IMG/VR virus record: IMGVR_UViG_3300031992_002320
Source of the DNA: an uncultured virus (IMG/VR IMGVR_UViG_3300031992_002320)
Taxonomy: Duplodnaviria > Heunggongvirae > Uroviricota > Caudoviricetes
Direction: 5' to 3' (one strand)
Length of the DNA stretch: 64,000 nucleotides
The notes below the pieces were generated by a model that saw nothing but the letters and a program-made list of their open reading frames with translations, searched no databases and had not been told where the DNA came from. Position numbers and translations under genes: made by a program. Shown one piece after another: positions 1 to 64,000 of the stretch (position 1 is its first letter; each line of letters starts with the position of its first letter).

Positions 1-573
1 GGTGAGCTCATGAAGGTGTGCAAGAGGGCTGCCGAGGATCCGGATCGACCTTATTTCCTTATCATCGATGAGATTAACCGTGGTAACACCTCGGCAATCT
101 TCGGTGAGATTTTCTCCCTTATGGAGCGTGAGCATCGTGGGGAGTCTATGGTTCTTAAGTATGATGCCTTGTCTTTGAGTATTCCGAAGAACCTTTATAT
201 CATCGGCACGATGAATACGGCTGACCGTGGTTTGCAGGCTCTTGACTATGCGTTGAGGCGTCGTTTTGCTTTCTATACGGTGCTTCCGGCGTATGGCAGT
301 CCCGCGTTTCTTGAGAAGATGAGGTCATACAACTGTCCTCGTTTGATGGAGGCTATCGCATCTATGCAGAGGCTCAATGCTGCGATTGCTGATGATCCTG
401 TTCTCGGTCCGGGGTATATGGTTGGTCATTCTTATTGGTTTGGTTATAAGACTTTCACTGCGAGTCAGGTGGAGGATATTCTGAAGTATGAGATTTGTCC
501 TCTATTGCAGGAGTATTGGTTTGATAGGCCTGAGGTTTATAGTATGTGGGAGCATATGCTGGGGGTGAGTTGA
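1..573 (+). CDS. mcrB: McrB-family AAA+ GTPase, C-terminal part (5' end outside window)
   Basis: Reading frame is open from base 1. Motifs FLIIDEINRGN (Walker B), NLYIIGTMNTADR (McrB NxxD signature), DYALRRRF and GHSY. Confidence 0.88.
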   Translation, partial: GELMKVCKRAAEDPDRPYFLIIDEINRGNTSAIFGEIFSLMEREHRGESMVLKYDALSLSIPKNLYIIGTMNTADRGLQALDYALRRRFAFYTVLPAYGSPAFLEKMRSYNCPRLMEAIASMQRLNAAIADDPVLGPGYMVGHSYWFGYKTFTASQVEDILKYEICPLLQEYWFDRPEVYSMWEHMLGVS

Positions 574-932
574 TGGTTTCGCATGGGTTTCTGAAAAAGT
601 TGGGGGATATCCTTGTTGATACCAATCCAAATGGGCTTGGTATTCCGCAGGGGATTTTCGAGCGTTATACCTTATATCCGGACGAGGTGCTTAGGCTCTA
701 TGTGGTGGATGAGGTATTCGATGCTTTCAAGGCCAAGTATGGTATTGTGGATAGCACTCTTTCGGATGGTGAGGCTTCCGAGGGTGCTGTACAGGTTTTC
801 AATAAAATCGTGAGTGGTATGCTCACACAGATTTGTGGTCAGATAGGTCTCAGTGTGGATGAGTTGTCTTGTCGGGTGGCTTGGGTTGGTCATATTGAGG
901 GGACCTTGTTCTGTGAGTCTTATCCGATTTGA
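573..932 (+). CDS. hypothetical protein between mcrB and mcrC-like genes
   Basis: ATG at 573 overlaps the mcrB stop (TGATG), suggesting translational coupling. No recognised motif. Confidence 0.6.
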   Translation: MVSHGFLKKLGDILVDTNPNGLGIPQGIFERYTLYPDEVLRLYVVDEVFDAFKAKYGIVDSTLSDGEASEGAVQVFNKIVSGMLTQICGQIGLSVDELSCRVAWVGHIEGTLFCESYPI

Positions 933-941
933 GGTGTTTGA

Positions 942-2447
942 ATGGGTGAAGTATTTGTTATTGAGGATGCCTATAGGCGTTATCTGATGAATATAGGTTT
1001 CACGCTAATGTGTAGTTTTGATGAGAGGGGCAGGTTTCCGCGTGGGATTTGGGACTGCCTCTCTATTTTGGGTATGGAGTCAGACAGTTATCGTGTGATG
1101 GAGGATGTGTTTGGTTTCTATGCCTTGCATTTGTTATCCAATGGTGCTGCTGTAGCGGAGTATCGTTTCCGCGATTGTGAGGGTGTTGTGCCGGCGGGTG
1201 AGCTTAATGTAGAGTCCTCTGTTATTGGTGGTGCCTTGATTGAGGGGCGTGTTTGTTATCGTGAGATGTATTTGGATAATGACACACCGTTGCAGAGGTT
1301 GCTTCGTGATGCGGTGGTCAGGTTTAGTCAGAATCTTGATAGGCTTCGTGGGGTTCTCGATTCCACCAATTCGGATGTGAAGGGTGACCTTAATACCTAT
1401 GAGGGTTATCTGGGCCGTATGAGAGCCAACATTCTCCGTTATGATAAGGGTGAGGGCAATCGCGGTGTTGTTGGCAGTGCGATGTCCATGTTTGCTCTTG
1501 GTAGTGAGAATATCAGTGTGAGTGGTTCTGTGGACGCTCTGCGTAGTCGAATCCTTGAGATGGGGTTTGATACCTCTTGGTCGCTTGGAGGCCATTCGAA
1601 TCGTTTGGAGCTCATTCAGAAGTGCATCGGTAGTCTTGGCAGTGGTCTGCTCTTGCGTTGGTTCAGGCTGTATCGTGATTTTATGACCTTTGAGGGTTAT
1701 GAGTATAATCTGTGGCCTAATCTTAAGACTTTGGAGGCACCTCGTTCCGTGGGTAGGAGTGGTTCAGAGGGGCTCTTGGTTCGTGATTGGCTCAAGTTTT
1801 TGAGAGGTGATTCTGCTGGTTTATCCGAGATGCAGTGTTTGCCTCGTTATATCCTTTTGGATGGTGCTGGGGCCTCGGATGTGGTGGCTTGGAGCCGTCG
1901 TTGTTTTATGGGGGATTGTTATTTCTCTGTTTTGTTTAGGGCGCTGGCTCTGAAGCTTGGTAGTGAGGACTTGCTCACTGGTACCTCTGCTTCTTCGCAG
2001 GTGGAGTTGTATAAGGTTGTTGGTGGGGTTCGAACCCTTATGAACAATGTTGAGGATCCGGTGAGATGTTATGCCGTTGGTAATTCCTATTTCCGTGGTC
2101 AGTGGGATGTGTTCACTGGTGGAGTGTTGGGTGTTGCGCTGCCCGAGTGGGTTTATCTCCGTGTGGGTATTGAGCCGGTGCGCCTCAGTGAGGTTGTTGG
2201 TCTTTTGCGTAATTATTTAGGGTTAACCGTTGCGAGTGGTGAGACTCTTTATGTCTTATGGGTGCTCAGTTGGAAGTCGATGCCGGTTGAGCTTCGTAAG
2301 GCGGTTAGTCCTCAGAGGGTTACGGGTGGTTTCTTGTACAGGAACACCATTTTCTGTGGTGATGTTTTCACTTATTACTTGGGTGGTTTAAATAATGCGG
2401 CTTGGTGTGGTCTCGGTCAATCTCATGAGAAGGGCCGTGATGCGTAG
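942..2447 (+). CDS. McrC-like protein, diverged; nuclease motif not evident
   Basis: GELNVESSV...RVCYREMYLDNDTPLQRLLRDAV resembles the conserved McrC N-terminal segment, and the gene lies downstream of mcrB. I could not find a clear PD-(D/E)xK motif. Confidence 0.45.
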   Translation: MGEVFVIEDAYRRYLMNIGFTLMCSFDERGRFPRGIWDCLSILGMESDSYRVMEDVFGFYALHLLSNGAAVAEYRFRDCEGVVPAGELNVESSVIGGALIEGRVCYREMYLDNDTPLQRLLRDAVVRFSQNLDRLRGVLDSTNSDVKGDLNTYEGYLGRMRANILRYDKGEGNRGVVGSAMSMFALGSENISVSGSVDALRSRILEMGFDTSWSLGGHSNRLELIQKCIGSLGSGLLLRWFRLYRDFMTFEGYEYNLWPNLKTLEAPRSVGRSGSEGLLVRDWLKFLRGDSAGLSEMQCLPRYILLDGAGASDVVAWSRRCFMGDCYFSVLFRALALKLGSEDLLTGTSASSQVELYKVVGGVRTLMNNVEDPVRCYAVGNSYFRGQWDVFTGGVLGVALPEWVYLRVGIEPVRLSEVVGLLRNYLGLTVASGETLYVLWVLSWKSMPVELRKAVSPQRVTGGFLYRNTIFCGDVFTYYLGGLNNAAWCGLGQSHEKGRDA

Positions 2448-2462
2448 TGTTCGGAGGTTTAT

Positions 2463-3407
2463 ATGGGTTGTTATAGGGACTTGGTGAATTCGGGTAAGTT
2501 ACATGACGGTCAGGATTTTAAGACTCGTTGTGCTGTCATTGATAGGGAGCTTGGTTTGAGGGATTCGCAGATGCAGGATGCCTTTAAGCATTTGATCATG
2601 CCCGTGGATACTGTGTCTGTTAATTTCGATAAGGTGGTTCTTACGAATGAGATTCGTGTTCAGTATGAGCAGTTTATGAATGAGTATAACCATCGTGAGG
2701 AGTTGCTTAGGATTGGGTATCCGCCGGCGAATCGTATTCTGCTTTATGGGGCGTCTGGTACTGGTAAGACCTTTTCTCTTAAGGCGTTGTCCAATAAGTT
2801 GGGTTTGTGTATGCTCTATGTGGATATCGGTAGGGCGTTGCTCACTGGTGTTGCGGATAATATCCGCAGTATATTTGACTTGGCCGAGTTTCTTGGTGAT
2901 GGTGTTCTGTTGTTCTTTGATGAGTGTGATGCCGTGGCTTGGGGGCGTAATACCTCGGAGTCTGGTAAGGATTCTGCGAGGACGGCCACCAATACCATCT
3001 TTCAGTGTTTGGATCAGATGGATCCCCACATTGTGTTTGCGGGTGCTACGAATATGCAGGCTCGTTTGGATACGGCCTTTGTTCGTCGTTTTGATTATCT
3101 GATTCGTTTTGAGAGACCTACCGAGCCCTTGCACAAGTTGTTTGAGCGTTTCTTGAAGCCCGATGTTAAGGTGGTTGATGATGTTAAGCCATCCACTCGT
3201 TCCATAATTGAGCGAAGATTTTTGCAGGCGCCCGATGCCTCGTATTACATGATAGAGGTGGCTGTGGGTAAGGCAGTTAAGGCTTCTGTGCTTAGGGATG
3301 AGGGTGCTTTTATGCACACCGCGGAGTTCTACGGTTTCATAGCACAGAGATTGCGTGTACGTACGGATACGGATTCGGAGGTGTCGGATGGTGAGGTTGT
3401 GCAGTAG
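2463..3407 (+). CDS. AAA+ ATPase (classical AAA clade)
   Basis: Walker A LLYGASGTGKT, Walker B LLFFDECD, sensor-1 GATN, second region of homology LDTAFVRRFD. GGAGG RBS upstream. Confidence 0.9.
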   Translation: MGCYRDLVNSGKLHDGQDFKTRCAVIDRELGLRDSQMQDAFKHLIMPVDTVSVNFDKVVLTNEIRVQYEQFMNEYNHREELLRIGYPPANRILLYGASGTGKTFSLKALSNKLGLCMLYVDIGRALLTGVADNIRSIFDLAEFLGDGVLLFFDECDAVAWGRNTSESGKDSARTATNTIFQCLDQMDPHIVFAGATNMQARLDTAFVRRFDYLIRFERPTEPLHKLFERFLKPDVKVVDDVKPSTRSIIERRFLQAPDASYYMIEVAVGKAVKASVLRDEGAFMHTAEFYGFIAQRLRVRTDTDSEVSDGEVVQ

Positions 3408-6400
3408 GAGTTATGCGTCAGATAAAGAGTTCATCTTGCACACGCTTCAGGCGTTGTTGGATGGTGGTTATATAGGTGTTGTAGGTGCGCCCGTCTCGGA
3501 TGTGAAGACAGCGAATTATAGGCACTTGAGATACAGGCTTTTGGTTGATAAGTCTGCTATCCCGGAGCCGCTTCGTCACTTTCTCATTCCGATGGTGGGC
3601 TATTTTAGTGTGGATGCCTCGAAGTATGATAAGTGGGATCTTAATCAGATTCAGGACTTGGTGAGTGGTAAGACTGATGAGGTGCGTAGGCCTGTTAATG
3701 GTTGGAGAGTTCCGATTTGGGATGTTGCGGAGATGGGGAGTGTCATTTTCTATGATGCTTTCGATGCTTTCTTTGGTTTGGATGATAAGTTGGGCTATAT
3801 GAAGTTTTCGCTGGCAACCGAGTTTAAGGGTTTTATTGATTCTTGGTTGGCTGCGGTTGGGATGGATGATTCCATCATTAGAGCCGATGGTAAAAATTTC
3901 TGTTATAGGGAGTCGGGTGTTCCCAATTTTACCGCTGGGAATTTCTGTGGTTTCTTTGGGTATGTTCGTAATGGTGATCAGATGGGCAATTCATATTATG
4001 CTCGTATGAGTCGCCCGTTTGTTGGTGTGCGTTTCAAGGATCCTCTTCCGGGGAATAAGGGGAAGTTGTTTGATGGGCGCTATATGTATGGTACCTTGGA
4101 TGAGAGTGAGTTCATAGGCCTTCGTCTGGCGAAGTTGGATGGAGGTGCCTATAAGGCTCCGGATGCTTACGATGATTACAATGTCACCTTGTCGTTCCCT
4201 ATGATGAGTTTTGGGGATTGTGAGAAGGGTTATAAGCCGGATAAGTCTTTGAAGAAGACCGCTACAGATACCAAGGAGCTTGCGTATAAGATGTTCTCTA
4301 CGAGTAGGTGGGGGCTGAAGGATACTCGTGATATTACGGGTGAGGTGCTCTGTAGTGATTTTACCTCTGGTATCGATAGTTTCCGTTTTCTTACCCATCT
4401 TCGTTCTGGTTTGCCCTTTACAAGGGTGTTTTCATCTAATATCTCTGGGTATCGTGTGGGGGGTAAGCTCGATGCTAAGGGTAATGCCATCTGCATGAGT
4501 TGTGGTAGAGGTATGCGCAGCATCGTATCCTATGCGGCGTATGGCTGTGGGTATCGTGTGTTATACAAGGATTCTGTTCTGAAGACCTTGTTTGAGGATT
4601 ATCTTGGTTTCAAGTCTTTGCGTGATTTCATCAATGGTTGTGAGGGTGTATCTGGTTATTCAAAGGTGCCCGAGTATACCATTGATGAGTTCTTGGTTTT
4701 GGCTTCTTGGTTCATTTGCACCTATCATCCGGAGATTTCCATTAGTTGGATGACGCGTCTGTGTGCGGATCAGTGGTTGTGTGATGTTGCTGGTGCGATG
4801 AAGGTTTTCGGTGTTGATTATGATACTGATGTAGCTGGTATCCGTTGGGCCATCAAGCTTTGGATGTTCAGTAATTTCAGTGTTGTGCCGGCTACGATGT
4901 TTAGTCGTAGTGCCGCAGATGTTAGTGGTGCCGGTGGAGTTGGTAGTTCTGGTGTAGCGGCGTTCACATCCGTTTTGGAGCCGTGTGGTGATAAGTACAA
5001 GGTTTTGGCGGATCCCGTGAATACGGATGAGTGTACCTTGCTTTTGGTTGGGGTTAACACAGTAAATGATGCCTCTGCGGGTATCTTGAATGTGCCTAAT
5101 ACCTATACCGAGAAGGGTAAGACTTATCGTGTTACTGGGTTTGGTATTGGTAGCAGCCTTGGGGCTGACATTGATAAGGTTGCCGGGGTTGTGTTTGGTA
5201 GCAACTTACATAAGTTGTATTCTCATACCTTGGCTTCTGATGCAGCGGCTTCCGTTGGTTTTACAAGTTCTCATAGTTTGGGCTATGTGGACTTGTCAGC
5301 GTGTGTCAATCTTGATTTCATCGGCAGTAAGTTCTTTGAGGGTTGTGAGTTCCTTGATTTTAGATTCCCGGTTGGGACCAAGGATCTCATCATTGAGAAC
5401 TATGCCTTCAGATTTTGTAAGTTTAGGCAGGAGAACTTGAGGGTTGAGTGTCAGCAGGTAGGTTCTAATGCCTTTAGGGATTGTGTATTCCGTACGGATG
5501 GTGCGGTTCTTGATGTTCATGCCGCTAAGGTTGGTCAGAATTCCTTTAGGGGTGTGAAGGTGTCATCCCTTACCCTTGATGGTAGCCTTATTGAGGAGAT
5601 CAATGCGGATGGGCTTGGATCCGTTGATGGTGTTATTTCTGTAGGCAACATGCCAATTTGTAAGTATCTTGCCCGTGGTGTGTTTAGGAATGACCGATTC
5701 TCTGATGTTGAGATTGTCATCGGTAAGGATGACGTTCCTTTGAGTTTGGGTGGAGCCTTGTTTGATTGTGTTACCGGTGGTGGTACGGATGATAAGCTGA
5801 AGGTAGTTCTTCGTCCTATGGAGGTCTCTGCGGACCGAGGAGTCTTTGTTGGTAACCTCAGTAATGTGGAGTTCTGTGTGCATATCAATACCCCGGTTGA
5901 TATCGTTTGCAATGGTCGTATTCCGGGAGGTCACACCCATATCGAGAGTGGTGTTAGGGATTTGTCAGTTCTTTGGGGCATGGTTTGTGCTGCCGAGGCA
6001 TCAAAGCTCAGTGATCTGGAGACGATGTGTAGGTCTGGCCTTGATATGTATGCTAATGGTGTTGCCTCATTGCTTGCGGAGCAGAAGCCTTTGACTATTG
6101 ATACTGTTACTGGTTTGGATGCTGGGGTTCTTGGAGATTATTCCGGGGCCGTGTTTGAGGATCCGATTGGTGCCACGAGGCTTTCTTATCTTGTGGGTGG
6201 TCTTACGGAGATGGAACATCATAAGCTTGATGTGGATGTCATCGAGGCCTTCCGTGATGATCATGACTCTAATAATTTGTATTCCGTTGATACAGAGACT
6301 TATATCTATAAGCTGAAGTCGCGTGATGGTTCGTCTGTTTCTTTGGAGGTGGCTGATACCGCGTTGACTTCCATCACAGCTTTTGGGATTTGTCTTAGAT

Positions 6401-7842
6401 ATGTGGTGTTAACTGTTTTGAATGATGATCCGAATGGGGTTGATGAGCCTGTTTGGGGATTCTGGAATTATGGAGGTGCTAAAGATGGTGATTTGTATGT
6501 TTTGTCTTATGCTGATTCTCGCAGGGTACTTAAGGATTCATTGGGAGATGGATCAGGTTCAGCCGGTCAGGGTTCGCAGACGTTAATTTCCAAGGCGGCG
6601 GATGTTCCGTTCTTTGATGTTAAGGGGTTGCGTGTTCCGTTCTTTGGTTTGGGTGATGGTGTCCACGATGGTTATCATGCACTTAACATGAATCTCACCG
6701 ATGATGAGTTCGCAAATCTCATAAGTGCGTATGTGCGTGAGGGTATCGTGTGTGGTGTTGCTGGATCCGAGGAGTATCTGGTTACATTGCCCGTGCTTAG
6801 TTTTTCGGGCTGGAGATGCATCTCACAGAGTGATGGCTGGTTCGTAACGAGTATGGTTCAGGGTGCTGATGGTTTGAATTCCCTTAATAATGGCATTCAC
6901 TCTCGCAATAATGGGGAGCTTACGAAGGCTCTTATGAAGCTTGGGACAGCGCCCGTTAAGGGCACTGCTGGAGTTGCGTCGTCGATGCATACGATAGCCT
7001 TGTATGGTGGTTCTAATGGTGGTACTGGTTGGACAGTTGCTACCTTGGATGGTTTGGTTGGCGAATATCTAATGTTGGCGGAGCCGGACCGTAAGGTTGT
7101 GGGTACGGAGAACTCTCGTAACACTTTGGATGATGGTAATACCTTGATAGTGTATGCTTCCGAGAATCGTATGGCGGCGTCTGGTGGTGCTGCAGTTAGG
7201 TTGGGTAATGGTACCTACGCTTATAAGGTGTACGATACCGCTGGTAAGCTCATCCGTTGTTATTTGAGTTTCATGCCTTTTGAGTCATCGGAGTCCGATG
7301 TCACGAGTTTGAAGAGTGAGATCCTTGGTATTCGTGCAAGTTATGGGGATCATGCGGGGGCCTTTACAGGGCTTCATATGAAACCCGATCTTGGTAATTC
7401 CGCATTGAGCAGGTTCATCGCATTTAAGGATGACAGGTGTCGCACAGCCTTTAATCATAGGGTTGGTGTTCCCGGAGTTGGTACGGATGGTTATGTTTCT
7501 GTATCGGTGTTCTTGGATGCTGTTACGGGTTATTGGTGTTACCGTATCGATGAGACTGGTGATGTTCTGTTCTATGTCCGTAATGTGGTTGAGTTCATGA
7601 GGGTTCTGTTAGCCCGTAAGGGTGCTGCCGAGGGGCGTGATAGGTATACCTTTACTGCTCGTTTGGATGACCTTATCCGTGAGTCCATCCATCTTGATGG
7701 GTTGAAGCAGCCGGTTCTTACGGATGATAGTCCTCTCGCGGCTTACTGGGACATTCAGGATGGCAAGAGGGTACCTGTTGTGGTTTCTGGTGGTCTTGCC
7801 CGCGATATGCTGGGTAATTATGGCAAGGGGCTCTTGTGTTAG
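3388..7842 (+). CDS. large (~1480 aa) protein with central BspA/LRR_5-like repeats
   Basis: Overlaps the ATPase 3' end. Central LNVPNTY...YRVTGFG, IENYAFRFC, QVGSNAFRDC and KVGQNSFRG resemble TpLRR/BspA repeats. The rest is unrecognised. Confidence 0.55.
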   Translation: MVRLCSRSYASDKEFILHTLQALLDGGYIGVVGAPVSDVKTANYRHLRYRLLVDKSAIPEPLRHFLIPMVGYFSVDASKYDKWDLNQIQDLVSGKTDEVRRPVNGWRVPIWDVAEMGSVIFYDAFDAFFGLDDKLGYMKFSLATEFKGFIDSWLAAVGMDDSIIRADGKNFCYRESGVPNFTAGNFCGFFGYVRNGDQMGNSYYARMSRPFVGVRFKDPLPGNKGKLFDGRYMYGTLDESEFIGLRLAKLDGGAYKAPDAYDDYNVTLSFPMMSFGDCEKGYKPDKSLKKTATDTKELAYKMFSTSRWGLKDTRDITGEVLCSDFTSGIDSFRFLTHLRSGLPFTRVFSSNISGYRVGGKLDAKGNAICMSCGRGMRSIVSYAAYGCGYRVLYKDSVLKTLFEDYLGFKSLRDFINGCEGVSGYSKVPEYTIDEFLVLASWFICTYHPEISISWMTRLCADQWLCDVAGAMKVFGVDYDTDVAGIRWAIKLWMFSNFSVVPATMFSRSAADVSGAGGVGSSGVAAFTSVLEPCGDKYKVLADPVNTDECTLLLVGVNTVNDASAGILNVPNTYTEKGKTYRVTGFGIGSSLGADIDKVAGVVFGSNLHKLYSHTLASDAAASVGFTSSHSLGYVDLSACVNLDFIGSKFFEGCEFLDFRFPVGTKDLIIENYAFRFCKFRQENLRVECQQVGSNAFRDCVFRTDGAVLDVHAAKVGQNSFRGVKVSSLTLDGSLIEEINADGLGSVDGVISVGNMPICKYLARGVFRNDRFSDVEIVIGKDDVPLSLGGALFDCVTGGGTDDKLKVVLRPMEVSADRGVFVGNLSNVEFCVHINTPVDIVCNGRIPGGHTHIESGVRDLSVLWGMVCAAEASKLSDLETMCRSGLDMYANGVASLLAEQKPLTIDTVTGLDAGVLGDYSGAVFEDPIGATRLSYLVGGLTEMEHHKLDVDVIEAFRDDHDSNNLYSVDTETYIYKLKSRDGSSVSLEVADTALTSITAFGICLRYVVLTVLNDDPNGVDEPVWGFWNYGGAKDGDLYVLSYADSRRVLKDSLGDGSGSAGQGSQTLISKAADVPFFDVKGLRVPFFGLGDGVHDGYHALNMNLTDDEFANLISAYVREGIVCGVAGSEEYLVTLPVLSFSGWRCISQSDGWFVTSMVQGADGLNSLNNGIHSRNNGELTKALMKLGTAPVKGTAGVASSMHTIALYGGSNGGTGWTVATLDGLVGEYLMLAEPDRKVVGTENSRNTLDDGNTLIVYASENRMAASGGAAVRLGNGTYAYKVYDTAGKLIRCYLSFMPFESSESDVTSLKSEILGIRASYGDHAGAFTGLHMKPDLGNSALSRFIAFKDDRCRTAFNHRVGVPGVGTDGYVSVSVFLDAVTGYWCYRIDETGDVLFYVRNVVEFMRVLLARKGAAEGRDRYTFTARLDDLIRESIHLDGLKQPVLTDDSPLAAYWDIQDGKRVPVVVSGGLARDMLGNYGKGLLC

Positions 7843-7869
7843 GAGTGTAAATTTCATATTCTGTGATTT

Positions 7870-7910
7870 AGGGCCGTTCCACTTTGTATTTCATTGTGGG
7901 ATGGCCTTTT
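7870..7910 (+). terminator. intrinsic terminator-like hairpin
   Basis: AGGGCCGTTCCAC-loop-GTGGGATGGCCT (with GU pairs) followed by Ts, just after the 7842 stop. Confidence 0.55.
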
Positions 7911-7978
7911 AGGTTGTCACAGGTGCTCAAATTTGAGGGTTTGGGCACTTATGTGTGGATTTTTATGGAGGTTTGATC

Positions 7979-9550
7979 ATGAAGTTGTTATTCTCCTTGT
8001 TTTTGTGGTTGTGGATGGCCGCACAGGGGCCGATTAGTGGTCTCTTGGGTGGTATTTATGGGTATACGGCAATATCGGGCCAGAAATCGGTCACAGAGGT
8101 CTCAAGGGTGACTGTAAATTGTGATATTGGTTTCGGTAGGCTGGGAAGTTCCCTTGATTTGACCGATTGTGTGGTTATGAAGGGTGATACAGTGCTCGTT
8201 ATGCCCGAGGAATCCAAGGTATCGGGTGTTTGGGGGCTGGATGCTGTTGGAGATGGTGAGTATTTGAGTTTTACTTGGGGGGATACTCATAGTGTCACTA
8301 CTGGGTTCATTACCTCTGCGAGTGGTGACAATTACAAGACTATGGTTTTGGAGGCCTGTGGGTATGATCCGGTATCCTTTATGTCAAGTGGTGGGGGCAA
8401 TTACAAATATCGTGATTCCGCGGCTGGGTTGGATTATCTGCTTAATCTGATTACGACCACGGATGGTACGGGTTGTATTTGGACCTTATATCGTTGGGAT
8501 TATACCCGTGTGAGCAATGTCTTTACTGGGTTTGGTTATACAGGTTTTGACTATTCACAGCACTATGCGGGTGTGGCTTCTGCGGGTAGTCATGATTACT
8601 TGTTTGGTGTAGGTGATGGTGTTCACGGTGGCACCTCGGATAATGTGCTGCCTTGGACTGTTGGTGTGGATGGTAACTACTATGACCTTGGTGGTATTGC
8701 CTTGAAGGATATGCAATCCGCTGGTTGGGAGGTTACCAATTGGGGTATGCAGAATGGTGTGGTACCCGATTTGAATAATGTGTTGAAGAATGGTGTGGTT
8801 CTGACCATCAGTATGCATAATAACGATACCACTTTGGATGTGCTCTATAAGGGTGATGGTGTTACCGCCTTGGGTTCTCTTAAGGCCTTTGGTTATGATT
8901 TCGATAATCGTGTTCAGAGTGCTGGTGGTATCACTGGTATTAAGCCCGAAGGTCAGCAGTATCAGACGGCGGATGCTGCCATTGCCTCTACTGGTGGTAA
9001 GCACTATCGTAAGGTGCTTGAGGATGGTGTTTATCACTACTACGAGGTTGAGTCCGGTGAAGAGGTTACGGAGGATGTCTTTGAGGCCGCCTTGGGTGTT
9101 GGTTCAGCTTCTGATAATACTGCGGATGATGGTGTATCCGCTGATGCTCTGTTGGTAGCTGATGCCGAGGATTCTGATGAGGAGTCGGATGTGGAGGATG
9201 CCGAGGAGTCAGATGTGGAGGATACTGAGGAGCCGGATGAGGCAGATACTGGGGAGCCGGAGGATACTGGCACACCCGATGCTGTGGTTACGGCGCCTAC
9301 AGAGGATGATTTCGATGTTCAAAATCCCGATTCTGTTACGGAATCCGAGGTTGGTTTCTATTTTCTTAAACGAGGCATTTCCGAGTGGCGTTTGAATTCG
9401 CTCTTGGAGGTGTTTGGTACGAGAGGTACTTATACAATGTCACAGGCCGGGGATCTTACCGTGATTTCTTGGGAGGTTTCTGGTATTAAGACTGAGATAA
9501 CAGTGAATGCTAATTCGGGCGGTATTGAGCGTCTGAGTTGTAGATGGTAG
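7979..9550 (+). CDS. secreted/surface acidic protein with Asp/Glu-rich repeat linker
   Basis: GGAGG RBS. N-terminus MKLLFSLFLWLWMAAQG is signal-peptide-like. Acidic low-complexity tract near the C-terminus. Confidence 0.65.
   Translation: MKLLFSLFLWLWMAAQGPISGLLGGIYGYTAISGQKSVTEVSRVTVNCDIGFGRLGSSLDLTDCVVMKGDTVLVMPEESKVSGVWGLDAVGDGEYLSFTWGDTHSVTTGFITSASGDNYKTMVLEACGYDPVSFMSSGGGNYKYRDSAAGLDYLLNLITTTDGTGCIWTLYRWDYTRVSNVFTGFGYTGFDYSQHYAGVASAGSHDYLFGVGDGVHGGTSDNVLPWTVGVDGNYYDLGGIALKDMQSAGWEVTNWGMQNGVVPDLNNVLKNGVVLTISMHNNDTTLDVLYKGDGVTALGSLKAFGYDFDNRVQSAGGITGIKPEGQQYQTADAAIASTGGKHYRKVLEDGVYHYYEVESGEEVTEDVFEAALGVGSASDNTADDGVSADALLVADAEDSDEESDVEDAEESDVEDTEEPDEADTGEPEDTGTPDAVVTAPTEDDFDVQNPDSVTESEVGFYFLKRGISEWRLNSLLEVFGTRGTYTMSQAGDLTVISWEVSGIKTEITVNANSGGIERLSCRW
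9161..9270 (+). repeat. imperfect 24-nt tandem repeat encoding acidic units (EESDVEDA/EESDVEDT/EEPDEADT)
   Basis: gaggagtcggatgtggaggatgcc / gaggagtcagatgtggaggatact / gaggagccggatgaggcagatact. Confidence 0.7.
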
Positions 9551-9563
9551 GAGGAGTTAGGTT

Positions 9564-9992
9564 ATGTGGGTTGGTTATTGCTTAGCTTGTAAGAAGGGGT
9601 TTCGTTTTCAGACTGAGATGCAGGCGAAGTCAGCGGTGTGTACGCACTGTGGTGGAAAGTTATCCAACATCAAGTCTGATACGCCCGTAGCGGAGCCGGT
9701 TATTAACGATACTGTTGAGCAGCAGCCGGTGGCTGTGGAGCCTTTTGTTTCCGCGAGGGATGAGGATGGATCTGTGGTGAGAAGTTTACTTGTGGAGCTG
9801 CTCTGCAGTATTCCTATTATGGGTTTCATCGTTTTGCTTTTGGGTGTGTTGCGTGGCGCTGGTCATAACGGGTTGCTCGCTAAGGCTGGCATTGCATATA
9901 AGGCTGTTGTGGGCCGTTTGATTTGGAGGGTTTTGGGTGATATTTGCTTTGTGCTTAGTTATTTAGCACTTTATAGGTATGGAGGTATGTAA
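9564..9992 (+). CDS. zinc-ribbon membrane protein
   Basis: CLAC...CTHC at the N-terminus, two hydrophobic segments at the C-terminus. Confidence 0.6.
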   Translation: MWVGYCLACKKGFRFQTEMQAKSAVCTHCGGKLSNIKSDTPVAEPVINDTVEQQPVAVEPFVSARDEDGSVVRSLLVELLCSIPIMGFIVLLLGVLRGAGHNGLLAKAGIAYKAVVGRLIWRVLGDICFVLSYLALYRYGGM

Positions 9993-9994
9993 TT

Positions 9995-10684
9995 ATGGCT
10001 AAATCAAAGGTGTGTGATGTGTTGTGTGGGTTAGTCGATGATGGGGATTTCGATGCGCTTTGGGGGGAGTTTACCATCGGACAGGGTGCGTCGGATCTCA
10101 CATATGTTTTGACGCTGTACGATGTATCCGAGGATGAGTTCAAGGATGAGACCAATAACTATCTTCGTGAGTCAATGCATGTGTGTGATGACTATCGTGA
10201 GAGCCTTGGTAAGGAGTGGCGTGGTTTCTTGGAGAATGCGATGAGACTTAGTTCTCTTTCAGATAATCAGATTCAGGAGGGTGAGTATTACAAGTCCTTG
10301 GAGTCTGATGTTCAGGGTAAGTTCTTGGAGGCTTGTAGCCGCTTGCGTGTGATGAAGCGTAGGCATACGGATTATGTTCTTGCTCACAAGCGTTCCGTTA
10401 CGGCTTCGGAACCTTGTGGTCGTGGTCATTCTTTCGTAGTGGTTCTCTATATGTCCGTGCAGGATATATTTGAGCTTTTGCTTTCGAGATTGTCTGGTAA
10501 GGAGTTCACCCTTGTTGTTGAGTGTGGTGCAATGATCGATGCAGGGTTCATCAAGGATGCGGTTCAGAGCTTGTGTGCTGATGGTACTGCAATCCTTAAG
10601 GATGTGGATCTTGGTGGTATCCATTGTATCTTCAATGGAGGTGATGACGTTGCTCTTGGAGTTAATGCAAAGTCTGGGGATTGA
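9995..10684 (+). CDS. hypothetical protein
   Basis: 229 aa ORF with GGAGG RBS and window-typical codon usage. Confidence 0.6.
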   Translation: MAKSKVCDVLCGLVDDGDFDALWGEFTIGQGASDLTYVLTLYDVSEDEFKDETNNYLRESMHVCDDYRESLGKEWRGFLENAMRLSSLSDNQIQEGEYYKSLESDVQGKFLEACSRLRVMKRRHTDYVLAHKRSVTASEPCGRGHSFVVVLYMSVQDIFELLLSRLSGKEFTLVVECGAMIDAGFIKDAVQSLCADGTAILKDVDLGGIHCIFNGGDDVALGVNAKSGD

Positions 10685-11057
10685 GCTTAGGGGCAATATG
10701 TGCTGCTGTCCGTTCCATATGGAGTCGGGGCCGTCATTTAAGTATTATCCCGATACTGATAGTTTCTATTGTTTCGGATGTAAGAAGGGTGGCGGAGTTA
10801 GACAGTTTGTTCGTTATTGGCTTGGTGAGGAGGCTTCCAAGCAGGCCATTGATAATTTCATCTCCAATCGTGTGTTGCCCGTGTCGAGGGTTAATTCCAT
10901 GTCGGGTAGAATCCCGGTGAGGGTGTTTAAGGAGTCGAATGATACGGGTGTTACGGAGAAGGCGGTGCGTGAGCATTGTTGTGAGAAGCTCGTTAGGGAG
11001 GCGCCGGTTGGGGATATTACGGTGTTTAATATTTTGAGTATTGTTCAGGATTGTTGA
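10644..11057 (+). CDS. stand-alone CHC2 zinc finger (DnaG primase zinc-binding domain); start uncertain
   Basis: CCPFHMESGPSFKYYPDTDSFYCFGCKKGGGVRQFV matches the CPFH...PSF...FYCFGC..GG primase ZBD pattern. No TOPRIM domain follows. Confidence 0.85.
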   Translation: MTLLLELMQSLGIELRGNMCCCPFHMESGPSFKYYPDTDSFYCFGCKKGGGVRQFVRYWLGEEASKQAIDNFISNRVLPVSRVNSMSGRIPVRVFKESNDTGVTEKAVREHCCEKLVREAPVGDITVFNILSIVQDC

Positions 11058-11065
11058 GGTTATGT

Positions 11066-11926
11066 ATGGTTGTTTTATCGTTGTTTGACGGGATTTCGTG
11101 TGGTCGTGTTGCCCTTGATAGGCTGGGGATCCACGTTGATGAATATTATGCGAGTGAGATAGATAAGGCTGCCATTAAGGTTGCCACACATAATTATCCC
11201 GATACTGTTGAGTTGGGGGATGTATGTGGTGTCAAGGGTTCTGATTTCGCTGGTCGGGTGGACCTACTAATTGGTGGAAGTCCATGTCAAGGATTCTCAA
11301 GAGCGGGCCAGCGTAAGAATTTCGATGATCCGAGAAGTGCTCTTGTTATGGAGTATGTTCGTGTTTTGGAGGAGGTTAAGCCTCGATACTTCATGTTGGA
11401 GAATGTGCAGATGCCGAGTGTTTGGAGGGATAAGATTTCCGAGTTATTGGGTGTTGAGCCTTTTTATTTGGAGTCAGCTCTTGTTTCGGCGGCGCCGAGG
11501 AAGAGGTTCTATTGGACTAATCTTCCGTATGCGGGGCCTCTGCAGGATAGGGGCATAACCTTTGGGGACATTCGTGAGCGGGGTGTTCCGAAGGATAGTG
11601 GATTTTATTATTCGGAGAAGATGCTTGATTGGATTGCTCGTCATTCGAAGAAGACGGGTAATGAGTTCAAGATAATTGAGGATTTTGATAAGCTGCCGGT
11701 TATCGTTGCCACGATGAGTAAGGGTTGTGGTATGTCGAATCGATTTTTCGGTATTGAAGATGTGTATGGGTTGAGGTTTGTAACACCACTTGAGTGTGAG
11801 CGTTGTATGGGCTTGCCGGATGGTTATGCATCTTCCGTAGTTTGTAAGACGGAGGCTTATCATGAGGTTGGTAATGGTTGGCAGGTGGATACGATAATGC
11901 ACTTATTTCGTGGTTTGATTATATAG
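11066..11926 (+). CDS. DNA (cytosine-5) methyltransferase, phage-type orphan
   Basis: Motif I VLSLFDGISCG, EID, motif IV DLLIGGSPCQGFS, motif VI LENV, RKRFYW, TPLECERCMGLPDGY, motif X GNGW. Confidence 0.93.
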   Translation: MVVLSLFDGISCGRVALDRLGIHVDEYYASEIDKAAIKVATHNYPDTVELGDVCGVKGSDFAGRVDLLIGGSPCQGFSRAGQRKNFDDPRSALVMEYVRVLEEVKPRYFMLENVQMPSVWRDKISELLGVEPFYLESALVSAAPRKRFYWTNLPYAGPLQDRGITFGDIRERGVPKDSGFYYSEKMLDWIARHSKKTGNEFKIIEDFDKLPVIVATMSKGCGMSNRFFGIEDVYGLRFVTPLECERCMGLPDGYASSVVCKTEAYHEVGNGWQVDTIMHLFRGLII

Positions 11927-11945
11927 TGTATGTGGGGTATCTGAT

Positions 11946-12434
11946 ATGGGTGCAAGATTTGATGTTACGGATTGCATGGACTTTCTCAAGGTTGGTTCTT
12001 GGTTGGCTGCAAATCCGGATGGGGATATTTTAATTATTGATGAAAGGTTACACGACGATGTTTTGGGGGTTGTTTTGTTTATGCATGAGCTCTTGGGGGC
12101 TTATGGTTCATTTGAGAATCCCGAAGTTCGTTGTAGTGTGGATGAATATTTCAGGGTGTTTAAGAGTGTTCTCTTTAGTGGGAACTTGGATTATGATTTC
12201 GATGCTTTCTGTGGATGTTTGTCCTTGAGTGAGACTGGTAGGACCTTGGAGTTGGCTCGTTTTAAGAGTCTGTATGCTCTTGTGGGTTCATTCTGTTTGC
12301 AGATGGGTGTGTTCAAGTCTGTGTTGTTCAGCTTGTTCCCCCCGGTAGATTTCAAGGGTGGCATTTATGCTGGTAAGGATTGGGATCATGGGGACTGCTT
12401 ATGGCGGGATGGTCACTTTGAGGATGACTGGTAA
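11946..12434 (+). CDS. hypothetical protein
   Basis: 162 aa ORF, no recognised motif. Confidence 0.55.
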   Translation: MGARFDVTDCMDFLKVGSWLAANPDGDILIIDERLHDDVLGVVLFMHELLGAYGSFENPEVRCSVDEYFRVFKSVLFSGNLDYDFDAFCGCLSLSETGRTLELARFKSLYALVGSFCLQMGVFKSVLFSLFPPVDFKGGIYAGKDWDHGDCLWRDGHFEDDW

Positions 12435-12455
12435 TTAGTTACATACCTTTTTATT

Positions 12456-12499
12456 AAGACTCCCATTGTATTTTATGCAGTGGGAGTCTTTTTATTTTT
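12456..12499 (+). terminator. intrinsic terminator
   Basis: AAGACTCCCATTGTA...TGCAGTGGGAGTCTT followed by TTTATTTTT. Confidence 0.8.
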
Positions 12500-12511
12500 G
12501 GAGGTTTCTGT

Positions 12512-14647
12512 ATGAATATCATTTATCCGAATCACTTTTTTGATACTTCAGAGCATAATGATCTCGTCTATAAATATTTTAATTTGGAGGTTATGTCGTC
12601 ATCTGTGGGTTTCGCTGCATTGGGGGATCTTGATGTGCCGTTGCTTGGTATAGGTGGAAAGTGGGGTGAGGGCAAGCTTGGGGATAAGCATTGGTATATG
12701 ATCAGTGAGCGTTTGGGGAAGTTGGGTTTTGAAGGTCGAGCGGTGGTATCAGATTCTGCTGATAATTTGCTCATGAGTAGTGAATGCTTTAAGTCGGACC
12801 TTTGGAATTTTAATAAGTTCTTTGATTCGGATAGTTGTACAAAATATAGTGATGCCGAGCTTCTTGTTGTTGCAAGGTTGTTGGGGTTACGGATTGGTGA
12901 GTCTGCTGAGTTTGATACCTTGCCAATTAGCAAGAGGAGTGTTGGCAATCTTGTGGAGGCCTTGTGGGCCAATGTTATAGAGTTCAATGGTGATTATGTT
13001 TTTAGGGGTGTGAGAACATGGGAGAAGAAGGATAACTTTTATACTCCGTACAATGTTGGGGTTAAGGTGTCAACTGATTTTGATTTTTGTTGTATAGGCT
13101 TTGACTGTAATGCGCGTCATTGGAAGCGATTAGCTTTGGATATTGGTGTTACTGATAAGTTTTTTCTTGCGCATGCTGACTATTATAATAGCATGTGTGA
13201 GGGATTCTGGGTTGGTGATGAGGCATCTTTGCGGGCGTGGTTGGATACGCTTACGCCGTTTGAGTTGTGTGCTGTATTCTCGGCCTTAAAGTGTGGGGAG
13301 TTTAAGGCTTGGGCGGTGGTATCCGGGTTTGCATTTTTGGAGGGCTGTTTTGGGGATGCTGTGCGCAAGTTGATGAGGAATTCCATCTTCTATCAGGTTT
13401 TCTGTGTTGGTGAGTCCTTCTTGGAGCGCGTGAGTTCTTCCCGTGATAAGTTTTTCTACAACGCTGAGGGTAATTGGACGGTTGCGATTAATGATTATCC
13501 TATTGGTAGTGTTAAGGCGTCGGATGTGGATCAGTTGAGGGATTGCCTGTTCGATGTGGATAGCGTGGATAGACATAGTTTTTATAATGATTATGTGAAT
13601 CTGTTTGATGATAATAAGCTGTTGCGGCATGTGCTTTATAGCATGGATGACTTTGCCTACATCTCTGAGAAGGCTGCACAGCTTATTGATTGGGATCCGG
13701 AGTATAAGGCTGTGTGGGATTACATGAAGGCCAATCGCGTTATGGAGCGCTATAGGGATCGTGTTAAGATATGGGATTGGGTTTTGAGTCAGGATATTGG
13801 ATATTCTGCATGGGCTGGTGCGTGTGTGGAGACCAAGGATTATACGGGTATATGGTATAGTGAGCGCCCGAAGAATTGGTACATCATGGTTAAGGAGATT
13901 GTGCGCTATTATTTAGGTTCTGTACCGGCGAATGTGTATTTCTTCGTGGAGTCGGAGCGTAATACTGATTGTTTGTTGTATGACCTGCGTGGATTAGGCT
14001 TGGAGTATGACTGGGCGGTTATGGCGGATACTTGGAGTAATCATGATAGTTACTATGTGTTCTATGTGGATCTTCTCAAGTGTTTGGTGGCTCATGGGTT
14101 TGTTGCAGGGGAGCGTGTCAAGTGTAGGGGGCGTGTAATTTTGGATGCCTCGGCATCGGAGGCTGTTCGAGCTGGGTTGAAGACTATGCTTGGGAGTGAG
14201 GATGATCTGGATGCTATGTTCGAGGGTGGCAAGGCAGTGGAGACGCAGGCTTTCCTTTATCTGCCGTTTGATACTCGTCTTGCTTTCAGGCGTTGGCATG
14301 ATACGGCCCCGGAGAAGACTTTGTTTGATGTGCTGCGTAAGGTGTATCTTCGTGGTTTGTTACATCTTGTTGATGCTGTGGGCAATGTATCTCCGATGGC
14401 TTTGGGCAAGATTAAGATTGGGCAGGGTGCATTCAAATTTAATGATGCTTATTTCTTGGAGGTGTTTGAGGATAAGATGCATTTCATTGTAAGGTGTGAT
14501 GGTGATTATAGTTTCTTACGAGTGTGTGACCTCTCTGGGATTTCAGAGTTTTTCGGTGTGGATAAGTTGGATGATCTGGAGGTTGTTCCCTTGTCGGGTT
14601 CACTTAGTTCGGTGAGGTTATCGAAGTTGGAGGCATTGTTTCAGTAA
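12512..14647 (+). CDS. hypothetical protein, paralogue family A copy 1
   Basis: Shares FWVGDEASLRAWLDTL, FLEGCFGDAVRKLMRNSIFY and FLYLPFD blocks with the next two genes. Confidence 0.75.
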   Translation: MNIIYPNHFFDTSEHNDLVYKYFNLEVMSSSVGFAALGDLDVPLLGIGGKWGEGKLGDKHWYMISERLGKLGFEGRAVVSDSADNLLMSSECFKSDLWNFNKFFDSDSCTKYSDAELLVVARLLGLRIGESAEFDTLPISKRSVGNLVEALWANVIEFNGDYVFRGVRTWEKKDNFYTPYNVGVKVSTDFDFCCIGFDCNARHWKRLALDIGVTDKFFLAHADYYNSMCEGFWVGDEASLRAWLDTLTPFELCAVFSALKCGEFKAWAVVSGFAFLEGCFGDAVRKLMRNSIFYQVFCVGESFLERVSSSRDKFFYNAEGNWTVAINDYPIGSVKASDVDQLRDCLFDVDSVDRHSFYNDYVNLFDDNKLLRHVLYSMDDFAYISEKAAQLIDWDPEYKAVWDYMKANRVMERYRDRVKIWDWVLSQDIGYSAWAGACVETKDYTGIWYSERPKNWYIMVKEIVRYYLGSVPANVYFFVESERNTDCLLYDLRGLGLEYDWAVMADTWSNHDSYYVFYVDLLKCLVAHGFVAGERVKCRGRVILDASASEAVRAGLKTMLGSEDDLDAMFEGGKAVETQAFLYLPFDTRLAFRRWHDTAPEKTLFDVLRKVYLRGLLHLVDAVGNVSPMALGKIKIGQGAFKFNDAYFLEVFEDKMHFIVRCDGDYSFLRVCDLSGISEFFGVDKLDDLEVVPLSGSLSSVRLSKLEALFQ

Positions 14648-14676
14648 ACTTACATAGGTTTTATCTATTTTTCATT

Positions 14677-14712
14677 GGGCTCTTACTGGGTATTTACAGT
14701 AGGAGCCCTTTG
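14677..14712 (+). terminator. terminator-like hairpin
   Basis: GGGCTCTTACTG-GGTATTTA-CAGTAGGAGCCC followed by TTTGT. Confidence 0.65.
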
Positions 14713-14734
14713 TGTTTGTTTAGGAGGTTCATGT

Positions 14735-17056
14735 ATGTGGTATGATAATGACTATTGGATGTGTTTTGATTACTTCGGTAAGACTGATCGTAATTTTAAG
14801 GTTGCACTTTTTTTGAATGACTATTGGGGTAGTTATGAATATCCCGGAATTGGGCTTAAGTTGAATGTTCAATCGGATGTTTTACATTTTGATGATATTG
14901 TTACCTTGAATGTATGTCAGAAGAACTTTACCGATATCAGTGTTTGTGGGGTGCCTTTATTGGAGGCATTGAGTCTCGATACTGTGAATGAATGGAGGCG
15001 GAATCTTCGTAACTTATATACTGATGGTGATGATAAGCGTGTTTATGATTATGCTGATCTTATGGGGTTTCCGGGGGTGGATGGTAAGCTTGTTCTTGTG
15101 GATTTAACGACTCATATGCCCACACGGTTTGGGGGGTGTTATCTACGTTCCCATTTCCTTTTGCGTGCTGGGCAGGCGTTACCGTTTTCTGATTTAAGGT
15201 ATACAAATGAGGAGGGTTATAAGGAGCTGGTCAAGCTTTTTGGAGAGGAGTCGGTGAAGTCTTATACACTCAAGGAGTTATCTGATGTTGCGGGGGCCTT
15301 GGGGATTGAGATGCCTTGGACGCTTGAGACGGATGTGAGTTCTGTGAATCTGACGGCAACAGGGATGGATGAGGTTGAGCGTGTTTTGAGGCGTCAGGGC
15401 TCCGTGTATGATGGTGTGCCGGCGCGAAGGGATCATGATAAGGTTGAGCTGGAGCGCAGGGTGCGTAGCGTGCAGGATGGTGCGGACTGGAGTTGTAGTC
15501 TTAATGGTTCGTGTTATGGAAGTGGGAATTTGCCTAAGTTTTCATTTTTGGATGTGAAGGGTAATGATGCCACTGAGTATAGTTTGTATCGGATTGATAG
15601 TAAGTTATATCTGCGTGGGCGTGCCCTTTGTTGGTTTGGTGATGAGGAGAGTTTTGCAGAGTATTTTGATTCCTTATCTTTGTATGACTTGCTTGCGCTT
15701 TATAAGTTGACGGTTGGTGCAGAGGCGGATATGTTACATACTGGAATCTTTTTGGAGGGGCCGCTTGGGGATTGGTGTCGAAGTATGATTCGTAATACTC
15801 TTTTCTATATGACATTTGTTTGTGTCACTGGCACTAATTATGTTTTGTCCGATTCCACTCTTTTTGGGAATGCTGATAGTAGGCGTGGTTGGGCTGTGTA
15901 TCCTACACCTATGGGGTATGCGGTGTATGCGCATGACCTTATAGGTTTTACTCAGAATCCGAATTTGTTTGATGGGATTATTTTGGATGATGGCTCTCGG
16001 CATTCGGTGAGTTCTTGGGGACGTATAGGTGAGATATTCAAGGGTGTTTCAGCTTATGCGGATGATTTGGTTCTTGATATGGGTATTGATTGTTTGAGGG
16101 AGGTTGAGTTGACCTCGGATTATGCTCAATTCGTTGAGTTCTGTGAGCGTGAGGATTTGTTTGGGCGTTGGACCAAGGCTAAGTTTGCCGAGTTTAAACC
16201 GACTTGGGAGGCACAGATTGGTAACAGTGTTCATTGGAACTTATACAATGGTCAGTTACAAACCAAGGAGCTTGGTGACTTATGTCATTACTACACGGGG
16301 AACCCGAAGTTTCTTTCAGGGTGTGATATTTCCCTTAAGTTTGATGATGATGATTTTATGGATGCTGTGCGTATCACGGGCTATGATACCGAAGGATATG
16401 ATTGGGAGGTTTCTGTTTTCAGTGATAGTTCTTGGCATTTTATTTATTATACGGATTTCCTTAATCTTTTGATTAAGCGTGGTTTTAAGGTTGGGGATAA
16501 GGTGCATACTACGGATCTCATTATCATCATTGATAAGTCTTGTACGGATGCCGTGTTTGATGGTATTTTTAATCTTCTTGATGTGGATGTGGATAAGTAT
16601 AGGGGTTATCGTGAGACTGGTGTTTATAAGGCTGTGACCACTGGGGTTGGTAGGCATGCGGAGACTTTGGTTAAGTTTTTGATTCTTCCTTTTGACCTTA
16701 AGATGGTGCTTTCAGCGTGGGTTAATGCGAGTCCGAATTTGAGTCTTGGGGAAACCTTGAAGGCTATGGGGAGTCGTTTACCCTATGTAGATTGGGCTGG
16801 GGTTGTGAGTCCATTATGTTTGGGTGAGATTAGTGTGGACTGTTGCTTCAAGTCTGGGGATGAATATTATATTCGGACGGATTATTATGGTGTGGTTCGT
16901 CATGAGGATGATGATACCTTTATATGGGTTTGTGCTGGTACCCGAGATGAGGAGGCGGCCGTGTTTGGTGACCAGATAAAGAGACATTTTGTGTCTGGTA
17001 CCCTTAAGGGTATGAAGCGTTCAAAGTTGATTTCATGGTGTAGTGAGGAGGATTGA
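14735..17056 (+). CDS. hypothetical protein, paralogue family A copy 2
   Basis: ATG after AGGAGG. Blocks CWFGDEESFAEYFDSL, FLEGPLGDWCRSMIRNTLFY and FLILPFD. Confidence 0.75.
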   Translation: MWYDNDYWMCFDYFGKTDRNFKVALFLNDYWGSYEYPGIGLKLNVQSDVLHFDDIVTLNVCQKNFTDISVCGVPLLEALSLDTVNEWRRNLRNLYTDGDDKRVYDYADLMGFPGVDGKLVLVDLTTHMPTRFGGCYLRSHFLLRAGQALPFSDLRYTNEEGYKELVKLFGEESVKSYTLKELSDVAGALGIEMPWTLETDVSSVNLTATGMDEVERVLRRQGSVYDGVPARRDHDKVELERRVRSVQDGADWSCSLNGSCYGSGNLPKFSFLDVKGNDATEYSLYRIDSKLYLRGRALCWFGDEESFAEYFDSLSLYDLLALYKLTVGAEADMLHTGIFLEGPLGDWCRSMIRNTLFYMTFVCVTGTNYVLSDSTLFGNADSRRGWAVYPTPMGYAVYAHDLIGFTQNPNLFDGIILDDGSRHSVSSWGRIGEIFKGVSAYADDLVLDMGIDCLREVELTSDYAQFVEFCEREDLFGRWTKAKFAEFKPTWEAQIGNSVHWNLYNGQLQTKELGDLCHYYTGNPKFLSGCDISLKFDDDDFMDAVRITGYDTEGYDWEVSVFSDSSWHFIYYTDFLNLLIKRGFKVGDKVHTTDLIIIIDKSCTDAVFDGIFNLLDVDVDKYRGYRETGVYKAVTTGVGRHAETLVKFLILPFDLKMVLSAWVNASPNLSLGETLKAMGSRLPYVDWAGVVSPLCLGEISVDCCFKSGDEYYIRTDYYGVVRHEDDDTFIWVCAGTRDEEAAVFGDQIKRHFVSGTLKGMKRSKLISWCSEED

Positions 17057-19218
17057 GTGTGTATAGTCTGAGTGAATACCGTTCTGTCCGACTTGGTATG
17101 GTTGGTTGTTCGGGTACATTTTTACGCAAGAGTTTTGGGTTTGTCGAGTTGCGTGGTGGGTGTTTTGTTGATGCACAGCAGAAGCTGCCCGTGATTGGTG
17201 AGTACCCGAAGGATAGTGGTAAGGTTCTTGACTTGGCCAAGGTGCGTGATAAGCTCGTTGAGATTTTTGGTGAGAGGTCTTTGAAGGCTTACGACATCTA
17301 TGAACTTTTGGATCTTTGCAAGTCCTTGGGTAGGTTGTGGGAGCTTAATTTTAATTTGTCGAAGTGTTCTTGGGGTGTGAGACGTAAGGTCGACATCAGT
17401 GATATTGGTGTTGTTGATTTGCTTAAGTGTTTGAGTCATCTAATCTGTGTGGATGATATTACGGGGGAGCCCTATTTCTCGTTGGTCAATGATGATTCTG
17501 GTGATATTGTGTCATCACCATATAAGTCAGCATTTTTTAACTGTAAGCCCGTAGGGGACTCCGAGTCGAATTTGAAGTCTTTGTTTAATTCCTTTTTTGA
17601 TGATCAGAGTGGTTGTTGGGCTCAGCGGTGTCTTGATGTGGAGTATCCCCCGGCTGAGGTTGCATGTTTATTCAATGGTGAGCTTGTGCCGGTTCATGTT
17701 TGGTTTGACAAGTTGTATATGTTTGCCAACTATGGTGGTATCCGTGTTGGGGATTCTTATAAGCGTAAGCCCTTTTTCTTTGGTACGGCATCGGAGCTGA
17801 CAGAGTTTTTATATAGTTTGAGTCGTATGGATCTCTTGATTCTTTGGAGTGGTATCACGGGGCTTAAGTATAGTTTGGATGCTGGTTATAATGAGCGTCA
17901 GAGGGCTTCTTTTATCAGCTCATGGCTTATGTTGAGGGATTCGAAGGGACTGGGGAGTTTTATCCGTAAGTGTGTTCGCAATACCATTGTGAGGTGTACG
18001 ATGTTTCTTGATAGGAGTAGTACCGATTTTACTCTGTATCCCGAACAGTTGTTTAACCGGGGTTGTGTCTGTGTACCTAACTCCGGTGGAGCTTTTAATG
18101 TTTATGTGACATCTTATCTTATGGGTACATCTTCCGAGTATGTAGATTTGGGGTTGGATGGTGTAGGTGATGGCCAGTTTGAGATGTTTCGTAGTTGGAT
18201 TGATCATTGGAATTATTGGGACTTCGAGGCTTTGTTTTATGATAGGCTCGGTTTTTCACATTGGAATGACTTTTGGGTTCAAATGTATACGTTGAAGTCA
18301 CAATCTAAGGACTTTCAGAAGGTGAGTTGGAATTCCCCTTGGTTATTGGGTTTGCATGCTTTGTCGGAGGATAAGGTGCATAACTATGATTTTAGTGCCT
18401 GCATGCGGGAGGATGCGCCGTGGATGGAGTTGGTGTATGGACCGAGTCACTCATATCTGCCGGATCTTCTTCGTGCATTTGCTGAGGATTCCGATGTTGT
18501 GGATGATATTGAGGTAATCTTTTCCCGGTGGAGTAAGACTTTTGGATTGTTTGATTTTAGGGGTATTGTGGGACTTGATTGTATTGCGGGTATGTGCAGG
18601 GGTGTTAGTCTTAAAGAGGCCAATATCGAGGTTGGTGCCCTTGTGCATTGGCGTGATTTGGTATCGGTTTATTCCGCATGTGGTTTCACGGATGCAGAGG
18701 ACTTTCGGTTGTATGGCGTGATGATTGTGGCTGAGCCGGATATTGATTTGAGGGCTTTCCATTGGATTCAGAGGGCCTTGGGTTTAGAGGCTACGGATTA
18801 TCCGGGTGGCACAACTCTTATGAGAGGTAAGTGGGGTGTTCTGTGTTGTTCGGGTGTTAATTGTATTGAGTATCTGCAACTCTTGAGGCAGCGGCATAAG
18901 GATGATATTACCTTGGCCGAGTATGGGAAGCAGGTAGGTCATCAGTACCTTGAGCATGTGTATGTGGATGGTTTCGTGTATGAGACTCATTTACCTCGTA
19001 TTAGGGCTTATGGCATGTATAGGTTTGATGATTTGCTTTGTGTTTCAACCGATATTGGGGTGCTGCGCAGGGACTCTGTGGATGTGTATTACTACTTGGC
19101 GGGTAGCATTGCGGAGTGGGAGTCATCATATGGCAGGGAGGTCGTGTGGGTGTCTGTTGGTAAGGGCATGATGCTGGGTGATATTACCGATGAGGTTGTT
19201 CATAATTGTGGTTTTTAG
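17053..19218 (+). CDS. hypothetical protein, paralogue family A copy 3
   Basis: TTG start overlaps the previous stop. Blocks FFFGTASELTEFLYSL and GLGSFIRKCVRNTIV. Confidence 0.7.
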   Translation: MSVYSLSEYRSVRLGMVGCSGTFLRKSFGFVELRGGCFVDAQQKLPVIGEYPKDSGKVLDLAKVRDKLVEIFGERSLKAYDIYELLDLCKSLGRLWELNFNLSKCSWGVRRKVDISDIGVVDLLKCLSHLICVDDITGEPYFSLVNDDSGDIVSSPYKSAFFNCKPVGDSESNLKSLFNSFFDDQSGCWAQRCLDVEYPPAEVACLFNGELVPVHVWFDKLYMFANYGGIRVGDSYKRKPFFFGTASELTEFLYSLSRMDLLILWSGITGLKYSLDAGYNERQRASFISSWLMLRDSKGLGSFIRKCVRNTIVRCTMFLDRSSTDFTLYPEQLFNRGCVCVPNSGGAFNVYVTSYLMGTSSEYVDLGLDGVGDGQFEMFRSWIDHWNYWDFEALFYDRLGFSHWNDFWVQMYTLKSQSKDFQKVSWNSPWLLGLHALSEDKVHNYDFSACMREDAPWMELVYGPSHSYLPDLLRAFAEDSDVVDDIEVIFSRWSKTFGLFDFRGIVGLDCIAGMCRGVSLKEANIEVGALVHWRDLVSVYSACGFTDAEDFRLYGVMIVAEPDIDLRAFHWIQRALGLEATDYPGGTTLMRGKWGVLCCSGVNCIEYLQLLRQRHKDDITLAEYGKQVGHQYLEHVYVDGFVYETHLPRIRAYGMYRFDDLLCVSTDIGVLRRDSVDVYYYLAGSIAEWESSYGREVVWVSVGKGMMLGDITDEVVHNCGF

Positions 19219-19230
19219 GAGGTAGGTGTA

Positions 19231-19608
19231 GTGTTTCAAGGGAATCAGCTTTGTATGATTTGTAAGGATCGTAAGAGGTCTCCGAAGTTGGATCAGCTTA
19301 GGAGTCTGGATGGTTATTTGCGTCGGGTTTTTAGTTGCACGACTGGTGTGATGAGTTTGGATTATCAGAATCTCTGCAGCCCTAATTGGGGTTTACATCA
19401 TAAGTGCAAGTCGGGTATGAGATGTCAGGATTTATCCAAGTTGGAGTCTGAGTGTAAGAGGTTAGCAACGGCCTTGGAGCCAAAGCTGGCACATATCGCA
19501 TTGTATGGGAACGATGCTTTGTACTGTGAGACGCTTCAGTATCTGCGTGGGTATTTCCCGGCTGTGTATAAGTGGATGGAGTTTGTGAGGTGCCGTGGGG
19601 CATATTAA
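19231..19608 (+). CDS. Cys-rich hypothetical protein
   Basis: GTG start after AGGAGG, 125 aa. Confidence 0.55.
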   Translation: MFQGNQLCMICKDRKRSPKLDQLRSLDGYLRRVFSCTTGVMSLDYQNLCSPNWGLHHKCKSGMRCQDLSKLESECKRLATALEPKLAHIALYGNDALYCETLQYLRGYFPAVYKWMEFVRCRGAY

Positions 19609-19626
19609 GGCTTAGGAGGTTTGGTT

Positions 19627-21444
19627 ATGGGACAGAGTGTTAAGGATTCTTTTGGAGTGAATATGAGTGGTGTCACGGTGGATGCTTTGGGGAGTGATTC
19701 TGCCTTACGTGAACATTTGTATATGGCATGCCTTGCGGAGTTAACCAATCGTGGTAGTCATGCGGTTCTTGAGGATACCCCGGATGCTGTGTTTAAGTGT
19801 GCGGTTGAGCTTTTTGGAGTTGGGGAGGCTCATGCTGGGGGTGCTGATTCTGTTGAGGTTGTTCCGTTGGGTTTGGATGCGGCATGGGATAGGATTGAGT
19901 CTGATGCTCGTTTTGCTAATGATGGGGTGTCATACAAATATCTTTTTTGGTTTTTAAGATATGTGGGCAAGCGTTTTGGTATTGAGTCTCTGCCAAATTT
20001 TGTTACTGCGGATTGGTTGTATAGTGTGGTGTCACCGATATGGGGTAGAGGACAGAAGCATTGTATACGCTTGTTTACGAATTTAGATACGTATCGTAGG
20101 GATTCTCAGGTGAAGTCTGGACCACATTGTGGACCTGACTTTCATGTTTATGATGATGCTTATGCCGAAGAGATTCTTTCATTTCTTATAAGTCATCATT
20201 TTACTGGGGTGTACTGTGTTTCTTCGGTTTGGCCTGCGTTTCATACAATACCTTGTGGGCGTGAGAGACTTAATGGTGATACACATTTAATAAAGTTTGA
20301 TGTATCTGGGGTGGAGAGATGTAAGTTGCATCTTGGCCTATTTCCGCGTGAGCTTTCGAGGTTATACTGGTGTTGGGGATTGAATCGGGGGGCTTTTTTG
20401 GGGCTTGATGATTCTAAACGACCTTTAGAGGGGGATCTTTATTATTTGTGTACTGAATACATGCGGGGGTTAGTGGATATTAATGAAGTATATTCTGGTG
20501 AATTCTTTAATTGTCTGGGTGCGCTTGTGAGTGTGGTGTATAACTTGCGATTCGTGCTTGTGGGGGATACTTTTGATGCCGAGGTTTACGACTATTTAGA
20601 TTCGATTACGGATAGTAATTTCTTTCATGAGTTTGCATATGTACATACCGATTTTGGGTTTGTTGATGTTGGGGAACCTACATGTGTGCTGTGTGTTGAG
20701 GAGGGTGCTCGTATAGCGGTTGATGGAGGGCGTATGGCCTTAGAGTCTCATCTTGTGGATAAGGGTTGGAAAACCTTTTTGCGGGATGGGGATGTCTTTG
20801 AGTATGTTCAGTCTGATTTACAGAGGGATATTAAGGCTGAGTTGAAGTTAGAGGGAGGTCATTTTGTTGGTTTTGCAGAGGATGTTATGTTGAATCTTGA
20901 GAGGAGTTCTATGTTTGCCTTGTGTAGGCGTGTTTATCCGGGGGATTTGATTCGGGAATTTCCTAATGGTATCAAGATGCACGTCAAGCGTAATATTCGA
21001 GGCTTACCTTTTATTGTGTATATAGATGATGTTGGGGTTTACTACGTTGTAGAAGACTATTTTATGGCGGTTGATCCTGTTCGTTTTGAGGTTGGTAATT
21101 GTCCGGGTGATCCTTCTAATTGTGATGATACCATGGCGAGTTCGATTTCTGATTCGAGTTTGGATTGTTGTAATGAGGCTTATCGATCACAGTTAACCAC
21201 CTTGGATCTGAAGAGTCTTGTGAGTACATTTAGACATTCTGATAGTCATATTTGTGAGATGAAGTGTGTCTTTGTTGAGGTAGATGGGCTGATGTTTAAT
21301 GCTTATATCCACCGGAGGAAATTTGAAGACGGTCGTGCAATTGAGAAGTTGCCCTATGTTTTGACGTTTAAGTCTTATATTCATTGGGATGATGAATTCA
21401 CTTTCACAGGTGACATGTCGGTGTTTGATAAGTATCTTTCTTAA
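19627..21444 (+). CDS. hypothetical protein, paralogue family B
   Basis: N-terminus SVKDSFGV...LREHLYMACLAELTNRG and C-terminal RNIRGLPFIVYIDDVGVYYVVEDY are shared with the next gene. Confidence 0.75.
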   Translation: MGQSVKDSFGVNMSGVTVDALGSDSALREHLYMACLAELTNRGSHAVLEDTPDAVFKCAVELFGVGEAHAGGADSVEVVPLGLDAAWDRIESDARFANDGVSYKYLFWFLRYVGKRFGIESLPNFVTADWLYSVVSPIWGRGQKHCIRLFTNLDTYRRDSQVKSGPHCGPDFHVYDDAYAEEILSFLISHHFTGVYCVSSVWPAFHTIPCGRERLNGDTHLIKFDVSGVERCKLHLGLFPRELSRLYWCWGLNRGAFLGLDDSKRPLEGDLYYLCTEYMRGLVDINEVYSGEFFNCLGALVSVVYNLRFVLVGDTFDAEVYDYLDSITDSNFFHEFAYVHTDFGFVDVGEPTCVLCVEEGARIAVDGGRMALESHLVDKGWKTFLRDGDVFEYVQSDLQRDIKAELKLEGGHFVGFAEDVMLNLERSSMFALCRRVYPGDLIREFPNGIKMHVKRNIRGLPFIVYIDDVGVYYVVEDYFMAVDPVRFEVGNCPGDPSNCDDTMASSISDSSLDCCNEAYRSQLTTLDLKSLVSTFRHSDSHICEMKCVFVEVDGLMFNAYIHRRKFEDGRAIEKLPYVLTFKSYIHWDDEFTFTGDMSVFDKYLS

Positions 21445-21475
21445 ATAGTTGTATGAGTTTTTTGGAGGTCAGGTT

Positions 21476-23164
21476 ATGGGGTGGAGTGTTAAGGATGCGT
21501 TTGGAATAGATTTATCTTCGCTTTCTGTTGATAAGTTACGTGAGGATTCCCATTTGTGTGAGCATGTGCGTATGGCGTGTCTTGTGGAGACCACGAATCA
21601 TGGGAAGGAGTTCCATTGTGGGGATGATGCTGAGTCGGTTTATGCTTGTGCTAAGGAACTCTTTGGGGGTGTATGTGTACAGGATTTTTTACACGAGGCC
21701 TTGCATGATGAGAGGTGTGGTGATTCCGCGGAGTGTGGGAGGCAGCTTTCATGGCTTTGTGGGTTTTTAGAGTATGTGAGTCAGCGTTTGGGTGTTGATG
21801 TCTTGCCACGTGGTGTCGGCTATGGGTGGTTTATTGAGAAGGCTCTCTTATGGGCGGATTTTGCGCGTGATTGTGGTGATGTGCGTAGAGAGTTTTGTGC
21901 TGATGACTATGAGTGGGCCTTTTTGAGGCTTTTATATTATTCAAAGTGGTTTTTCTCGTATCGGTGTGAAAGGACCATGACGAAGCTCTCGGCGGTAGGT
22001 TGGAGTAAGCTCTGTTTAGGTGCATCAAGATTTCGGGATTTTGAGATTCATTCATCTTGGGGGGTGCTTAATCAATCTTCGCTTTCGGGGTGTGATACGC
22101 TTGATGCACTTTTTACCAAGGTTTACGAGGCCAGATATCAAATGTTTAAACCTGTTGACCGGGCGGATGGTATGTTAGGTTTATTATTGCAGATGTTTTT
22201 AGGGGTTCGGTTTTTAGCTCTCGATTATGATTTGTTTGATTTTGAAATGCGGGATAAATTTATATCGTTGGTGAAGAGCCCGACATATCTTAATACTGGG
22301 TTTTCAGGTGAGCCAACAAGGTTGTATGTGTACTGTGCCAATACATTTCTCGTACATCATCATGATTGGAATCATGATTATATGGGATATGTTGAGCCTC
22401 ATATTTTTGTTGAGGGGGACTTTACGGATTTATGTAATGAGCTTCGTGAGAGTAATATTTATCTCTTGCATGGTGTGTTCTTTTCATATTTTGATTGGGA
22501 AAGTCGTTATTATCGAGATTATCGAGATTCAGGTTCTTATTTTGGGTTATGTGGAGTGGTGGATTCTTGGTTTAAGAAAAAGGAGTCCTTGCGGGAATGG
22601 AGCGTGATGCACTATGATTCACAGACTCTGAAGCGGGAGGTTGCTGCACAGCTTAAGGTGGAGGGTACACCTTTGGGTGTAATTGATACAGATGTGACTG
22701 AGATGTGTGGCTTCATTGAGACACCTTTGCTTGGGCAACGGCGTATTACTATGGATTTATTCAAGTTTTATTATCCGGATGGTGTGAGGGCGGCTTGTTA
22801 TAGGAATTTTAGGGGTATTCCCTTTGTTTTGTGGTTAGAGGGGTTAGGAGTTTATTGTGTGGTGGATGATTATTTAGTGTTGTTACCTTTTGATCGTTTT
22901 TATAGTCCGGGGAAGGGCTATCGGGGTTGTAAGTGTCCTATAGATTTGAGCACTGTACATGAAATGGAGTCTCGTACTCCTACATATGCTTATATGGATG
23001 ATGCTGAGTCACGTAGGTTGGATAATTATGGGTTATGTTTTTGGCTTAGTGGTTACTTAAGTATTAATGTGGCTTGGGCAAATGGTTCATATAGTGATTG
23101 TACGCATCGTTTTCGTGGTGATTTATCAGAGGTGGAGTCTTGGGAGTATGATTTCTCCAAATAG
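21476..23164 (+). CDS. hypothetical protein, paralogue family B
   Basis: SVKDAFGI...LCEHVRMACLVETTNHG and RNFRGIPFVLWLEGLGVYCVVDDY. Confidence 0.75.
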   Translation: MGWSVKDAFGIDLSSLSVDKLREDSHLCEHVRMACLVETTNHGKEFHCGDDAESVYACAKELFGGVCVQDFLHEALHDERCGDSAECGRQLSWLCGFLEYVSQRLGVDVLPRGVGYGWFIEKALLWADFARDCGDVRREFCADDYEWAFLRLLYYSKWFFSYRCERTMTKLSAVGWSKLCLGASRFRDFEIHSSWGVLNQSSLSGCDTLDALFTKVYEARYQMFKPVDRADGMLGLLLQMFLGVRFLALDYDLFDFEMRDKFISLVKSPTYLNTGFSGEPTRLYVYCANTFLVHHHDWNHDYMGYVEPHIFVEGDFTDLCNELRESNIYLLHGVFFSYFDWESRYYRDYRDSGSYFGLCGVVDSWFKKKESLREWSVMHYDSQTLKREVAAQLKVEGTPLGVIDTDVTEMCGFIETPLLGQRRITMDLFKFYYPDGVRAACYRNFRGIPFVLWLEGLGVYCVVDDYLVLLPFDRFYSPGKGYRGCKCPIDLSTVHEMESRTPTYAYMDDAESRRLDNYGLCFWLSGYLSINVAWANGSYSDCTHRFRGDLSEVESWEYDFSK

Positions 23165-23259
23165 TTGTATAAGTTTTTTCAAAGGTTTTCGGTTGGTATT
23201 TCTGTTGTGGCAATGTGATATATGTTCATCATATCTATATACTTTTAAGGAGGTTTATT

Positions 23260-25257
23260 ATGGCTGATAATGCTAAGTTGATGACATTGGTGCCGGGCCT
23301 TAAGCTCGGTGGATTGTTCTTGAGATCTGGTCTTACGAGGTCTTGGGGTGCCTTTGTTGTTGGCAATGCAGGTAATGGAATGCTTGTGCCTGATGCCAAT
23401 ATGCGTGGTATTTCCAAGGATCTGGGTAGGAACAGTTATTACATCCCGGATTCGGAGTATTTGGATCCGAGAGCGTTGAGAGCGCATCAGATGCGTGTTG
23501 GGGAGCCGGTTAAGATGTTCGTGGCTTCCAAGAATGCCGATGCACAGTTGGAGGCTGGTGGTGATCTTCAGGCGGTTATACAGTCTGGTGGATTCTCCAT
23601 GTTCACGGCTGTGAAGGGGCGTGTTGTTAAGAGATTCTCGCGTGCGCAGAGTGCCGATGCCGCATATGACGGTGAGAGAGACTTGGCGTATGAGGTTGAG
23701 TTCTTGGATCGCAGCGGGGCTGTTTGTTCGAAGCTTACCATCCCGGCGGCTGGAACTTATTCCTTGCCCGTAGTTCTTGATGGTTTCTCTGTTAAGCATC
23801 TTACCAAGGACGGTGGTACTGTTTATTACCTGTCTGGTAAGGATGGTCAGAAGGCTGATTCCGTGCCTTGGGAGCATAAGGATTTCGATGATGCTACCTT
23901 GGACAAGATGCGTAAGATGGGTATGTTCATCAGTGGTGCCAAGGCAGGTGCTTTGAACCTTTCTGGTACTGCGGTTGATATGAACGACCTTATGGGCCTT
24001 ATGAGTGCTGGTACTCAGGGCAACGATTCTGCACCCGATGATGGTGTTCCTTTTGGGGATGCAAATGTGTCTGATGGTGCTGCTGGTGGTGAGGCTGCGC
24101 CCGCTGCCTTTGAGACTGTTACCGCCTTTGATAAGGCTGTAGGCAAGTGGCAGGAGGGTGTTGGTGCCTTTGATGGTGTCACAGAGGAGTCTGGGCTTAC
24201 CTATTTTGGTAAGGATGTTGCCTTCCGCGAGCCGGTTGAGACCAATGCTGTTAATTTCAACTCCGAGAAGTTCTTCGGTCAGGTTGAAGGCGAGGGTGGT
24301 TTCGACTTCGATCCTTATGTTGGTGGTGGTTCTTACAAGATGGCCGATGGATCCATCACGGGTTACCTTACTACCAACCTCGGATATCGTTTGATGAGGC
24401 ACTATGTTGCGCATCCTTATCTTCCGAATGGTGCTGGTGTGAATGGAGCGAAGGATATTCCTATCCGTACCTCCAAGGATGTGCGTAACTATACGGCTTG
24501 GTCGAGTGGTAGGCTTCGTAGTGAGAAGCTCGGTCTTGGTTGCAACGGACTTAAGTCTGGTGACCTTGATGAGTTGCTTGAGGCATGTGCAAGGGCTGCT
24601 GATGGTCCTGTGGGTGATGCACTTGTTGCGGAGATCATGTCTCGTTTCGGTACTTTCGCTAAGCTCAGTTTGAGAAGTAGTGGTTTCAGTGCTGGTAAGC
24701 GTCAGTACAAGAAGGCCAATACCCCGGCGCCCGATGCTCTGCTTAGTGCTCTTAAGCAGGAGTTCGGTGAGGTTCCGGCGATGGTATTCAATGGCTACCT
24801 TGATTTGACTGGTGCGGTACCCGTTCTCAAGGAGGCCGAGAAGGAGAAGGAGACTTCCAAGATAGCCATTGCAGAGGGTTGGATGGGATTCACTCTCGGT
24901 GGTCAGGGCTGGTTGCCTGAGTATGCGGATGCTTACTCCAACGGTTTTGCCGCTGGTAGTGCTGGTCAGCCTTACGGTGACTATTCTGCAGACGGTGTTG
25001 CATCCGTCATGGAGGCTTATGTAGCTCTTATGCCGTATCTTATGAGAACCTTTGATCGTGATGTTACCGAGTCCGCTGAGCCTCAGCTTGTATGGACTCC
25101 GTCATCCGAGTATTGGGAAGAGATCCCGCCTAAGAAGGCATCTCGTGGTATCACGGTTTCCAAGAGTTATAAGTGCAAGCAGGCGCCCGATCTCAGATGT
25201 TATACTTCGGTTACTCCGGAGCATGAGAAGAAGGAGCGCAAGGCTAAGGAAGCCTAA
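23260..25257 (+). CDS. hypothetical protein, probably highly expressed
   Basis: Strong TAAGGAGG RBS, strongly biased codons (TTC/AAC/TAC/AAG), followed by a terminator. Confidence 0.75.
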   Translation: MADNAKLMTLVPGLKLGGLFLRSGLTRSWGAFVVGNAGNGMLVPDANMRGISKDLGRNSYYIPDSEYLDPRALRAHQMRVGEPVKMFVASKNADAQLEAGGDLQAVIQSGGFSMFTAVKGRVVKRFSRAQSADAAYDGERDLAYEVEFLDRSGAVCSKLTIPAAGTYSLPVVLDGFSVKHLTKDGGTVYYLSGKDGQKADSVPWEHKDFDDATLDKMRKMGMFISGAKAGALNLSGTAVDMNDLMGLMSAGTQGNDSAPDDGVPFGDANVSDGAAGGEAAPAAFETVTAFDKAVGKWQEGVGAFDGVTEESGLTYFGKDVAFREPVETNAVNFNSEKFFGQVEGEGGFDFDPYVGGGSYKMADGSITGYLTTNLGYRLMRHYVAHPYLPNGAGVNGAKDIPIRTSKDVRNYTAWSSGRLRSEKLGLGCNGLKSGDLDELLEACARAADGPVGDALVAEIMSRFGTFAKLSLRSSGFSAGKRQYKKANTPAPDALLSALKQEFGEVPAMVFNGYLDLTGAVPVLKEAEKEKETSKIAIAEGWMGFTLGGQGWLPEYADAYSNGFAAGSAGQPYGDYSADGVASVMEAYVALMPYLMRTFDRDVTESAEPQLVWTPSSEYWEEIPPKKASRGITVSKSYKCKQAPDLRCYTSVTPEHEKKERKAKEA

Positions 25258-25276
25258 TAGCTGGTTGATTAAAATT

Positions 25277-25310
25277 GAGGGAGCACTCAGTGATGGGTGC
25301 TCCCTTTTTA
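25277..25310 (+). terminator. intrinsic terminator
   Basis: GAGGGAGCACTCA-GTGA-TGGGTGCTCCCTT followed by a T run. Confidence 0.8.
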
Positions 25311-25398
25311 TTTGGGAGTCTCCATTTCTTTTTGTGTGTTTGTTACACAGGTATTTATGATAGGTTGTTTTGTTTGTTTGTTTCATTTGGAGGTTTGT

Positions 25399-27219
25399 AT
25401 GGGACTTAAATTATACATTGTGGTGCATACGAATACGAGATTGGGATATGTTGTTCCCACCGATACGGAGATTCTTCAGATGTGTGAGAGGGTTTTCGAG
25501 TGGGGTTTTGCTGGTGTGGAGTTTCAGGCTTTGGATACGGAGTGGGCAGCTTCTGTGATATTGCCTCTCGTTAGGGCCTGTGGTGTTTATGCAAATAAGG
25601 CTACTTATGATGTGTTCACCTTTAGGTGTTTAGATCTTCCGAAGGCTTTGGGTGAGGCTTGGGTTGCAAATCAGGAGCAGTTCTTTCATGCAAAGAATGT
25701 CATGGTTCTGTATTGGGATACCTATATGCAGTATTGTCAGTTGTTTGCCGCGCAGGATAATTTCCATTGGAGTAGTGAATTCAAGCCCACCTTTGCCAAG
25801 TTCAAGGGAATGTGTGCATCTCTTAAGAAGGCGGCATCAAAGATGGGTGGGGGTGTGAGTGTTCCGCAGCCGGAGGTTGTTTCTGGTAAGTGTGGTGTTT
25901 CTGATAGTGTTCGTGTGAATGTGTTATCCAACTTTGGTTTGAATCCGAGTGTGATAGATGAGGGTTATCTTTCCGAGCATGCTGATATTCGTGGTCATCT
26001 TTATATGGCGTGTGTTACAGCAATTGCTTTGGATGGCAGGAATACTGCTGTGTCAGAGGATATTTCCGATGGGGATTTGGTAGGCCTTATGCGGGATTTA
26101 TTTGGGGGTTCTGGTGGAGCCGAGGTTGATACTTGTGAGCTTCATACAGGGCCTGTTTTAGGTGAGTTTAATGAGTATTGGTGTGTTGTGAGAGAGTCCA
26201 TGAAGAATGTGCCCAAGCTTGGGGCGAATTATATGGGTTGTTCCTTTGGTGGTTATGCTTTTGGCCGTAAGGTTTATTACTCGACTGGAGATGTGGGTTT
26301 TCATATTGCGTATTTCCCTACGCTTCATAACAATGAGTGGATGGTTGCACAGAAGAATATTGTTGCGGATCCGGATCTGTCGGCATGGGCTAAGAAGAAT
26401 GGTATTGGGCCGACGAGTTTCACGCTTTCTTTGGAGGTTGCTGGGAGAGTGCCCTATAAGTCCGATTGTGGATACAGTGGGAGTGAAACGAAGTATTTTG
26501 GGTGTGGTAGATTTCCGATGACTTTTCAGTTGGCGGAGATGGATAATTTGAAGGCTTCAGTTGTGGCCGCCGATGATTTCATTGTGTTTGGTAAGGTACC
26601 GAAGCAGTATGCCTATATTGTTGGTCAGAAGGCAAGGGTTCATTATTTCTTGAGGGATGTTGTGAATGGTGAATATCTGAATGTCTGCAGGATTAATGAT
26701 CTCGTTGCTGGTCTTGCCGAGCGGGCTGTTCAGGGTAATGTTCCGAGTGATTTCCTTTGTTGGTGGGCGGAGCTTGCCGAGACTGTTAATGCGGAGGCTT
26801 TGGTTTCTTCAGATCCTAATGCTTGGATTAGGCAGATACCTAAGGATTCTGGTGGTTTGGTTTATCGTAGGGTTGATAGCAGGCGTAAGGGTGGTGTGCC
26901 TCTTTCCAAGCTGGATATAGGTGTGTTGTGCGTCGATTATAGTGGGCATCCGGTGAATCCGTTTAAGGTTAACTCTGTGATTCGTGATATCGGTGCAATG
27001 TGTGATAGTGCTGATATGTCTGTTTTCAATGATTCTGGTCGGGATATTGGATGTTTTGTGACTGGCAAGGAGTGTGGTGTTGTGCAGACTCATTCGGTGT
27101 ACAGGACTTTGTTCAAGGGGTTTGATAGGGATGGTAAGCCTTTGAATATGAGTTGTAGTTGGTGGAAGGATGTGAATACTGGCTCTTGTGAGTGTCAGGC
27201 TATTTTTGGGGAGGTGTAG
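25399..27219 (+). CDS. hypothetical protein carrying the family B N-terminal module internally
   Basis: Internal NVLSNFGLN...IRGHLYMACVTAIALDG...LMRDLFGG matches the N-termini of the 19627 and 21476 genes. Confidence 0.7.
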   Translation: MGLKLYIVVHTNTRLGYVVPTDTEILQMCERVFEWGFAGVEFQALDTEWAASVILPLVRACGVYANKATYDVFTFRCLDLPKALGEAWVANQEQFFHAKNVMVLYWDTYMQYCQLFAAQDNFHWSSEFKPTFAKFKGMCASLKKAASKMGGGVSVPQPEVVSGKCGVSDSVRVNVLSNFGLNPSVIDEGYLSEHADIRGHLYMACVTAIALDGRNTAVSEDISDGDLVGLMRDLFGGSGGAEVDTCELHTGPVLGEFNEYWCVVRESMKNVPKLGANYMGCSFGGYAFGRKVYYSTGDVGFHIAYFPTLHNNEWMVAQKNIVADPDLSAWAKKNGIGPTSFTLSLEVAGRVPYKSDCGYSGSETKYFGCGRFPMTFQLAEMDNLKASVVAADDFIVFGKVPKQYAYIVGQKARVHYFLRDVVNGEYLNVCRINDLVAGLAERAVQGNVPSDFLCWWAELAETVNAEALVSSDPNAWIRQIPKDSGGLVYRRVDSRRKGGVPLSKLDIGVLCVDYSGHPVNPFKVNSVIRDIGAMCDSADMSVFNDSGRDIGCFVTGKECGVVQTHSVYRTLFKGFDRDGKPLNMSCSWWKDVNTGSCECQAIFGEV

Positions 27220-27222
27220 GAT

Positions 27223-28644
27223 ATGGAATACTTAAAAAATACTATTTTGGGTGATTTCAGTATCCCACAGCTCGATGCTATGCGTGTTTGGGATTTCTTC
27301 AATGTTGACTTGGATACCGATGAGGAGAGTATAGATAGGGGCATAGCTGTTCGGAGCTTATATCTGTGGGAGCTTGTCCGTGAGTTATATAAGTGTGTTG
27401 GTTTAGATTATACCGTTGAGCCTCCAAAGCCCAATTCCGTTTGGGATGGATATCTCAAGTATGTGTTCGGCTTGAAGAATCCATCCACGGTGTTGGGTAT
27501 GGTTGAGGGGCATATGGAACGTTGTTTTTATATGTGTGATAGGTCGAGGGTTGATGAGCATCATGGTAGGGATGCCTATGCGAGACCTAAAGAGGATTTG
27601 GAGCCGGTTATATCGGGTGTTAGTGATACGATTTGGAGTGGTTTGAAGGTTGCCACGAATGCTGATAGTGTTCTGCGCCTTTGTGTGGTTTGGGGTAAGC
27701 GCGGTGTAGGCGGTTATTCAAATACTGTATGGCATGAGTTTGTTCCCGGATGGCCGAGAGGTGTTGATTCGGGGAGTGAGTATTGTGATACTGCTGTGGG
27801 CAATATTGCAACTCTGCAGAGTGTGGGGTTTGATAAGGTTGGTATTATCAATCTCTTGTCGGGTAGTGGTGGTAAGTTCTTTGATAAGGATTTCATTGGA
27901 GTGTGCAATGGGTTCAAGTCAGAGTTTGGTTTTGAGCGTGTTGCTGTGTTTTCTTCTGGAGCCACCGTCATCTGTGAGGATGATTTTGAGGAGGCATGTA
28001 AGGCAAATGGAATTTATATCGTTGGTTCGAAGTTCCGTGAGGAGAAGTATGATGCAGACACGGTGGTTTCGGATATCAAGGTTGGTGTAGCCACGGGTGG
28101 TAGTTATGCAGTGTTTGAGGATTCCTTTATGGCGGGGATGAAGTGTAGTCAGTCACCGCTTAGTAGAAAGAATGGTATTGGTTGGCTTTGTGGATCTTCG
28201 GCCTTTGAGAAGTTCTTTGTAGGTTGGGGTATTAGTAACGTCACGGCATATAATCGTCATCTTGCGAGGGTTATGTTGCGTGATAGGCTCTTTGATGAGG
28301 ATGTCAAGGGTTTGTGTGCGGTTGAGGCCAAGGCTCTGGATGGTTCTACGGTTTATTTAATTCCCGGTGTGGGCGTTTATAGGCGTCTTGGTGATTACTA
28401 TAAGTTCGCGGATGATCTGCTCTATCGTATAGGTGCTAAGAGGGGGGAGTTCGTTCCCTTTGGAGATAAGCAAAACGAGGGTGGAGCCATCTATTGTCCG
28501 TTAGATGATTCTTGGAGGAATGATTATCGGAGTATGTACAAATATGAGTTGTTCACCGTATGGGGAGGTAAATCTATTTCATGGGGCCACATTTGGGGTA
28601 CTGTTATGAGAGAGATTAAGGGTGCCAAGGCCTTTATGTTTTAA
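27223..28644 (+). CDS. hypothetical protein, family B-related
   Basis: YNRHLARVMLRDRLFDEDVKGLCAV...LIPGVGVYRR matches blocks in the 30438 and 33670 genes. Confidence 0.7.
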   Translation: MEYLKNTILGDFSIPQLDAMRVWDFFNVDLDTDEESIDRGIAVRSLYLWELVRELYKCVGLDYTVEPPKPNSVWDGYLKYVFGLKNPSTVLGMVEGHMERCFYMCDRSRVDEHHGRDAYARPKEDLEPVISGVSDTIWSGLKVATNADSVLRLCVVWGKRGVGGYSNTVWHEFVPGWPRGVDSGSEYCDTAVGNIATLQSVGFDKVGIINLLSGSGGKFFDKDFIGVCNGFKSEFGFERVAVFSSGATVICEDDFEEACKANGIYIVGSKFREEKYDADTVVSDIKVGVATGGSYAVFEDSFMAGMKCSQSPLSRKNGIGWLCGSSAFEKFFVGWGISNVTAYNRHLARVMLRDRLFDEDVKGLCAVEAKALDGSTVYLIPGVGVYRRLGDYYKFADDLLYRIGAKRGEFVPFGDKQNEGGAIYCPLDDSWRNDYRSMYKYELFTVWGGKSISWGHIWGTVMREIKGAKAFMF

Positions 28645-28659
28645 TCTTTGGAGGTTCTT

Positions 28660-30441
28660 ATGTATATCAAGCGAGTGTTTATTGGATTTAAGGGTTTGAA
28701 ATCTGTTGATGAGAGGGTGCTGCGTATATTGAGTAAGCGCATCTTGTCACGGGAGTGTTCCAATTTTATGGTTGTGGAGCGTTATAAGGACTATTGGGAT
28801 TTCGATGGGTGTTATTATTATCTCCCGGATTTTGATAGGCTTTTTATGGATGCTGTTAAGTTCGGCAATCGTGGTAATAAGGACCACACGCTTATCATCA
28901 GTGTGTATGATTTTGAGCTTGGGGATGATGGGGTTTTCAGTGGTGTTATTCGTGTGCGTGTCAAGGGTGAGAAGGCACAGAATATCTCCACGGTTATGAC
29001 TGTTGGAGTTCGTTCTCGGTGTAGTGTGGATGGTTCTGCGGAGCTTAGTGGTTACTTACCTAAGTTTGAGAAGGGGACTAAGGGCAGTTATGGTGATATG
29101 GATGTTGACAGGGCATATGTTGATGCTCTGTTTTCGGCGTTTGGAGCACCGAAGCCTCTCTTTAGTGGGCCTTGGGCGATTGGTGATTATCTCACATCTG
29201 ATGCGGAGATGATGTGTAAGCTCTGTTGCACGAAGTTGGGCCGTGATTATGATGAGGCTTTTGCTGGTTCGGCAGTTGATGCGGGTACGAAGCTACTTGG
29301 TTCGGCATTTCTGGCGGATGATACTGATGAGGGTGTTCACTATGATACCGCGCCGGTGGAGCCCTTTAAGGCCGTGTGTGGTTTCCTTGGTATGCGTGAT
29401 GTTCCGAGTGGTTTATCCATGAAGGAGTTCACATCATATCACCGCTTTTCTGATAGAGATTTAAAGTCCAATGTTACGGGGCTCTTGAATAATAATCTTT
29501 GTTCTTGGATTTATTGGGGTGGTTCTGATTGTGGTTGGAATGAACTACCCAAGTCTTACACATTCTGCGTTGCATTCTGTGGTGATTTCAATGGTATGTG
29601 GTATGCGGTGCCGGTGAATTTCAAGAAGAAGGTGGATGGTGGTGGTATCCGTTATGGGGATTGGTGTCCGATTTATACCTATGACGGTGAGAAGGATTCC
29701 ACTTATGAGGACATTGAGTTTTCTGGTATGGATGATGTTCTGTTCTTGAGGAGTAAGTATTCGAGGCTGGCGGCTGTGAGTTTTCCCAATGATTGTGACA
29801 TTGCCGGTGATGGGAATGAGGGGCTTGTGAAGCTCGGTGGTGCTATTACGGTTGCGAGTATACCACCCGTGGATTATCTGCGTATGGTGAGTAGGGGTGA
29901 CATGGGCTTGGATGGGGCCGAGTTTGTACCTTTTGTTATTAATAGGCGTAATGGGGAGCGTTGGGTTCGTGATCCGAGAGCTCGTATGTATAATCCGAAT
30001 GTTGAGAAGGATGATGTTCACATTACAAAGTTCTTTGCCATCGATGAGAATGGTAAGCAGTTCGAGTTGGGTAACTACGGTGGGTATTGGAATTTCTTTG
30101 ATTCCTTTGTAGGATATGGTAGTGGGCCGAAGCCCGAGGCGTATAAGCTCTTTGAGGTGCATGTTCAGAAGCGTGTGTTTGATATGTATCCGAATCTGTT
30201 CAAGAAGATTGGCAAGGATTATGCGATGCATGGACTCCCCTATAAGTTCCGTGTGGGGTATGTAAGTGGGGAGCCAAAGGGAATTTTCTTTATGCCGATA
30301 GGTCTTATGGATCCGGAGTGGTCTGGTTTAGTTCTTTGCGCGGAGATGACTCATCATAGTGTTCCGGGTAAGGTAGGGGTTGTGCAGGGTATGTGCTGTC
30401 AGGTTCGTTTATTGAGTGATTTGAGAGGTGAATCGGTATGA
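28660..30441 (+). CDS. hypothetical protein, paralogue family C
   Basis: SYGDMDVDRAYVDALFSAFG, CKLCCTKLGRDYD and FCGDFNGMWYAVPVN are shared with the 31943 gene. Confidence 0.75.
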   Translation: MYIKRVFIGFKGLKSVDERVLRILSKRILSRECSNFMVVERYKDYWDFDGCYYYLPDFDRLFMDAVKFGNRGNKDHTLIISVYDFELGDDGVFSGVIRVRVKGEKAQNISTVMTVGVRSRCSVDGSAELSGYLPKFEKGTKGSYGDMDVDRAYVDALFSAFGAPKPLFSGPWAIGDYLTSDAEMMCKLCCTKLGRDYDEAFAGSAVDAGTKLLGSAFLADDTDEGVHYDTAPVEPFKAVCGFLGMRDVPSGLSMKEFTSYHRFSDRDLKSNVTGLLNNNLCSWIYWGGSDCGWNELPKSYTFCVAFCGDFNGMWYAVPVNFKKKVDGGGIRYGDWCPIYTYDGEKDSTYEDIEFSGMDDVLFLRSKYSRLAAVSFPNDCDIAGDGNEGLVKLGGAITVASIPPVDYLRMVSRGDMGLDGAEFVPFVINRRNGERWVRDPRARMYNPNVEKDDVHITKFFAIDENGKQFELGNYGGYWNFFDSFVGYGSGPKPEAYKLFEVHVQKRVFDMYPNLFKKIGKDYAMHGLPYKFRVGYVSGEPKGIFFMPIGLMDPEWSGLVLCAEMTHHSVPGKVGVVQGMCCQVRLLSDLRGESV

Positions 30442-31655
30442 GGCGTTTAGATTGGCTTGATTCTTTTGTTGGTGAGAAGCGTGATGACACTAAGTTGGTG
30501 TTGTTGCATCACTTTGGATATACGTGTGATATGAGTAAGTTGGATCCGGTGTTTGTTGCCGAGGTGGAGTCCTTGATAGATGGTTATTCTGTGGAGGATG
30601 TGTTTGGGTTATTTGAGGAGCTCTCTTATGGTCAGGTCGTTATAGGCACCTTTGAGGTTGGGAGATGGTGGGGTAATGACAAGTTTGTGACTGTGCGGTC
30701 TACGATAGATGACTCTATTATGGCGGGGATTTCGAGTATGACTGCGTCGAATTTTGAGAGGCCTCATGTGGAGATTAAGCCGTTGGAGGGTTTCTGTGGG
30801 TATGTGCCAGCTAATCTTCAGTTTAATTATTCTTGTGGTCATTATGGTGACAGCGTTAATTTTCTTGATGTTGATTTTGAGAGTTTTTGTTCGGAGTTGC
30901 GCAAGGTTTTAAATATACCCAATATTAGAGTTTGTGTGAAGAGCTCGAATTGTAATTTCTACTCTCGTACTGGGGAGCTGCCGCCGGAGGATGCCGCATA
31001 TTTCTTTGCGTGTCCGAGTGATGTGACTGTGGTTAAGTATGAGGCGGGAGATGCCAAGACATCCATCATGGAATATGGTGATGATTATTTTCTTGGGACT
31101 GAGTTTGATACAAGTCGTTTGCGTGAGAGGGCCTATAAGGGTAGTGGTGATGCCGTGTATGGTTCGCGTCTGAAGACGCCTTGCATTTTCCTTATGGGGC
31201 CGCGTAAGGATGCTCCGAGGATGGATACCACATACTGTTATGCAATGCAGGGGGGTTCTTTGGGAAGGAACTCTGTTTTGAATAAGCGTGTTCGACCTTT
31301 GATTGGTCGTAAGCGTCTGTACAAGGATGATTTGTTAGGTCTTTATGCCATTAAGAGTAGGAATCCGAATAATGTGGGTGTTTATCTTCCGGGGTTGGGT
31401 TTCTATACACCCGTATTTGAGGATGGAGAGGAGACCTATCTTGTTGTGGGTGTTGAGACTACGGATGGTCTTATTCAAGGGAGTGAGAGGAAGAATCACA
31501 ATTTCCCGATGGTTGTTGATTTGGGGTTTGTGAAGCTGGGATTATATTTCGATCATCTTGTTGGTATTTGTGGTTATATGTTGGAGTTGCCTAAGGGTGA
31601 TGTCAAGGTTGAGCGTATTGATAATGCCTTTTGGGACAGGATTGGGGAGGTTTAA
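30438..31655 (+). CDS. hypothetical protein, partner of family C gene
   Basis: ATGA overlap with the upstream gene. NFYSRTGELPPEDAAYFF and RKRLYKDDLLGLYAI...LPGLGFYT are shared with the 33670 gene. Confidence 0.75.
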   Translation: MRRLDWLDSFVGEKRDDTKLVLLHHFGYTCDMSKLDPVFVAEVESLIDGYSVEDVFGLFEELSYGQVVIGTFEVGRWWGNDKFVTVRSTIDDSIMAGISSMTASNFERPHVEIKPLEGFCGYVPANLQFNYSCGHYGDSVNFLDVDFESFCSELRKVLNIPNIRVCVKSSNCNFYSRTGELPPEDAAYFFACPSDVTVVKYEAGDAKTSIMEYGDDYFLGTEFDTSRLRERAYKGSGDAVYGSRLKTPCIFLMGPRKDAPRMDTTYCYAMQGGSLGRNSVLNKRVRPLIGRKRLYKDDLLGLYAIKSRNPNNVGVYLPGLGFYTPVFEDGEETYLVVGVETTDGLIQGSERKNHNFPMVVDLGFVKLGLYFDHLVGICGYMLELPKGDVKVERIDNAFWDRIGEV

Positions 31656-31657
31656 GC

Positions 31658-31924
31658 ATGGCGAGTTTGAATTACTATGAGGTCTATTTGAAGATTGGAG
31701 ATAACGAGTGGATGGATGAGCCGGCAGGGGCAGTGAGTGATCGTGATGCTATACAGGTTGTTTTGAACAGGCGTGCTTGGACTAAGAACCACATCACGAT
31801 TCAGACGGGCCGTGTGGAGTCTAATGGTTATTTTGCACAGGTGCGTATGTTGAAGAGGGATCCCTTTACGGGTGAGTTTTCTGTTGTGAGCTGTCCGAGG
31901 CTTTTCGGTTTGAAGTATATTTGA
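31658..31924 (+). CDS. small hypothetical protein
   Basis: GGGGAGG RBS, 88 aa. Confidence 0.55.
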   Translation: MASLNYYEVYLKIGDNEWMDEPAGAVSDRDAIQVVLNRRAWTKNHITIQTGRVESNGYFAQVRMLKRDPFTGEFSVVSCPRLFGLKYI

Positions 31925-31942
31925 TTGTGGAGGGTTGTCCGT

Positions 31943-33658
31943 ATGGGTGCTAATAAAAAGTATATGGATGAGGGAAAGGCCGTACTTATCACGAAGGTTG
32001 TTTTTGGATTCTTTGGGGTTGAGTCTGTTTCCGAGGATATACTTCATATTCTTTGTAGGCGTATGTTATCGCGGGATTTTGATTCGTGTAGGCTCTTGAA
32101 ACAGTCCCCGGCGTATAAGTTAAAGCTGCGAGACATGACCGAGTATATTTGGTATGAGCTTCGTGTGGGAGATATTGATGTTTCTTGGATGAAGGGTTCA
32201 GGTAGGCCATGTACTCTGTGTGTTGTGTTTCATGGCTTTAGTGTTCAGCAGGATGTTTTTTGTGGTAGTGTACGCTTGTATCTGATTGGATCATCTCGTT
32301 GGCGAATTGACACTATTGGATGTGATAAGGCTGGGATCAAGGATGCCAAGTTTAAGTCGGAGCCCCTTATTGTTTCGGGGGCTTTATTTGGTCAGTCAGG
32401 TGATGGTGTTTTAAGTTATGGTGATATGAGCGTAGACACAGCGTACGTGGATGGTTTATTAAAAGGTTTTGGTTTATCGGTGCCGTTGTGTGGTGTGGAT
32501 GGTGTTGTATCCGCAGATGTTGATATGGTTTGTAGGCTTTGTTGTACGAGACTTGGTAGATCCTATGATGGGGATCCACATACTGTGGGGAGTCAGTTGT
32601 TGGGGGATATTTTCACTGGAGGTGGTACAACTCATGATGGGGTTGTATCGAGTGATGATGATTTTAATGTTGTGGATGGTTTTCTCGGTATGCCGATGTC
32701 TGATCAGATACAGGATCTTTTTAGTTGTGTGAATGATATTAAGGCTTTTCTTTCTTGGAAGTTTAAGTATATGCGTAACTTTGCATCGTGGTTATACTTC
32801 AGTGGCGGTGGATTCAGACCGCCCAAGCTCAGGGGGCCATGGAATTTTACGGTTATATTCTGTGGGGACTTGCAGGGTGGCTGGTGTGCGTTGCCGGTTA
32901 ATGTCAAGTGTCAGGGGGATTTGTCTTATCGAGGTGTGTTGCCGTTCATGAGTCTCGATGGGGAATATACTTTGAATGATATGCGGAGTAGGTGCTTGTT
33001 ATGTGTAGATGAGGGTGCAAGTGTTCCGCTTACACTGCCTTTGGGATGCGTGTGGTCGCGTAAGGATAATAATCTCGGAGTTGTTGTTAGGGGTAGTTGT
33101 GATGTTAGTGGGATTTCAGTTCGTGGGTTCTTGGAGAGTTTTTATGGTGGTTCTAAACCGAATGAGCTTTTAGTGTCGGTTCGGAATAATGGTGCTTATG
33201 TGCCCTTTGTCTGTTCTGGTGTGTCGGCATATTATTTCAAAGCTAAGGAGGCTGATCGTTGTGTTATACTGCCGGGGTTCACAGAGATTTTGGGTTTCTT
33301 TGGTTCTGATGAGCGTGGCGATTTCGAATTGAGTTCTGATTTGTTGCGAGTTCGTTATGAGAGGTGCGTTCGGTGTGGTGTGAAGGATGATGTTATAAAA
33401 TTACATCCCGAACTCTTTAAGTGTAGTGATTCACGAGGTGTGTTTATGTGTTGTCCCCCGGCGGAGTTTGTGTTGGCGGTGGTTGATGCACATAGTCACA
33501 CGGTCACTGAATTTACAAATGCAAGTGTTGATCTTGGGTGGTTGGATGCTGCTTGGGATGGTATCTATGCCAATTTTGTGCGTTACTCGGCGGCTGTAGG
33601 TAGTGATACGGTGAAGGGTATTTTTATAGGTTTTGAATGTGAATCACATTTTGGTTGA
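31943..33658 (+). CDS. hypothetical protein, paralogue family C
   Basis: SYGDMSVDTAYVDGLLKGFG, CRLCCTRLGRSYD and FCGDLQGGWCALPVN. Confidence 0.75.
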   Translation: MGANKKYMDEGKAVLITKVVFGFFGVESVSEDILHILCRRMLSRDFDSCRLLKQSPAYKLKLRDMTEYIWYELRVGDIDVSWMKGSGRPCTLCVVFHGFSVQQDVFCGSVRLYLIGSSRWRIDTIGCDKAGIKDAKFKSEPLIVSGALFGQSGDGVLSYGDMSVDTAYVDGLLKGFGLSVPLCGVDGVVSADVDMVCRLCCTRLGRSYDGDPHTVGSQLLGDIFTGGGTTHDGVVSSDDDFNVVDGFLGMPMSDQIQDLFSCVNDIKAFLSWKFKYMRNFASWLYFSGGGFRPPKLRGPWNFTVIFCGDLQGGWCALPVNVKCQGDLSYRGVLPFMSLDGEYTLNDMRSRCLLCVDEGASVPLTLPLGCVWSRKDNNLGVVVRGSCDVSGISVRGFLESFYGGSKPNELLVSVRNNGAYVPFVCSGVSAYYFKAKEADRCVILPGFTEILGFFGSDERGDFELSSDLLRVRYERCVRCGVKDDVIKLHPELFKCSDSRGVFMCCPPAEFVLAVVDAHSHTVTEFTNASVDLGWLDAAWDGIYANFVRYSAAVGSDTVKGIFIGFECESHFG

Positions 33659-33669
33659 TGGAGGCTTTT

Positions 33670-34959
33670 ATGGATAGGTTGGATTATTTGGTGCCTTTAA
33701 TGTGTACTCATGATGGTGATGCATGTCTTTCGGATGTGCTACGCCGTTTTGGTGTGGACACCGGGAGTAAGACTGATAGGGGTAAGTGGCATGATCTCGA
33801 TGCGGTGTTGGAGGGTGCCTCGCTTGAGGATGTAGCTGTCAGAGTTAACTCCGTTGTGGCGCGTTGTTTACATAGGGGGGCTTTCAGGCAGGAGTTTTTA
33901 GGGGATGTCATTTTGAGTTCAGTTGTCAATCAGGGTGATAGGGATGCTGTTTGTATAGATTCTGGGATATCCAAGGATGTATACTCTGGTATTGTGGGTT
34001 TTACCGAGGGTACCATAACACGTTTATCTGTCAGTTGTTATAAGTATAAGGGCATGCCTAATGTGGGGTGTGTGAGTGAGATTTTTTTGAATACTTGGAG
34101 TTATTCACTTTATGGTTATGATGATGATCCTATTGGGATTTTGGATGTGGATATTGAGAAGTTACGTGAGAATTTAATGCAATACGCGGGGGTTTCGGAC
34201 CTTCACCTTGTGTTTAGGCATGGGGCTAATTTGACATTCTATTCTCGTACGGGTTGCTTGCCGGCAGAGGGTGCGGGGTATTCTTTTGATTGTGTTGGTA
34301 TACGTGTGGTGGGATATGATGCAGGGGATTCTGTGGACTTTGTTAAGGGTGCAAAGGATAATATGTTCTTGCCTATGACTACTATTGTGGGGGCGAGGGA
34401 TGCTTGTGATGACATTGCACGGAATTTCGATGATAGGCGTAAGTGTGTTTACTCCACAAGTGGTTTGAAGGGTAAGCGTCGTGTCGGGGTATGTATGGGG
34501 GATCGTGATAAGGAGTGGGAGCTCGTATGGCCTAATGGTTGGGGGCATGGGAAGTCACAACGAGTTGAGTATTGGGATATTGTTGATATCAAGGGTATGC
34601 GTGCTGCGGAGGCTTCAATTTTTAATGCTCGTATTAGGGCTCTCTTTGGTAGGCAGCGTCTTTTTGTTGCGGATGTTGTGGGTATGTATGGCATCGACCT
34701 TGGGGATGCTGGTTGGTTCATTCCCGGACTTGGGGTTTATACAGTTGTTCCGGTGGATGCGGATCTTGGGTATTTTATGGTGAACGGTGGTTTTGAGACC
34801 AGCTTGAATTCACAGCAGCATTTTAAGGCTCCTTGTGGTGGGGGCAGTTTAGATGTTTGGCTCAGCAATTATGGTTTGAGTGTGGATTTCAGTGGTGATA
34901 AATCCAATTTGGATTTTGTTAAGTTTACTGATGCTCGTTTGGCTTCTATTTTAGGTTAG
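33670..34959 (+). CDS. hypothetical protein, partner of family C gene
   Basis: TFYSRTGCLPAEGAGYSF and RQRLFVADVVGMYGI...IPGLGVYT. Confidence 0.75.
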   Translation: MDRLDYLVPLMCTHDGDACLSDVLRRFGVDTGSKTDRGKWHDLDAVLEGASLEDVAVRVNSVVARCLHRGAFRQEFLGDVILSSVVNQGDRDAVCIDSGISKDVYSGIVGFTEGTITRLSVSCYKYKGMPNVGCVSEIFLNTWSYSLYGYDDDPIGILDVDIEKLRENLMQYAGVSDLHLVFRHGANLTFYSRTGCLPAEGAGYSFDCVGIRVVGYDAGDSVDFVKGAKDNMFLPMTTIVGARDACDDIARNFDDRRKCVYSTSGLKGKRRVGVCMGDRDKEWELVWPNGWGHGKSQRVEYWDIVDIKGMRAAEASIFNARIRALFGRQRLFVADVVGMYGIDLGDAGWFIPGLGVYTVVPVDADLGYFMVNGGFETSLNSQQHFKAPCGGGSLDVWLSNYGLSVDFSGDKSNLDFVKFTDARLASILG

Positions 34960-34966
34960 GAGGGTT

Positions 34967-35266
34967 TTGGCTATGCAGATGCCGGGTTTAAAGTGGGACA
35001 AGATTGAGGGTAGTATGTATTGCTTGCGTATCAGTGATGAGGATCCTGTTTCGGGTTCTTGTACTTATTCCTACTGGGGTACAATTTCTTGTGTGATGTT
35101 TCCCACACCTACAGGTGGGTTTAAGAAGTCCTATCAGGCAGTGATTCTTTGTACTGATGGTCGTAAGGTTTATAAGGAGTTTAAGCAGGGTATTCCGAGG
35201 CTTGCGGATGCTAAGCAGTATGTTGAAGATTATTTCCGTTGTGTTTGGAAGAAGCGTCATCGATAG
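34967..35266 (+). CDS. small hypothetical protein
   Basis: AGGAGG RBS overlapping the previous stop, 99 aa. Confidence 0.55.
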   Translation: MAMQMPGLKWDKIEGSMYCLRISDEDPVSGSCTYSYWGTISCVMFPTPTGGFKKSYQAVILCTDGRKVYKEFKQGIPRLADAKQYVEDYFRCVWKKRHR

Positions 35267-35269
35267 GGG

Positions 35270-35623
35270 GTGTATTTTATGGCTTATGTGAATGATCCTA
35301 ATGAGGCAAAGTTTGAACAGGCTGTCAAGGACTTTGTTGAGATGTTGATGAAGGAGGATATGGTTAAGCGTAATCTTAAGACGGATGGTTATATCTGTCC
35401 GGGCCCCGGCAATCAGCATGCGAAGGCGATTGAGTATTCCCTTTATGGTGGTGTGATTGATCTGTGTTGGAAGAGTAACCGTGCTCCCAATGCATGGATT
35501 TCGGATATGTGTCAGAAGAGTGGTGGGTTCATTCTGCGTGGTTATCATCAGCCGGCGCATGATGGCATGCCGGCGTTTGTGGTGTTTGGTTTCAATCCAC
35601 CGCATGTGCAGAAGGTGTGGTGA
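35270..35623 (+). CDS. small hypothetical protein
   Basis: ~115 aa ORF with window-typical codon usage. Confidence 0.55.
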   Translation: MYFMAYVNDPNEAKFEQAVKDFVEMLMKEDMVKRNLKTDGYICPGPGNQHAKAIEYSLYGGVIDLCWKSNRAPNAWISDMCQKSGGFILRGYHQPAHDGMPAFVVFGFNPPHVQKVW

Positions 35624-35645
35624 TAAATCTCATACAACTATTCTC

Positions 35646-35678
35646 ATCTCGGAGGTTTTTCAATCTCCGAGATTTTTT
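35646..35678 (+). terminator. intrinsic terminator
   Basis: ATCTCGGAGGTT-TTTC-AATCTCCGAGAT followed by TTTTT. Confidence 0.8.
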
Positions 35679-35735
35679 ATGTTTTGTTGGGGTGATGAGG
35701 GGTATTTTATTTGGTGGGCCGTTGGGAGGTTCGTT

Positions 35736-36176
35736 ATGGATGATAAGTATGTTACTTTACCCAAGTTGATTGTTCGGAATGAGAACGGTTTTCTGGGTGC
35801 GTTTATATGTTCACTCATATTTGCTGTGATAACAGTTTTCATTGTGCCGGATGGTGGGCCGCGTTGGTTGCCGTTCTGTCCGCCGTTGGCTTTTCTTTGT
35901 GCGTGGTTGATGGTTTTTGTGCCCGTGCATCGTGTGAAGAAGCATGGTGAGTCGATGGAGGGTACTGTCCGTTTTATGGATAGCGGGTGTCGAGCTGGGC
36001 GTGGTTGGATACTATACGTGCAATATAGGGAGGACGGTATTTGTAAGCTTGCGAGGGTTTGGGTAACTGACAGATATCGTCGTGAGAGTCATCTCCGTGA
36101 GGGGGATGTGCTTCCCATCGTGGTGTATGGGGAAGATGTGATTTGCAATGCTGATTTTGGTTGGCTTGAGATATGA
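35736..36176 (+). CDS. two-TM membrane protein
   Basis: GGGAGG RBS. Two hydrophobic helices followed by a small beta-rich region. Confidence 0.6.
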   Translation: MDDKYVTLPKLIVRNENGFLGAFICSLIFAVITVFIVPDGGPRWLPFCPPLAFLCAWLMVFVPVHRVKKHGESMEGTVRFMDSGCRAGRGWILYVQYREDGICKLARVWVTDRYRRESHLREGDVLPIVVYGEDVICNADFGWLEI

Positions 36177-36188
36177 TTTGGAGGATTT

Positions 36189-37595
36189 ATGCGTAGTACG
36201 ACTTTTAAGGGTTTGATGGATAGTGATATTGGCAGGTATTCTGTGTTTGTTCTCACGGAGAGTAGTGGTGATTATCTGCTGCCGTGGTTCTTGAATAAGG
36301 TCTATTCCGTTTGTGGTCTTGCGGCTCGTGATGTTCATGTAGGTCTTGAGGTTATCGATAGGATTTTCCCGAAGGATATGATTGGGGATTTGATTGACCG
36401 TGCGGACTTGTGTGAGATGGTTGAGCATCGTTTTCAGGGTTCTTTCGAGGTTTGTAGGGACTGGGATTCATTCCTTGGACCGTCTTGGGGTATGGGTGCC
36501 CCATTCCGTATTTTGGATTTACAGGTATCCTTGGACAGCTTTTCGGAGGTGTCGAAGGGAGTTTTGTCTGGTATTAAGGCTCATATCGACATGGTGGATA
36601 GGTTGCCGGAGATGTTTCCTTTGGGGGCTGCCATTGTGATTCGTGTTCCATCCTTGGATGGTGACCATCTTGATTTGGGCAAGAAGTTCAGTGGGTTTGT
36701 TCGTGGCCTTGAGGGGGCTTTAAGTGGGTGTGACCGTGTTTTGTGGGTGGATGGATCTGTTTGGGCCTTTGATAGGCGTTCGGTTGAGAGTTATATGTTT
36801 GGTGTTTTCAGGCCGGCTGGGGTTCTTGAGAGGGATTTCTTGAGGTACTGTGCTGGTTTGGTGGATTCGCTTGTCACGCTCCCCGGTTTCATCGAGGAGA
36901 TGAGCATGTTTGTTGGGGATGTTCGTGTGGTTTCGGATGATTCGGTGTGGAAGATTGACCGTGATATCTGTGCTGGCATGGCGGATGTGAAGAGGCTTTT
37001 TGGGGATGCTTCTTCAGAGCTTATGTGGGTTGATGCGCATCGTTTGGGGGATGTTTTGGCCAAGAGGTTCTTGGTACCCGGTTATAAGGGGCGTTTGTTC
37101 CGTTCCATCATCAAGCGTGGTCTCAAGGCCGAGATGGAGGCTTATGGGGCTGATAGTGATATCAAGTATGAGTTTTGGATGCGTGATAGGGCCTTATTAT
37201 GGCTTCGTATGGCGAGGGCTCGTTTGGTGAGGCTTTGTGGGGTTTATTCGTTGTATTCCGAGGGGGTTTTGAGTCTTGGTTTGGATCAGACGGTGCTTAG
37301 TGATCAGCATGTGAGGGATGTTTGTGCCTCTGTGGGTGTCAGGACGGTCACGATGTCCGATTTGAGGTTGGTATCGACCTTTGTTGCGCCGAAGGTGGAA
37401 GGCGGCTACGTGAGTCCCTTGAGTGTCCTGATGGCTCTTGTGGGGGTTTTTGATGAGGTAATTGGTGTTTGTACGGGTTATTCGTCTATGGCGGCCTCTG
37501 GGGGCGAATCTGGGGGTTCTGTGGGGATGCTCGGAGTGTTTCCGAGGTTATCTTTAGGTATTGAGAGTGCCTGTGGTTTCTTGAGTGTCAAATAA
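36189..37595 (+). CDS. hypothetical protein (weak resemblance to clamp-loader delta/HolA-like proteins)
   Basis: 468 aa ORF with GGAGG RBS. The functional guess rests only on the N-terminal VFVLTESSGDYLL pattern and genomic context. Confidence 0.4.
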   Translation: MRSTTFKGLMDSDIGRYSVFVLTESSGDYLLPWFLNKVYSVCGLAARDVHVGLEVIDRIFPKDMIGDLIDRADLCEMVEHRFQGSFEVCRDWDSFLGPSWGMGAPFRILDLQVSLDSFSEVSKGVLSGIKAHIDMVDRLPEMFPLGAAIVIRVPSLDGDHLDLGKKFSGFVRGLEGALSGCDRVLWVDGSVWAFDRRSVESYMFGVFRPAGVLERDFLRYCAGLVDSLVTLPGFIEEMSMFVGDVRVVSDDSVWKIDRDICAGMADVKRLFGDASSELMWVDAHRLGDVLAKRFLVPGYKGRLFRSIIKRGLKAEMEAYGADSDIKYEFWMRDRALLWLRMARARLVRLCGVYSLYSEGVLSLGLDQTVLSDQHVRDVCASVGVRTVTMSDLRLVSTFVAPKVEGGYVSPLSVLMALVGVFDEVIGVCTGYSSMAASGGESGGSVGMLGVFPRLSLGIESACGFLSVK

Positions 37596-37632
37596 TTTCT
37601 TCGATATTTGTTGATGTTATATCAATTTTGGG

Positions 37633-37661
37633 TTGCATTTTCAGAAGATGTGTGTTATATT
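37633..37661 (+). promoter_or_regulatory. sigmaA/sigma70-type promoter with extended -10
   Basis: TTGCAT-17 bp-TATATT with TGn before the -10, upstream of the resolvase gene. Confidence 0.7.
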
Positions 37662-37681
37662 GGTTCTGGGAGGACAGAGCC

Positions 37682-38467
37682 ATGAATATACACGTTTTTG
37701 AAGGAGTTGGAGTTGGTGCAGAGGTGAAGGATGTATCCTTTACCGAGATTTTCGGAGGGGGTTTTCACAAGAGTGTTGTGGAGTCCCGTGGTGTTGTGAA
37801 GCTGCGCCGTGATTCCGAGACTTTTGCTTCTGATGTGTTGGGGTTGTTCTCTGGTTTGGATGAGACAGCCTTCGTTTGTGGTATTGATCCGTCGGGAAGG
37901 TCGACGGGTGTCTATTTCCTTGGTGGTGCTGATAAGCATGTTCTTAAGGCTTTTGTGTTGAAGAGGCATACCGGGGAGTCTCTTGATTCCTTTATGTGGT
38001 GTTTTCAGAATTTTGTGAGGGGTGTCCTTAGCCGTGGTGGTTTTAGGAGGCTCTATTATGAGGATCCTTTTGTTGGGTTTAACTCGGCGGTAGGACCTCT
38101 TTTTGGTATGTTGGGGATTATCAGGGCTGAGTGTTATAGTGTGAGGCTTGAGGATAGGTTGCTTATCGTGGGTAATGGTGCATGGAAGGCCATCATTCAT
38201 TTCCTTGCCCCGGAGATTTGGACCTCCGTGAGTGGGGATGGCAAGGCTGCTGCCCGAGCTCTTATGCTTAAGTTTGTTGATATTCGTGATAGGTTTCCGT
38301 CGGACCTATCGGATTCTTGGGCGATATGCTTCCTTGGTTGTTTATGTTCTCCGATGTCGGGTGGTGATGATACGGTGGAGGGTGATGAGTATGATGCCAC
38401 CGAGGTAGCTCCCGATGTTGCTGGTGAGGCACCACCCGCGGGTTTTGGTTCTCTTGTGAGTTGGTGA
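37682..38467 (+). CDS. RuvC-like Holliday junction resolvase
   Basis: RNase H-fold catalytic pattern: VCGIDPSGRSTG, LYYEDPF, WKAII...GK, DLSDSWAI. Confidence 0.75.
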   Translation: MNIHVFEGVGVGAEVKDVSFTEIFGGGFHKSVVESRGVVKLRRDSETFASDVLGLFSGLDETAFVCGIDPSGRSTGVYFLGGADKHVLKAFVLKRHTGESLDSFMWCFQNFVRGVLSRGGFRRLYYEDPFVGFNSAVGPLFGMLGIIRAECYSVRLEDRLLIVGNGAWKAIIHFLAPEIWTSVSGDGKAAARALMLKFVDIRDRFPSDLSDSWAICFLGCLCSPMSGGDDTVEGDEYDATEVAPDVAGEAPPAGFGSLVSW

Positions 38468-38474
38468 TAGGGGA

Positions 38475-39089
38475 TTGAGGATGGTTGTTATGCGTTCCGC
38501 ACCGTTAGTTTTTCAGGACAATACATTGTTTGCTGGCTCTGCGGTGGATGTGCTTGGCAAGTACGAGCAGAGGTTTCGACGGGAGGCCTATGCGTGGATT
38601 AAGGGTGCGGGTTTAGAGGCAACTGTTTCGGATTGTATCACGGATCTGTATCTGTTTGCTGGTTTCTTGGATAAGTGGGGGCTTGGGGTGCCCGTGGGGT
38701 TCAAGGGAACGGTGGAGGATGACATCGTTGATGATATGTTCGGTGATCTCTTTGGTGGTACGAGTGTTGGGGACACGGTTGTAGATCGTGATACGGTGTT
38801 TGGCAGGTATCTTGGTGGTGTTCTCCGAGCTGGTATCAGCAGGGCCGTTAAGGATCCGGGTGGAGTTGCGTGGTTGGATTTTTATCGTCTTGAGGGTTGT
38901 GTTAATCCGGACGATTTTCGTAGTTTAGCATCGCCTGTGGTGATGGAGAGTTTATCGGAGACGGCGGTTGACATGGTTCATGTGGATGCGTCGATGAGGG
39001 TTCTCGGCAGGGGTGCGTTGTTTAAGGATTATTGGAGCCTTTTGGATAGTCTCGGTGTTGTGGAGGTGCAAGAGAGTGTTAGTTCGTAG
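38475..39089 (+). CDS. hypothetical protein (weak sigma region-2-like pattern)
   Basis: SDCITDLYL...FGRYLGGVLRAGI. Start uncertain. Confidence 0.45.
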   Translation: MRMVVMRSAPLVFQDNTLFAGSAVDVLGKYEQRFRREAYAWIKGAGLEATVSDCITDLYLFAGFLDKWGLGVPVGFKGTVEDDIVDDMFGDLFGGTSVGDTVVDRDTVFGRYLGGVLRAGISRAVKDPGGVAWLDFYRLEGCVNPDDFRSLASPVVMESLSETAVDMVHVDASMRVLGRGALFKDYWSLLDSLGVVEVQESVSS

Positions 39090-39927
39090 CGTGGAGTTTG
39101 TTTCTGAATCTTTGGTTGAGAAGGCCGTTGAGGAGTGTTCGGAGCGTGTGGATGTAGCCTATTGTTTAGGTGAGGGAGCCACTTGGTTTCGTGGGATGGT
39201 AACGGCTAAGTCAATTGAGGTACTCAGAATGCTTGAGATTCCAAGCCTTGAGGAGTTGGGTTTGACGATTGATGATATGTGTTCCATTGCGATGCTCAAT
39301 CTCTGTAGTCAGGGTTGTTATCAGCCCGATATGAACTATCATGGTCGTACTGATGCTGATTTCACCAAGGGGCTTGAGGTTTATATTGCGGGCACGGTCA
39401 GATATGCTTGTTTGGTTACCATTCGTGATTTGGGTAACATCTGCCGTAAGTCGGTTTCGGTGACCGAGCTTGAGGAGAAGGGTGATGCTTGGGAGTCCAA
39501 GTATAGTCGTGAGGATGAGTATTCGGCGTTGTTTTCATCCGATGGCAGTGATGATTATGATGGTTTGGTTCGCGATATCCGTGATGGTGTTTTGGTGACG
39601 GTGGATGGCCGTGTGGTTGATGGTACTGTTGCACTTTGTTTCTTGTTTCTCTTTTTCGGGTATGTTTCCGGGAATGCGGATATAATCAGGTATCTTGAGA
39701 AGAGGTCGCGTTGGTTGCTTTCGTTCTTTGATGTATTTATACCTGATGTTAGAAGTGGGATGGATATGAATTTCGTACAGGGTTTGTTCGATCTCATATC
39801 TTCCAATGCAGGCTCAGGCGTTGATGCGGTTGTTCCTTTGTTTCTGCGTTGTGTGCGCAAGTATGATAGTGAGGTCATTCTGCAGTGGGTAGCGTCTGTT
39901 GATGTTTTCATTTTTAAGGAGGTTTAG
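39076..39927 (+). CDS. hypothetical protein, possible diverged sigma factor
   Basis: GTG after GGAGG. IDDMCSIAMLNL...YQPD...LEVYIAGTVRYACLVTIRD resembles sigma70 region 2. Confidence 0.4.
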   Translation: MLVRSVEFVSESLVEKAVEECSERVDVAYCLGEGATWFRGMVTAKSIEVLRMLEIPSLEELGLTIDDMCSIAMLNLCSQGCYQPDMNYHGRTDADFTKGLEVYIAGTVRYACLVTIRDLGNICRKSVSVTELEEKGDAWESKYSREDEYSALFSSDGSDDYDGLVRDIRDGVLVTVDGRVVDGTVALCFLFLFFGYVSGNADIIRYLEKRSRWLLSFFDVFIPDVRSGMDMNFVQGLFDLISSNAGSGVDAVVPLFLRCVRKYDSEVILQWVASVDVFIFKEV

Positions 39928-40593
39928 ATGAGATTTGATGGTGTAGTAGCTTTTTGTAAGGAGTATCGTCACACGATTGGGCTCGGTGCTGCAACTTTGT
40001 TGGTTTCTGTGCTTCTTGGTGGTAGCATTGCTTCAGCTCAGGCGGTAGCGATTGATGGTGCAATGGCTTATGCGGCGGATTATGAGGTTTCCGAGGATTC
40101 CGTTTCTGCAGAGGATGTTGTGGAGTTATGTGAGGAGCAAACCATCGTTGAGGATGTGGTTGTTTTCAGTGCGGCATCGGGGGCTGTTGATGTTCATGAT
40201 GTTGAGGCACCTCTTGCGGCGGAGCCCGTTGAGGAGGTTGTGGAGTCTGTTGAGGCTAAGCCGATTTTCGATGCTAATTGGTATGATATGATGGCATGTG
40301 TTGTTCAGGCCGAGGCTGGCAATCAGGAGTTTGTTGGTCAGGTTGCCGTGGCTTGGACGGTTGTTTGTAGGGGAGGTGCAAACCCGGACAACTATGTGGC
40401 TGTTATGACTTCTCCCGGTCAGTATGCGATGGCTTCGAGTGCGAGTGCGGAGTGTTATGCGGCGGTTGATTATGCGCTTGAGCATGGTGGGGAGCTTTTC
40501 CCGGATGACATGAAGTATTTCAGGACTAAGCATTATCACGACTTTGGTACTCCCTATATGCAGATTGGGGATCATTACTTCTCTTGTGATTAA
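39928..40593 (+). CDS. SleB/Hydrolase_2-family cell wall hydrolase with N-terminal signal/anchor
   Basis: VVQAEAGNQEFVGQVAVAWTVVCR (catalytic Glu), SPGQY, YF...IGDHYF, plus a hydrophobic N-terminal segment. Confidence 0.85.
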   Translation: MRFDGVVAFCKEYRHTIGLGAATLLVSVLLGGSIASAQAVAIDGAMAYAADYEVSEDSVSAEDVVELCEEQTIVEDVVVFSAASGAVDVHDVEAPLAAEPVEEVVESVEAKPIFDANWYDMMACVVQAEAGNQEFVGQVAVAWTVVCRGGANPDNYVAVMTSPGQYAMASSASAECYAAVDYALEHGGELFPDDMKYFRTKHYHDFGTPYMQIGDHYFSCD

Positions 40594-40614
40594 AAGGTTT
40601 GGAGGATTTTTAAG

Positions 40615-41304
40615 ATGCGTTTGGATGTTGATCTTGTTGATGGAACTCATAGGGTGCCGATGCGATTGGACCGCATGGAGTCAAATGAATTCATGAAGTT
40701 GCGTGACCATCTTGGCGTGGGTGAGCATTTGTTCTTGTTTGACTTCGGCAGTTATCGTAAGTTCTGTGAGGCCGAGGTTTGTGCAATGGTTGATAAGGAC
40801 TTCGGTGTTAAGTTCTGCAATGACTTGCGTGCGATGGGTAGTTCCTTGAGTTTCAATGATTGTTATCTTTGTATTTTGAAGTGGTACGATGAGATTCAGG
40901 ATATCTTGGATAGCTATGGCGGGGGTGTTGATGCCTCTTACTATAACAAGAATTATCATCTGGATTTCGAGTTTGGTGACTGTGAGGATATCATGACGAT
41001 GGTTGATATCATGTTTGGTGCCTTGGTCAGTGATATTCTCTCTGGTGTTCGTTATTTCCTTATGGGGCATCTCCGTTGTACAGGTGGTGTAGTTGGTGAG
41101 GAGGGTGTGTATCTCCGTTTTGCCAAGTCACGTGTTCTTGATAGGGACACCACAAATACCTTTATGCCGAGTAAGGAGTTTATGCGTAGGCATCTGCTTC
41201 ACTACTTTGATGAGCCTACGGTTGTGGATGTTAAGTTCACTTTCTTTGGTCATGTTATAAAGGCGGAATCGTCTTTTATGTTTGATGTTGGATTTTCTGT
41301 TTGA
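40615..41304 (+). CDS. hypothetical protein
   Basis: 229 aa ORF with GGAGG RBS. Confidence 0.6.
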   Translation: MRLDVDLVDGTHRVPMRLDRMESNEFMKLRDHLGVGEHLFLFDFGSYRKFCEAEVCAMVDKDFGVKFCNDLRAMGSSLSFNDCYLCILKWYDEIQDILDSYGGGVDASYYNKNYHLDFEFGDCEDIMTMVDIMFGALVSDILSGVRYFLMGHLRCTGGVVGEEGVYLRFAKSRVLDRDTTNTFMPSKEFMRRHLLHYFDEPTVVDVKFTFFGHVIKAESSFMFDVGFSV

Positions 41305-41318
41305 TGCTGGAGGTTGTT

Positions 41319-42398
41319 ATGAGACGCTTAGGTTTGTTGGTTGGTTTAATTTTTGCATTGGTGCTGAGTGGTTGTACGGCTCAGCCGGGGAATACTAATT
41401 TCCATGATGAGCATGTGATTGTTGAGGATGGTGAGGTTGGTGCCGAGGTTGGTACTGAGGTTAATACGGTTGTTGAGGATCGGGGTGACGAGGCTTCATC
41501 ATCTCCTAATTCGGCCATCTATTTTTCCGAGGTTCCGGAGTATTCTGGTTCAGCGGTTGTGGTGATGAACGATAATATTCCGTACTTCGATGATGGGTTC
41601 TTTGATGCTGCATCCGCGGGGGCTATGGAGTTCTATTCCGACTTAGATGACTATGGTCGTGTTGGTATGGCTTTTGCTTGTCTTGGTTTGGAGACTATGC
41701 CGGCTGAGGGTGAGGAGCGCGGTGAGATCGGAATGATTAAGCCTTCTGGATGGCACACCGTGAAGTATCCCGAAGTTATCAAGGATCTGTACTTGTACAA
41801 CAGATGTCATCTCATTGGGTGGCAGCTTGGTGCGGAGAATGATAATGAGTTAAACCTCATGACGGGCACTCGTTATCTCAATGTCGACGGGATGTTGCCG
41901 TTTGAGAATGCCGTAGCGGATTATATTACCTCTACTGGCAATCATGTGGTTTATCGTATCACCCCCGATTTCCGTGAGGATGAGCTTGTAGCCCGTGGGC
42001 TTCTGATGGAGGCTCGTTCCGTTGAGGATAATGGGTGTGTGTTCTGTGTTTATTGTTATAATGTTCAGCCGGGTGTTTGCATTGATTATGCAACGGGTGA
42101 TAGTTGGTTAGAGGATGAGACTGGTGATTCTACGTATAATACGGAGTTCTCTGATGAGGGAGAGTCGAGCAGTGATTCCGAGTTCGTTGATGATGTGGAG
42201 ACAGTTTCGAATGAGGCGGGATTTAATTCAGAGGGCCTTTACCGTTATGTTCTCAATACCAACTCTATGAAGGTTCACTTGCCGAGTTGTGAGAGTGTTG
42301 AGCGCATTTCGGCTGGTAATATCGCATATAGTGAGGAGTCCTTGGAGGAGTTGGAGGCCGAGGGTTATGAGCCTTGCAAGATCTGTTTGGATCACTAA
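41319..42398 (+). CDS. lipoprotein DNA/RNA non-specific endonuclease (EndA/DNA-entry nuclease type) with C-terminal metal-binding domain
   Basis: Lipobox VLSGC. YNRCHLIGWQLGAENDNELNLMTGTRYLN active site. C-terminal YVLNTNSMKVHLPSC...GYEPCKIC. Confidence 0.9.
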   Translation: MRRLGLLVGLIFALVLSGCTAQPGNTNFHDEHVIVEDGEVGAEVGTEVNTVVEDRGDEASSSPNSAIYFSEVPEYSGSAVVVMNDNIPYFDDGFFDAASAGAMEFYSDLDDYGRVGMAFACLGLETMPAEGEERGEIGMIKPSGWHTVKYPEVIKDLYLYNRCHLIGWQLGAENDNELNLMTGTRYLNVDGMLPFENAVADYITSTGNHVVYRITPDFREDELVARGLLMEARSVEDNGCVFCVYCYNVQPGVCIDYATGDSWLEDETGDSTYNTEFSDEGESSSDSEFVDDVETVSNEAGFNSEGLYRYVLNTNSMKVHLPSCESVERISAGNIAYSEESLEELEAEGYEPCKICLDH

Positions 42399-42410
42399 GT
42401 TTGTGGGAGG

Positions 42411-43082
42411 TTGATTGTTATGGGTGTTTGTTATCTTTTGCCGGGAGTTAAAGAGGCTGGGGACGGTAGTTACAACATTTTTGTGAGTATCTATCGTAGC
42501 CCGAGGGTGGCCGCTAAGGTTGTTGGTAGGTATGTTTATAACATTCCCGGAGGTTATGTTGAGTCGCTGCTTGAGAGGCTTGCATCCGAGGAGGGAATCG
42601 CGGAAGTTACACGAGAAGAGCTTATGAGACCTATGGGGAAAGGTCATCTCCGTGCGTATTTAGATGTGCTCGGAATCTGTAAGTTCCTTGAGGAGAAGGG
42701 TTCTTTGCTCGTTAGTGCTCTTGGTTGTGATCATGTGGTTTGCTTACCCATCGGTGGCAAGGAGGGGCAGGTGTACGAGTGTATGATGCGTTCCCTTGTT
42801 GACATGGAGGATGTGAGTATCGAGCAGGGTAAGTTTGGGATATATAAGGTTCATAACTTTGTGGAGAGCATTGATCTATCAACTTTTCGTAGCCGTCTGG
42901 GTTATGTATTAAGTGATGGGGCGTTCTCTGTCAGCTACTGGACCTTGGGTAAGTATCTATCCGCCCTTGGTATGGAGGGTGTTCGTACCCGTAAGCTCAC
43001 GCTTCGTGGCCGTAGTGGTAGTGATATCTTCATTCCGTTGGAGGGTGACCTCAAGGGTGCGGAGAAGTCGACCATTTGTTGA
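42411..43082 (+). CDS. hypothetical protein
   Basis: ~220 aa ORF with GGGAGG RBS. Confidence 0.6.
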   Translation: MIVMGVCYLLPGVKEAGDGSYNIFVSIYRSPRVAAKVVGRYVYNIPGGYVESLLERLASEEGIAEVTREELMRPMGKGHLRAYLDVLGICKFLEEKGSLLVSALGCDHVVCLPIGGKEGQVYECMMRSLVDMEDVSIEQGKFGIYKVHNFVESIDLSTFRSRLGYVLSDGAFSVSYWTLGKYLSALGMEGVRTRKLTLRGRSGSDIFIPLEGDLKGAEKSTIC

Positions 43083-43113
43083 TGTTGTTAGTTAATGTTA
43101 TACCGATTTTGGG

Positions 43114-43142
43114 TTGACTTTCCATATTTCGTATGTTATATT
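43114..43142 (+). promoter_or_regulatory. sigmaA-type promoter with extended -10
   Basis: TTGACT-17 bp-TATATT with TGn. Confidence 0.8.
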
Positions 43143-43188
43143 GAGTTTACAAGCTGTTCTATCAAAACTTTTTTAGGAGGATTTTATT

Positions 43189-44115
43189 ATGTCACTTATG
43201 TCAGATGTTAAGAGAATGTATGTGAGAGATGATTCACCTTTTAAGGGGCTTCTCACCGCACCCAACAGAGGTCAGGGATGCTGGCTCAATGCTTGGTTTA
43301 CCAAGGATGGTATCCTTGCTCTTGCCAAGTCTGTTGATGAGGATCAGGTTTTCGCATCCAAGGTTGCGGCTAAGCTCAAGGAGCTCGGTAAGACCGTGAA
43401 GGTTGGTGCCAACTCTTTTGATATCGATCTTGTTACTATGGCTCTTCCGTTCTGGGGTTACCGTGTTGCTCACGGTATGGTTCCCGGCAAGTGGAATGCT
43501 CATGGTTTCTTCTGTCCGGCGGAGCATGGTATTCGTTCCATCATGAGAACATATAAGTGTCTTGATGCTTTCATCCGTGATTTCAAGGCTATCAAGGCCA
43601 CGAGTGGAACTCTTAAGGGTATCGGTTTTGGTATCAGTAAGGGTGGTATCGTTCTTGACCTCAGTGGTTCATTCTTCTGTGATTCCAAGGCTGGTTTTGC
43701 GGGCATTGTAGCTCCGAAGACTTATTTCGGTGGTGAGGCTCTTGAGCCCGAGAAGGTTATGATCAAGAAGCTCGATTCCGAGGGTGGTGATTTCGATTAT
43801 GACCGTGCGGCTGAGATTCTTGTTCTCAAGAGTATTCTTGGTTCTGGTGCGGTTGATGTCATCAGTGAGGTTTCCAAGAGACTTCGTGCGGCTGATAATG
43901 CTCTGAAGGTTAAGGAGACCAAGGAGGTTGAGAAGTCCGAGGCCGAGGCTGAGTTTCATGATGCCAAGGGTGAGGTTGCTGATGCTGCCGAGGGTGCTGT
44001 TGACGAGTTTGATGTTATCGGGGATCCTGAGGATAATTCCGTTGCTGATACTTCTGCTCTTGGTGAGGCTGTGGAGTCTGCGATTTCCGAGTCTCTGCCT
44101 GAGATGCAGGGTTAA
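43189..44115 (+). CDS. hypothetical protein with acidic C-terminal tail, probably highly expressed
   Basis: Own promoter, TAGGAGG RBS, biased codons. First gene of the polymerase operon. Confidence 0.7.
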   Translation: MSLMSDVKRMYVRDDSPFKGLLTAPNRGQGCWLNAWFTKDGILALAKSVDEDQVFASKVAAKLKELGKTVKVGANSFDIDLVTMALPFWGYRVAHGMVPGKWNAHGFFCPAEHGIRSIMRTYKCLDAFIRDFKAIKATSGTLKGIGFGISKGGIVLDLSGSFFCDSKAGFAGIVAPKTYFGGEALEPEKVMIKKLDSEGGDFDYDRAAEILVLKSILGSGAVDVISEVSKRLRAADNALKVKETKEVEKSEAEAEFHDAKGEVADAAEGAVDEFDVIGDPEDNSVADTSALGEAVESAISESLPEMQG

Positions 44116-44150
44116 TGTTTCATTGATGATTTTGACTGGTGGAGTTGAGT

Positions 44151-47100
44151 ATGGATAGTTTTCGTGATCCTTGTGATGTAAGTGGTATTTGGAGATTTGG
44201 TGAGAGGCGTGATGGTACCTCCTACTTTGACCTTTGGGAAGGCATTAAGGCTTCCACGAGGTCTGTGGAGGAAGTCATGGCCTCTCATGACTTTTCTTGG
44301 ATGAAGGACGTGGAGTATCACGTCATTACGGATGAGGTGGAGTTCGAGCGTGTGGTTTCTGATTTGGAGGCATTGCCCCTTGATCATTTAATCGCATACG
44401 ATACCGAGACCACTGGTCTGTATGTAACTGCAATGGGTAAGCGTAAGTCGGGTTATGAGAAGATAATGCTCGACGCTTACAATTCCGGTGATAGGACACA
44501 CTATCTGCTTGATAGGATGGTGTGTTTGATTTTCAGTTATAAAGTTGGACAGAGTTTTGTCTTTATGTGTGGGGATACCCACTTTCATAATCTTTATGAG
44601 TTGTCGCCCGATATTTGTGGTGATGCAATCTTGCTCAACATTATGCGAGAGCGCAGGGCGGTGCTCATTGATAGGATTATCGATTCTTATAAATCCGATC
44701 CGTCGTATGGTGATCCCGATTTGCGTCGTTATTTCCTTGGGGTGGCTGCCGAGTGTGAGCGCCGTGGGGATAAGATTCCTTATGATGGTGTGGATTGTGA
44801 TCTTCTTGTTATGGAGCGTCTTAGGACTTTCTTGGAGACGCATGCATTCGTTGGTGCCAATGCCGGATTCGACTGGATGGTGAGTCAGCTTTATGGCATC
44901 GATCCCAATTTCGTTGAGGATGTTAATACTCTTGCGAATATGTTGTTCAAGTATGGTGGCTTTGAGAACCCGATGGGGCCGGGGCAGGTGGCTTCCCTTA
45001 AGAAGTTGACTCGTTCTTTGGTGGGTGTGGATCAGGCCGACTTGGATATTTTCTTCCCGGAAGTTCCGAAGGATGGTTATACCTTGAAGACTTTGGCGGG
45101 GGGTAAGAACAGTGGTAGGTTACAGCAGGTTTCTGTTGAGGGCTTGATGGCTCTGAAGGCTGAGAAGGATAGGTTCAAGAACCATTCCTTGGATGTTGGC
45201 CGTATGAAGGCTGTTGATAAGTTATACATGATTGACTTCTCATTGTTTGAGACCACGGATTTGGTGTATCTGTATGCACCCGCCGATGGTGATATGACTT
45301 TGAGGGTTTGTCAGAGTTTGCATGAGGTTGTGAAGCGTGAGGGCTTTGAGGATCAGTTGTTCACTTATGGGCTTCAGGTCATGGCGGATCTTGCATGTGC
45401 TTATGCAAGTTTCTATGGTTTGTGTTTTGATATTGACGGTATCCGTGCCGAGGATATGCATGTCAGTGTTTGTATGCCGGGTGATGAGTATGCCTTTTAC
45501 AAGGCCATCGGTGAGGGTTCTGATGCCGAGGATGAGTTCTATGCTTCGGAGTATTATCAGAATGTCCGTGCGATGTCCTTTATCGGTGTGGAGAATGGTG
45601 AGGCAATCGTTAATGATTGTTTGAAGAAGGCTTGGGAGCTTCGTGCTCAGCGTGGTGCCGGTCTTAATTTGGATTCTCCGAAGCAGATGTCGGAGTTCTT
45701 CTACGATGTTGAGAAGGCACCTCCATCTCCGAAGAGTAAGCCTCGTTCCGTTGATGGTGAGGCTCTTGAGTTCTGGGCCAAGTGTAATCCTATGCCGCGT
45801 GGTGTTAAGGAGCTTCTTCGTTTTAAGGATACCAAGTCGGCGAAGGAGAAGTTCTATACAGGTCTTGTTTATGCGGCTTATCCGGGTGGGTTTGTATTCC
45901 CCGGTTTCAATGTTATCGGTGCTGCAACGGGCCGTATGAGTAGTTCAGGGCCTAATGCTCAGCAGTTTCCGCCTGAGGTTTCCAAGCATATTATTGCAAG
46001 GCCGGGGTTCATGATGTTGGACAGTGATTATTCACAGATTGAGCTTCGAGTTATGGCGGCGATGGCACATGATGTGGAGTACATGCGTGATATGGGTGAT
46101 CCCGAGATGGATTGTCACAGGCGTCTGGCATCGATTCTGAATAATGTCAATGAGATGTCTGTTACGAAGCCCATGCGTAACACTTGTAAGAGTTTGAATT
46201 TCGCGATTCCTTATGGTATGTCGACCTCGACTCTGCGTTGGCAGTTGTTCCCGGATCCGACCTACAACAAGGATGTGGCTATGCTCGATACGAAGAAGCG
46301 TTATGATGCTTATTTCCGTGAGCAGCCTTATATCCGTGAGTTCTTTGATGGGATTAAGTCGGGTTGTCGTGCCCGTGGTATTGTTAACACCTATTTCGGT
46401 TGGCGTCGTGCGATTGATATCGACAGGGTTGAGACGGTTGCCGTTAATACTGTCATACAGGGTACTGCTGCCGAGATTTTCAAGATTGGTCTTTGTAGGT
46501 TGTTCGAGTATATCCGCCGTTGGAAGCTGTTTGGCTTACTTCTGATTGTGGATCTCATTCACGATGAGCAGGTTCACGAGGCTTCTCTTGCTTTGGATGT
46601 TCGTAAGGTTGTGGCTGCCGCCACGGCTTGTATGAATGTTCGTATTGAGGGCTTTCCGAGGTTGTGGGTTGCGTGTACGATGGGTGATACCCTTTATGGT
46701 GCGAAGAAGGAGGAGCAGTATTCACTCCATTCCGCTTATCTTCAGAGGTTACACCACGAATTTCCTTTGACTGAGGGGCCTTGGTTGGATGATGAGTCTG
46801 ATAGGCGTGATGAGAGGGGTTGGCAGGAGTTTCTGCAGAGTGAGAATGATAAGTTCCTTGATACCCTTTATACTCCGTCTCGTTTCTTACTGATGATGGC
46901 CGGTAGCATGACGGGTGTCAAGAAGGGTACCGTGTTCGGTGTTGGTTTGCGTAAGCTCGTTGGTGATGATTTGGAGAAGGCCAAGGGTTTGGTTCGTGCC
47001 TATGTGGAGTCACACGGTTTGGTTATTCCGAGGGAGTGTATCTTCGATAGGGAGCTTGCCACCTCTTGTGAGGTTGAGGTTGATTCTGCGGTAGGTGAGG

Positions 47101-47606
47101 TTCTCGCCGGCAGACGTAGTTTCAAGGATTTGAGTGTGGATGATCTTCAGCCTTATGTTCTTTGTGGGGATTATGTTTACTGTGATTCGTTGTACAATCG
47201 TTTTGCAGAGCTGGGTATGTCCATTGATGGCCTGCTCGCTGATATGGAACAGATTTGGAATGCTGATATCGGTGTGAGTGAGGAGGATTCCGATGAGGAT
47301 GCCGAAGGTCAGTTGTCATCGTTTGAGCGTACCGAGGTTATGAGACTTGCGGTTGATACGACCTTGCAGGCCGTTGGTTGGGCTGTTGGTGATGGTGTTT
47401 GTGTCATCGTTGAGGAGAAGTTCCGTGATCAGATGGATGCATTTAAGGTTGTGTGTCGTGAGGACTCTGGTTATACCTTGGTATCCGTTTCTCTTGAGGG
47501 CTTGGATGCGCTCAAGTTTGATGGGGATACTCAGTTGGATGTTAAGTACATTGGTGACTGTGAATTGGATGATTTCTTTGGTATTGTGAAGTTTGGTGGT
47601 GTGTGA
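44151..47606 (+). CDS. polA: family A DNA polymerase, phage type (3'-5' exonuclease + polymerase, no 5'-3' exonuclease)
   Basis: ExoI AYDTETTGL, ExoII GANAGFD, ExoIII YAPADG. ATGRMSSSGPNAQQFP, motif A DSDYSQIELR, motif B RNTCKSLNFAIPYG, NTVIQGTAA, motif C IHDE. Confidence 0.95.
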   Translation: MDSFRDPCDVSGIWRFGERRDGTSYFDLWEGIKASTRSVEEVMASHDFSWMKDVEYHVITDEVEFERVVSDLEALPLDHLIAYDTETTGLYVTAMGKRKSGYEKIMLDAYNSGDRTHYLLDRMVCLIFSYKVGQSFVFMCGDTHFHNLYELSPDICGDAILLNIMRERRAVLIDRIIDSYKSDPSYGDPDLRRYFLGVAAECERRGDKIPYDGVDCDLLVMERLRTFLETHAFVGANAGFDWMVSQLYGIDPNFVEDVNTLANMLFKYGGFENPMGPGQVASLKKLTRSLVGVDQADLDIFFPEVPKDGYTLKTLAGGKNSGRLQQVSVEGLMALKAEKDRFKNHSLDVGRMKAVDKLYMIDFSLFETTDLVYLYAPADGDMTLRVCQSLHEVVKREGFEDQLFTYGLQVMADLACAYASFYGLCFDIDGIRAEDMHVSVCMPGDEYAFYKAIGEGSDAEDEFYASEYYQNVRAMSFIGVENGEAIVNDCLKKAWELRAQRGAGLNLDSPKQMSEFFYDVEKAPPSPKSKPRSVDGEALEFWAKCNPMPRGVKELLRFKDTKSAKEKFYTGLVYAAYPGGFVFPGFNVIGAATGRMSSSGPNAQQFPPEVSKHIIARPGFMMLDSDYSQIELRVMAAMAHDVEYMRDMGDPEMDCHRRLASILNNVNEMSVTKPMRNTCKSLNFAIPYGMSTSTLRWQLFPDPTYNKDVAMLDTKKRYDAYFREQPYIREFFDGIKSGCRARGIVNTYFGWRRAIDIDRVETVAVNTVIQGTAAEIFKIGLCRLFEYIRRWKLFGLLLIVDLIHDEQVHEASLALDVRKVVAAATACMNVRIEGFPRLWVACTMGDTLYGAKKEEQYSLHSAYLQRLHHEFPLTEGPWLDDESDRRDERGWQEFLQSENDKFLDTLYTPSRFLLMMAGSMTGVKKGTVFGVGLRKLVGDDLEKAKGLVRAYVESHGLVIPRECIFDRELATSCEVEVDSAVGEVLAGRRSFKDLSVDDLQPYVLCGDYVYCDSLYNRFAELGMSIDGLLADMEQIWNADIGVSEEDSDEDAEGQLSSFERTEVMRLAVDTTLQAVGWAVGDGVCVIVEEKFRDQMDAFKVVCREDSGYTLVSVSLEGLDALKFDGDTQLDVKYIGDCELDDFFGIVKFGGV

Positions 47607-47607
47607 T

Positions 47608-48279
47608 ATGGGACCTTTTGAGAGTTTTATAAAAGATCATATGTCGGGTGTTCTGCTTTTCGATTATCGTGTTCTCGGCAAGGAGTTTGATGCTTCTGGA
47701 GGATGGATGGCAGAGGCGGAGAGGCGTGCCGCTTTGGTTCGTGTTGATTCCGGTGCGATGTATCGTGCATTAGTGGAGGGTAGGGTTCTGCTTTGTTGTT
47801 ATGGTGGGATCAAATTCTCTGCTCTGCAGGATAAGGTCAAGGCTGGTGAGGAGGTTATCGATTGTGGAACTGCCGAGGGGCTTGTGAGTGCGAAGAGCAT
47901 GTGCAAGAGTCTTATGGGTGTTAATGGATCCACGGGGTGTCTTGCAGGAGCCATTGATACGAGTTGGGTGGTGCTGTTTGTGCCCTTGAGTGTTAAGGTT
48001 AGTCATACAGATGCCGGGGTTGAGGTTGTGGCGAATGTTGATGCTATGCGTGAGCTTGGGGCATCATGTGTTAGGACCTTGCTCGGTGGTGAGGGCATCG
48101 AACTTTCGAAGCTCGGACTTTATTTCGATAAAGGTCAGGTATTTATGTTATCGAATGGTGTGCAGGCCTTTTGTGGGGCCTACGGTTCGGATGTAGGTAC
48201 TGGTATGGGAATCTCGCCCCTTTATGTGTGTAAGTTGAATGAGTCCGTACCCGTTGCGGGGTTATTGGATGTGGGTTGA
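47608..48279 (+). CDS. hypothetical protein
   Basis: ~223 aa ORF immediately after polA. Start uncertain. Confidence 0.55.
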   Translation: MGPFESFIKDHMSGVLLFDYRVLGKEFDASGGWMAEAERRAALVRVDSGAMYRALVEGRVLLCCYGGIKFSALQDKVKAGEEVIDCGTAEGLVSAKSMCKSLMGVNGSTGCLAGAIDTSWVVLFVPLSVKVSHTDAGVEVVANVDAMRELGASCVRTLLGGEGIELSKLGLYFDKGQVFMLSNGVQAFCGAYGSDVGTGMGISPLYVCKLNESVPVAGLLDVG

Positions 48280-48306
48280 TTCCTTGGATGATTTGGAGGA
48301 TTAATT

Positions 48307-49083
48307 TTGGCATCTGTTGTTTCTATGCGGGAGTCATTCTTCGCTAATATCCATTCAAATTTGGATAATGCTCTGGCCGTGAGGGATTTCTTCACAGAGT
48401 GGCAGGGTATTTTTGTTTCCCATTTTGGGCTTGATTCTGCATATGGTGATATAATTCGGGGGTATCTCTGTGTTGAGAGGGGTATCTCCGAGGTTATTCT
48501 TCGCAAGGTGGGCGTGTTTTATCTGCCTGAGGGCTTCATGGGGCTCTTTGGCGGGGATGAGGCGACTATTTCCTTGTTGGGCGTCGACGAGGGCCACACG
48601 GGGCGTGTGTGCTTCCCTTGGTGGGGTTTTGACGGCAAGGTGTGTGGTTGGTCTGGTAGATGCCTTGAGGGGGATTTTGGGGGCAAATACCGTTCCTTTA
48701 GTGCGAGGTTTTTTCATCCCGGCGGAGTGTTCTTTGGTGAGGGTAAATTCTGTTCTTGCAAGGGTTCTACCTTGGTATTGTTAGAGGGTGTTTTGGATGT
48801 CTTATCCTATGCGGATGCTTGTCTTTCCACGGGGGTTGTTTGTGGGGAGCCTTCGATGTCGGCGGTTTCCCTTGGTACTTCTCTTGTTGGGGGTGTTGGC
48901 ATTCAGCGTCTGAAGTATTTGGTCCGTGGTTTTGATAAGGTATTGTATTGTGCTGATGCGGATGCTGCGGGCTTGGAGTCATTGAAGGTTGTGTCCGATG
49001 TGCTGGGTGATTCCGTGGATCTTGGGGTTCTGCGGTTGCCCGAGGGTTGTAAGGATTTCAATGATTTCTGGCGTTCTCGTTGA
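48307..49083 (+). CDS. DnaG-type primase catalytic core (TOPRIM) lacking the zinc-binding domain
   Basis: GRVCFPW...GKVCGWSGR...KY, LVLLEGVLDVLS, SLGTS, YCADADAAG, KDFNDF. Confidence 0.85.
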   Translation: MASVVSMRESFFANIHSNLDNALAVRDFFTEWQGIFVSHFGLDSAYGDIIRGYLCVERGISEVILRKVGVFYLPEGFMGLFGGDEATISLLGVDEGHTGRVCFPWWGFDGKVCGWSGRCLEGDFGGKYRSFSARFFHPGGVFFGEGKFCSCKGSTLVLLEGVLDVLSYADACLSTGVVCGEPSMSAVSLGTSLVGGVGIQRLKYLVRGFDKVLYCADADAAGLESLKVVSDVLGDSVDLGVLRLPEGCKDFNDFWRSR

Positions 49084-49142
49084 TGTGTTTCAGTGTGGAG
49101 ATTGATATGGTTTGTAGGATTTTGGTATGAGTATCTATTGTT

Positions 49143-49170
49143 AAAGCCACTTGAGTTTCAGTGGCTTTTT
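49143..49170 (+). terminator. intrinsic terminator
   Basis: AAAGCCACT-TGAGTTTC-AGTGGCTTT followed by TT. Confidence 0.7.
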
Positions 49171-49407
49171 GTTGTGTCTTGGGGGCATTCGTATGGTTTC
49201 TGTGCTGATGTGGTTGTTTGGGGCTTTGGTCTGTTGTGAGGCGTTGAAGAACATGGGAATGCGTCGGGGCCTTGTGTTTATTGGGTTTGTGGGGCTTTGT
49301 GTGATTGTGGATCATGTGTTTTTATGGATCCGGGAAAAGAGGCAATCCCCGGAAGAGCCCACCAACGCTGGGTTTCATAAAAATAAAAAATAAATTTGTT
49401 TCAGGGG

Positions 49408-49436
49408 TTGACTTGAATGTTTGACTATGTTATATT
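49408..49436 (+). promoter_or_regulatory. strong sigmaA-type promoter with extended -10 and upstream A-tract (UP element)
   Basis: TTGACT-17 bp-TATATT with TGn. AAAAATAAAAAATAAA at about 49379-49394. Confidence 0.8.
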
Positions 49437-49481
49437 GTTTTTGGGTGGAAAACCCCGATAGGGTTTTAGAAAGGAGTGTAT

Positions 49482-49730
49482 ATGGTTTCAGTTCAGGATG
49501 TTAAAAAAGTCAATGATGCTCTTTCGGAGCTTCGTAATCGTAACGCGAGAGAGCGTGCGGAGATTGAGGTTCTCAAGACTCGTATCGAGTCCGACATGGC
49601 ATCACTTAGTCAGTTGATCGGTAAGCCCGTGACTTGGGAGAATGTCAATCAGGTTGTGGCAGAGTACACTACCTTGCTTGAGACTCAGATGTCGGCGGCA
49701 ACCACTTATTTAAGTTCACATTCCGCATAG
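49482..49730 (+). CDS. small coiled-coil protein
   Basis: AAAGGAG RBS, helical heptad-like composition. Confidence 0.65.
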   Translation: MVSVQDVKKVNDALSELRNRNARERAEIEVLKTRIESDMASLSQLIGKPVTWENVNQVVAEYTTLLETQMSAATTYLSSHSA

Positions 49731-49789
49731 TGCGGTGGTGATAGTAACTATTTTCCATTTATCAAAAAATTCAAAAGGAGGAACAAAAA

Positions 49790-50956
49790 ATGGAAGGTTT
49801 AACTCAGATCTCATTAGAGGAGGCGCTCAAGGCTCAGTCCGCAGTATCGGCAAAGTTTAAGCCGCAGGCCTCAACAGACTATCTCGTAGGTTTCGTTCCC
49901 AATGGTCTCTTTGGATATGAGTGCTATTCGGCGCGTCATGGTAAAGAGTTCTTCGAGTTCAACAAGGCGAGAGTGCCTGCTGGTTATCAGGCAGAGCTTG
50001 ATAGCATTATCGAAGCCGGTTGGGATTTCTTCAAGGGAGTTGTGGATGGTTATATGGCCGTTAACGCCAAGGGACAGAAGGGTGATTGTGCACCCGTTGT
50101 GAAGCTTGAGACGAGTGCCATCGCAGCCATCATCGTTAAGCCCCTTACCGCTGGTGGAGTTTGGCAGGTAGCGTACTTCAAGCCTTCTCGCAAGAGACTC
50201 GAACAGTTCGCAAGTCAGTTACAGATGATCGGACTTCCGAATGATCTGAATGGTAGAGCGTTCAAGTTCCATTATGGTGAAGGTACACCTCGCGATATCG
50301 CGTCTAACATGGTGTCTATGCCTTACACCTTTACTACTCAGGAAGAGGCTAATGATTTCAATGCCTTTATGGCGACTGTTACCACTGATGTTATTCAGAA
50401 TACGGTTGGTTCTGATCCCGCGTTCGGTATGCATGCCGATACCTACTTTGCTTCTGCTCTTGCTAAGGCGAAGGCATGGCAGGCTCAGCGTGAGGCCGAG
50501 ATCAGAAAGTGGGTAGGAAATGTTCCTACTGCTACTCAGCCTAATATTGGAGGACCTAATGTGCCTCAGCCTGCGGTTGTTGCAAATCCTTATGCTCAGC
50601 CCGTAGCTGCTGCTCAGCCTACTCAGGCACAGCCGGTAGTTCAGCCGGTAGTTCAGCCGGTAGCTCAGCCCGTGGCTCAGCCTGTAGCACAGCCTGTGGC
50701 TCAGCCCGTTGCACAGCCCGTAGTTCAGCCGGTAGCTCAGCCTGTCGCACAGCCCGTAGCTCAGCCCGTAGTGGCTCAGCCTACTGTTGCACAGCCCGTA
50801 GCTCAGGCAGTTCAGCCCGCTGTTGCTCAGCCGGTAGCTCAGCCCGTAGCTCAGCCTACTCAGGCAGCTCCTACTCAGGCAGCTCCTACTCAGGCGGCAC
50901 CTGCACAGGCAAATGGGATTAGCGCTCTTGATGAATTGCTTAAGTTCATGAACTAA
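49790..50956 (+). CDS. hypothetical protein with Pro/Gln/Val/Ala repeat tail (possible ssDNA-binding protein)
   Basis: AAAGGAGG RBS and strong codon bias. Globular N-terminal part followed by (AQPV)n. The SSB guess is from context only. Confidence 0.6.
   Translation: MEGLTQISLEEALKAQSAVSAKFKPQASTDYLVGFVPNGLFGYECYSARHGKEFFEFNKARVPAGYQAELDSIIEAGWDFFKGVVDGYMAVNAKGQKGDCAPVVKLETSAIAAIIVKPLTAGGVWQVAYFKPSRKRLEQFASQLQMIGLPNDLNGRAFKFHYGEGTPRDIASNMVSMPYTFTTQEEANDFNAFMATVTTDVIQNTVGSDPAFGMHADTYFASALAKAKAWQAQREAEIRKWVGNVPTATQPNIGGPNVPQPAVVANPYAQPVAAAQPTQAQPVVQPVVQPVAQPVAQPVAQPVAQPVAQPVVQPVAQPVAQPVAQPVVAQPTVAQPVAQAVQPAVAQPVAQPVAQPTQAAPTQAAPTQAAPAQANGISALDELLKFMN
50594..50910 (+). repeat. in-frame 12-nt tandem repeat (GCTCAGCCCGTA-like; AQPV/VQPV) followed by 15-nt units (APTQA)
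   Basis: Seen directly, e.g. gttcagccggtagttcagccggtagctcagcccgtggctcagcctgta and gctcctactcaggca repeated. Confidence 0.9.
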
Positions 50957-51007
50957 GGTAATCCTTGGGGGTGGGGTTCGTGAGGACTCACGGGCCTTAC
51001 CCTTTAA

Positions 51008-51090
51008 GGGGAACTGGCGGAATGGCAGACGCGGCAGACTCAAAATCTGCTACCCGAAAGGGTGTGAGGGTTCGAGTCCCTTGTTCCCCA
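51008..51090 (+). tRNA. tRNA-Leu(CAA)
   Basis: Acceptor stem GGGGAAC/GTTCCCC plus discriminator A. D arm GCGG-AATGGCAGA-CGC. Anticodon arm GCAGA-CTCAAAA-TCTGC. Long variable arm ACCC-GAAA-GGGT. T arm GAGGG-TTCGAGT-CCCTT. CCA is not encoded. Confidence 0.95.
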
Positions 51091-51134
51091 CTATCTTTTG
51101 TTTGAAGGCATTGACGATTTAGAGAGGTGTATGA

Positions 51135-52247
51135 ATGAAATATCATTTTTCTATCAGAGATTTTGGTGTTATAAGGTCAGCGGAGTTTAGATCCGATAAT
51201 GGTGTGCTGGTTCTCCACGGTGATAATGGTTCGGGGAAGACCACCGTATCGAGAGCGCTGGCCTGTTTATTTTCTGGGGTTGGTCGTAGGATCAGGACTG
51301 GTGCTTCGGATTTCCGTATTGCGTTTGCGGCGGATTTCGATGGTACTGGTGTGAAGACGGTTATCCGTACCTTTAGGACCTATAGTGTGTATGATGGGGA
51401 TGTTGTTGATGGTGTTCCCAAGGGTGTGCCGGCGATTATGACTTTCAATAAGGTGGGCAACACTCTCCCTACCGAGCTTCGTACCTTGTTCGGTTTTGCG
51501 GCGGATAGGGATCCCATCGATCCGATTCTCAAGACTATGCTTGGTTTCCGTTCTGATCTGGATCCGTTGGTATTCTCGCAGACGAGTGCGGGTGATAGTT
51601 ATAAGGTCTTGAGTCATGCGCTTGGTGTTGATGGGCTCAAGGATGCTTCTGCAGGTGGTGTGTTGGAGAGCACTCGAATCAATCGTAAGCTCTCATCTCT
51701 CAATGATGAGATTAAAGTTCTTGAGAGTCAGTTGGCAGAGCAGGACCGTATCCTTACGGATCTGGATAACTTTTCAAATAGCATTGATGGTAATCTCATT
51801 AATGTTGTGGGTGATCTGGAGTCGGCGTTGGCTGTTCTTCCTACGCTCAGTGTGGGTGTTGATGACATTCCGCAGGATGTGGATATGGGGCTCATTGGGG
51901 TTCTCAATTCCATCACGGATGGTATAAATCGTTTGACCGAGTTGGGTGGCAAGGATCTGGCGTTGGATGTGCCTGATGTGATTGATGCTTCGGTTGTATC
52001 TCTTGTTGAGAGCATCTCGGCAGGGCTTTCCAAGTTGAGTACCTATGGTGCTGTTGAGGATATCCCGGTATATGATGCACTTGCGGTTGGTGAGGCAATC
52101 TGCAATATGGGTGCTCTTTTGGAGGATTTCAAGACCAAGGTTGATGCTCTTGCGGAGACCGAGGAGAAGTTGAATGGTTTCAAGCAGGTGGCTGCATCAC
52201 AGGGCCTCAAGATGTGTCCGGTATGTTCAGCCGTTTATGTGGAGTAA
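51135..52247 (+). CDS. SbcC/Rad50-like ATPase, N-terminal half (Walker A, coiled coil, terminal CxxC)
   Basis: FSIRDFGVI, VLHGDNGSGKTT, coiled-coil segments. Ends ...KMCPVCSAVYVE. No Walker B. Confidence 0.8.
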   Translation: MKYHFSIRDFGVIRSAEFRSDNGVLVLHGDNGSGKTTVSRALACLFSGVGRRIRTGASDFRIAFAADFDGTGVKTVIRTFRTYSVYDGDVVDGVPKGVPAIMTFNKVGNTLPTELRTLFGFAADRDPIDPILKTMLGFRSDLDPLVFSQTSAGDSYKVLSHALGVDGLKDASAGGVLESTRINRKLSSLNDEIKVLESQLAEQDRILTDLDNFSNSIDGNLINVVGDLESALAVLPTLSVGVDDIPQDVDMGLIGVLNSITDGINRLTELGGKDLALDVPDVIDASVVSLVESISAGLSKLSTYGAVEDIPVYDALAVGEAICNMGALLEDFKTKVDALAETEEKLNGFKQVAASQGLKMCPVCSAVYVE

Positions 52248-52259
52248 TTGGAGGATTTT

Positions 52260-53222
52260 ATGAGGATTTTATCTATCGGTGATTTACATCTTATGGATCA
52301 CAACCGTGGTAAGCACGAGGATTATGCGAGGGAGTGTTTGTTCCATATGCATTCCATTCTGGTTACACTCGGTGAGCAGAAATTTGATCGTATCATTCTT
52401 CTTGGTGACTTTGCGGATTGTGTTTTCAAGGATTTATCCTTTAGGACTGGTGTTCAGTGTTTCTTGAATGGGCTTCGTGAGCATCTTGTGGATGGTGGTA
52501 AGCTCTATAGCCTCCGTGGTAATCACGATGTTCTTTCATCCGGTGAGTGGACTGAGCTTGATTTCGCAATTAACACTGGTTTGTTAGACAAGTGTCCGAT
52601 TGTGGAATCTGTGGGTTCTGTGTCTGTTGGGTATCAGGACTATGTATTTAGAGAGTCCCTTGATGCTTCGGTTAATCCGTTAGCTGGGTATGTTGGTTGT
52701 GAGGTGTTATTCACCCACAATGTGTATGGTGCCGAGGATGGTAACTTTTTTGGTGAGGGGTTCGGTGTTGGAAATCCCGCCCTTGATAGATTGGTTTATG
52801 TGGTTCAGGGGCATGACCATACGGAGTCTTATCGTCAGTTCGGTGTAGGTGGCCGCAATGTGTATGTACTTGATGGTGGTGCGGCCTGTCAGGTGAGTGT
52901 AAAGTATCGCGGAATTGAGAACTTTGGTCTTGTTGTCATCAGTGATGAGGGTGGGGCCTTATCGTATTCAACTCTGCGTGTTCCCTATTCGGGTACGTTT
53001 AGGGATGATGCCAAGGATGAGGTTGATACGGATTCCGTGGTAAGTGAGGTTTCTCTTGAGTGCTTGAGTGTTCTCGGTGGGGTTAGTTGCGAGATGAACT
53101 CCGAAGGTTTCCTTGAGTATCTCAACACGCTTTCCATTTCGGATGGTGTGAGGGCGCAGGTTCGAAGGTTAGTCGAGACCTATGCCAATGATGTTGGTGA
53201 CAATGTGGACACAGATATTTAA
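52260..53222 (+). CDS. sbcD: SbcD/Mre11-like metallophosphoesterase nuclease
   Basis: Motifs GDLH, LLGD, GNHD, THN and GHDH. Lies between the two SbcC halves. Confidence 0.85.
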   Translation: MRILSIGDLHLMDHNRGKHEDYARECLFHMHSILVTLGEQKFDRIILLGDFADCVFKDLSFRTGVQCFLNGLREHLVDGGKLYSLRGNHDVLSSGEWTELDFAINTGLLDKCPIVESVGSVSVGYQDYVFRESLDASVNPLAGYVGCEVLFTHNVYGAEDGNFFGEGFGVGNPALDRLVYVVQGHDHTESYRQFGVGGRNVYVLDGGAACQVSVKYRGIENFGLVVISDEGGALSYSTLRVPYSGTFRDDAKDEVDTDSVVSEVSLECLSVLGGVSCEMNSEGFLEYLNTLSISDGVRAQVRRLVETYANDVGDNVDTDI

Positions 53223-53241
53223 TTTTAAGGAGGATTACAAA

Positions 53242-54549
53242 ATGGTTCATGAGTTTTCTATGAAGCTGGGATTCAGTACGAAGCTTTTCGGTAAGTTACC
53301 GATAGCGCTCTGTCCTTGCAAGGATGGTGTTTGGGTGAAGGTGGCGAGAGCTGATATTCGTTCTTGCTGGCTTGTACCTTATGAGTCTCCGCTGGCGGTG
53401 GATGGTAAGGTTGTTGAGGATTTCGATAACTACACCACCAAGTTCTATCTCCATGAGGAGGTTGTGGCATCCATTCAGAGTGAGCGTTGGGCACCCAAGG
53501 AGGTTATCAATTTCAAGTTCACTACTGGGGAAGCGAAGGATCCCATCCTTGGGGAGATGGTAATTCATCACTACAAGGTTGTTGGTGGCAAGGATGTTTA
53601 CTATGGCCATACAACTCGTTGCTTCAAGTATGTTCCTACTCGTATGGATGAGATCACTGGTGCGGTAGCCATCGATGCTCCGAGTGGAGAGGGTGTAGAT
53701 ACTCATCCGGTTGACAGCAAGGAGTTCGGCAGACTTCTCGGTCTTAATATCCTTGATTCCGGTGTTATCGTTTCTGTTTCCGAGGCTAAGGAAGGCGAGG
53801 AGCCTACAGTTCTCTGCTACAGTGGTGGTAATGATCTTCTCACTATCGCGCCGGGGGTTAAGGGCTTTGATAAGTCGTTCTATCTCCGTTCCGATATGTG
53901 TAAGCTGATGGGTGCAATGCTCAAGCTCATGGTTATGGGTGTTGAGACTCAGCTCGGTGATTATGAGTCCGAGGATGGTGATGGCGCTGCCGAGGATCTT
54001 GAGGCGGTTATGACCTCCACAAGCAAGGTGCTCAGTTATGCTCTCCATCGTGAGGGTACGGGCCGTCAGAGATCTCTTTCCCTTTTCCTTGATGGTTTCA
54101 TCTTCACTTGTGTTGTTGAGCCGAAGAGAAGTATCGATGCAATCGGAACTCTCGGAGCTCTCAAGGATGTTCCGGTTCAGGATGCGGTACATACGAGAGG
54201 TGATGGATTTGCCAACGGTGGTAGCCGTGGTGGTCAGGTTCTTGGACTTTCCAAGGAGTCTGATGGATCTTATTCACTCTCTGTTGGTGAGGATAAGTTC
54301 ACCGTTTGGTCTTATGACGGAGATGGTGATAAGATCGCAGAGACCATTTGGGCTAAGGGTTATCTCGTAGATCGTGACCTCATCCGTTGTGTGGCTAAGG
54401 CTTCCAAGAATGCTGGTGGCATGGATCCCGATTCACTCGTTATGTATGTTGGTGATGTTGCCGACATGGGTGTTATCAAGGGTGTGCTCTGTATTCAGGG
54501 TGGCGGTGAAGGTGGATATACTTTCTACGTGCCTCTTACACAGGCTTAA
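53242..54549 (+). CDS. hypothetical protein (possible highly diverged sliding clamp)
   Basis: TAAGGAGG RBS, strong codon bias, acidic, alternating beta/alpha pattern. Function is speculative. Confidence 0.45.
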   Translation: MVHEFSMKLGFSTKLFGKLPIALCPCKDGVWVKVARADIRSCWLVPYESPLAVDGKVVEDFDNYTTKFYLHEEVVASIQSERWAPKEVINFKFTTGEAKDPILGEMVIHHYKVVGGKDVYYGHTTRCFKYVPTRMDEITGAVAIDAPSGEGVDTHPVDSKEFGRLLGLNILDSGVIVSVSEAKEGEEPTVLCYSGGNDLLTIAPGVKGFDKSFYLRSDMCKLMGAMLKLMVMGVETQLGDYESEDGDGAAEDLEAVMTSTSKVLSYALHREGTGRQRSLSLFLDGFIFTCVVEPKRSIDAIGTLGALKDVPVQDAVHTRGDGFANGGSRGGQVLGLSKESDGSYSLSVGEDKFTVWSYDGDGDKIAETIWAKGYLVDRDLIRCVAKASKNAGGMDPDSLVMYVGDVADMGVIKGVLCIQGGGEGGYTFYVPLTQA

Positions 54550-54573
54550 TTAAAACGATTTGGAGGATTTATC

Positions 54574-55191
54574 ATGGGTTTATTAGAGAGTTACGCTGAG
54601 TTGAACAATCGAATGATTACTTGTAGGGCACAGCACGAGGGTGTTAAACGCACCCTTGGGGCTGGGCTCAAGGCCAAGACTGATGAGAAGGCTTCCCTTG
54701 AGGCTGACCTTACCGATATCGCTGGTGCGCGTGAGGTAATTGATCAATACTGTCTCGCTCGACTTAAGCCGGCGGAGGATGCCATTCACAATGCGGTTTC
54801 CGAGGCTCTTGCCTATATGGGTGGTCGTGGATTATCCTTTGTTCTTGAGGAGTTTCAGCAGGCCAAGTCTGGTCGTCAGTTGCGTGTGGCGTTCAAGGAT
54901 GGTGAGGAGATTCGTTCCTTGCGTCAGGACTGTGGTCGTGGTGATAGGGAGTTAGTATCACTCATAATGACATGTATACTTCTTCTGGCGGGTGGATCTG
55001 GAAAGGTTCTTTTGTTGGATGAGGTTGTGTCGGGTGTTTCGAAGCGTAATCAGGCCATCGTTGATAAATTACTCAGTTATATGGAGTCGCAGGGATTTCT
55101 CATTGTTTTGACCGAGCATGGTTATACTCCTACTTGTGAGGGTATGAGTTCGTATGTTATGCATAACGGGACATGTTCTGTTGAAGAGTGA
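54574..55191 (+). CDS. SbcC/Rad50-like ATPase, C-terminal half
   Basis: N-terminal coiled coil, variant signature DCGRGDRELVSL, Walker B/D-loop LLLDEVVSGV, H-loop VLTEH. Confidence 0.8.
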   Translation: MGLLESYAELNNRMITCRAQHEGVKRTLGAGLKAKTDEKASLEADLTDIAGAREVIDQYCLARLKPAEDAIHNAVSEALAYMGGRGLSFVLEEFQQAKSGRQLRVAFKDGEEIRSLRQDCGRGDRELVSLIMTCILLLAGGSGKVLLLDEVVSGVSKRNQAIVDKLLSYMESQGFLIVLTEHGYTPTCEGMSSYVMHNGTCSVEE

Positions 55192-55265
55192 TGCTTCTGT
55201 GAGGGGGTGGATGAACAGCTCAGGCATGTATGTGCTTGGGCTGTTTTTGTCAGGAGGTTTAGTTT

Positions 55266-55631
55266 ATGCGAGAGATGGATGATACTTATGTTAGCCGCAA
55301 TCTGATGCGTAAGGTATTGGCGGTGTTTGATGATGATGAGGGTATTCGGGAGTGTATCGAAGGTCTTGAGAACGCCGATGTTAGGCCTAATATCCATGCT
55401 TGGTGGGTTTGGGATCCGAATGGTGTGGATTGGGGTATTGGTGCGTGGGTGTGTAGTGCATGTCATTTCAAGAATGATATGATTCCCGGTCATATTTTTA
55501 CTGGGGAGGGAAAGCCGCCTATTACACATGAGCATATAAATCCTATGATGTATGCTGGTAGTCGTTTCTGTGGCAATTGTGGTGCAACTATGGGAGGCGT
55601 TAAGGATGTTGTGGAAATTGATAAGTCATAA
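55266..55631 (+). CDS. small zinc-ribbon protein of a type common in Clostridia phages
   Basis: ADVRPNIHAWW...WVCSACH...SRFCGNCGATM. Confidence 0.7.
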   Translation: MREMDDTYVSRNLMRKVLAVFDDDEGIRECIEGLENADVRPNIHAWWVWDPNGVDWGIGAWVCSACHFKNDMIPGHIFTGEGKPPITHEHINPMMYAGSRFCGNCGATMGGVKDVVEIDKS

Positions 55632-57378
55632 TGTGTGTTGTTCTAATCAGCCGAAGGTAGTTGCGAGGCTTCTTGCGAACCGTGGCGTGGTGGAGGATTC
55701 CGATTCGACGGTGTTCTTCAGTGATGATGTTAAGTCTGGTTTTTGGGATCCGAAGGCATTGACTGGGATTGACCTTGCTGCTCGTATCATAGCCGCGGCC
55801 ATCTTGTCTGGTAAGCATATCCGTGTTATCGGTGACTATGACTGTGATGGTGTTTGTGCCACGACCATCTTGGTTCGTGGTTTGAGGGCTGTGGGGGCCA
55901 ATGTGGATTATGATATCCCCCATCGTGTTACGGATGGTTATGGTTTGAATGTTCGTCTGATCAATGAGGCTCATGCGGCGGGTGTGGATGTCATCATCAC
56001 TTGTGATAATGGTATCAGTGCTGTGGAGGCTGTTGCTTTGGCGAAGTCCTATGGTATGGTGGTGGTTGTTACGGACCATCACGAGGTGCCTTATTCCAAG
56101 GATGAGAGTGGTAATTCCGTTTATCGTTTGCCCGATGCTGATGCCATCGTGGATCCGAAGAGGCCTGATAGTGATTATCCGTTCAAGGAGATCTGTGGGG
56201 CTTTTGTGGCCTATAAGTTCATCCGTTATATGTATGATAATCGCTTGTTGGGTGATACTTTCCACGGTGTTTATTGTGATCCGGTATTGGATGATGTTCT
56301 GATGCAGTATGCTGCCTTGGCCACGGTGTGTGATGTTATGGAGTTACGCAGTGAGAACCGTGCATTGCTTAAGTTTGGGCTTAAGCGTATGACGGAGAGC
56401 CCGGCGTGGGGTGTTCGGCATCTCATCGATGAGCGTGGTTTGAGGGGCAAGACCATCACGGCATATCATCTTGGGTTTGTCATCGGGCCGTGTGTTAATG
56501 CGGTTGGTCGTTTGGGTTCTGCGGAGATGGCTGCGCGGTTGATGTTGTGTTCCGATGAGGCTGAGGCCAAGCGTCTTGCCCACGAGCTTAGTGAGTATAA
56601 TATGTCCCGTATCAAGATGACTGAGGATGCACAGGCTCAGGCGGAGGCTCTTATGGATGACCGTAAGGTTCAGGTGATTTTCTTGCCGGACTGTCATGAG
56701 AGTATTGTGGGTATCGTGGCTGGTCGTTTGAAGGATAAGTATCACAGACCATTCCTTGTTTGTACTCGTACTGATGAGGGTTTGTGCAAGGGTTCGGGGC
56801 GTTCCATATTGGCCTATTCCATGTATCACGAGTTGACGAAGATACAGGATATTTTTCTGAAGTATGGTGGTCATGCATTCGCTGCTGGTTTCTCTTTGGA
56901 GTTATCCCGGTTGGATGAGCTTCGTGATAGGCTCAATGCAAATTGCACCTTGACGGATGAGGATGTTGAGGGTGAGTTGGTTATCGATGCTCCCTTGAGG
57001 CTCAATGAGATTACCGATGAGTTGGTGGATATTGTTTCGAGTATGGCGCCGTTTGGTCATGGTAATCGCAAGCCGATGTTTGTGTGCCGTGGTTTGAGGC
57101 TCAAGAGTATGCGGGCTATGGGTAAGGATGGCAAGTCGGCACGGCTCAGGGTTTTGGATGGTGTCAATGAGTATGAGGTCACCTCTTTTGGTATGGTGGA
57201 TGCTTTGGTGGATGCCGTTCAGAGCAGGTATGCTGGTACGGTCAGTGATACCTTTAGGGCGGGTGTTCCTTTAATGGATCCGATGCCGATAGATATTGTG
57301 TATTCTCTTGGTTGGAATGACTGGGGAGGTAAGAAAGCTGTACAGGTAACCTTGGAAGATTTTCATGTGCTGCCCTAA
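55606..57378 (+). CDS. recJ: ssDNA-specific exonuclease RecJ
   Basis: GDYDCDG, TCDNG, TDHH, ATVCD, GPCVNAVGRL, GSGRS and GGHAFAAG. Confidence 0.95.
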   Translation: MLWKLISHNVCCSNQPKVVARLLANRGVVEDSDSTVFFSDDVKSGFWDPKALTGIDLAARIIAAAILSGKHIRVIGDYDCDGVCATTILVRGLRAVGANVDYDIPHRVTDGYGLNVRLINEAHAAGVDVIITCDNGISAVEAVALAKSYGMVVVVTDHHEVPYSKDESGNSVYRLPDADAIVDPKRPDSDYPFKEICGAFVAYKFIRYMYDNRLLGDTFHGVYCDPVLDDVLMQYAALATVCDVMELRSENRALLKFGLKRMTESPAWGVRHLIDERGLRGKTITAYHLGFVIGPCVNAVGRLGSAEMAARLMLCSDEAEAKRLAHELSEYNMSRIKMTEDAQAQAEALMDDRKVQVIFLPDCHESIVGIVAGRLKDKYHRPFLVCTRTDEGLCKGSGRSILAYSMYHELTKIQDIFLKYGGHAFAAGFSLELSRLDELRDRLNANCTLTDEDVEGELVIDAPLRLNEITDELVDIVSSMAPFGHGNRKPMFVCRGLRLKSMRAMGKDGKSARLRVLDGVNEYEVTSFGMVDALVDAVQSRYAGTVSDTFRAGVPLMDPMPIDIVYSLGWNDWGGKKAVQVTLEDFHVLP

Positions 57379-57394
57379 TTGAGTTTGATATGTT

Positions 57395-57437
57395 CCCCCG
57401 ATTGAGTCTCCGATTGACTCAGTTGGGGGTTCTTTTT
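57395..57437 (+). terminator. intrinsic terminator
   Basis: CCCCCGATTGAGTC-TCCGATT-GACTCAGTTGGGGG followed by TTCTTTTT. Confidence 0.8.
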
Positions 57438-57495
57438 ATGTTCCGTTCCGATGGGTTTTCTTTTTGGGTATTCTTTTTGTGTGGGAGGTGGTTAT

Positions 57496-58188
57496 ATGAC
57501 TGGTAAAACTCATAAGCGTTGGGGTGTATGCGGTGTTTATATTGTTTTCGCATTACTCCTTTGGTTTGGATTTGGATTCGTGGATTTCGGTCTGGGGTAT
57601 GGTGGTGTTCGTGGAGCCTTGGTGGGTGTTCTGCATTTGGCCTTGATGGTTTGTGCGAGTCATGTTGGTTCTGTGTTCCCGGATTACGATCATGATAAGT
57701 CCTCGATTTCCGAATATACTCTTGTGGCGGCTGTGGTTTCAAACTTATGTAAGTTATTCCATGATGGGCATCGTTCAAGGCTTACTCACAGTTGGGACAT
57801 CAGCTTGTTGTTCTGTGGTGGCACTTTCGTCTGTGCCTATTTCTTGACTAATGGTTTTACGGAGTATGCCCCGGAGTTGTGGATTGTTGCTCTCGGTGGG
57901 TTTTGGATTGGGTATCTCTGGCATCTTCTCATGGATATGATGAATGGTGTTGGGGTTTATTTCTCGGTTTTCTCGAAGCATAAGGTGGCGTTTGTACCGC
58001 GTAAGTTCTTTGGTCTTAAGTTTGTGACTGGTGGAGCATGGGAGGAGTTTTGTTATAAGGTTGGCCGTGTTATCGATGTTATTGGTCTGTGGGCTTGTTT
58101 GTTCTTGATTATCTACAGAGCCCATTTGATGCCTTGGGAGCTTGGTCAGTACATTGGAACTATTGATTTGGGGAGGTTTGGGCATTGA
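57496..58188 (+). CDS. membrane-bound metal-dependent hydrolase (YdjM-like)
   Basis: MTGKTH, GSVFPDYDH, HRSRLTHS, GYLWHLLMDMMNGVGV, with multiple TM segments. Confidence 0.85.
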   Translation: MTGKTHKRWGVCGVYIVFALLLWFGFGFVDFGLGYGGVRGALVGVLHLALMVCASHVGSVFPDYDHDKSSISEYTLVAAVVSNLCKLFHDGHRSRLTHSWDISLLFCGGTFVCAYFLTNGFTEYAPELWIVALGGFWIGYLWHLLMDMMNGVGVYFSVFSKHKVAFVPRKFFGLKFVTGGAWEEFCYKVGRVIDVIGLWACLFLIIYRAHLMPWELGQYIGTIDLGRFGH

Positions 58189-58442
58189 TAGTTTTATGTG
58201 TTTATGTGCATGCTGGTAATAATGGTTTCCGTAAGGATATTCGTGTGTCCGAGGCGGAGCGTATAGATGTTTTTCTGCGTAGGTTCTCGGAGTGGCTTTC
58301 TGGGCAGGAGGGTTTTTCCAATGTGGGGGATTCTTCTATGGCTTGGTTCGAGAACCCTTTGTATCGTGTGATCGTCAGTGATGTGTATACCTTTGGTGAT
58401 ATTGGTGTTCATAATGGCTCTGTGTTGCATATTAAGTATTAG
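58185..58442 (+). CDS. YukD/EsaB-like ubiquitin-fold T7SS accessory protein
   Basis: 85 aa. KDIRVS...TFGDIGVHNGSVLHI fits the YukD pattern. Directly upstream of essC. Confidence 0.6.
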   Translation: MIVLCVYVHAGNNGFRKDIRVSEAERIDVFLRRFSEWLSGQEGFSNVGDSSMAWFENPLYRVIVSDVYTFGDIGVHNGSVLHIKY

Positions 58443-58459
58443 GATTTTGAGGTGTTGGG

Positions 58460-61400
58460 ATGCGTTTATTTGTTTATTCGGTTGATGGTAAGAGATGTAT
58501 TGGTACGGGTGATGTAGACCCGGAGGCTGTTCATAGTGCTGGTGCCGGGCATGCGGCAGATTTACACTTTGATTTGGGGGAGGTACCTTTTAGTTGGCAT
58601 TTCTCTTTTGATGTTAATGCTCATACCCTTACCATTCCGTCTGGCTTTGGGGTTTGTGTGGTTGCGGATGGTGGTAATCGTGGTTCGGTTATCACGGGTT
58701 CTACATCGTTGGATGTTGGGGCCATTTATGAGCTTTGTAGAGTGGATATGCGAGGTGGCATTATTGGTAGTGTCATTCGCTTTTTGTTTTTCAGTGGTGA
58801 TGTTGGGGTTTCCGATTTCAGTTATGGATATGATGTTGGGGAGTCTGGATTCACTTTTGGTGCCAAGAGTTTCAATGGTGCCGCTCAGTTGAAGTTGCCT
58901 TTTGATGGTGTTTGGCATGGTGTGGTCAAGGTTGTCAAGAAGAATGGTGTGTGCCGTGCTGGTTTGAATGTAACGGGGGATGTTGGTGTTTTGATCAATG
59001 GTGTACCCGTGGTTCTTGCTGGTGCTGTTGCCTTACACGACCTTGATAGGGTTGATGTTGGTGGATTCAGTTTCATATATCGTAGTGGATCCGTGATTGT
59101 GAGTGAGAGATATGTGGATTTGATTCAGCAGCACGGTTTCCGTGTTTCATATAGGGTGACTCCTACCATTCCCGGTGTTGTGTGTGATTATTCTGCGGAT
59201 GATTCTGTGTTATCCTTTAATCCGCCTTCAGCACCGCCCGAGGAGAAGCCGGGGAATCTTATTATGACCTTGTTGCCGGCTGTGGCTGGTTTGGCTTTGA
59301 TGGTTGTTGTCCGTGGTTTTATGAATAAGACGGGCAATATGACAATGCTCATATACAGTGGTGGTATGATGGTCATGGGCCTTGGTACATCCGTTGCGAA
59401 GTTTATCATGGACAGGAAGAAGGCGAAGAAGGATGCCACCCATCGTGTGGAGAGTTACATATCTTATCTTGGGGCGGTGGAGAATGATATTAAGACCTAT
59501 CGTGAGCAGGAGCTTCGTACCTTATCTGCTGGGCATCCGATGCTCAGTGAGTTGATTCAGGGAGTTTGTAGTGGTAACAGTTCGAGGTTGTTCTTGGGGC
59601 ATTGTGGGCCTGATGGTTTCGATGTGGTTATGTCGAGGGGTGATTACATTTCCCCCAATCGTGTCAAATGTGATGAGCTGCGTGAGGCGGTTATCACTTG
59701 GGGGCATGATGATGAGTTGTGTGCTAAGGCGCAGGAGCTCATTGACAGGGAGGGTATGATTCCTAATGCTCCATTGGTGATGAAGCTCTCTTGGGCTGTT
59801 ACTGGTGTTGTTGGTGAGGTTGAGAGTCGTGTTGATGCTTTCAAGCGTATCCTTTGTTATTTGGCAATGAGGATTGCCCCTACGGATTCTGTGAGGTATT
59901 GGTTATTCTTATCCGAGGATGTTGTGGCTGCCCATCCGGAGTTGCGTGAGTTCCGTTGGTTGTCGCAGGTCAGCGCTGGTGGTATCTATTGTGGAGCTGC
60001 TGAGATTAGTAGGGGTTTGATTAACTTTGAGACGGTTGTTGGGGATCCTTCGGTTGAGGATGTTTGTTTTGTCTGGGACTGCAATGACATTTTGAGTTCT
60101 GGGCTTTTCGATATTTTGTGGGAGCGTGGTGAGTTGTCTTGTTCTGCAGATAGGATGGCGAGTATGCACTTGTCCGTGGTCACCTTTGGTGGTGCGCTCG
60201 CGGATATTCCTTGTGGGGCAAGGTTCATCCTTGATGGAGATACTTATTATGCCCGTGATTGTGTTCGCAGTAGTGTGAGTGGTGTCCGTGAGACCGATCT
60301 TGGTGTGTTCAGAAGTGATTTCACTCGTTTCATTCAGATTCTGTTGGCCTATACCGTGCCCGTCAGAGTTACACAGACAGGTTCTTTGAATACCAATCTC
60401 ACTTATTATGAGTTGCGTGGTGTGTTTGATGCCCATGATGTTGATGTTCGTCAGTTGTGGGATAAGGGGCGTGCTACGGTTACGAAGACCATGGCCATAC
60501 CTGTTGGTTTGGATTCTATGGGTGGTGTTGTAACCTTGGATATCTCCGATAAGGGTGCAGGACCTCACGGTTTGGTTGCCGGTACTACTGGATCTGGTAA
60601 GTCAGAGTTCGTGTTGAGTGTTCTTTTGGGGCTTCTTCTTCAGTATTCTCCGCTTGAGCTTGGGCTCATCGTGGTTGACTTTAAGGGTGGTGGTATGTCT
60701 GCCAGACTTCGTGGTTTTCCCCATCTGTTGGGTGAGCTTACGAACCTCGATGGTAGGATGATTGCAAGAGCTCAGGAGATGCTTGGTGCGGAGCTTAAGC
60801 GTAGAGAGCGTTTGTTGATGGAGGCTGGTGTTTCGGATATCCACGGATATCTTGCCAAGGGGCTTCAGATGCGTGGTGCTGACTATGCGATGGGGCATCT
60901 CTTGATTGTTGTTGATGAGTTTGCGGAGCTTAAGTCGGAGTGTCCCGACTTTATGGATTACATCGTGTCTGTTGCGCGTGTAGGTCGTACTCTTGGTTTC
61001 CATCTGATTCTTTCTACGCAGAGACCGAGTGGAGTCATGACTGGTCAGATAGCGTCGAATGTTACTTATACAGCTTGTTTGAAGGTTGTTTCCGAGGCGG
61101 ATTCGAGAGAGATTATTGGTTCGGATGTAGCAGCATCTTTGAAAACTCCCGGTACTGTATACCTTCGTGAGGGTTCTGGGCCTTGTAGATTATTCCAATC
61201 TGGTTATACAGGTGCGGATGCTTCGAGGGCTTCCGTTGTGGGTGACTATGATGTTGATGTCCGTGAGGGTAGTTCCTTTGTTCGTTTGTGGAGGGCTGCG
61301 GAGTCTGTGAGTTCGGGTGTCACACAGTTGGATGCCCTTGCTGGGTATGTGCATGAGGTTTATGAGACCTCCAAGGAGGCACAGATAGGTGTTCGTGGGG

Positions 61401-62929
61401 TTCTGTTACCTCAGTTGCCGGATGCAATTCCTTATGGGGCATCGGAGTATGGTTCAGAGCGTACCAAGGTGGGCACTGGTAATCTCGATGTGGTGCATGT
61501 GGGTTACTTTGATGCGCCGGGAGAGTGTATGCAGGGTGCTGTGGATCTGGATATCTGCAATCACACTCTTATGCTTGGGCCGGCGGGTTGTGGTAATACA
61601 ACTTTCTTACTTTCTATGGCTGCGTGGTGGTTGTTGCATGGTAGAGGGTATGGACTTGGTGTTATAGATTGTGGTGTTGGATCATTCGGAGGGTTCAGAG
61701 GTAAACTCGGAGTGTTTGATGTTCTGACAGCCGGTGAGGGTGGTCGTGATGATATAACCTTTGCCAATGCTCTATCAGATTTGGTTGATAGTCGTAGGGC
61801 ACAGTTGCGTAGTGGTGGTTATTCGGACTACTTGGCCTTTAATAAGCAGTCGGGTGAGGTAATGGCACCCATCCTTTTGTTGGTGGATGGCATAGAACTT
61901 GTCAGTGAAACTTTCCCGGTGGTTGTGGATGCACTCAACAGTGTTCTTCGTTACGGTCGTACCTTGGGTATATTCGTTATTGCAACTGCTCATGGGCTTA
62001 GAGGGCTTACGAGTATGCAGAAGGGTAGCTTTGGGGTACGTGGGCTCTATACATGTATTGACTCATCGTTCTATGGGGAATGGATGTTGTTGGCCAAGGG
62101 ATGTTATCTGCCGGTTCGCCCCGGTGCGGTTCGTTTTGTAGATACATCGGGTGCTGTTGTGGATTGTCAGTTGTCGTTGTGTGAAGGTTTGGCAGTGGGA
62201 GATGATCTCCGTGGGCATCTGTCATCCCTTTTGGATAGTTATACAGGTGTTGGTCAGATTCATGTTCCGATGGTTGATCATGTTCCCGATGTTCTGTATT
62301 TGGATACTCTCCGAGGCAAGTTGGATGCTGGTAAGCTATTACTTGGTCAATATTTGGAGGGTGGTAGCTTGATGTATTATAGAGATGGGGCATTGGGAGG
62401 AGTATTGTGCCTTGTCGGTGCGCCGGTGGCATTTGTGGCCGCCCTTGTTCAGCAGATGTCTGGTATGAGGGATGCGCATATGTATCTTGCAACTGATGTT
62501 TTGTCCGAGTGTGGTGCTTTGTTGGGTGGTCTTGGTGACCGTCTGCACAGTGAGGATCCTCTATCGCCGGGTAAGGCTGCGGTGGTGGATGATTTCATCT
62601 CGGATGATTTGTCGGGTGCCCGTGTATGTTTGTTGGATAAGTCGGTGCTTGCATCGTTTGAGGATTTGAAGGGGCTTGAGAAGGCTGTCAAGGCTGGTGG
62701 GATGCTCATCTTGTTGTCGAATGACACGAGGCCGAGTGGTGGAGTTTCCACATTTTTGCGTGCCGTGGGTGATAGTGTATTTTATATATCATTTGCGGAT
62801 CCTTATCGTCAGTTGTTTATTCAGGGATTCACGCCTCGCAAGGTTGGATTTGTTGCTGGTGATTGTTTCGCTTGGTATGACGGTTGCTTTGACTTGTTGA
62901 GATGTGTATCGTTGGACGTAGCAGGATAG
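58460..62929 (+). CDS. essC: EssC/YukB-like type VII secretion FtsK/SpoIIIE ATPase
   Basis: Beta-rich FHA-like N-terminus, PPSAPP, two TM helices. D1: LDISDKGAGPHGLVAGTTGSGKSE, VDFKGG, IVVDEFAELK, RVGRTLGFHLILSTQRPSGV. D2 and D3 are degenerate. Confidence 0.92.
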   Translation: MRLFVYSVDGKRCIGTGDVDPEAVHSAGAGHAADLHFDLGEVPFSWHFSFDVNAHTLTIPSGFGVCVVADGGNRGSVITGSTSLDVGAIYELCRVDMRGGIIGSVIRFLFFSGDVGVSDFSYGYDVGESGFTFGAKSFNGAAQLKLPFDGVWHGVVKVVKKNGVCRAGLNVTGDVGVLINGVPVVLAGAVALHDLDRVDVGGFSFIYRSGSVIVSERYVDLIQQHGFRVSYRVTPTIPGVVCDYSADDSVLSFNPPSAPPEEKPGNLIMTLLPAVAGLALMVVVRGFMNKTGNMTMLIYSGGMMVMGLGTSVAKFIMDRKKAKKDATHRVESYISYLGAVENDIKTYREQELRTLSAGHPMLSELIQGVCSGNSSRLFLGHCGPDGFDVVMSRGDYISPNRVKCDELREAVITWGHDDELCAKAQELIDREGMIPNAPLVMKLSWAVTGVVGEVESRVDAFKRILCYLAMRIAPTDSVRYWLFLSEDVVAAHPELREFRWLSQVSAGGIYCGAAEISRGLINFETVVGDPSVEDVCFVWDCNDILSSGLFDILWERGELSCSADRMASMHLSVVTFGGALADIPCGARFILDGDTYYARDCVRSSVSGVRETDLGVFRSDFTRFIQILLAYTVPVRVTQTGSLNTNLTYYELRGVFDAHDVDVRQLWDKGRATVTKTMAIPVGLDSMGGVVTLDISDKGAGPHGLVAGTTGSGKSEFVLSVLLGLLLQYSPLELGLIVVDFKGGGMSARLRGFPHLLGELTNLDGRMIARAQEMLGAELKRRERLLMEAGVSDIHGYLAKGLQMRGADYAMGHLLIVVDEFAELKSECPDFMDYIVSVARVGRTLGFHLILSTQRPSGVMTGQIASNVTYTACLKVVSEADSREIIGSDVAASLKTPGTVYLREGSGPCRLFQSGYTGADASRASVVGDYDVDVREGSSFVRLWRAAESVSSGVTQLDALAGYVHEVYETSKEAQIGVRGVLLPQLPDAIPYGASEYGSERTKVGTGNLDVVHVGYFDAPGECMQGAVDLDICNHTLMLGPAGCGNTTFLLSMAAWWLLHGRGYGLGVIDCGVGSFGGFRGKLGVFDVLTAGEGGRDDITFANALSDLVDSRRAQLRSGGYSDYLAFNKQSGEVMAPILLLVDGIELVSETFPVVVDALNSVLRYGRTLGIFVIATAHGLRGLTSMQKGSFGVRGLYTCIDSSFYGEWMLLAKGCYLPVRPGAVRFVDTSGAVVDCQLSLCEGLAVGDDLRGHLSSLLDSYTGVGQIHVPMVDHVPDVLYLDTLRGKLDAGKLLLGQYLEGGSLMYYRDGALGGVLCLVGAPVAFVAALVQQMSGMRDAHMYLATDVLSECGALLGGLGDRLHSEDPLSPGKAAVVDDFISDDLSGARVCLLDKSVLASFEDLKGLEKAVKAGGMLILLSNDTRPSGGVSTFLRAVGDSVFYISFADPYRQLFIQGFTPRKVGFVAGDCFAWYDGCFDLLRCVSLDVAG

Positions 62930-62941
62930 GAGGTTTGTTAT

Positions 62942-63235
62942 ATGCTGAATACGAATGAGATTGCAGCGGCCTTCACCGCCATCTACGATTTTGTGCAGTA
63001 TCAGATGTCCATTGTCAATACATTATCTGCGGATTGTAAGTTTCTCGATGGTAATGCTTGGCTTGGAGATGCTGCGAATGTAGGGTGTGGTGTTATGGAG
63101 AGTTATGTAACCACTGGTTTACAGCTCGCCAATGATGTTGAGGAGTTTTATAATGAGTTGCAGGATGATTATGCGGCTTATCAGGAGAAGGATGATGAGA
63201 TTGCGCAGGCGTTTTCGAGTGAGGAGGGTGGCTGA
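62942..63235 (+). CDS. WXG100-family protein
   Basis: 97 aa helical protein with a central W-L-G (NAWLGDAA) and C-terminal YxxxD (YQEKD). Directly after essC. Confidence 0.75.
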   Translation: MLNTNEIAAAFTAIYDFVQYQMSIVNTLSADCKFLDGNAWLGDAANVGCGVMESYVTTGLQLANDVEEFYNELQDDYAAYQEKDDEIAQAFSSEEGG

Positions 63236-63237
63236 TT

Positions 63238-63681
63238 ATGACGAGTGGTGAGTGGTATGCTAAAGCCCGTGCCTTGCGTGCGGAGGCTGCCGAGCATGAT
63301 GCCTTGGCCGCCAAGTATGGGGCTGCTGCGGATGCTTTTGGTGTTGCGGCGAATGCGCTGGATGATTGTCATTGGAATGTGGAGCCGATGACTCATAGTG
63401 AGTATATTGAGGTGGCGTTGCCGGAGCAGCATCGTGAGGCTTTTACGGATGCGGTTGGTTCTCTGTTGACCTCAATTGATACTTCGCAGACGAATTTAAA
63501 TTCTGCCAAGACGCAGGCGCTTGCTTCTAAAAAGTCACATGAGGATACGGCGGCTGATTTGCGTAGGCAGGCGGATGATGCTGACCGTGAGGGTGATGCA
63601 GAGGCAGAGCGTGAGCGTGAGCGTGAACGCGAGCGTGAGAGGGAGCGTGAGGCTGCGGCATCTTCTGGTTCAGGTAGTTGA
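63238..63681 (+). CDS. small helical protein, candidate T7SS partner/substrate
   Basis: 147 aa Ala-rich helical protein with an (ER)n tail, in the same operon as the WXG100 gene. Confidence 0.6.
   Translation: MTSGEWYAKARALRAEAAEHDALAAKYGAAADAFGVAANALDDCHWNVEPMTHSEYIEVALPEQHREAFTDAVGSLLTSIDTSQTNLNSAKTQALASKKSHEDTAADLRRQADDADREGDAEAEREREREREREREREAAASSGSGS
63607..63651 (+). repeat. GAGCGT hexamer microsatellite encoding (ER)n
   Basis: gagcgtgagcgtgagcgtgaacgcgagcgtgagagggagcgtgag. Confidence 0.8.
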
Positions 63682-63699
63682 TAAGGAGGACAGGGTTCA

Positions 63700-64000
63700 A
63701 TGGCAAAGTGGCGTTGTTTTGAATATAGTTTCGATTCCCTATCTTCGGATAACGATATCTTTCGTAACACGGTTGTAGGGGATTTGTCCACGGCTGTTTC
63801 ACAGCAGTTTGATAATCCGAGTGAGTTTGCTGATGTCTGGAATGAGTTCTTGAACACTTATGGTAAGTGTGATAGGTTCTCATCCAACTTTCAATTTTAT
63901 TGTTCGGAGGTAGCTACTACACAGCAGGAGGACGAGACCGTGATCATGGCCAAGTTCACGGATCTTATGAATAACATGGAGGCCATTGTTGGGTTTACCA
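63700..64000 (+). CDS. protein truncated by window end; candidate T7SS effector N-terminus
   Basis: TAAGGAGG RBS, then an ATG at 63700 open to the window end: MAKWRCFEYSFDSLSSDNDIFRNTVVGDL...MNNMEAIVGFT. Not in the supplied ORF track. Confidence 0.7.
   Translation, partial: MAKWRCFEYSFDSLSSDNDIFRNTVVGDLSTAVSQQFDNPSEFADVWNEFLNTYGKCDRFSSNFQFYCSEVATTQQEDETVIMAKFTDLMNNMEAIVGFT

What the first reader, a model, noticed from the sequence alone, without database searches (positions are those of the whole stretch)
57496..64000. Compact type VII secretion module embedded in a phage-like replicon
Seen: one co-oriented, tightly packed operon of YdjM-like hydrolase, YukD/EsaB-like gene, EssC, WXG100, a small helical protein and a longer ORF running off the window. 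It directly follows a phage-type replication block (PolA without 5' exonuclease, TOPRIM primase, SbcCD, RecJ). Its G/T-biased codon style and apparent CCWGG avoidance match the rest of the window, suggesting long residence. Established: T7SSb (EsxA, EsaA, EssA, EsaB, EssB, EssC) is normally a chromosomal Bacillota antagonism system. Inference: a large phage or extrachromosomal element encodes its own T7SS ATPase and substrates. These could arm the host against competitors, redirect the host T7SS by supplying an alternative EssC, or export element proteins.
Basis: partly seen in the sequence, partly recalled or inferred. Interest (0 to 1): 0.9.

Follow-up and report, generated by a model that had tools for sequence, protein, structure and literature searches.

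The report
Type VII secretion cassette on phage-like element
A roughly 175-kb circular, probably viral DNA element from ruminant gut bacteria carries its own stripped-down, highly diverged protein-export (type VII secretion) gene set that is conserved and apparently in use, which shows that such export systems travel on large mobile elements.

Summary
At 57.4-64.0 kb there is a tightly packed, co-oriented operon. It encodes a YdjM-like membrane protein, an 85-aa ubiquitin-fold (YukD/EsaB-like) protein, a 1489-aa EssC-like ATPase, a 97-aa WXG-type protein, a 147-aa helical protein and a 480-aa membrane protein. Beyond the window the operon continues with a 117-aa and a 382-aa protein, two clear WXG100 proteins and a 131-aa protein.

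From YukD onward the gene order matches a type VII locus common in gut Clostridia (T7SSe/f/j-like), but those loci's upstream partners are missing, as are the T7SSb proteins EssB, EsaA and EssA. All cassette genes are under purifying selection. Codon usage matches the host element. Independent ruminant-gut assemblies carry the cassette, and so do RNA libraries.

The replicon is a discrete, circularly permuted element of about 175-182 kb with a tmRNA, tRNAs and its own replication genes. It is not a chromosome and not a chimera. No virion gene was found in the 74 kb I could read, so "phage" remains probable but unproven.

There are precedents: essC on Bacillota plasmids, and a T7SS-like cassette in a deposited Ruminococcus phage genome. 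I rate it a new variant of a known kind, of moderate to high interest.

The parts
57395..57429 (+). Terminator-like hairpin between the RecJ stop codon and the first cassette gene. It marks the start of a separate transcription unit.
   Evidence: L001 8936-8970 (window = L001 + 48459), 14-bp stem with 8 GC pairs, followed by TTCTTTTTAT. It is the strongest site of the scan, although the total number of sites (16) is not above shuffles (mean 15.6). The stem is intact in the sibling L002, with one change in the loop.
57451..58188 (+). YdjM-like polytopic membrane protein (putative metal-dependent hydrolase family). Its stop codon overlaps the start of the next gene by 4 nt. The true start is probably Met16 at 57496.
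   Evidence: Pfam PF04307, E 9.8e-11, 41.9 bits against cutoff 29. At least 3 hydrophobic segments. dN/dS 0.08 against the sibling. tblastn found no counterpart beside any of the 80 bacterial EssC loci.
58185..58442 (+). 85-aa ubiquitin-fold protein, the YukD/EsaB (TsxB) analogue.
   Evidence: Same size and position as the small gene directly upstream of EssC in 40 of 41 bacterial loci. 39 of 39 of those tested match Pfam YukD. hhalign against that profile: probability 57.6%, E 1e-4, 71 columns. It shares both invariant columns, P58 and G78. AlphaFold model: pLDDT 75.6, beta-grasp. VIA-align Z 9.9-10.9 to ubiquitin-like domains, and the EccD1 Ubl domain is at Foldseek rank 10. 100% amino-acid identity with the sibling at dS 0.20.
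58460..62929 (+). EssC-like membrane ATPase, 1489 aa. It has an all-beta (FHA-like) N-terminal region, a TM segment at 264-289, an intact D1 P-loop domain, a D2 domain with GCGNTT in place of GKT, and a diverged, shortened D3/C-terminus.
   Evidence: TIGR03928 E 4.4e-140. PF01580 E 1.1e-26. Motifs. TM segment. N-terminal model: pLDDT 57.9, top Foldseek hit the EssC FHA structure 5fwh at E 8e-3. dN/dS 0.04. Nearest relatives are 26-35% identical over long matches, all from Clostridia or other Bacillota.
62942..63235 (+). 97-aa acidic helical protein with a WLG motif. It is the positional equivalent of the WXG100 gene that follows EssC in the bacterial loci.
   Evidence: TIGR03930 E 0.027, below threshold. 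hhalign against the EssC-adjacent WXG100 family A5: probability 79.5%, E 1.5e-5, with WLG aligned on the invariant W and G. dN/dS 0.07.
63238..63681 (+). 147-aa alanine-rich helical protein with a C-terminal (ER)n repeat. No family assigned. Possibly a targeting partner or chaperone.
   Evidence: No significant family. No match to the bacterial positional family A6. dN/dS 0.08.
63700..64000 (+). First 100 codons of a 480-aa protein (L001 15241-16683) with a helical N-terminal domain, a hydrophobic Ala/Gly-rich cluster at residues 125-183 and 234-255, and an orphan C-terminal part. It is a putative secreted, membrane-active substrate. The operon continues beyond the window (L001 coordinates): 117 aa at 16702-17055, 382 aa at 17065-18213, WXG100 at 18210-18530, WXG100 at 18635-18931, 131 aa at 18979-19374.
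   Evidence: hhalign against the conserved 500-560-aa membrane protein of the bacterial loci (A3): probability 77%, E 2e-5, 54 columns covering the W-x-x-x-G-G motif and TM1. phmmer against 1.84 billion representatives found only a fragment of the protein itself. It evolves faster than its neighbours, dN/dS 0.21. The two downstream WXG100 genes pass the Pfam gathering score: 38.1 and 31.2 bits against 27.3.

Best explanation
This is a functional, reduced and highly diverged type VII protein-secretion cassette. It has resided for a long time on a discrete, circular (or circularly permuted) extrachromosomal element of about 175-182 kb from ruminant-gut Clostridia. That element is most likely a large phage (my odds about 0.55-0.6).

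Shown: the operon encodes a YukD-type ubiquitin-fold protein, an EssC-type membrane ATPase with an intact D1 motor domain, three WXG-type small helical proteins, a membrane-active 480-aa protein, and accessory proteins. From YukD onward the order is the same as in Clostridial T7SSe/f/j-like loci. All genes are under purifying selection, and the cassette is fully assimilated to the element's composition.

Inferred mechanism: EssC multimerises in the host membrane, probably together with the co-translated YdjM-like membrane protein and the YukD-like protein. Using D1 ATP hydrolysis, it exports the two canonical WXG100 proteins and the 480-aa protein. I read the 480-aa protein as an LXG-like effector that is escorted by the 97-aa and 147-aa helical proteins encoded just upstream of it. 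The diverged D3/C-terminus of EssC would tie the motor to these element-specific substrates.

The element lacks the DUF6382-FHA protein, the ParA/TadZ-like ATPase, and the kinase and phosphatase of the bacterial loci. So either it borrows these from a host T7SS or it runs without that regulatory layer. The likely benefit is antagonism of competitors or exclusion of rival elements while the element is carried.
For: Identity of the parts.

Synteny with bacterial loci: 40 of 41 loci have a 74-92-aa gene directly upstream of a roughly 1500-aa EssC. The three loci annotated in full (L004, L013, L051) show the order YukD, EssC, WXG100, a protein of about 70-155 aa, a membrane protein of about 500-560 aa and further WXG100 genes. 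L004 and L013 also have the TPR protein followed by two WXG100 genes. These families recur in 14-17 further loci.

Function retained: dN/dS is 0.00-0.08 for 9 cassette genes and 0.21-0.26 for the 480-aa and 131-aa genes, at dS 0.08-0.26. D1 Walker A and B motifs are invariant.

Long residence: RSCU r = 0.966 with the rest of the window against 0.21 with bacterial EssC genes, and 0 CCWGG sites.

Conservation in nature: single contigs from two other studies span the cassette at about 96% identity (X6 record 25, 8914-19499; X3 record 23, 12526-19499). 24 run rows from 15 studies hold at least part of it, one study being the possible source.

RNA libraries (one sample, two runs) hold contigs with 0-1 mismatches along the cassette, with uneven depth: 2-11 over EssC to the 382-aa gene, 41-54 over the WXG100 pair and the 131-aa gene, and 85 over the tmRNA. 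The DNA runs are flat at 8-15.

Discrete replicon: contigs of 175,375 and 178,235 bp place EssC at 123.7 kb and at 34.5 kb from their starts, which indicates circular permutation. A third contig of 181,887 bp holds the same protein cluster. No close copy exists in 185,579 species genomes; the best match is 46% identity on a short fragment.

Phage-like traits: a tmRNA and tRNAs for Leu, Gly and Thr; PolA, primase, RecJ, an SbcCD-like pair, an RNase T-type exonuclease and a cell-wall hydrolase; every called gene on one strand across 74 kb.
Against: Pfam, PHROGs (E up to 1) and NCBIfam found no terminase, portal, capsid or tail gene in the 74 kb read. The element and its EssC are absent from the held IMG/VR collection. 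About 100 kb of the contig could not be read.

The EssC score is below NCBIfam's equivalog cutoff.

The YukD, WXG-97, 480-aa and TPR assignments rest on weak profile matches: probabilities 58%, 79%, 77% and 23%. The 147-aa protein matches nothing.

The two AlphaFold models used alignments made of the family being tested, which biases them toward that fold. The FHA result is weak: pLDDT 57.9, all E above 1e-3.

The D2 Walker lysine is lost and D3 is truncated, so the motor could be impaired.

RNA evidence comes from assembled contigs of one sample. DNA carry-over cannot be excluded, and contig depths are poor measures of expression.

The host is unknown; the tmRNA gave no host signal.
Confidence: 0.6

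Rival explanations
1. The same cassette, but the replicon is a megaplasmid or another non-viral extrachromosomal element of a ruminant-gut Clostridium, not a phage. The T7SS cassette is then ordinary plasmid cargo for interbacterial competition.
For: No virion hallmark in 74 kb. Absent from the held IMG/VR set. essC is annotated on Bacillota plasmids, including a 252-kb Agathobacter rectalis plasmid that is the best plasmid hit at 29.4% identity. PolA relatives are equally distant in phages and plasmids, about 24%.
Against: No partition, relaxase or T4SS genes in 74 kb. A tmRNA plus three kinds of tRNA gene, strict one-strand gene orientation, and PHROG matches for RecJ (8e-97), an AAA ATPase (1e-39), a nuclease (9e-40) and an endolysin-like hydrolase fit a large phage better. 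That large phages carry tmRNAs is recalled, not checked here.
Confidence: 0.3
2. The cassette is a self-sufficient minimal T7SS that a lytic or chronic large phage uses for its own cycle, independent of any host T7SS. It might insert the 480-aa membrane protein and release WXG100 proteins to exclude superinfecting phages, to time lysis or to kill bystander bacteria. The YdjM-like protein would replace the missing membrane partners.
For: The YdjM-like gene is translationally coupled to the YukD-like gene and is as constrained as EssC. It is unique to the element. None of the bacterial partner genes is present in the 58 kb upstream or 10 kb downstream. Very simple T7SS variants with components A1, A2, B, C and one extra protein are described (T7SSg; PMC11217815 section 12).
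Against: No direct evidence for a lytic cycle or for any of the proposed roles. The rest of the contig could hold partner genes. EssC D2 and D3 are degenerate.
Confidence: 0.15
3. The EssC-like protein is not a protein-secretion motor here but an FtsK/SpoIIIE-type DNA translocase (element transfer or packaging) or part of an anti-phage defence system. The small helical genes would be unrelated.
For: Generic FtsK-domain matches to PHROG 'FtsK/SpoIIIE-like' (3e-59), weakly to a terminase PHROG (2e-8), and to the PADLOC models mad8 (1e-26) and SspH (2e-23).
Against: The EssC model scores far higher, 468 bits against 71 bits for FtsK (cutoff 1566). The three-P-loop architecture, the all-beta N-terminus with EssC FHA as the top structural hit, the YukD-like gene upstream and three WXG-type genes downstream all reproduce T7SS loci.
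Confidence: 0.04
4. The region is an ordinary chromosomal island, or an assembly chimera joined near 57.4 kb.
For: None found beyond the terminator-like hairpin at the boundary.
Against: Composition, codon usage and CCWGG avoidance are continuous across the boundary. Two independent assemblies are collinear. A contig from another study bridges the junction (X3 record 18, L001 8644-9189). Contigs of equal size are circularly permuted. There is no close match in species genomes.
Confidence: 0.02

Closest known systems
Clostridial variant type VII systems (T7SSe, T7SSf, T7SSj of Garrett, Higginson and Palmer 2024, PMC11217815; sections 9-14 read)
   Same: TsxB (YukD-like) lies directly upstream of a TsxC of about 1500 aa with an all-beta N-terminus. 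WXG100 genes are present. From YukD onward the gene order matches the closest bacterial loci. The EssC relatives are all Clostridia or other Bacillota.
   Different: It lacks the DUF6382-FHA protein (TsxJ), the ParA/TadZ-like ATPase (TsfV), the PPM phosphatase and the kinase in the 74 kb read. It has a YdjM-like membrane protein instead. EssC is only 26-35% identical and sits on a stem of 2.2 substitutions per site. The D2 Walker lysine is lost and D3 is shortened. It resides on an extrachromosomal element. I did not read the paper's supplementary accession lists, so I cannot assign a subtype letter.
T7SSb (Ess/Yuk) of Staphylococcus aureus and Bacillus subtilis
   Same: An EssC-type ATPase, with the top NCBIfam model T7_EssCb_Firm; an EsaB/YukD-type ubiquitin-fold protein; WXG100 substrates. 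The layout of small helical proteins followed by a large protein with a helical N-terminus resembles Lap-LXG toxin modules (only the significance statement of PMC10801868 was seen, in the listing).
   Different: No EssB/YukC, EsaA/YueB or EssA detected. The EssC score is below the equivalog cutoff. No LXG domain hit on the 480-aa protein.
T7SS-like cassette of Ruminococcus phage NatCom_2329 (PV036414.1, Ca. Heliusvirales, 71.5 kb)
   Same: A mobile viral genome of gut Clostridia that carries an FtsK/EssC-like ATPase flanked by WXG100 genes and a TPR protein. The record has terminase, head protease, tape measure, holin, endolysin and excisionase. Its ATPase groups with the element's EssC in the tree, though with a long-branch warning.
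   Different: Its ATPase is split (1124 + 573 aa). A Ser/Thr kinase is present. No YukD-like or YdjM-like gene was identified. The genome is a small temperate phage. The grouping is not robust. The Heliusvirales paper (PMC11283538) contains none of the terms 'type VII', T7SS, WXG100, FtsK, 'secretion system' or ESAT-6.
Plasmid-borne T7SS: ESX loci on mycobacterial plasmids (cited in PMC11217815, Discussion) and essC on Bacillota plasmids
   Same: A T7SS motor and substrates carried by an extrachromosomal replicon (passage).
   Different: Those are complete or near-complete T7SSa or T7SSb sets on plasmids. This one is a reduced variant on a tmRNA- and tRNA-bearing, phage-like element.
essC-variant modules, where the EssC C-terminus plus downstream genes determine substrate specificity (PMC5994694; abstract start only, seen in the listings)
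   Same: A diverged EssC C-terminal region is linked to its own set of downstream substrate genes.
   Different: Here the whole EssC, not just its 3' part, is element-encoded, and it is only about 28% identical to any bacterial EssC.

Membership tests
EssC/TsxC type VII secretion ATPase | Three tandem FtsK/SpoIIIE-type P-loop domains behind a membrane anchor | tested here: met
   TIGR03928 E 4.4e-140, aligned over residues 640-1207. D1 Walker A and B intact; D2 Walker A is GCGNTT; D3 is degenerate, as it is in most relatives. TM segment at 264-289. The score is below the equivalog cutoff (468 against 778 bits).
EssC/TsxC type VII secretion ATPase | N-terminal FHA-type beta-sandwich domains (EssC type, as opposed to EccC type) | tested here: inconclusive
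   No Pfam FHA hit. hhalign against bacterial N-termini: probability 19%. The AlphaFold model is all-beta with pLDDT 57.9, and residues 140-215 score 69-93. The Foldseek top hit is the EssC FHA structure 5fwh, with 1wv3 at rank 5 and 9qks_H at rank 7, but all E are above 1e-3 and TM is 0.26 or less.
YukD/EsaB (TsxB) | Ubiquitin-like beta-grasp protein of about 80 aa encoded beside the ATPase | tested here: met
   Position and size match 40 of 41 bacterial loci. Model: pLDDT 75.6; Z 9.9-10.9, rmsd 1.6-2.7 A over 70-80 residues to ubiquitin-like domains. Caveat: the alignment given to AlphaFold consisted of YukD proteins.
YukD/EsaB (TsxB) | Sequence match to the YukD family model | tested here: inconclusive
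   No direct PF08817 hit. hhalign against a 39-member YukD alignment: probability 57.6%, E 1e-4. It shares both invariant columns.
WXG100 | Helical hairpin of about 100 aa matching PF06013 above the gathering score | tested here: met
   L001 18210-18530 scores 38.1 bits and L001 18635-18931 scores 31.2 bits, against a cutoff of 27.3. The 97-aa gene inside the window does not pass (TIGR03930 E 0.027), but it has WLG and an hhalign probability of 79.5%.
T7SSb (Ess/Yuk) system | EssB/YukC pseudokinase, EsaA/YueB and EssA membrane components | tested here: not met
   None detected among the window proteins scanned or the 12 downstream proteins by Pfam. NCBIfam scans of the six in-window cassette proteins and of 39 unannotated proteins, three of them from the downstream operon, found none either. 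The unread ~100 kb of the contig could not be tested.
Clostridial variant T7SS (e/f/j-like) | TsxJ (DUF6382 + FHA), a ParA/TadZ-like ATPase, and a PPM phosphatase or kinase next to TsxB-TsxC | tested here: not met
   Present in L004, L013 and L051. Absent from the 58 kb upstream and 10 kb downstream of the element's EssC.
Clostridial variant T7SS (e/f/j-like) | Gene order downstream of TsxC: WXG100, small protein, membrane protein of about 500 aa, ..., TPR protein, WXG100, WXG100 | tested here: met
   The same order and similar sizes in the element. Profile support is 79.5% for the WXG gene, 77% for the membrane protein, only 23% for the TPR protein and none for the small protein.
Tailed phage (Caudoviricetes) | Terminase large subunit, portal and major capsid protein | tested here: inconclusive
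   Not found in 74 kb by Pfam, PHROGs (E up to 1) or NCBIfam. About 25 large ORFs there match nothing. The other ~100 kb could not be fetched.
FtsK/SpoIIIE DNA translocase | Full-length match to FtsK, including the C-terminal gamma (DNA-recognition) domain | tested here: not met
   NF007615 scores 71 bits against a cutoff of 1566, over the ATPase core only. No Ftsk_gamma hit appears in the Pfam scan.

The most novel reading that the evidence does not exclude
A large phage of ruminant-gut Clostridia runs its own minimal type VII secretion machine, made of EssC, a YukD-like protein and a YdjM-like membrane partner, with no host T7SS parts. During infection or carriage it exports an orphan membrane-active protein and a WXG100 pair, to kill competitors of its host or to shut out rival phages. 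This would be the first virus-encoded, self-sufficient T7SS.
Probability: 0.15. Interest if true: 0.85.

Novelty: new variant of a known kind. Interest (0 to 1): 0.6.

Why it matters
Type VII secretion is studied as a chromosomal weapon and virulence system of Gram-positive bacteria. This cassette shows a working-looking motor, its ubiquitin-like partner and its own substrates kept under selection for a long time on a large mobile, probably viral, replicon that is widespread in ruminant guts.

If the element is a phage, it extends the list of host-arming functions that phages carry to an entire export pathway.

It also offers a naturally pared-down system: a motor, a YukD-like protein and one unrelated membrane protein. 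That makes it useful for asking which parts of a T7SS are truly needed.

The 480-aa protein has no detectable relative among 1.84 billion representative proteins, so it is a candidate for a new effector type.

Together with the overlooked cassette in a deposited Ruminococcus phage genome, this suggests that T7SS-like modules in gut phages have gone unnoticed.

Tried and rejected
1. Reading the rest of the contig. About 100 kb stays unread.

2. Cluster look-up of the closest EssC clusters: the service was switched off.

3. IMG/VR relatives through the window's last 60 bases, EssC, an EssC profile and RecJ. The results were none, none, one weak FtsK-like hit and none.

4. Megablast of 20 kb against deposited phages: no match.

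5. PolA tblastn: about 24% identity in both phages and plasmids, so not informative.

6. 'UNVERIFIED Bacteriophage sp.' faecal contigs that gave the best RecJ hits (41%) and the best phage-database EssC hit (29%). Each of the 4 fetched shares only that one gene with the element and has different composition, so they are not relatives.

7. AAA ATPase tblastn: scattered small phages at about 30% identity, not informative.

8. Motif scan for RNA polymerase beta-prime or terminase-type P-loops in the unknown ORFs: nothing.

9. ESM Atlas. For the 480-aa protein there were only sub-threshold leads (PT-TG at 0.85, a Tle1-like C-terminal family at 0.84), and the Atlas model has pLDDT 0.45. For the 680-aa ORF there was nothing.

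10. Host clue from the tmRNA. Only the universal 3' end matched, in 16 of 399 Clostridia-class genomes and 1 of 5 locus genomes.

12. IQ-TREE runs did not finish in time, so I used FastTree instead. The element's placement is unresolved once the Ruminococcus phage row is removed: support 40.

13. Promoter scan: the counts are not above shuffles.

14. RNA contigs leave parts of the cassette uncovered, for example L001 9335-10268. Gaps in contig cover prove nothing.

15. Solved YukD or EsaB structures are not among the 50 rows shown for the 85-aa model. The rows are tied within about 1 Z unit, so this is not evidence against.

16. Literature. The searches found no paper describing a phage-encoded T7SS apparatus. 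A coral-virome paper lists an essC virulence-database hit on a Clostridia-assigned viral contig (PMC13649929, passages). Zhang et al. 2012 (PMC3482391, passages) mention 'mobile versions of T7SS' only for Gram-negative lineages in which only the middle P-loop is active, a different type.

17. My dN/dS script mis-registered two genes, YdjM and the 455-aa ORF. I recomputed YdjM with fixed coordinates and dropped the 455-aa ORF.

Full report
THE OBSERVATION

- 57451-58188, 245 aa. It is probably the true start, because the Pfam match begins at residue 16 and the sibling element differs mostly in the first few residues.
- 58185-58442, 85 aa, overlapping the previous stop codon by 4 nt.
- 58460-62929, 1489 aa.
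- 62942-63235, 97 aa.
- 63238-63681, 147 aa.
- An ORF from 63700 that runs off the window.

The first ORF matches Pfam YdjM above its gathering score (E 9.8e-11). The large ORF matches NCBIfam's Firmicute EssC model at E 4.4e-140, although its 468 bits fall below the equivalog cutoff of 778.

The upstream block is as described: a family A polymerase with a weak 3'-5' exonuclease match and no 5'-3' exonuclease domain, a Toprim primase piece, SbcC-like and SbcD-like proteins, and RecJ.

G+T richness is uniform over the whole window, with GC skew from +0.13 to +0.41. CCWGG is completely absent: 0 sites in 64 kb against 84 CCSGG sites.

WHAT LIES BEYOND THE WINDOW

A metagenome scan with EssC found the source contig (L001, 175,375 bp; the window is its positions 65,285-129,284) and a sibling at 98% EssC identity from another assembly (L002, 178,235 bp).

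In L001 the open ORF is a 480-aa protein. It is followed by genes for 117 aa, 382 aa, 106 aa, 98 aa and 131 aa. The spacings are 18, 9, -4, 104 and 47 nt. The 106-aa and 98-aa proteins pass the Pfam WXG100 gathering score (38.1 and 31.2 bits against 27.3).

After that come a tmRNA (Rfam 110 bits), an HD-domain protein, an RNase T-type exonuclease, an HTH protein, and tRNA-Gly and tRNA-Thr genes. A tRNA-Leu gene lies inside the window at 51008-51091.

THE SMALL GENES AND THE SYNTENY

A scan of one genome per species found 582 EssC relatives. The best 80 are from Clostridia and a few other Bacillota, at 26-46% identity on the best segment.

I examined 42 of these loci and could delimit a full-length EssC ORF in 41. 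In 40 of the 41, a gene of 74-92 aa sits directly upstream of an EssC of about 1500 aa. I gave 39 of those small genes to Pfam, dropping one 74-aa ORF and three second, more distal ORFs. All 39 match YukD.

The element's 85-aa protein has no direct Pfam hit. The evidence that it is nevertheless YukD-like:
- It aligns to that YukD profile at hhalign probability 57.6%, E 1e-4.
- It shares both invariant columns of the family.
- It folds as a beta-grasp, pLDDT 75.6.
- The model matches ubiquitin-like domains at Z 9.9-10.9, and the ubiquitin-like domain of the mycobacterial T7SS protein EccD1 is at Foldseek rank 10.

The alignment given to AlphaFold was built from YukD proteins, so the fold result is not independent of the hypothesis.

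Full Pfam annotation of three bacterial loci (L004, L013, L051) shows a recurring order: kinase and/or PP2C phosphatase, DUF6382+FHA, a ParA/AAA_31-type ATPase, YukD, EssC with FHA, WXG100, a protein of about 70-155 aa, a membrane protein of about 500-560 aa, a protein of about 210 aa, and further WXG100 genes. In L004 and L013 a TPR protein of about 440 aa precedes the last two WXG100 genes; L051 has no TPR protein. This corresponds to the Clostridial variants T7SSe/f/j described by Garrett et al. 2024 (PMC11217815, sections 9-14 read).

From YukD onward the element has the same order and similar sizes. Profile comparisons with families collected from 5-17 loci gave the following support:
- 97-aa protein against the EssC-adjacent WXG100 family: 79.5%, with its WLG on the invariant W and G.
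- 480-aa protein against the membrane protein: 77%, over the W-x-x-x-G-G motif and the first TM helix.
- 382-aa protein against the TPR family: only 23%.
- 147-aa protein: no match.

None of the upstream partners of the bacterial loci, and none of EssB, EsaA or EssA of T7SSb, was detected in the 58 kb upstream or the 10 kb downstream. The YdjM-like gene has no counterpart beside any of the 80 bacterial loci.

THE EssC ITSELF

Aligned with its 12 closest homologues, the D1 Walker A and B motifs are invariant. D2 reads GPAGCGNT where all 12 relatives have GKT. The D3/C-terminal region lacks about 54 residues that 11 of the 12 relatives retain.

The N-terminus is poorly alignable (hhalign probability 19%). 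It models as two all-beta blocks (pLDDT 57.9; residues 140-215 score 69-93). The best Foldseek hit is the solved EssC FHA domain 5fwh, with S. aureus EssC (1wv3) at rank 5 and the B. subtilis T7SSb core unit at rank 7. All of these are weak: E above 1e-3 and TM 0.26 or less.

Outside its own cluster, the closest proteins among 5.8 billion cluster representatives are about 29% identical.

In a FastTree phylogeny of 44 rows the element sits on a stem of 2.2 substitutions per site. It is joined to the ATPase of a Ruminococcus phage and lies beside a well-supported clade of 30 Clostridial EssC proteins. The program flags that join as possible long-branch attraction. With the phage row removed, the element's placement has support of only 40. 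So the EssC belongs among Bacillota EssC proteins and not with EccC, but its exact origin is unresolved.

IS THE CASSETTE ALIVE AND AT HOME?

Between L001 and L002 (dS 0.08-0.26), dN/dS values are:
- 0.00 for the YukD-like gene
- 0.04 for EssC
- 0.04-0.08 for the 97-, 147-, 117-, 382-, 106- and 98-aa genes
- 0.08 for the YdjM-like gene
- 0.05 for RecJ, for comparison
- 0.21 for the 480-aa gene, 0.26 for the 131-aa gene and 0.34 for the 80-aa membrane gene

That contrast is what one expects of a machine plus a faster-evolving effector and immunity set.

The cassette's codon usage correlates at r = 0.966 with the rest of the window and at 0.21 with six bacterial EssC genes. Third codon positions are 46% T, 31% G and only 8% A. 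The cassette has no CCWGG site, whereas the bacterial loci carry 1.14 per kb.

A strong terminator-like hairpin (window 57395-57429) lies between RecJ and the cassette, and its stem is intact in the sibling.

OCCURRENCE AND RNA

24 run rows from 15 studies hold at least part of the cassette, and where an organism is labelled it is nearly always a ruminant-gut metagenome. Two rows may be the source itself.

I laid four runs on L001 7000-21000:
- Two DNA runs from other studies carry the cassette on single contigs at about 96% identity. X6 record 25 spans 8914-19499 and X3 record 23 spans 12526-19499.
- X3 record 18 bridges the RecJ-cassette junction.
- Two RNA libraries, both from one sample, hold contigs with 0-1 mismatches along the cassette. 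Their depth is uneven: 2-11 over EssC to the 382-aa gene, 41-54 over the WXG100 pair and the 131-aa gene, and 85 over the tmRNA. DNA depth is flat at 8-15.

This hints at transcription. However, these are assembled contigs, DNA carry-over cannot be excluded, and contig depth is a poor measure of expression.

WHAT IS THE REPLICON?

Evidence that it is a discrete element and not a chromosome:
- The two contigs have nearly equal length but place EssC 123.7 kb and 34.5 kb from their starts. That fits a circular or circularly permuted genome of about 175-180 kb.
- The EssC cluster is also recorded on a contig of 181,887 bp.
- No close copy exists in 185,579 species genomes.

Evidence pointing to a large phage:
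- Every gene called across the 74 kb is on one strand.
- The element has a tmRNA, three kinds of tRNA gene, its own polymerase, primase and recombination nucleases, and a SleB-type cell-wall hydrolase with a weak endolysin PHROG match.
- No partition, relaxase or T4SS genes were seen.

That large phages carry tmRNAs is my recollection, not something checked here.

Evidence against calling it a phage:
- No terminase, portal, capsid or tail protein was detected, even at relaxed thresholds.
- About 25 large ORFs at 12-39 kb, several in tandem paralogue pairs, match nothing.
- The element is absent from the held IMG/VR collection.
- The remaining ~100 kb could not be read.

I put phage at about 0.55-0.6, a plasmid or other element at about 0.3, and a chromosome or chimera at about 0.02.

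PRECEDENTS

- essC is annotated on plasmids of Agathobacter rectalis (252 kb; the best plasmid hit, 29.4% identity over 58% of the query), Limosilactobacillus fermentum and Bacillus mycoides.
- One of the closest bacterial loci (L004) is flanked by an integrase, a TraG/VirD4 coupling protein and ArdA. Another (L051) is flanked by a serine recombinase.
- Ruminococcus phage NatCom_2329 is a complete 71.5-kb genome with terminase, head protease, tape measure, holin, endolysin and excisionase. At one end it carries a TPR protein, a WXG100 protein, a split FtsK/EssC-like ATPase, a WXG100-like protein and a Ser/Thr kinase.
- The paper describing that phage order contains none of the terms 'type VII', T7SS, WXG100, FtsK, 'secretion system' or ESAT-6 (PMC11283538, term search only).
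- My literature searches found no description of a phage-encoded T7SS apparatus. The only item is an essC virulence-database hit listed for a Clostridia-assigned viral contig (PMC13649929, passages).
- Garrett et al. note plasmid-borne ESX-4 paralogues and say it is unclear whether other variants are plasmid-borne (passage).

HOW IT MOST LIKELY WORKS

Shown: the parts list, their order, their conservation, and their residence on the element.

Inferred:
- EssC multimers in the host membrane, with the YukD-like protein and probably the translationally coupled YdjM-like membrane protein, use D1 ATP hydrolysis to export the WXG100 pair and the 480-aa protein.
- The 480-aa protein has a helical N-terminus and an Ala/Gly-rich hydrophobic cluster at residues 125-183 and 234-255.
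- Of its 14 bacterial positional orthologues, 2 give weak WXG100 hits and 1 gives a weak SseC translocon hit.
- It evolves faster than the machine genes.
- It has no detectable relative among 1.84 billion representatives.

I therefore read the 480-aa protein as an LXG-like, membrane-acting effector escorted by the two small helical proteins encoded before it. The 117-, 131- or 80-aa proteins are candidate immunity or accessory factors.

The altered D3 of EssC would match the motor to these substrates. This follows the idea that the EssC C-terminus sets substrate specificity (PMC5994694; I saw only the start of its abstract, in the search listings).

Whether the system needs host partners or is self-sufficient is open. 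A planned complex prediction could not be run.

VERDICT

This is a real, conserved, long-resident type VII-type export cassette on a large extrachromosomal, probably viral, element. It is a reduced Clostridial-variant cassette rather than T7SSb. Phage identity is unproven, and mobile T7SS cassettes have precedents in plasmids and in at least one deposited phage genome. I class it as a new variant of a known kind, interest 0.6.

I did not read the supplementary accession lists of PMC11217815. They could allow a firm subtype assignment.

Noticed in passing
window 1-64000; C5 methyltransferase at 11051-11926; McrB-like ORF at 1-573: CCWGG is entirely absent (0 sites against 84 CCSGG; also 0 in L001 and 2 in the sibling L002). 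The element encodes a C5 cytosine methyltransferase (PF00145, E 1.3e-35). At the window's start it encodes the C-terminal part of an McrB-like subunit of a 5-methylcytosine-dependent restriction enzyme (NF008457, E 1.8e-37). The three features may be linked, for example through avoidance of Dcm-type methylation that would expose the DNA to type IV restriction.
   Followed up: partly
window 1-64000 and L001 1-24467: Extreme strand asymmetry. GC skew runs from +0.13 to +0.41 and AT skew from -0.15 to -0.36 along the whole window. Third codon positions are 46% T, 31% G, 13% C and only 8% A. Every called gene lies on the + strand.
   Followed up: partly
L001 19475-19870 (equivalent to window coordinate 67934 onward, beyond the window): An element-encoded tmRNA (Rfam 110 bits; tag ANNDYAMVA, or ANRDYAMAA in the sibling). 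In two ~96%-identical relatives from other studies, its central 336 nt are replaced by 333 unrelated letters while the flanks are kept.
   Followed up: partly
window 12512-34959: A block of large ORFs (405-793 aa) with no family match contains tandem paralogues: 12512-14647 with 14675-17056; 19621-21444 with 21449-23164; and a duplicated two-gene unit, 28648-30441 plus 30438-31655 matching 31925-33658 plus 33655-34959 (26-39% identity).
   Followed up: no
window 49790-50956: A 388-aa protein with a long (A/V)QPV repeat tail. The 2-kb bin from 50001 to 52000, which holds most of this gene, has the highest GC (0.509) and the lowest GC skew (0.127) of the window.
   Followed up: no
L004 1826-9236 and L051 19205-20617: Two of the closest bacterial T7SS loci lie next to mobility genes. 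L004 has ArdA, a TraG/VirD4-type coupling protein and a tyrosine integrase directly upstream. L051 has a large serine recombinase downstream. This suggests that these Clostridial T7SS loci are themselves often carried by integrative elements.
   Followed up: no
L003 (PV036414.1 54405-71545, reverse complement) 1842-13242: Ruminococcus phage NatCom_2329 and three sibling records carry a T7SS-like cassette: TPR protein, WXG100, a split FtsK/EssC-like ATPase of 1124 + 573 aa, a WXG100-like protein and a Ser/Thr kinase. It is annotated only as 'FtsK/SpoIIIE-like' and hypothetical proteins.
   Followed up: partly
window 51135-55191: The SbcC-like ATPase seems to be split. The N-terminal P-loop part is at 51135-52247 (AAA_23) and a C-terminal ABC-signature part is at 54574-55191 (weak BtuD-type match). 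The SbcD-like phosphoesterase (52248-53222) and an unknown 455-aa ORF lie between them.
   Followed up: no
L088-L091 (GenBank 'UNVERIFIED: Bacteriophage sp.' faecal contigs): These records give the best phage-database hits to the element's RecJ and EssC, but each shares only that single gene and has a different composition. They may be bacterial fragments rather than phage DNA.
   Followed up: partly
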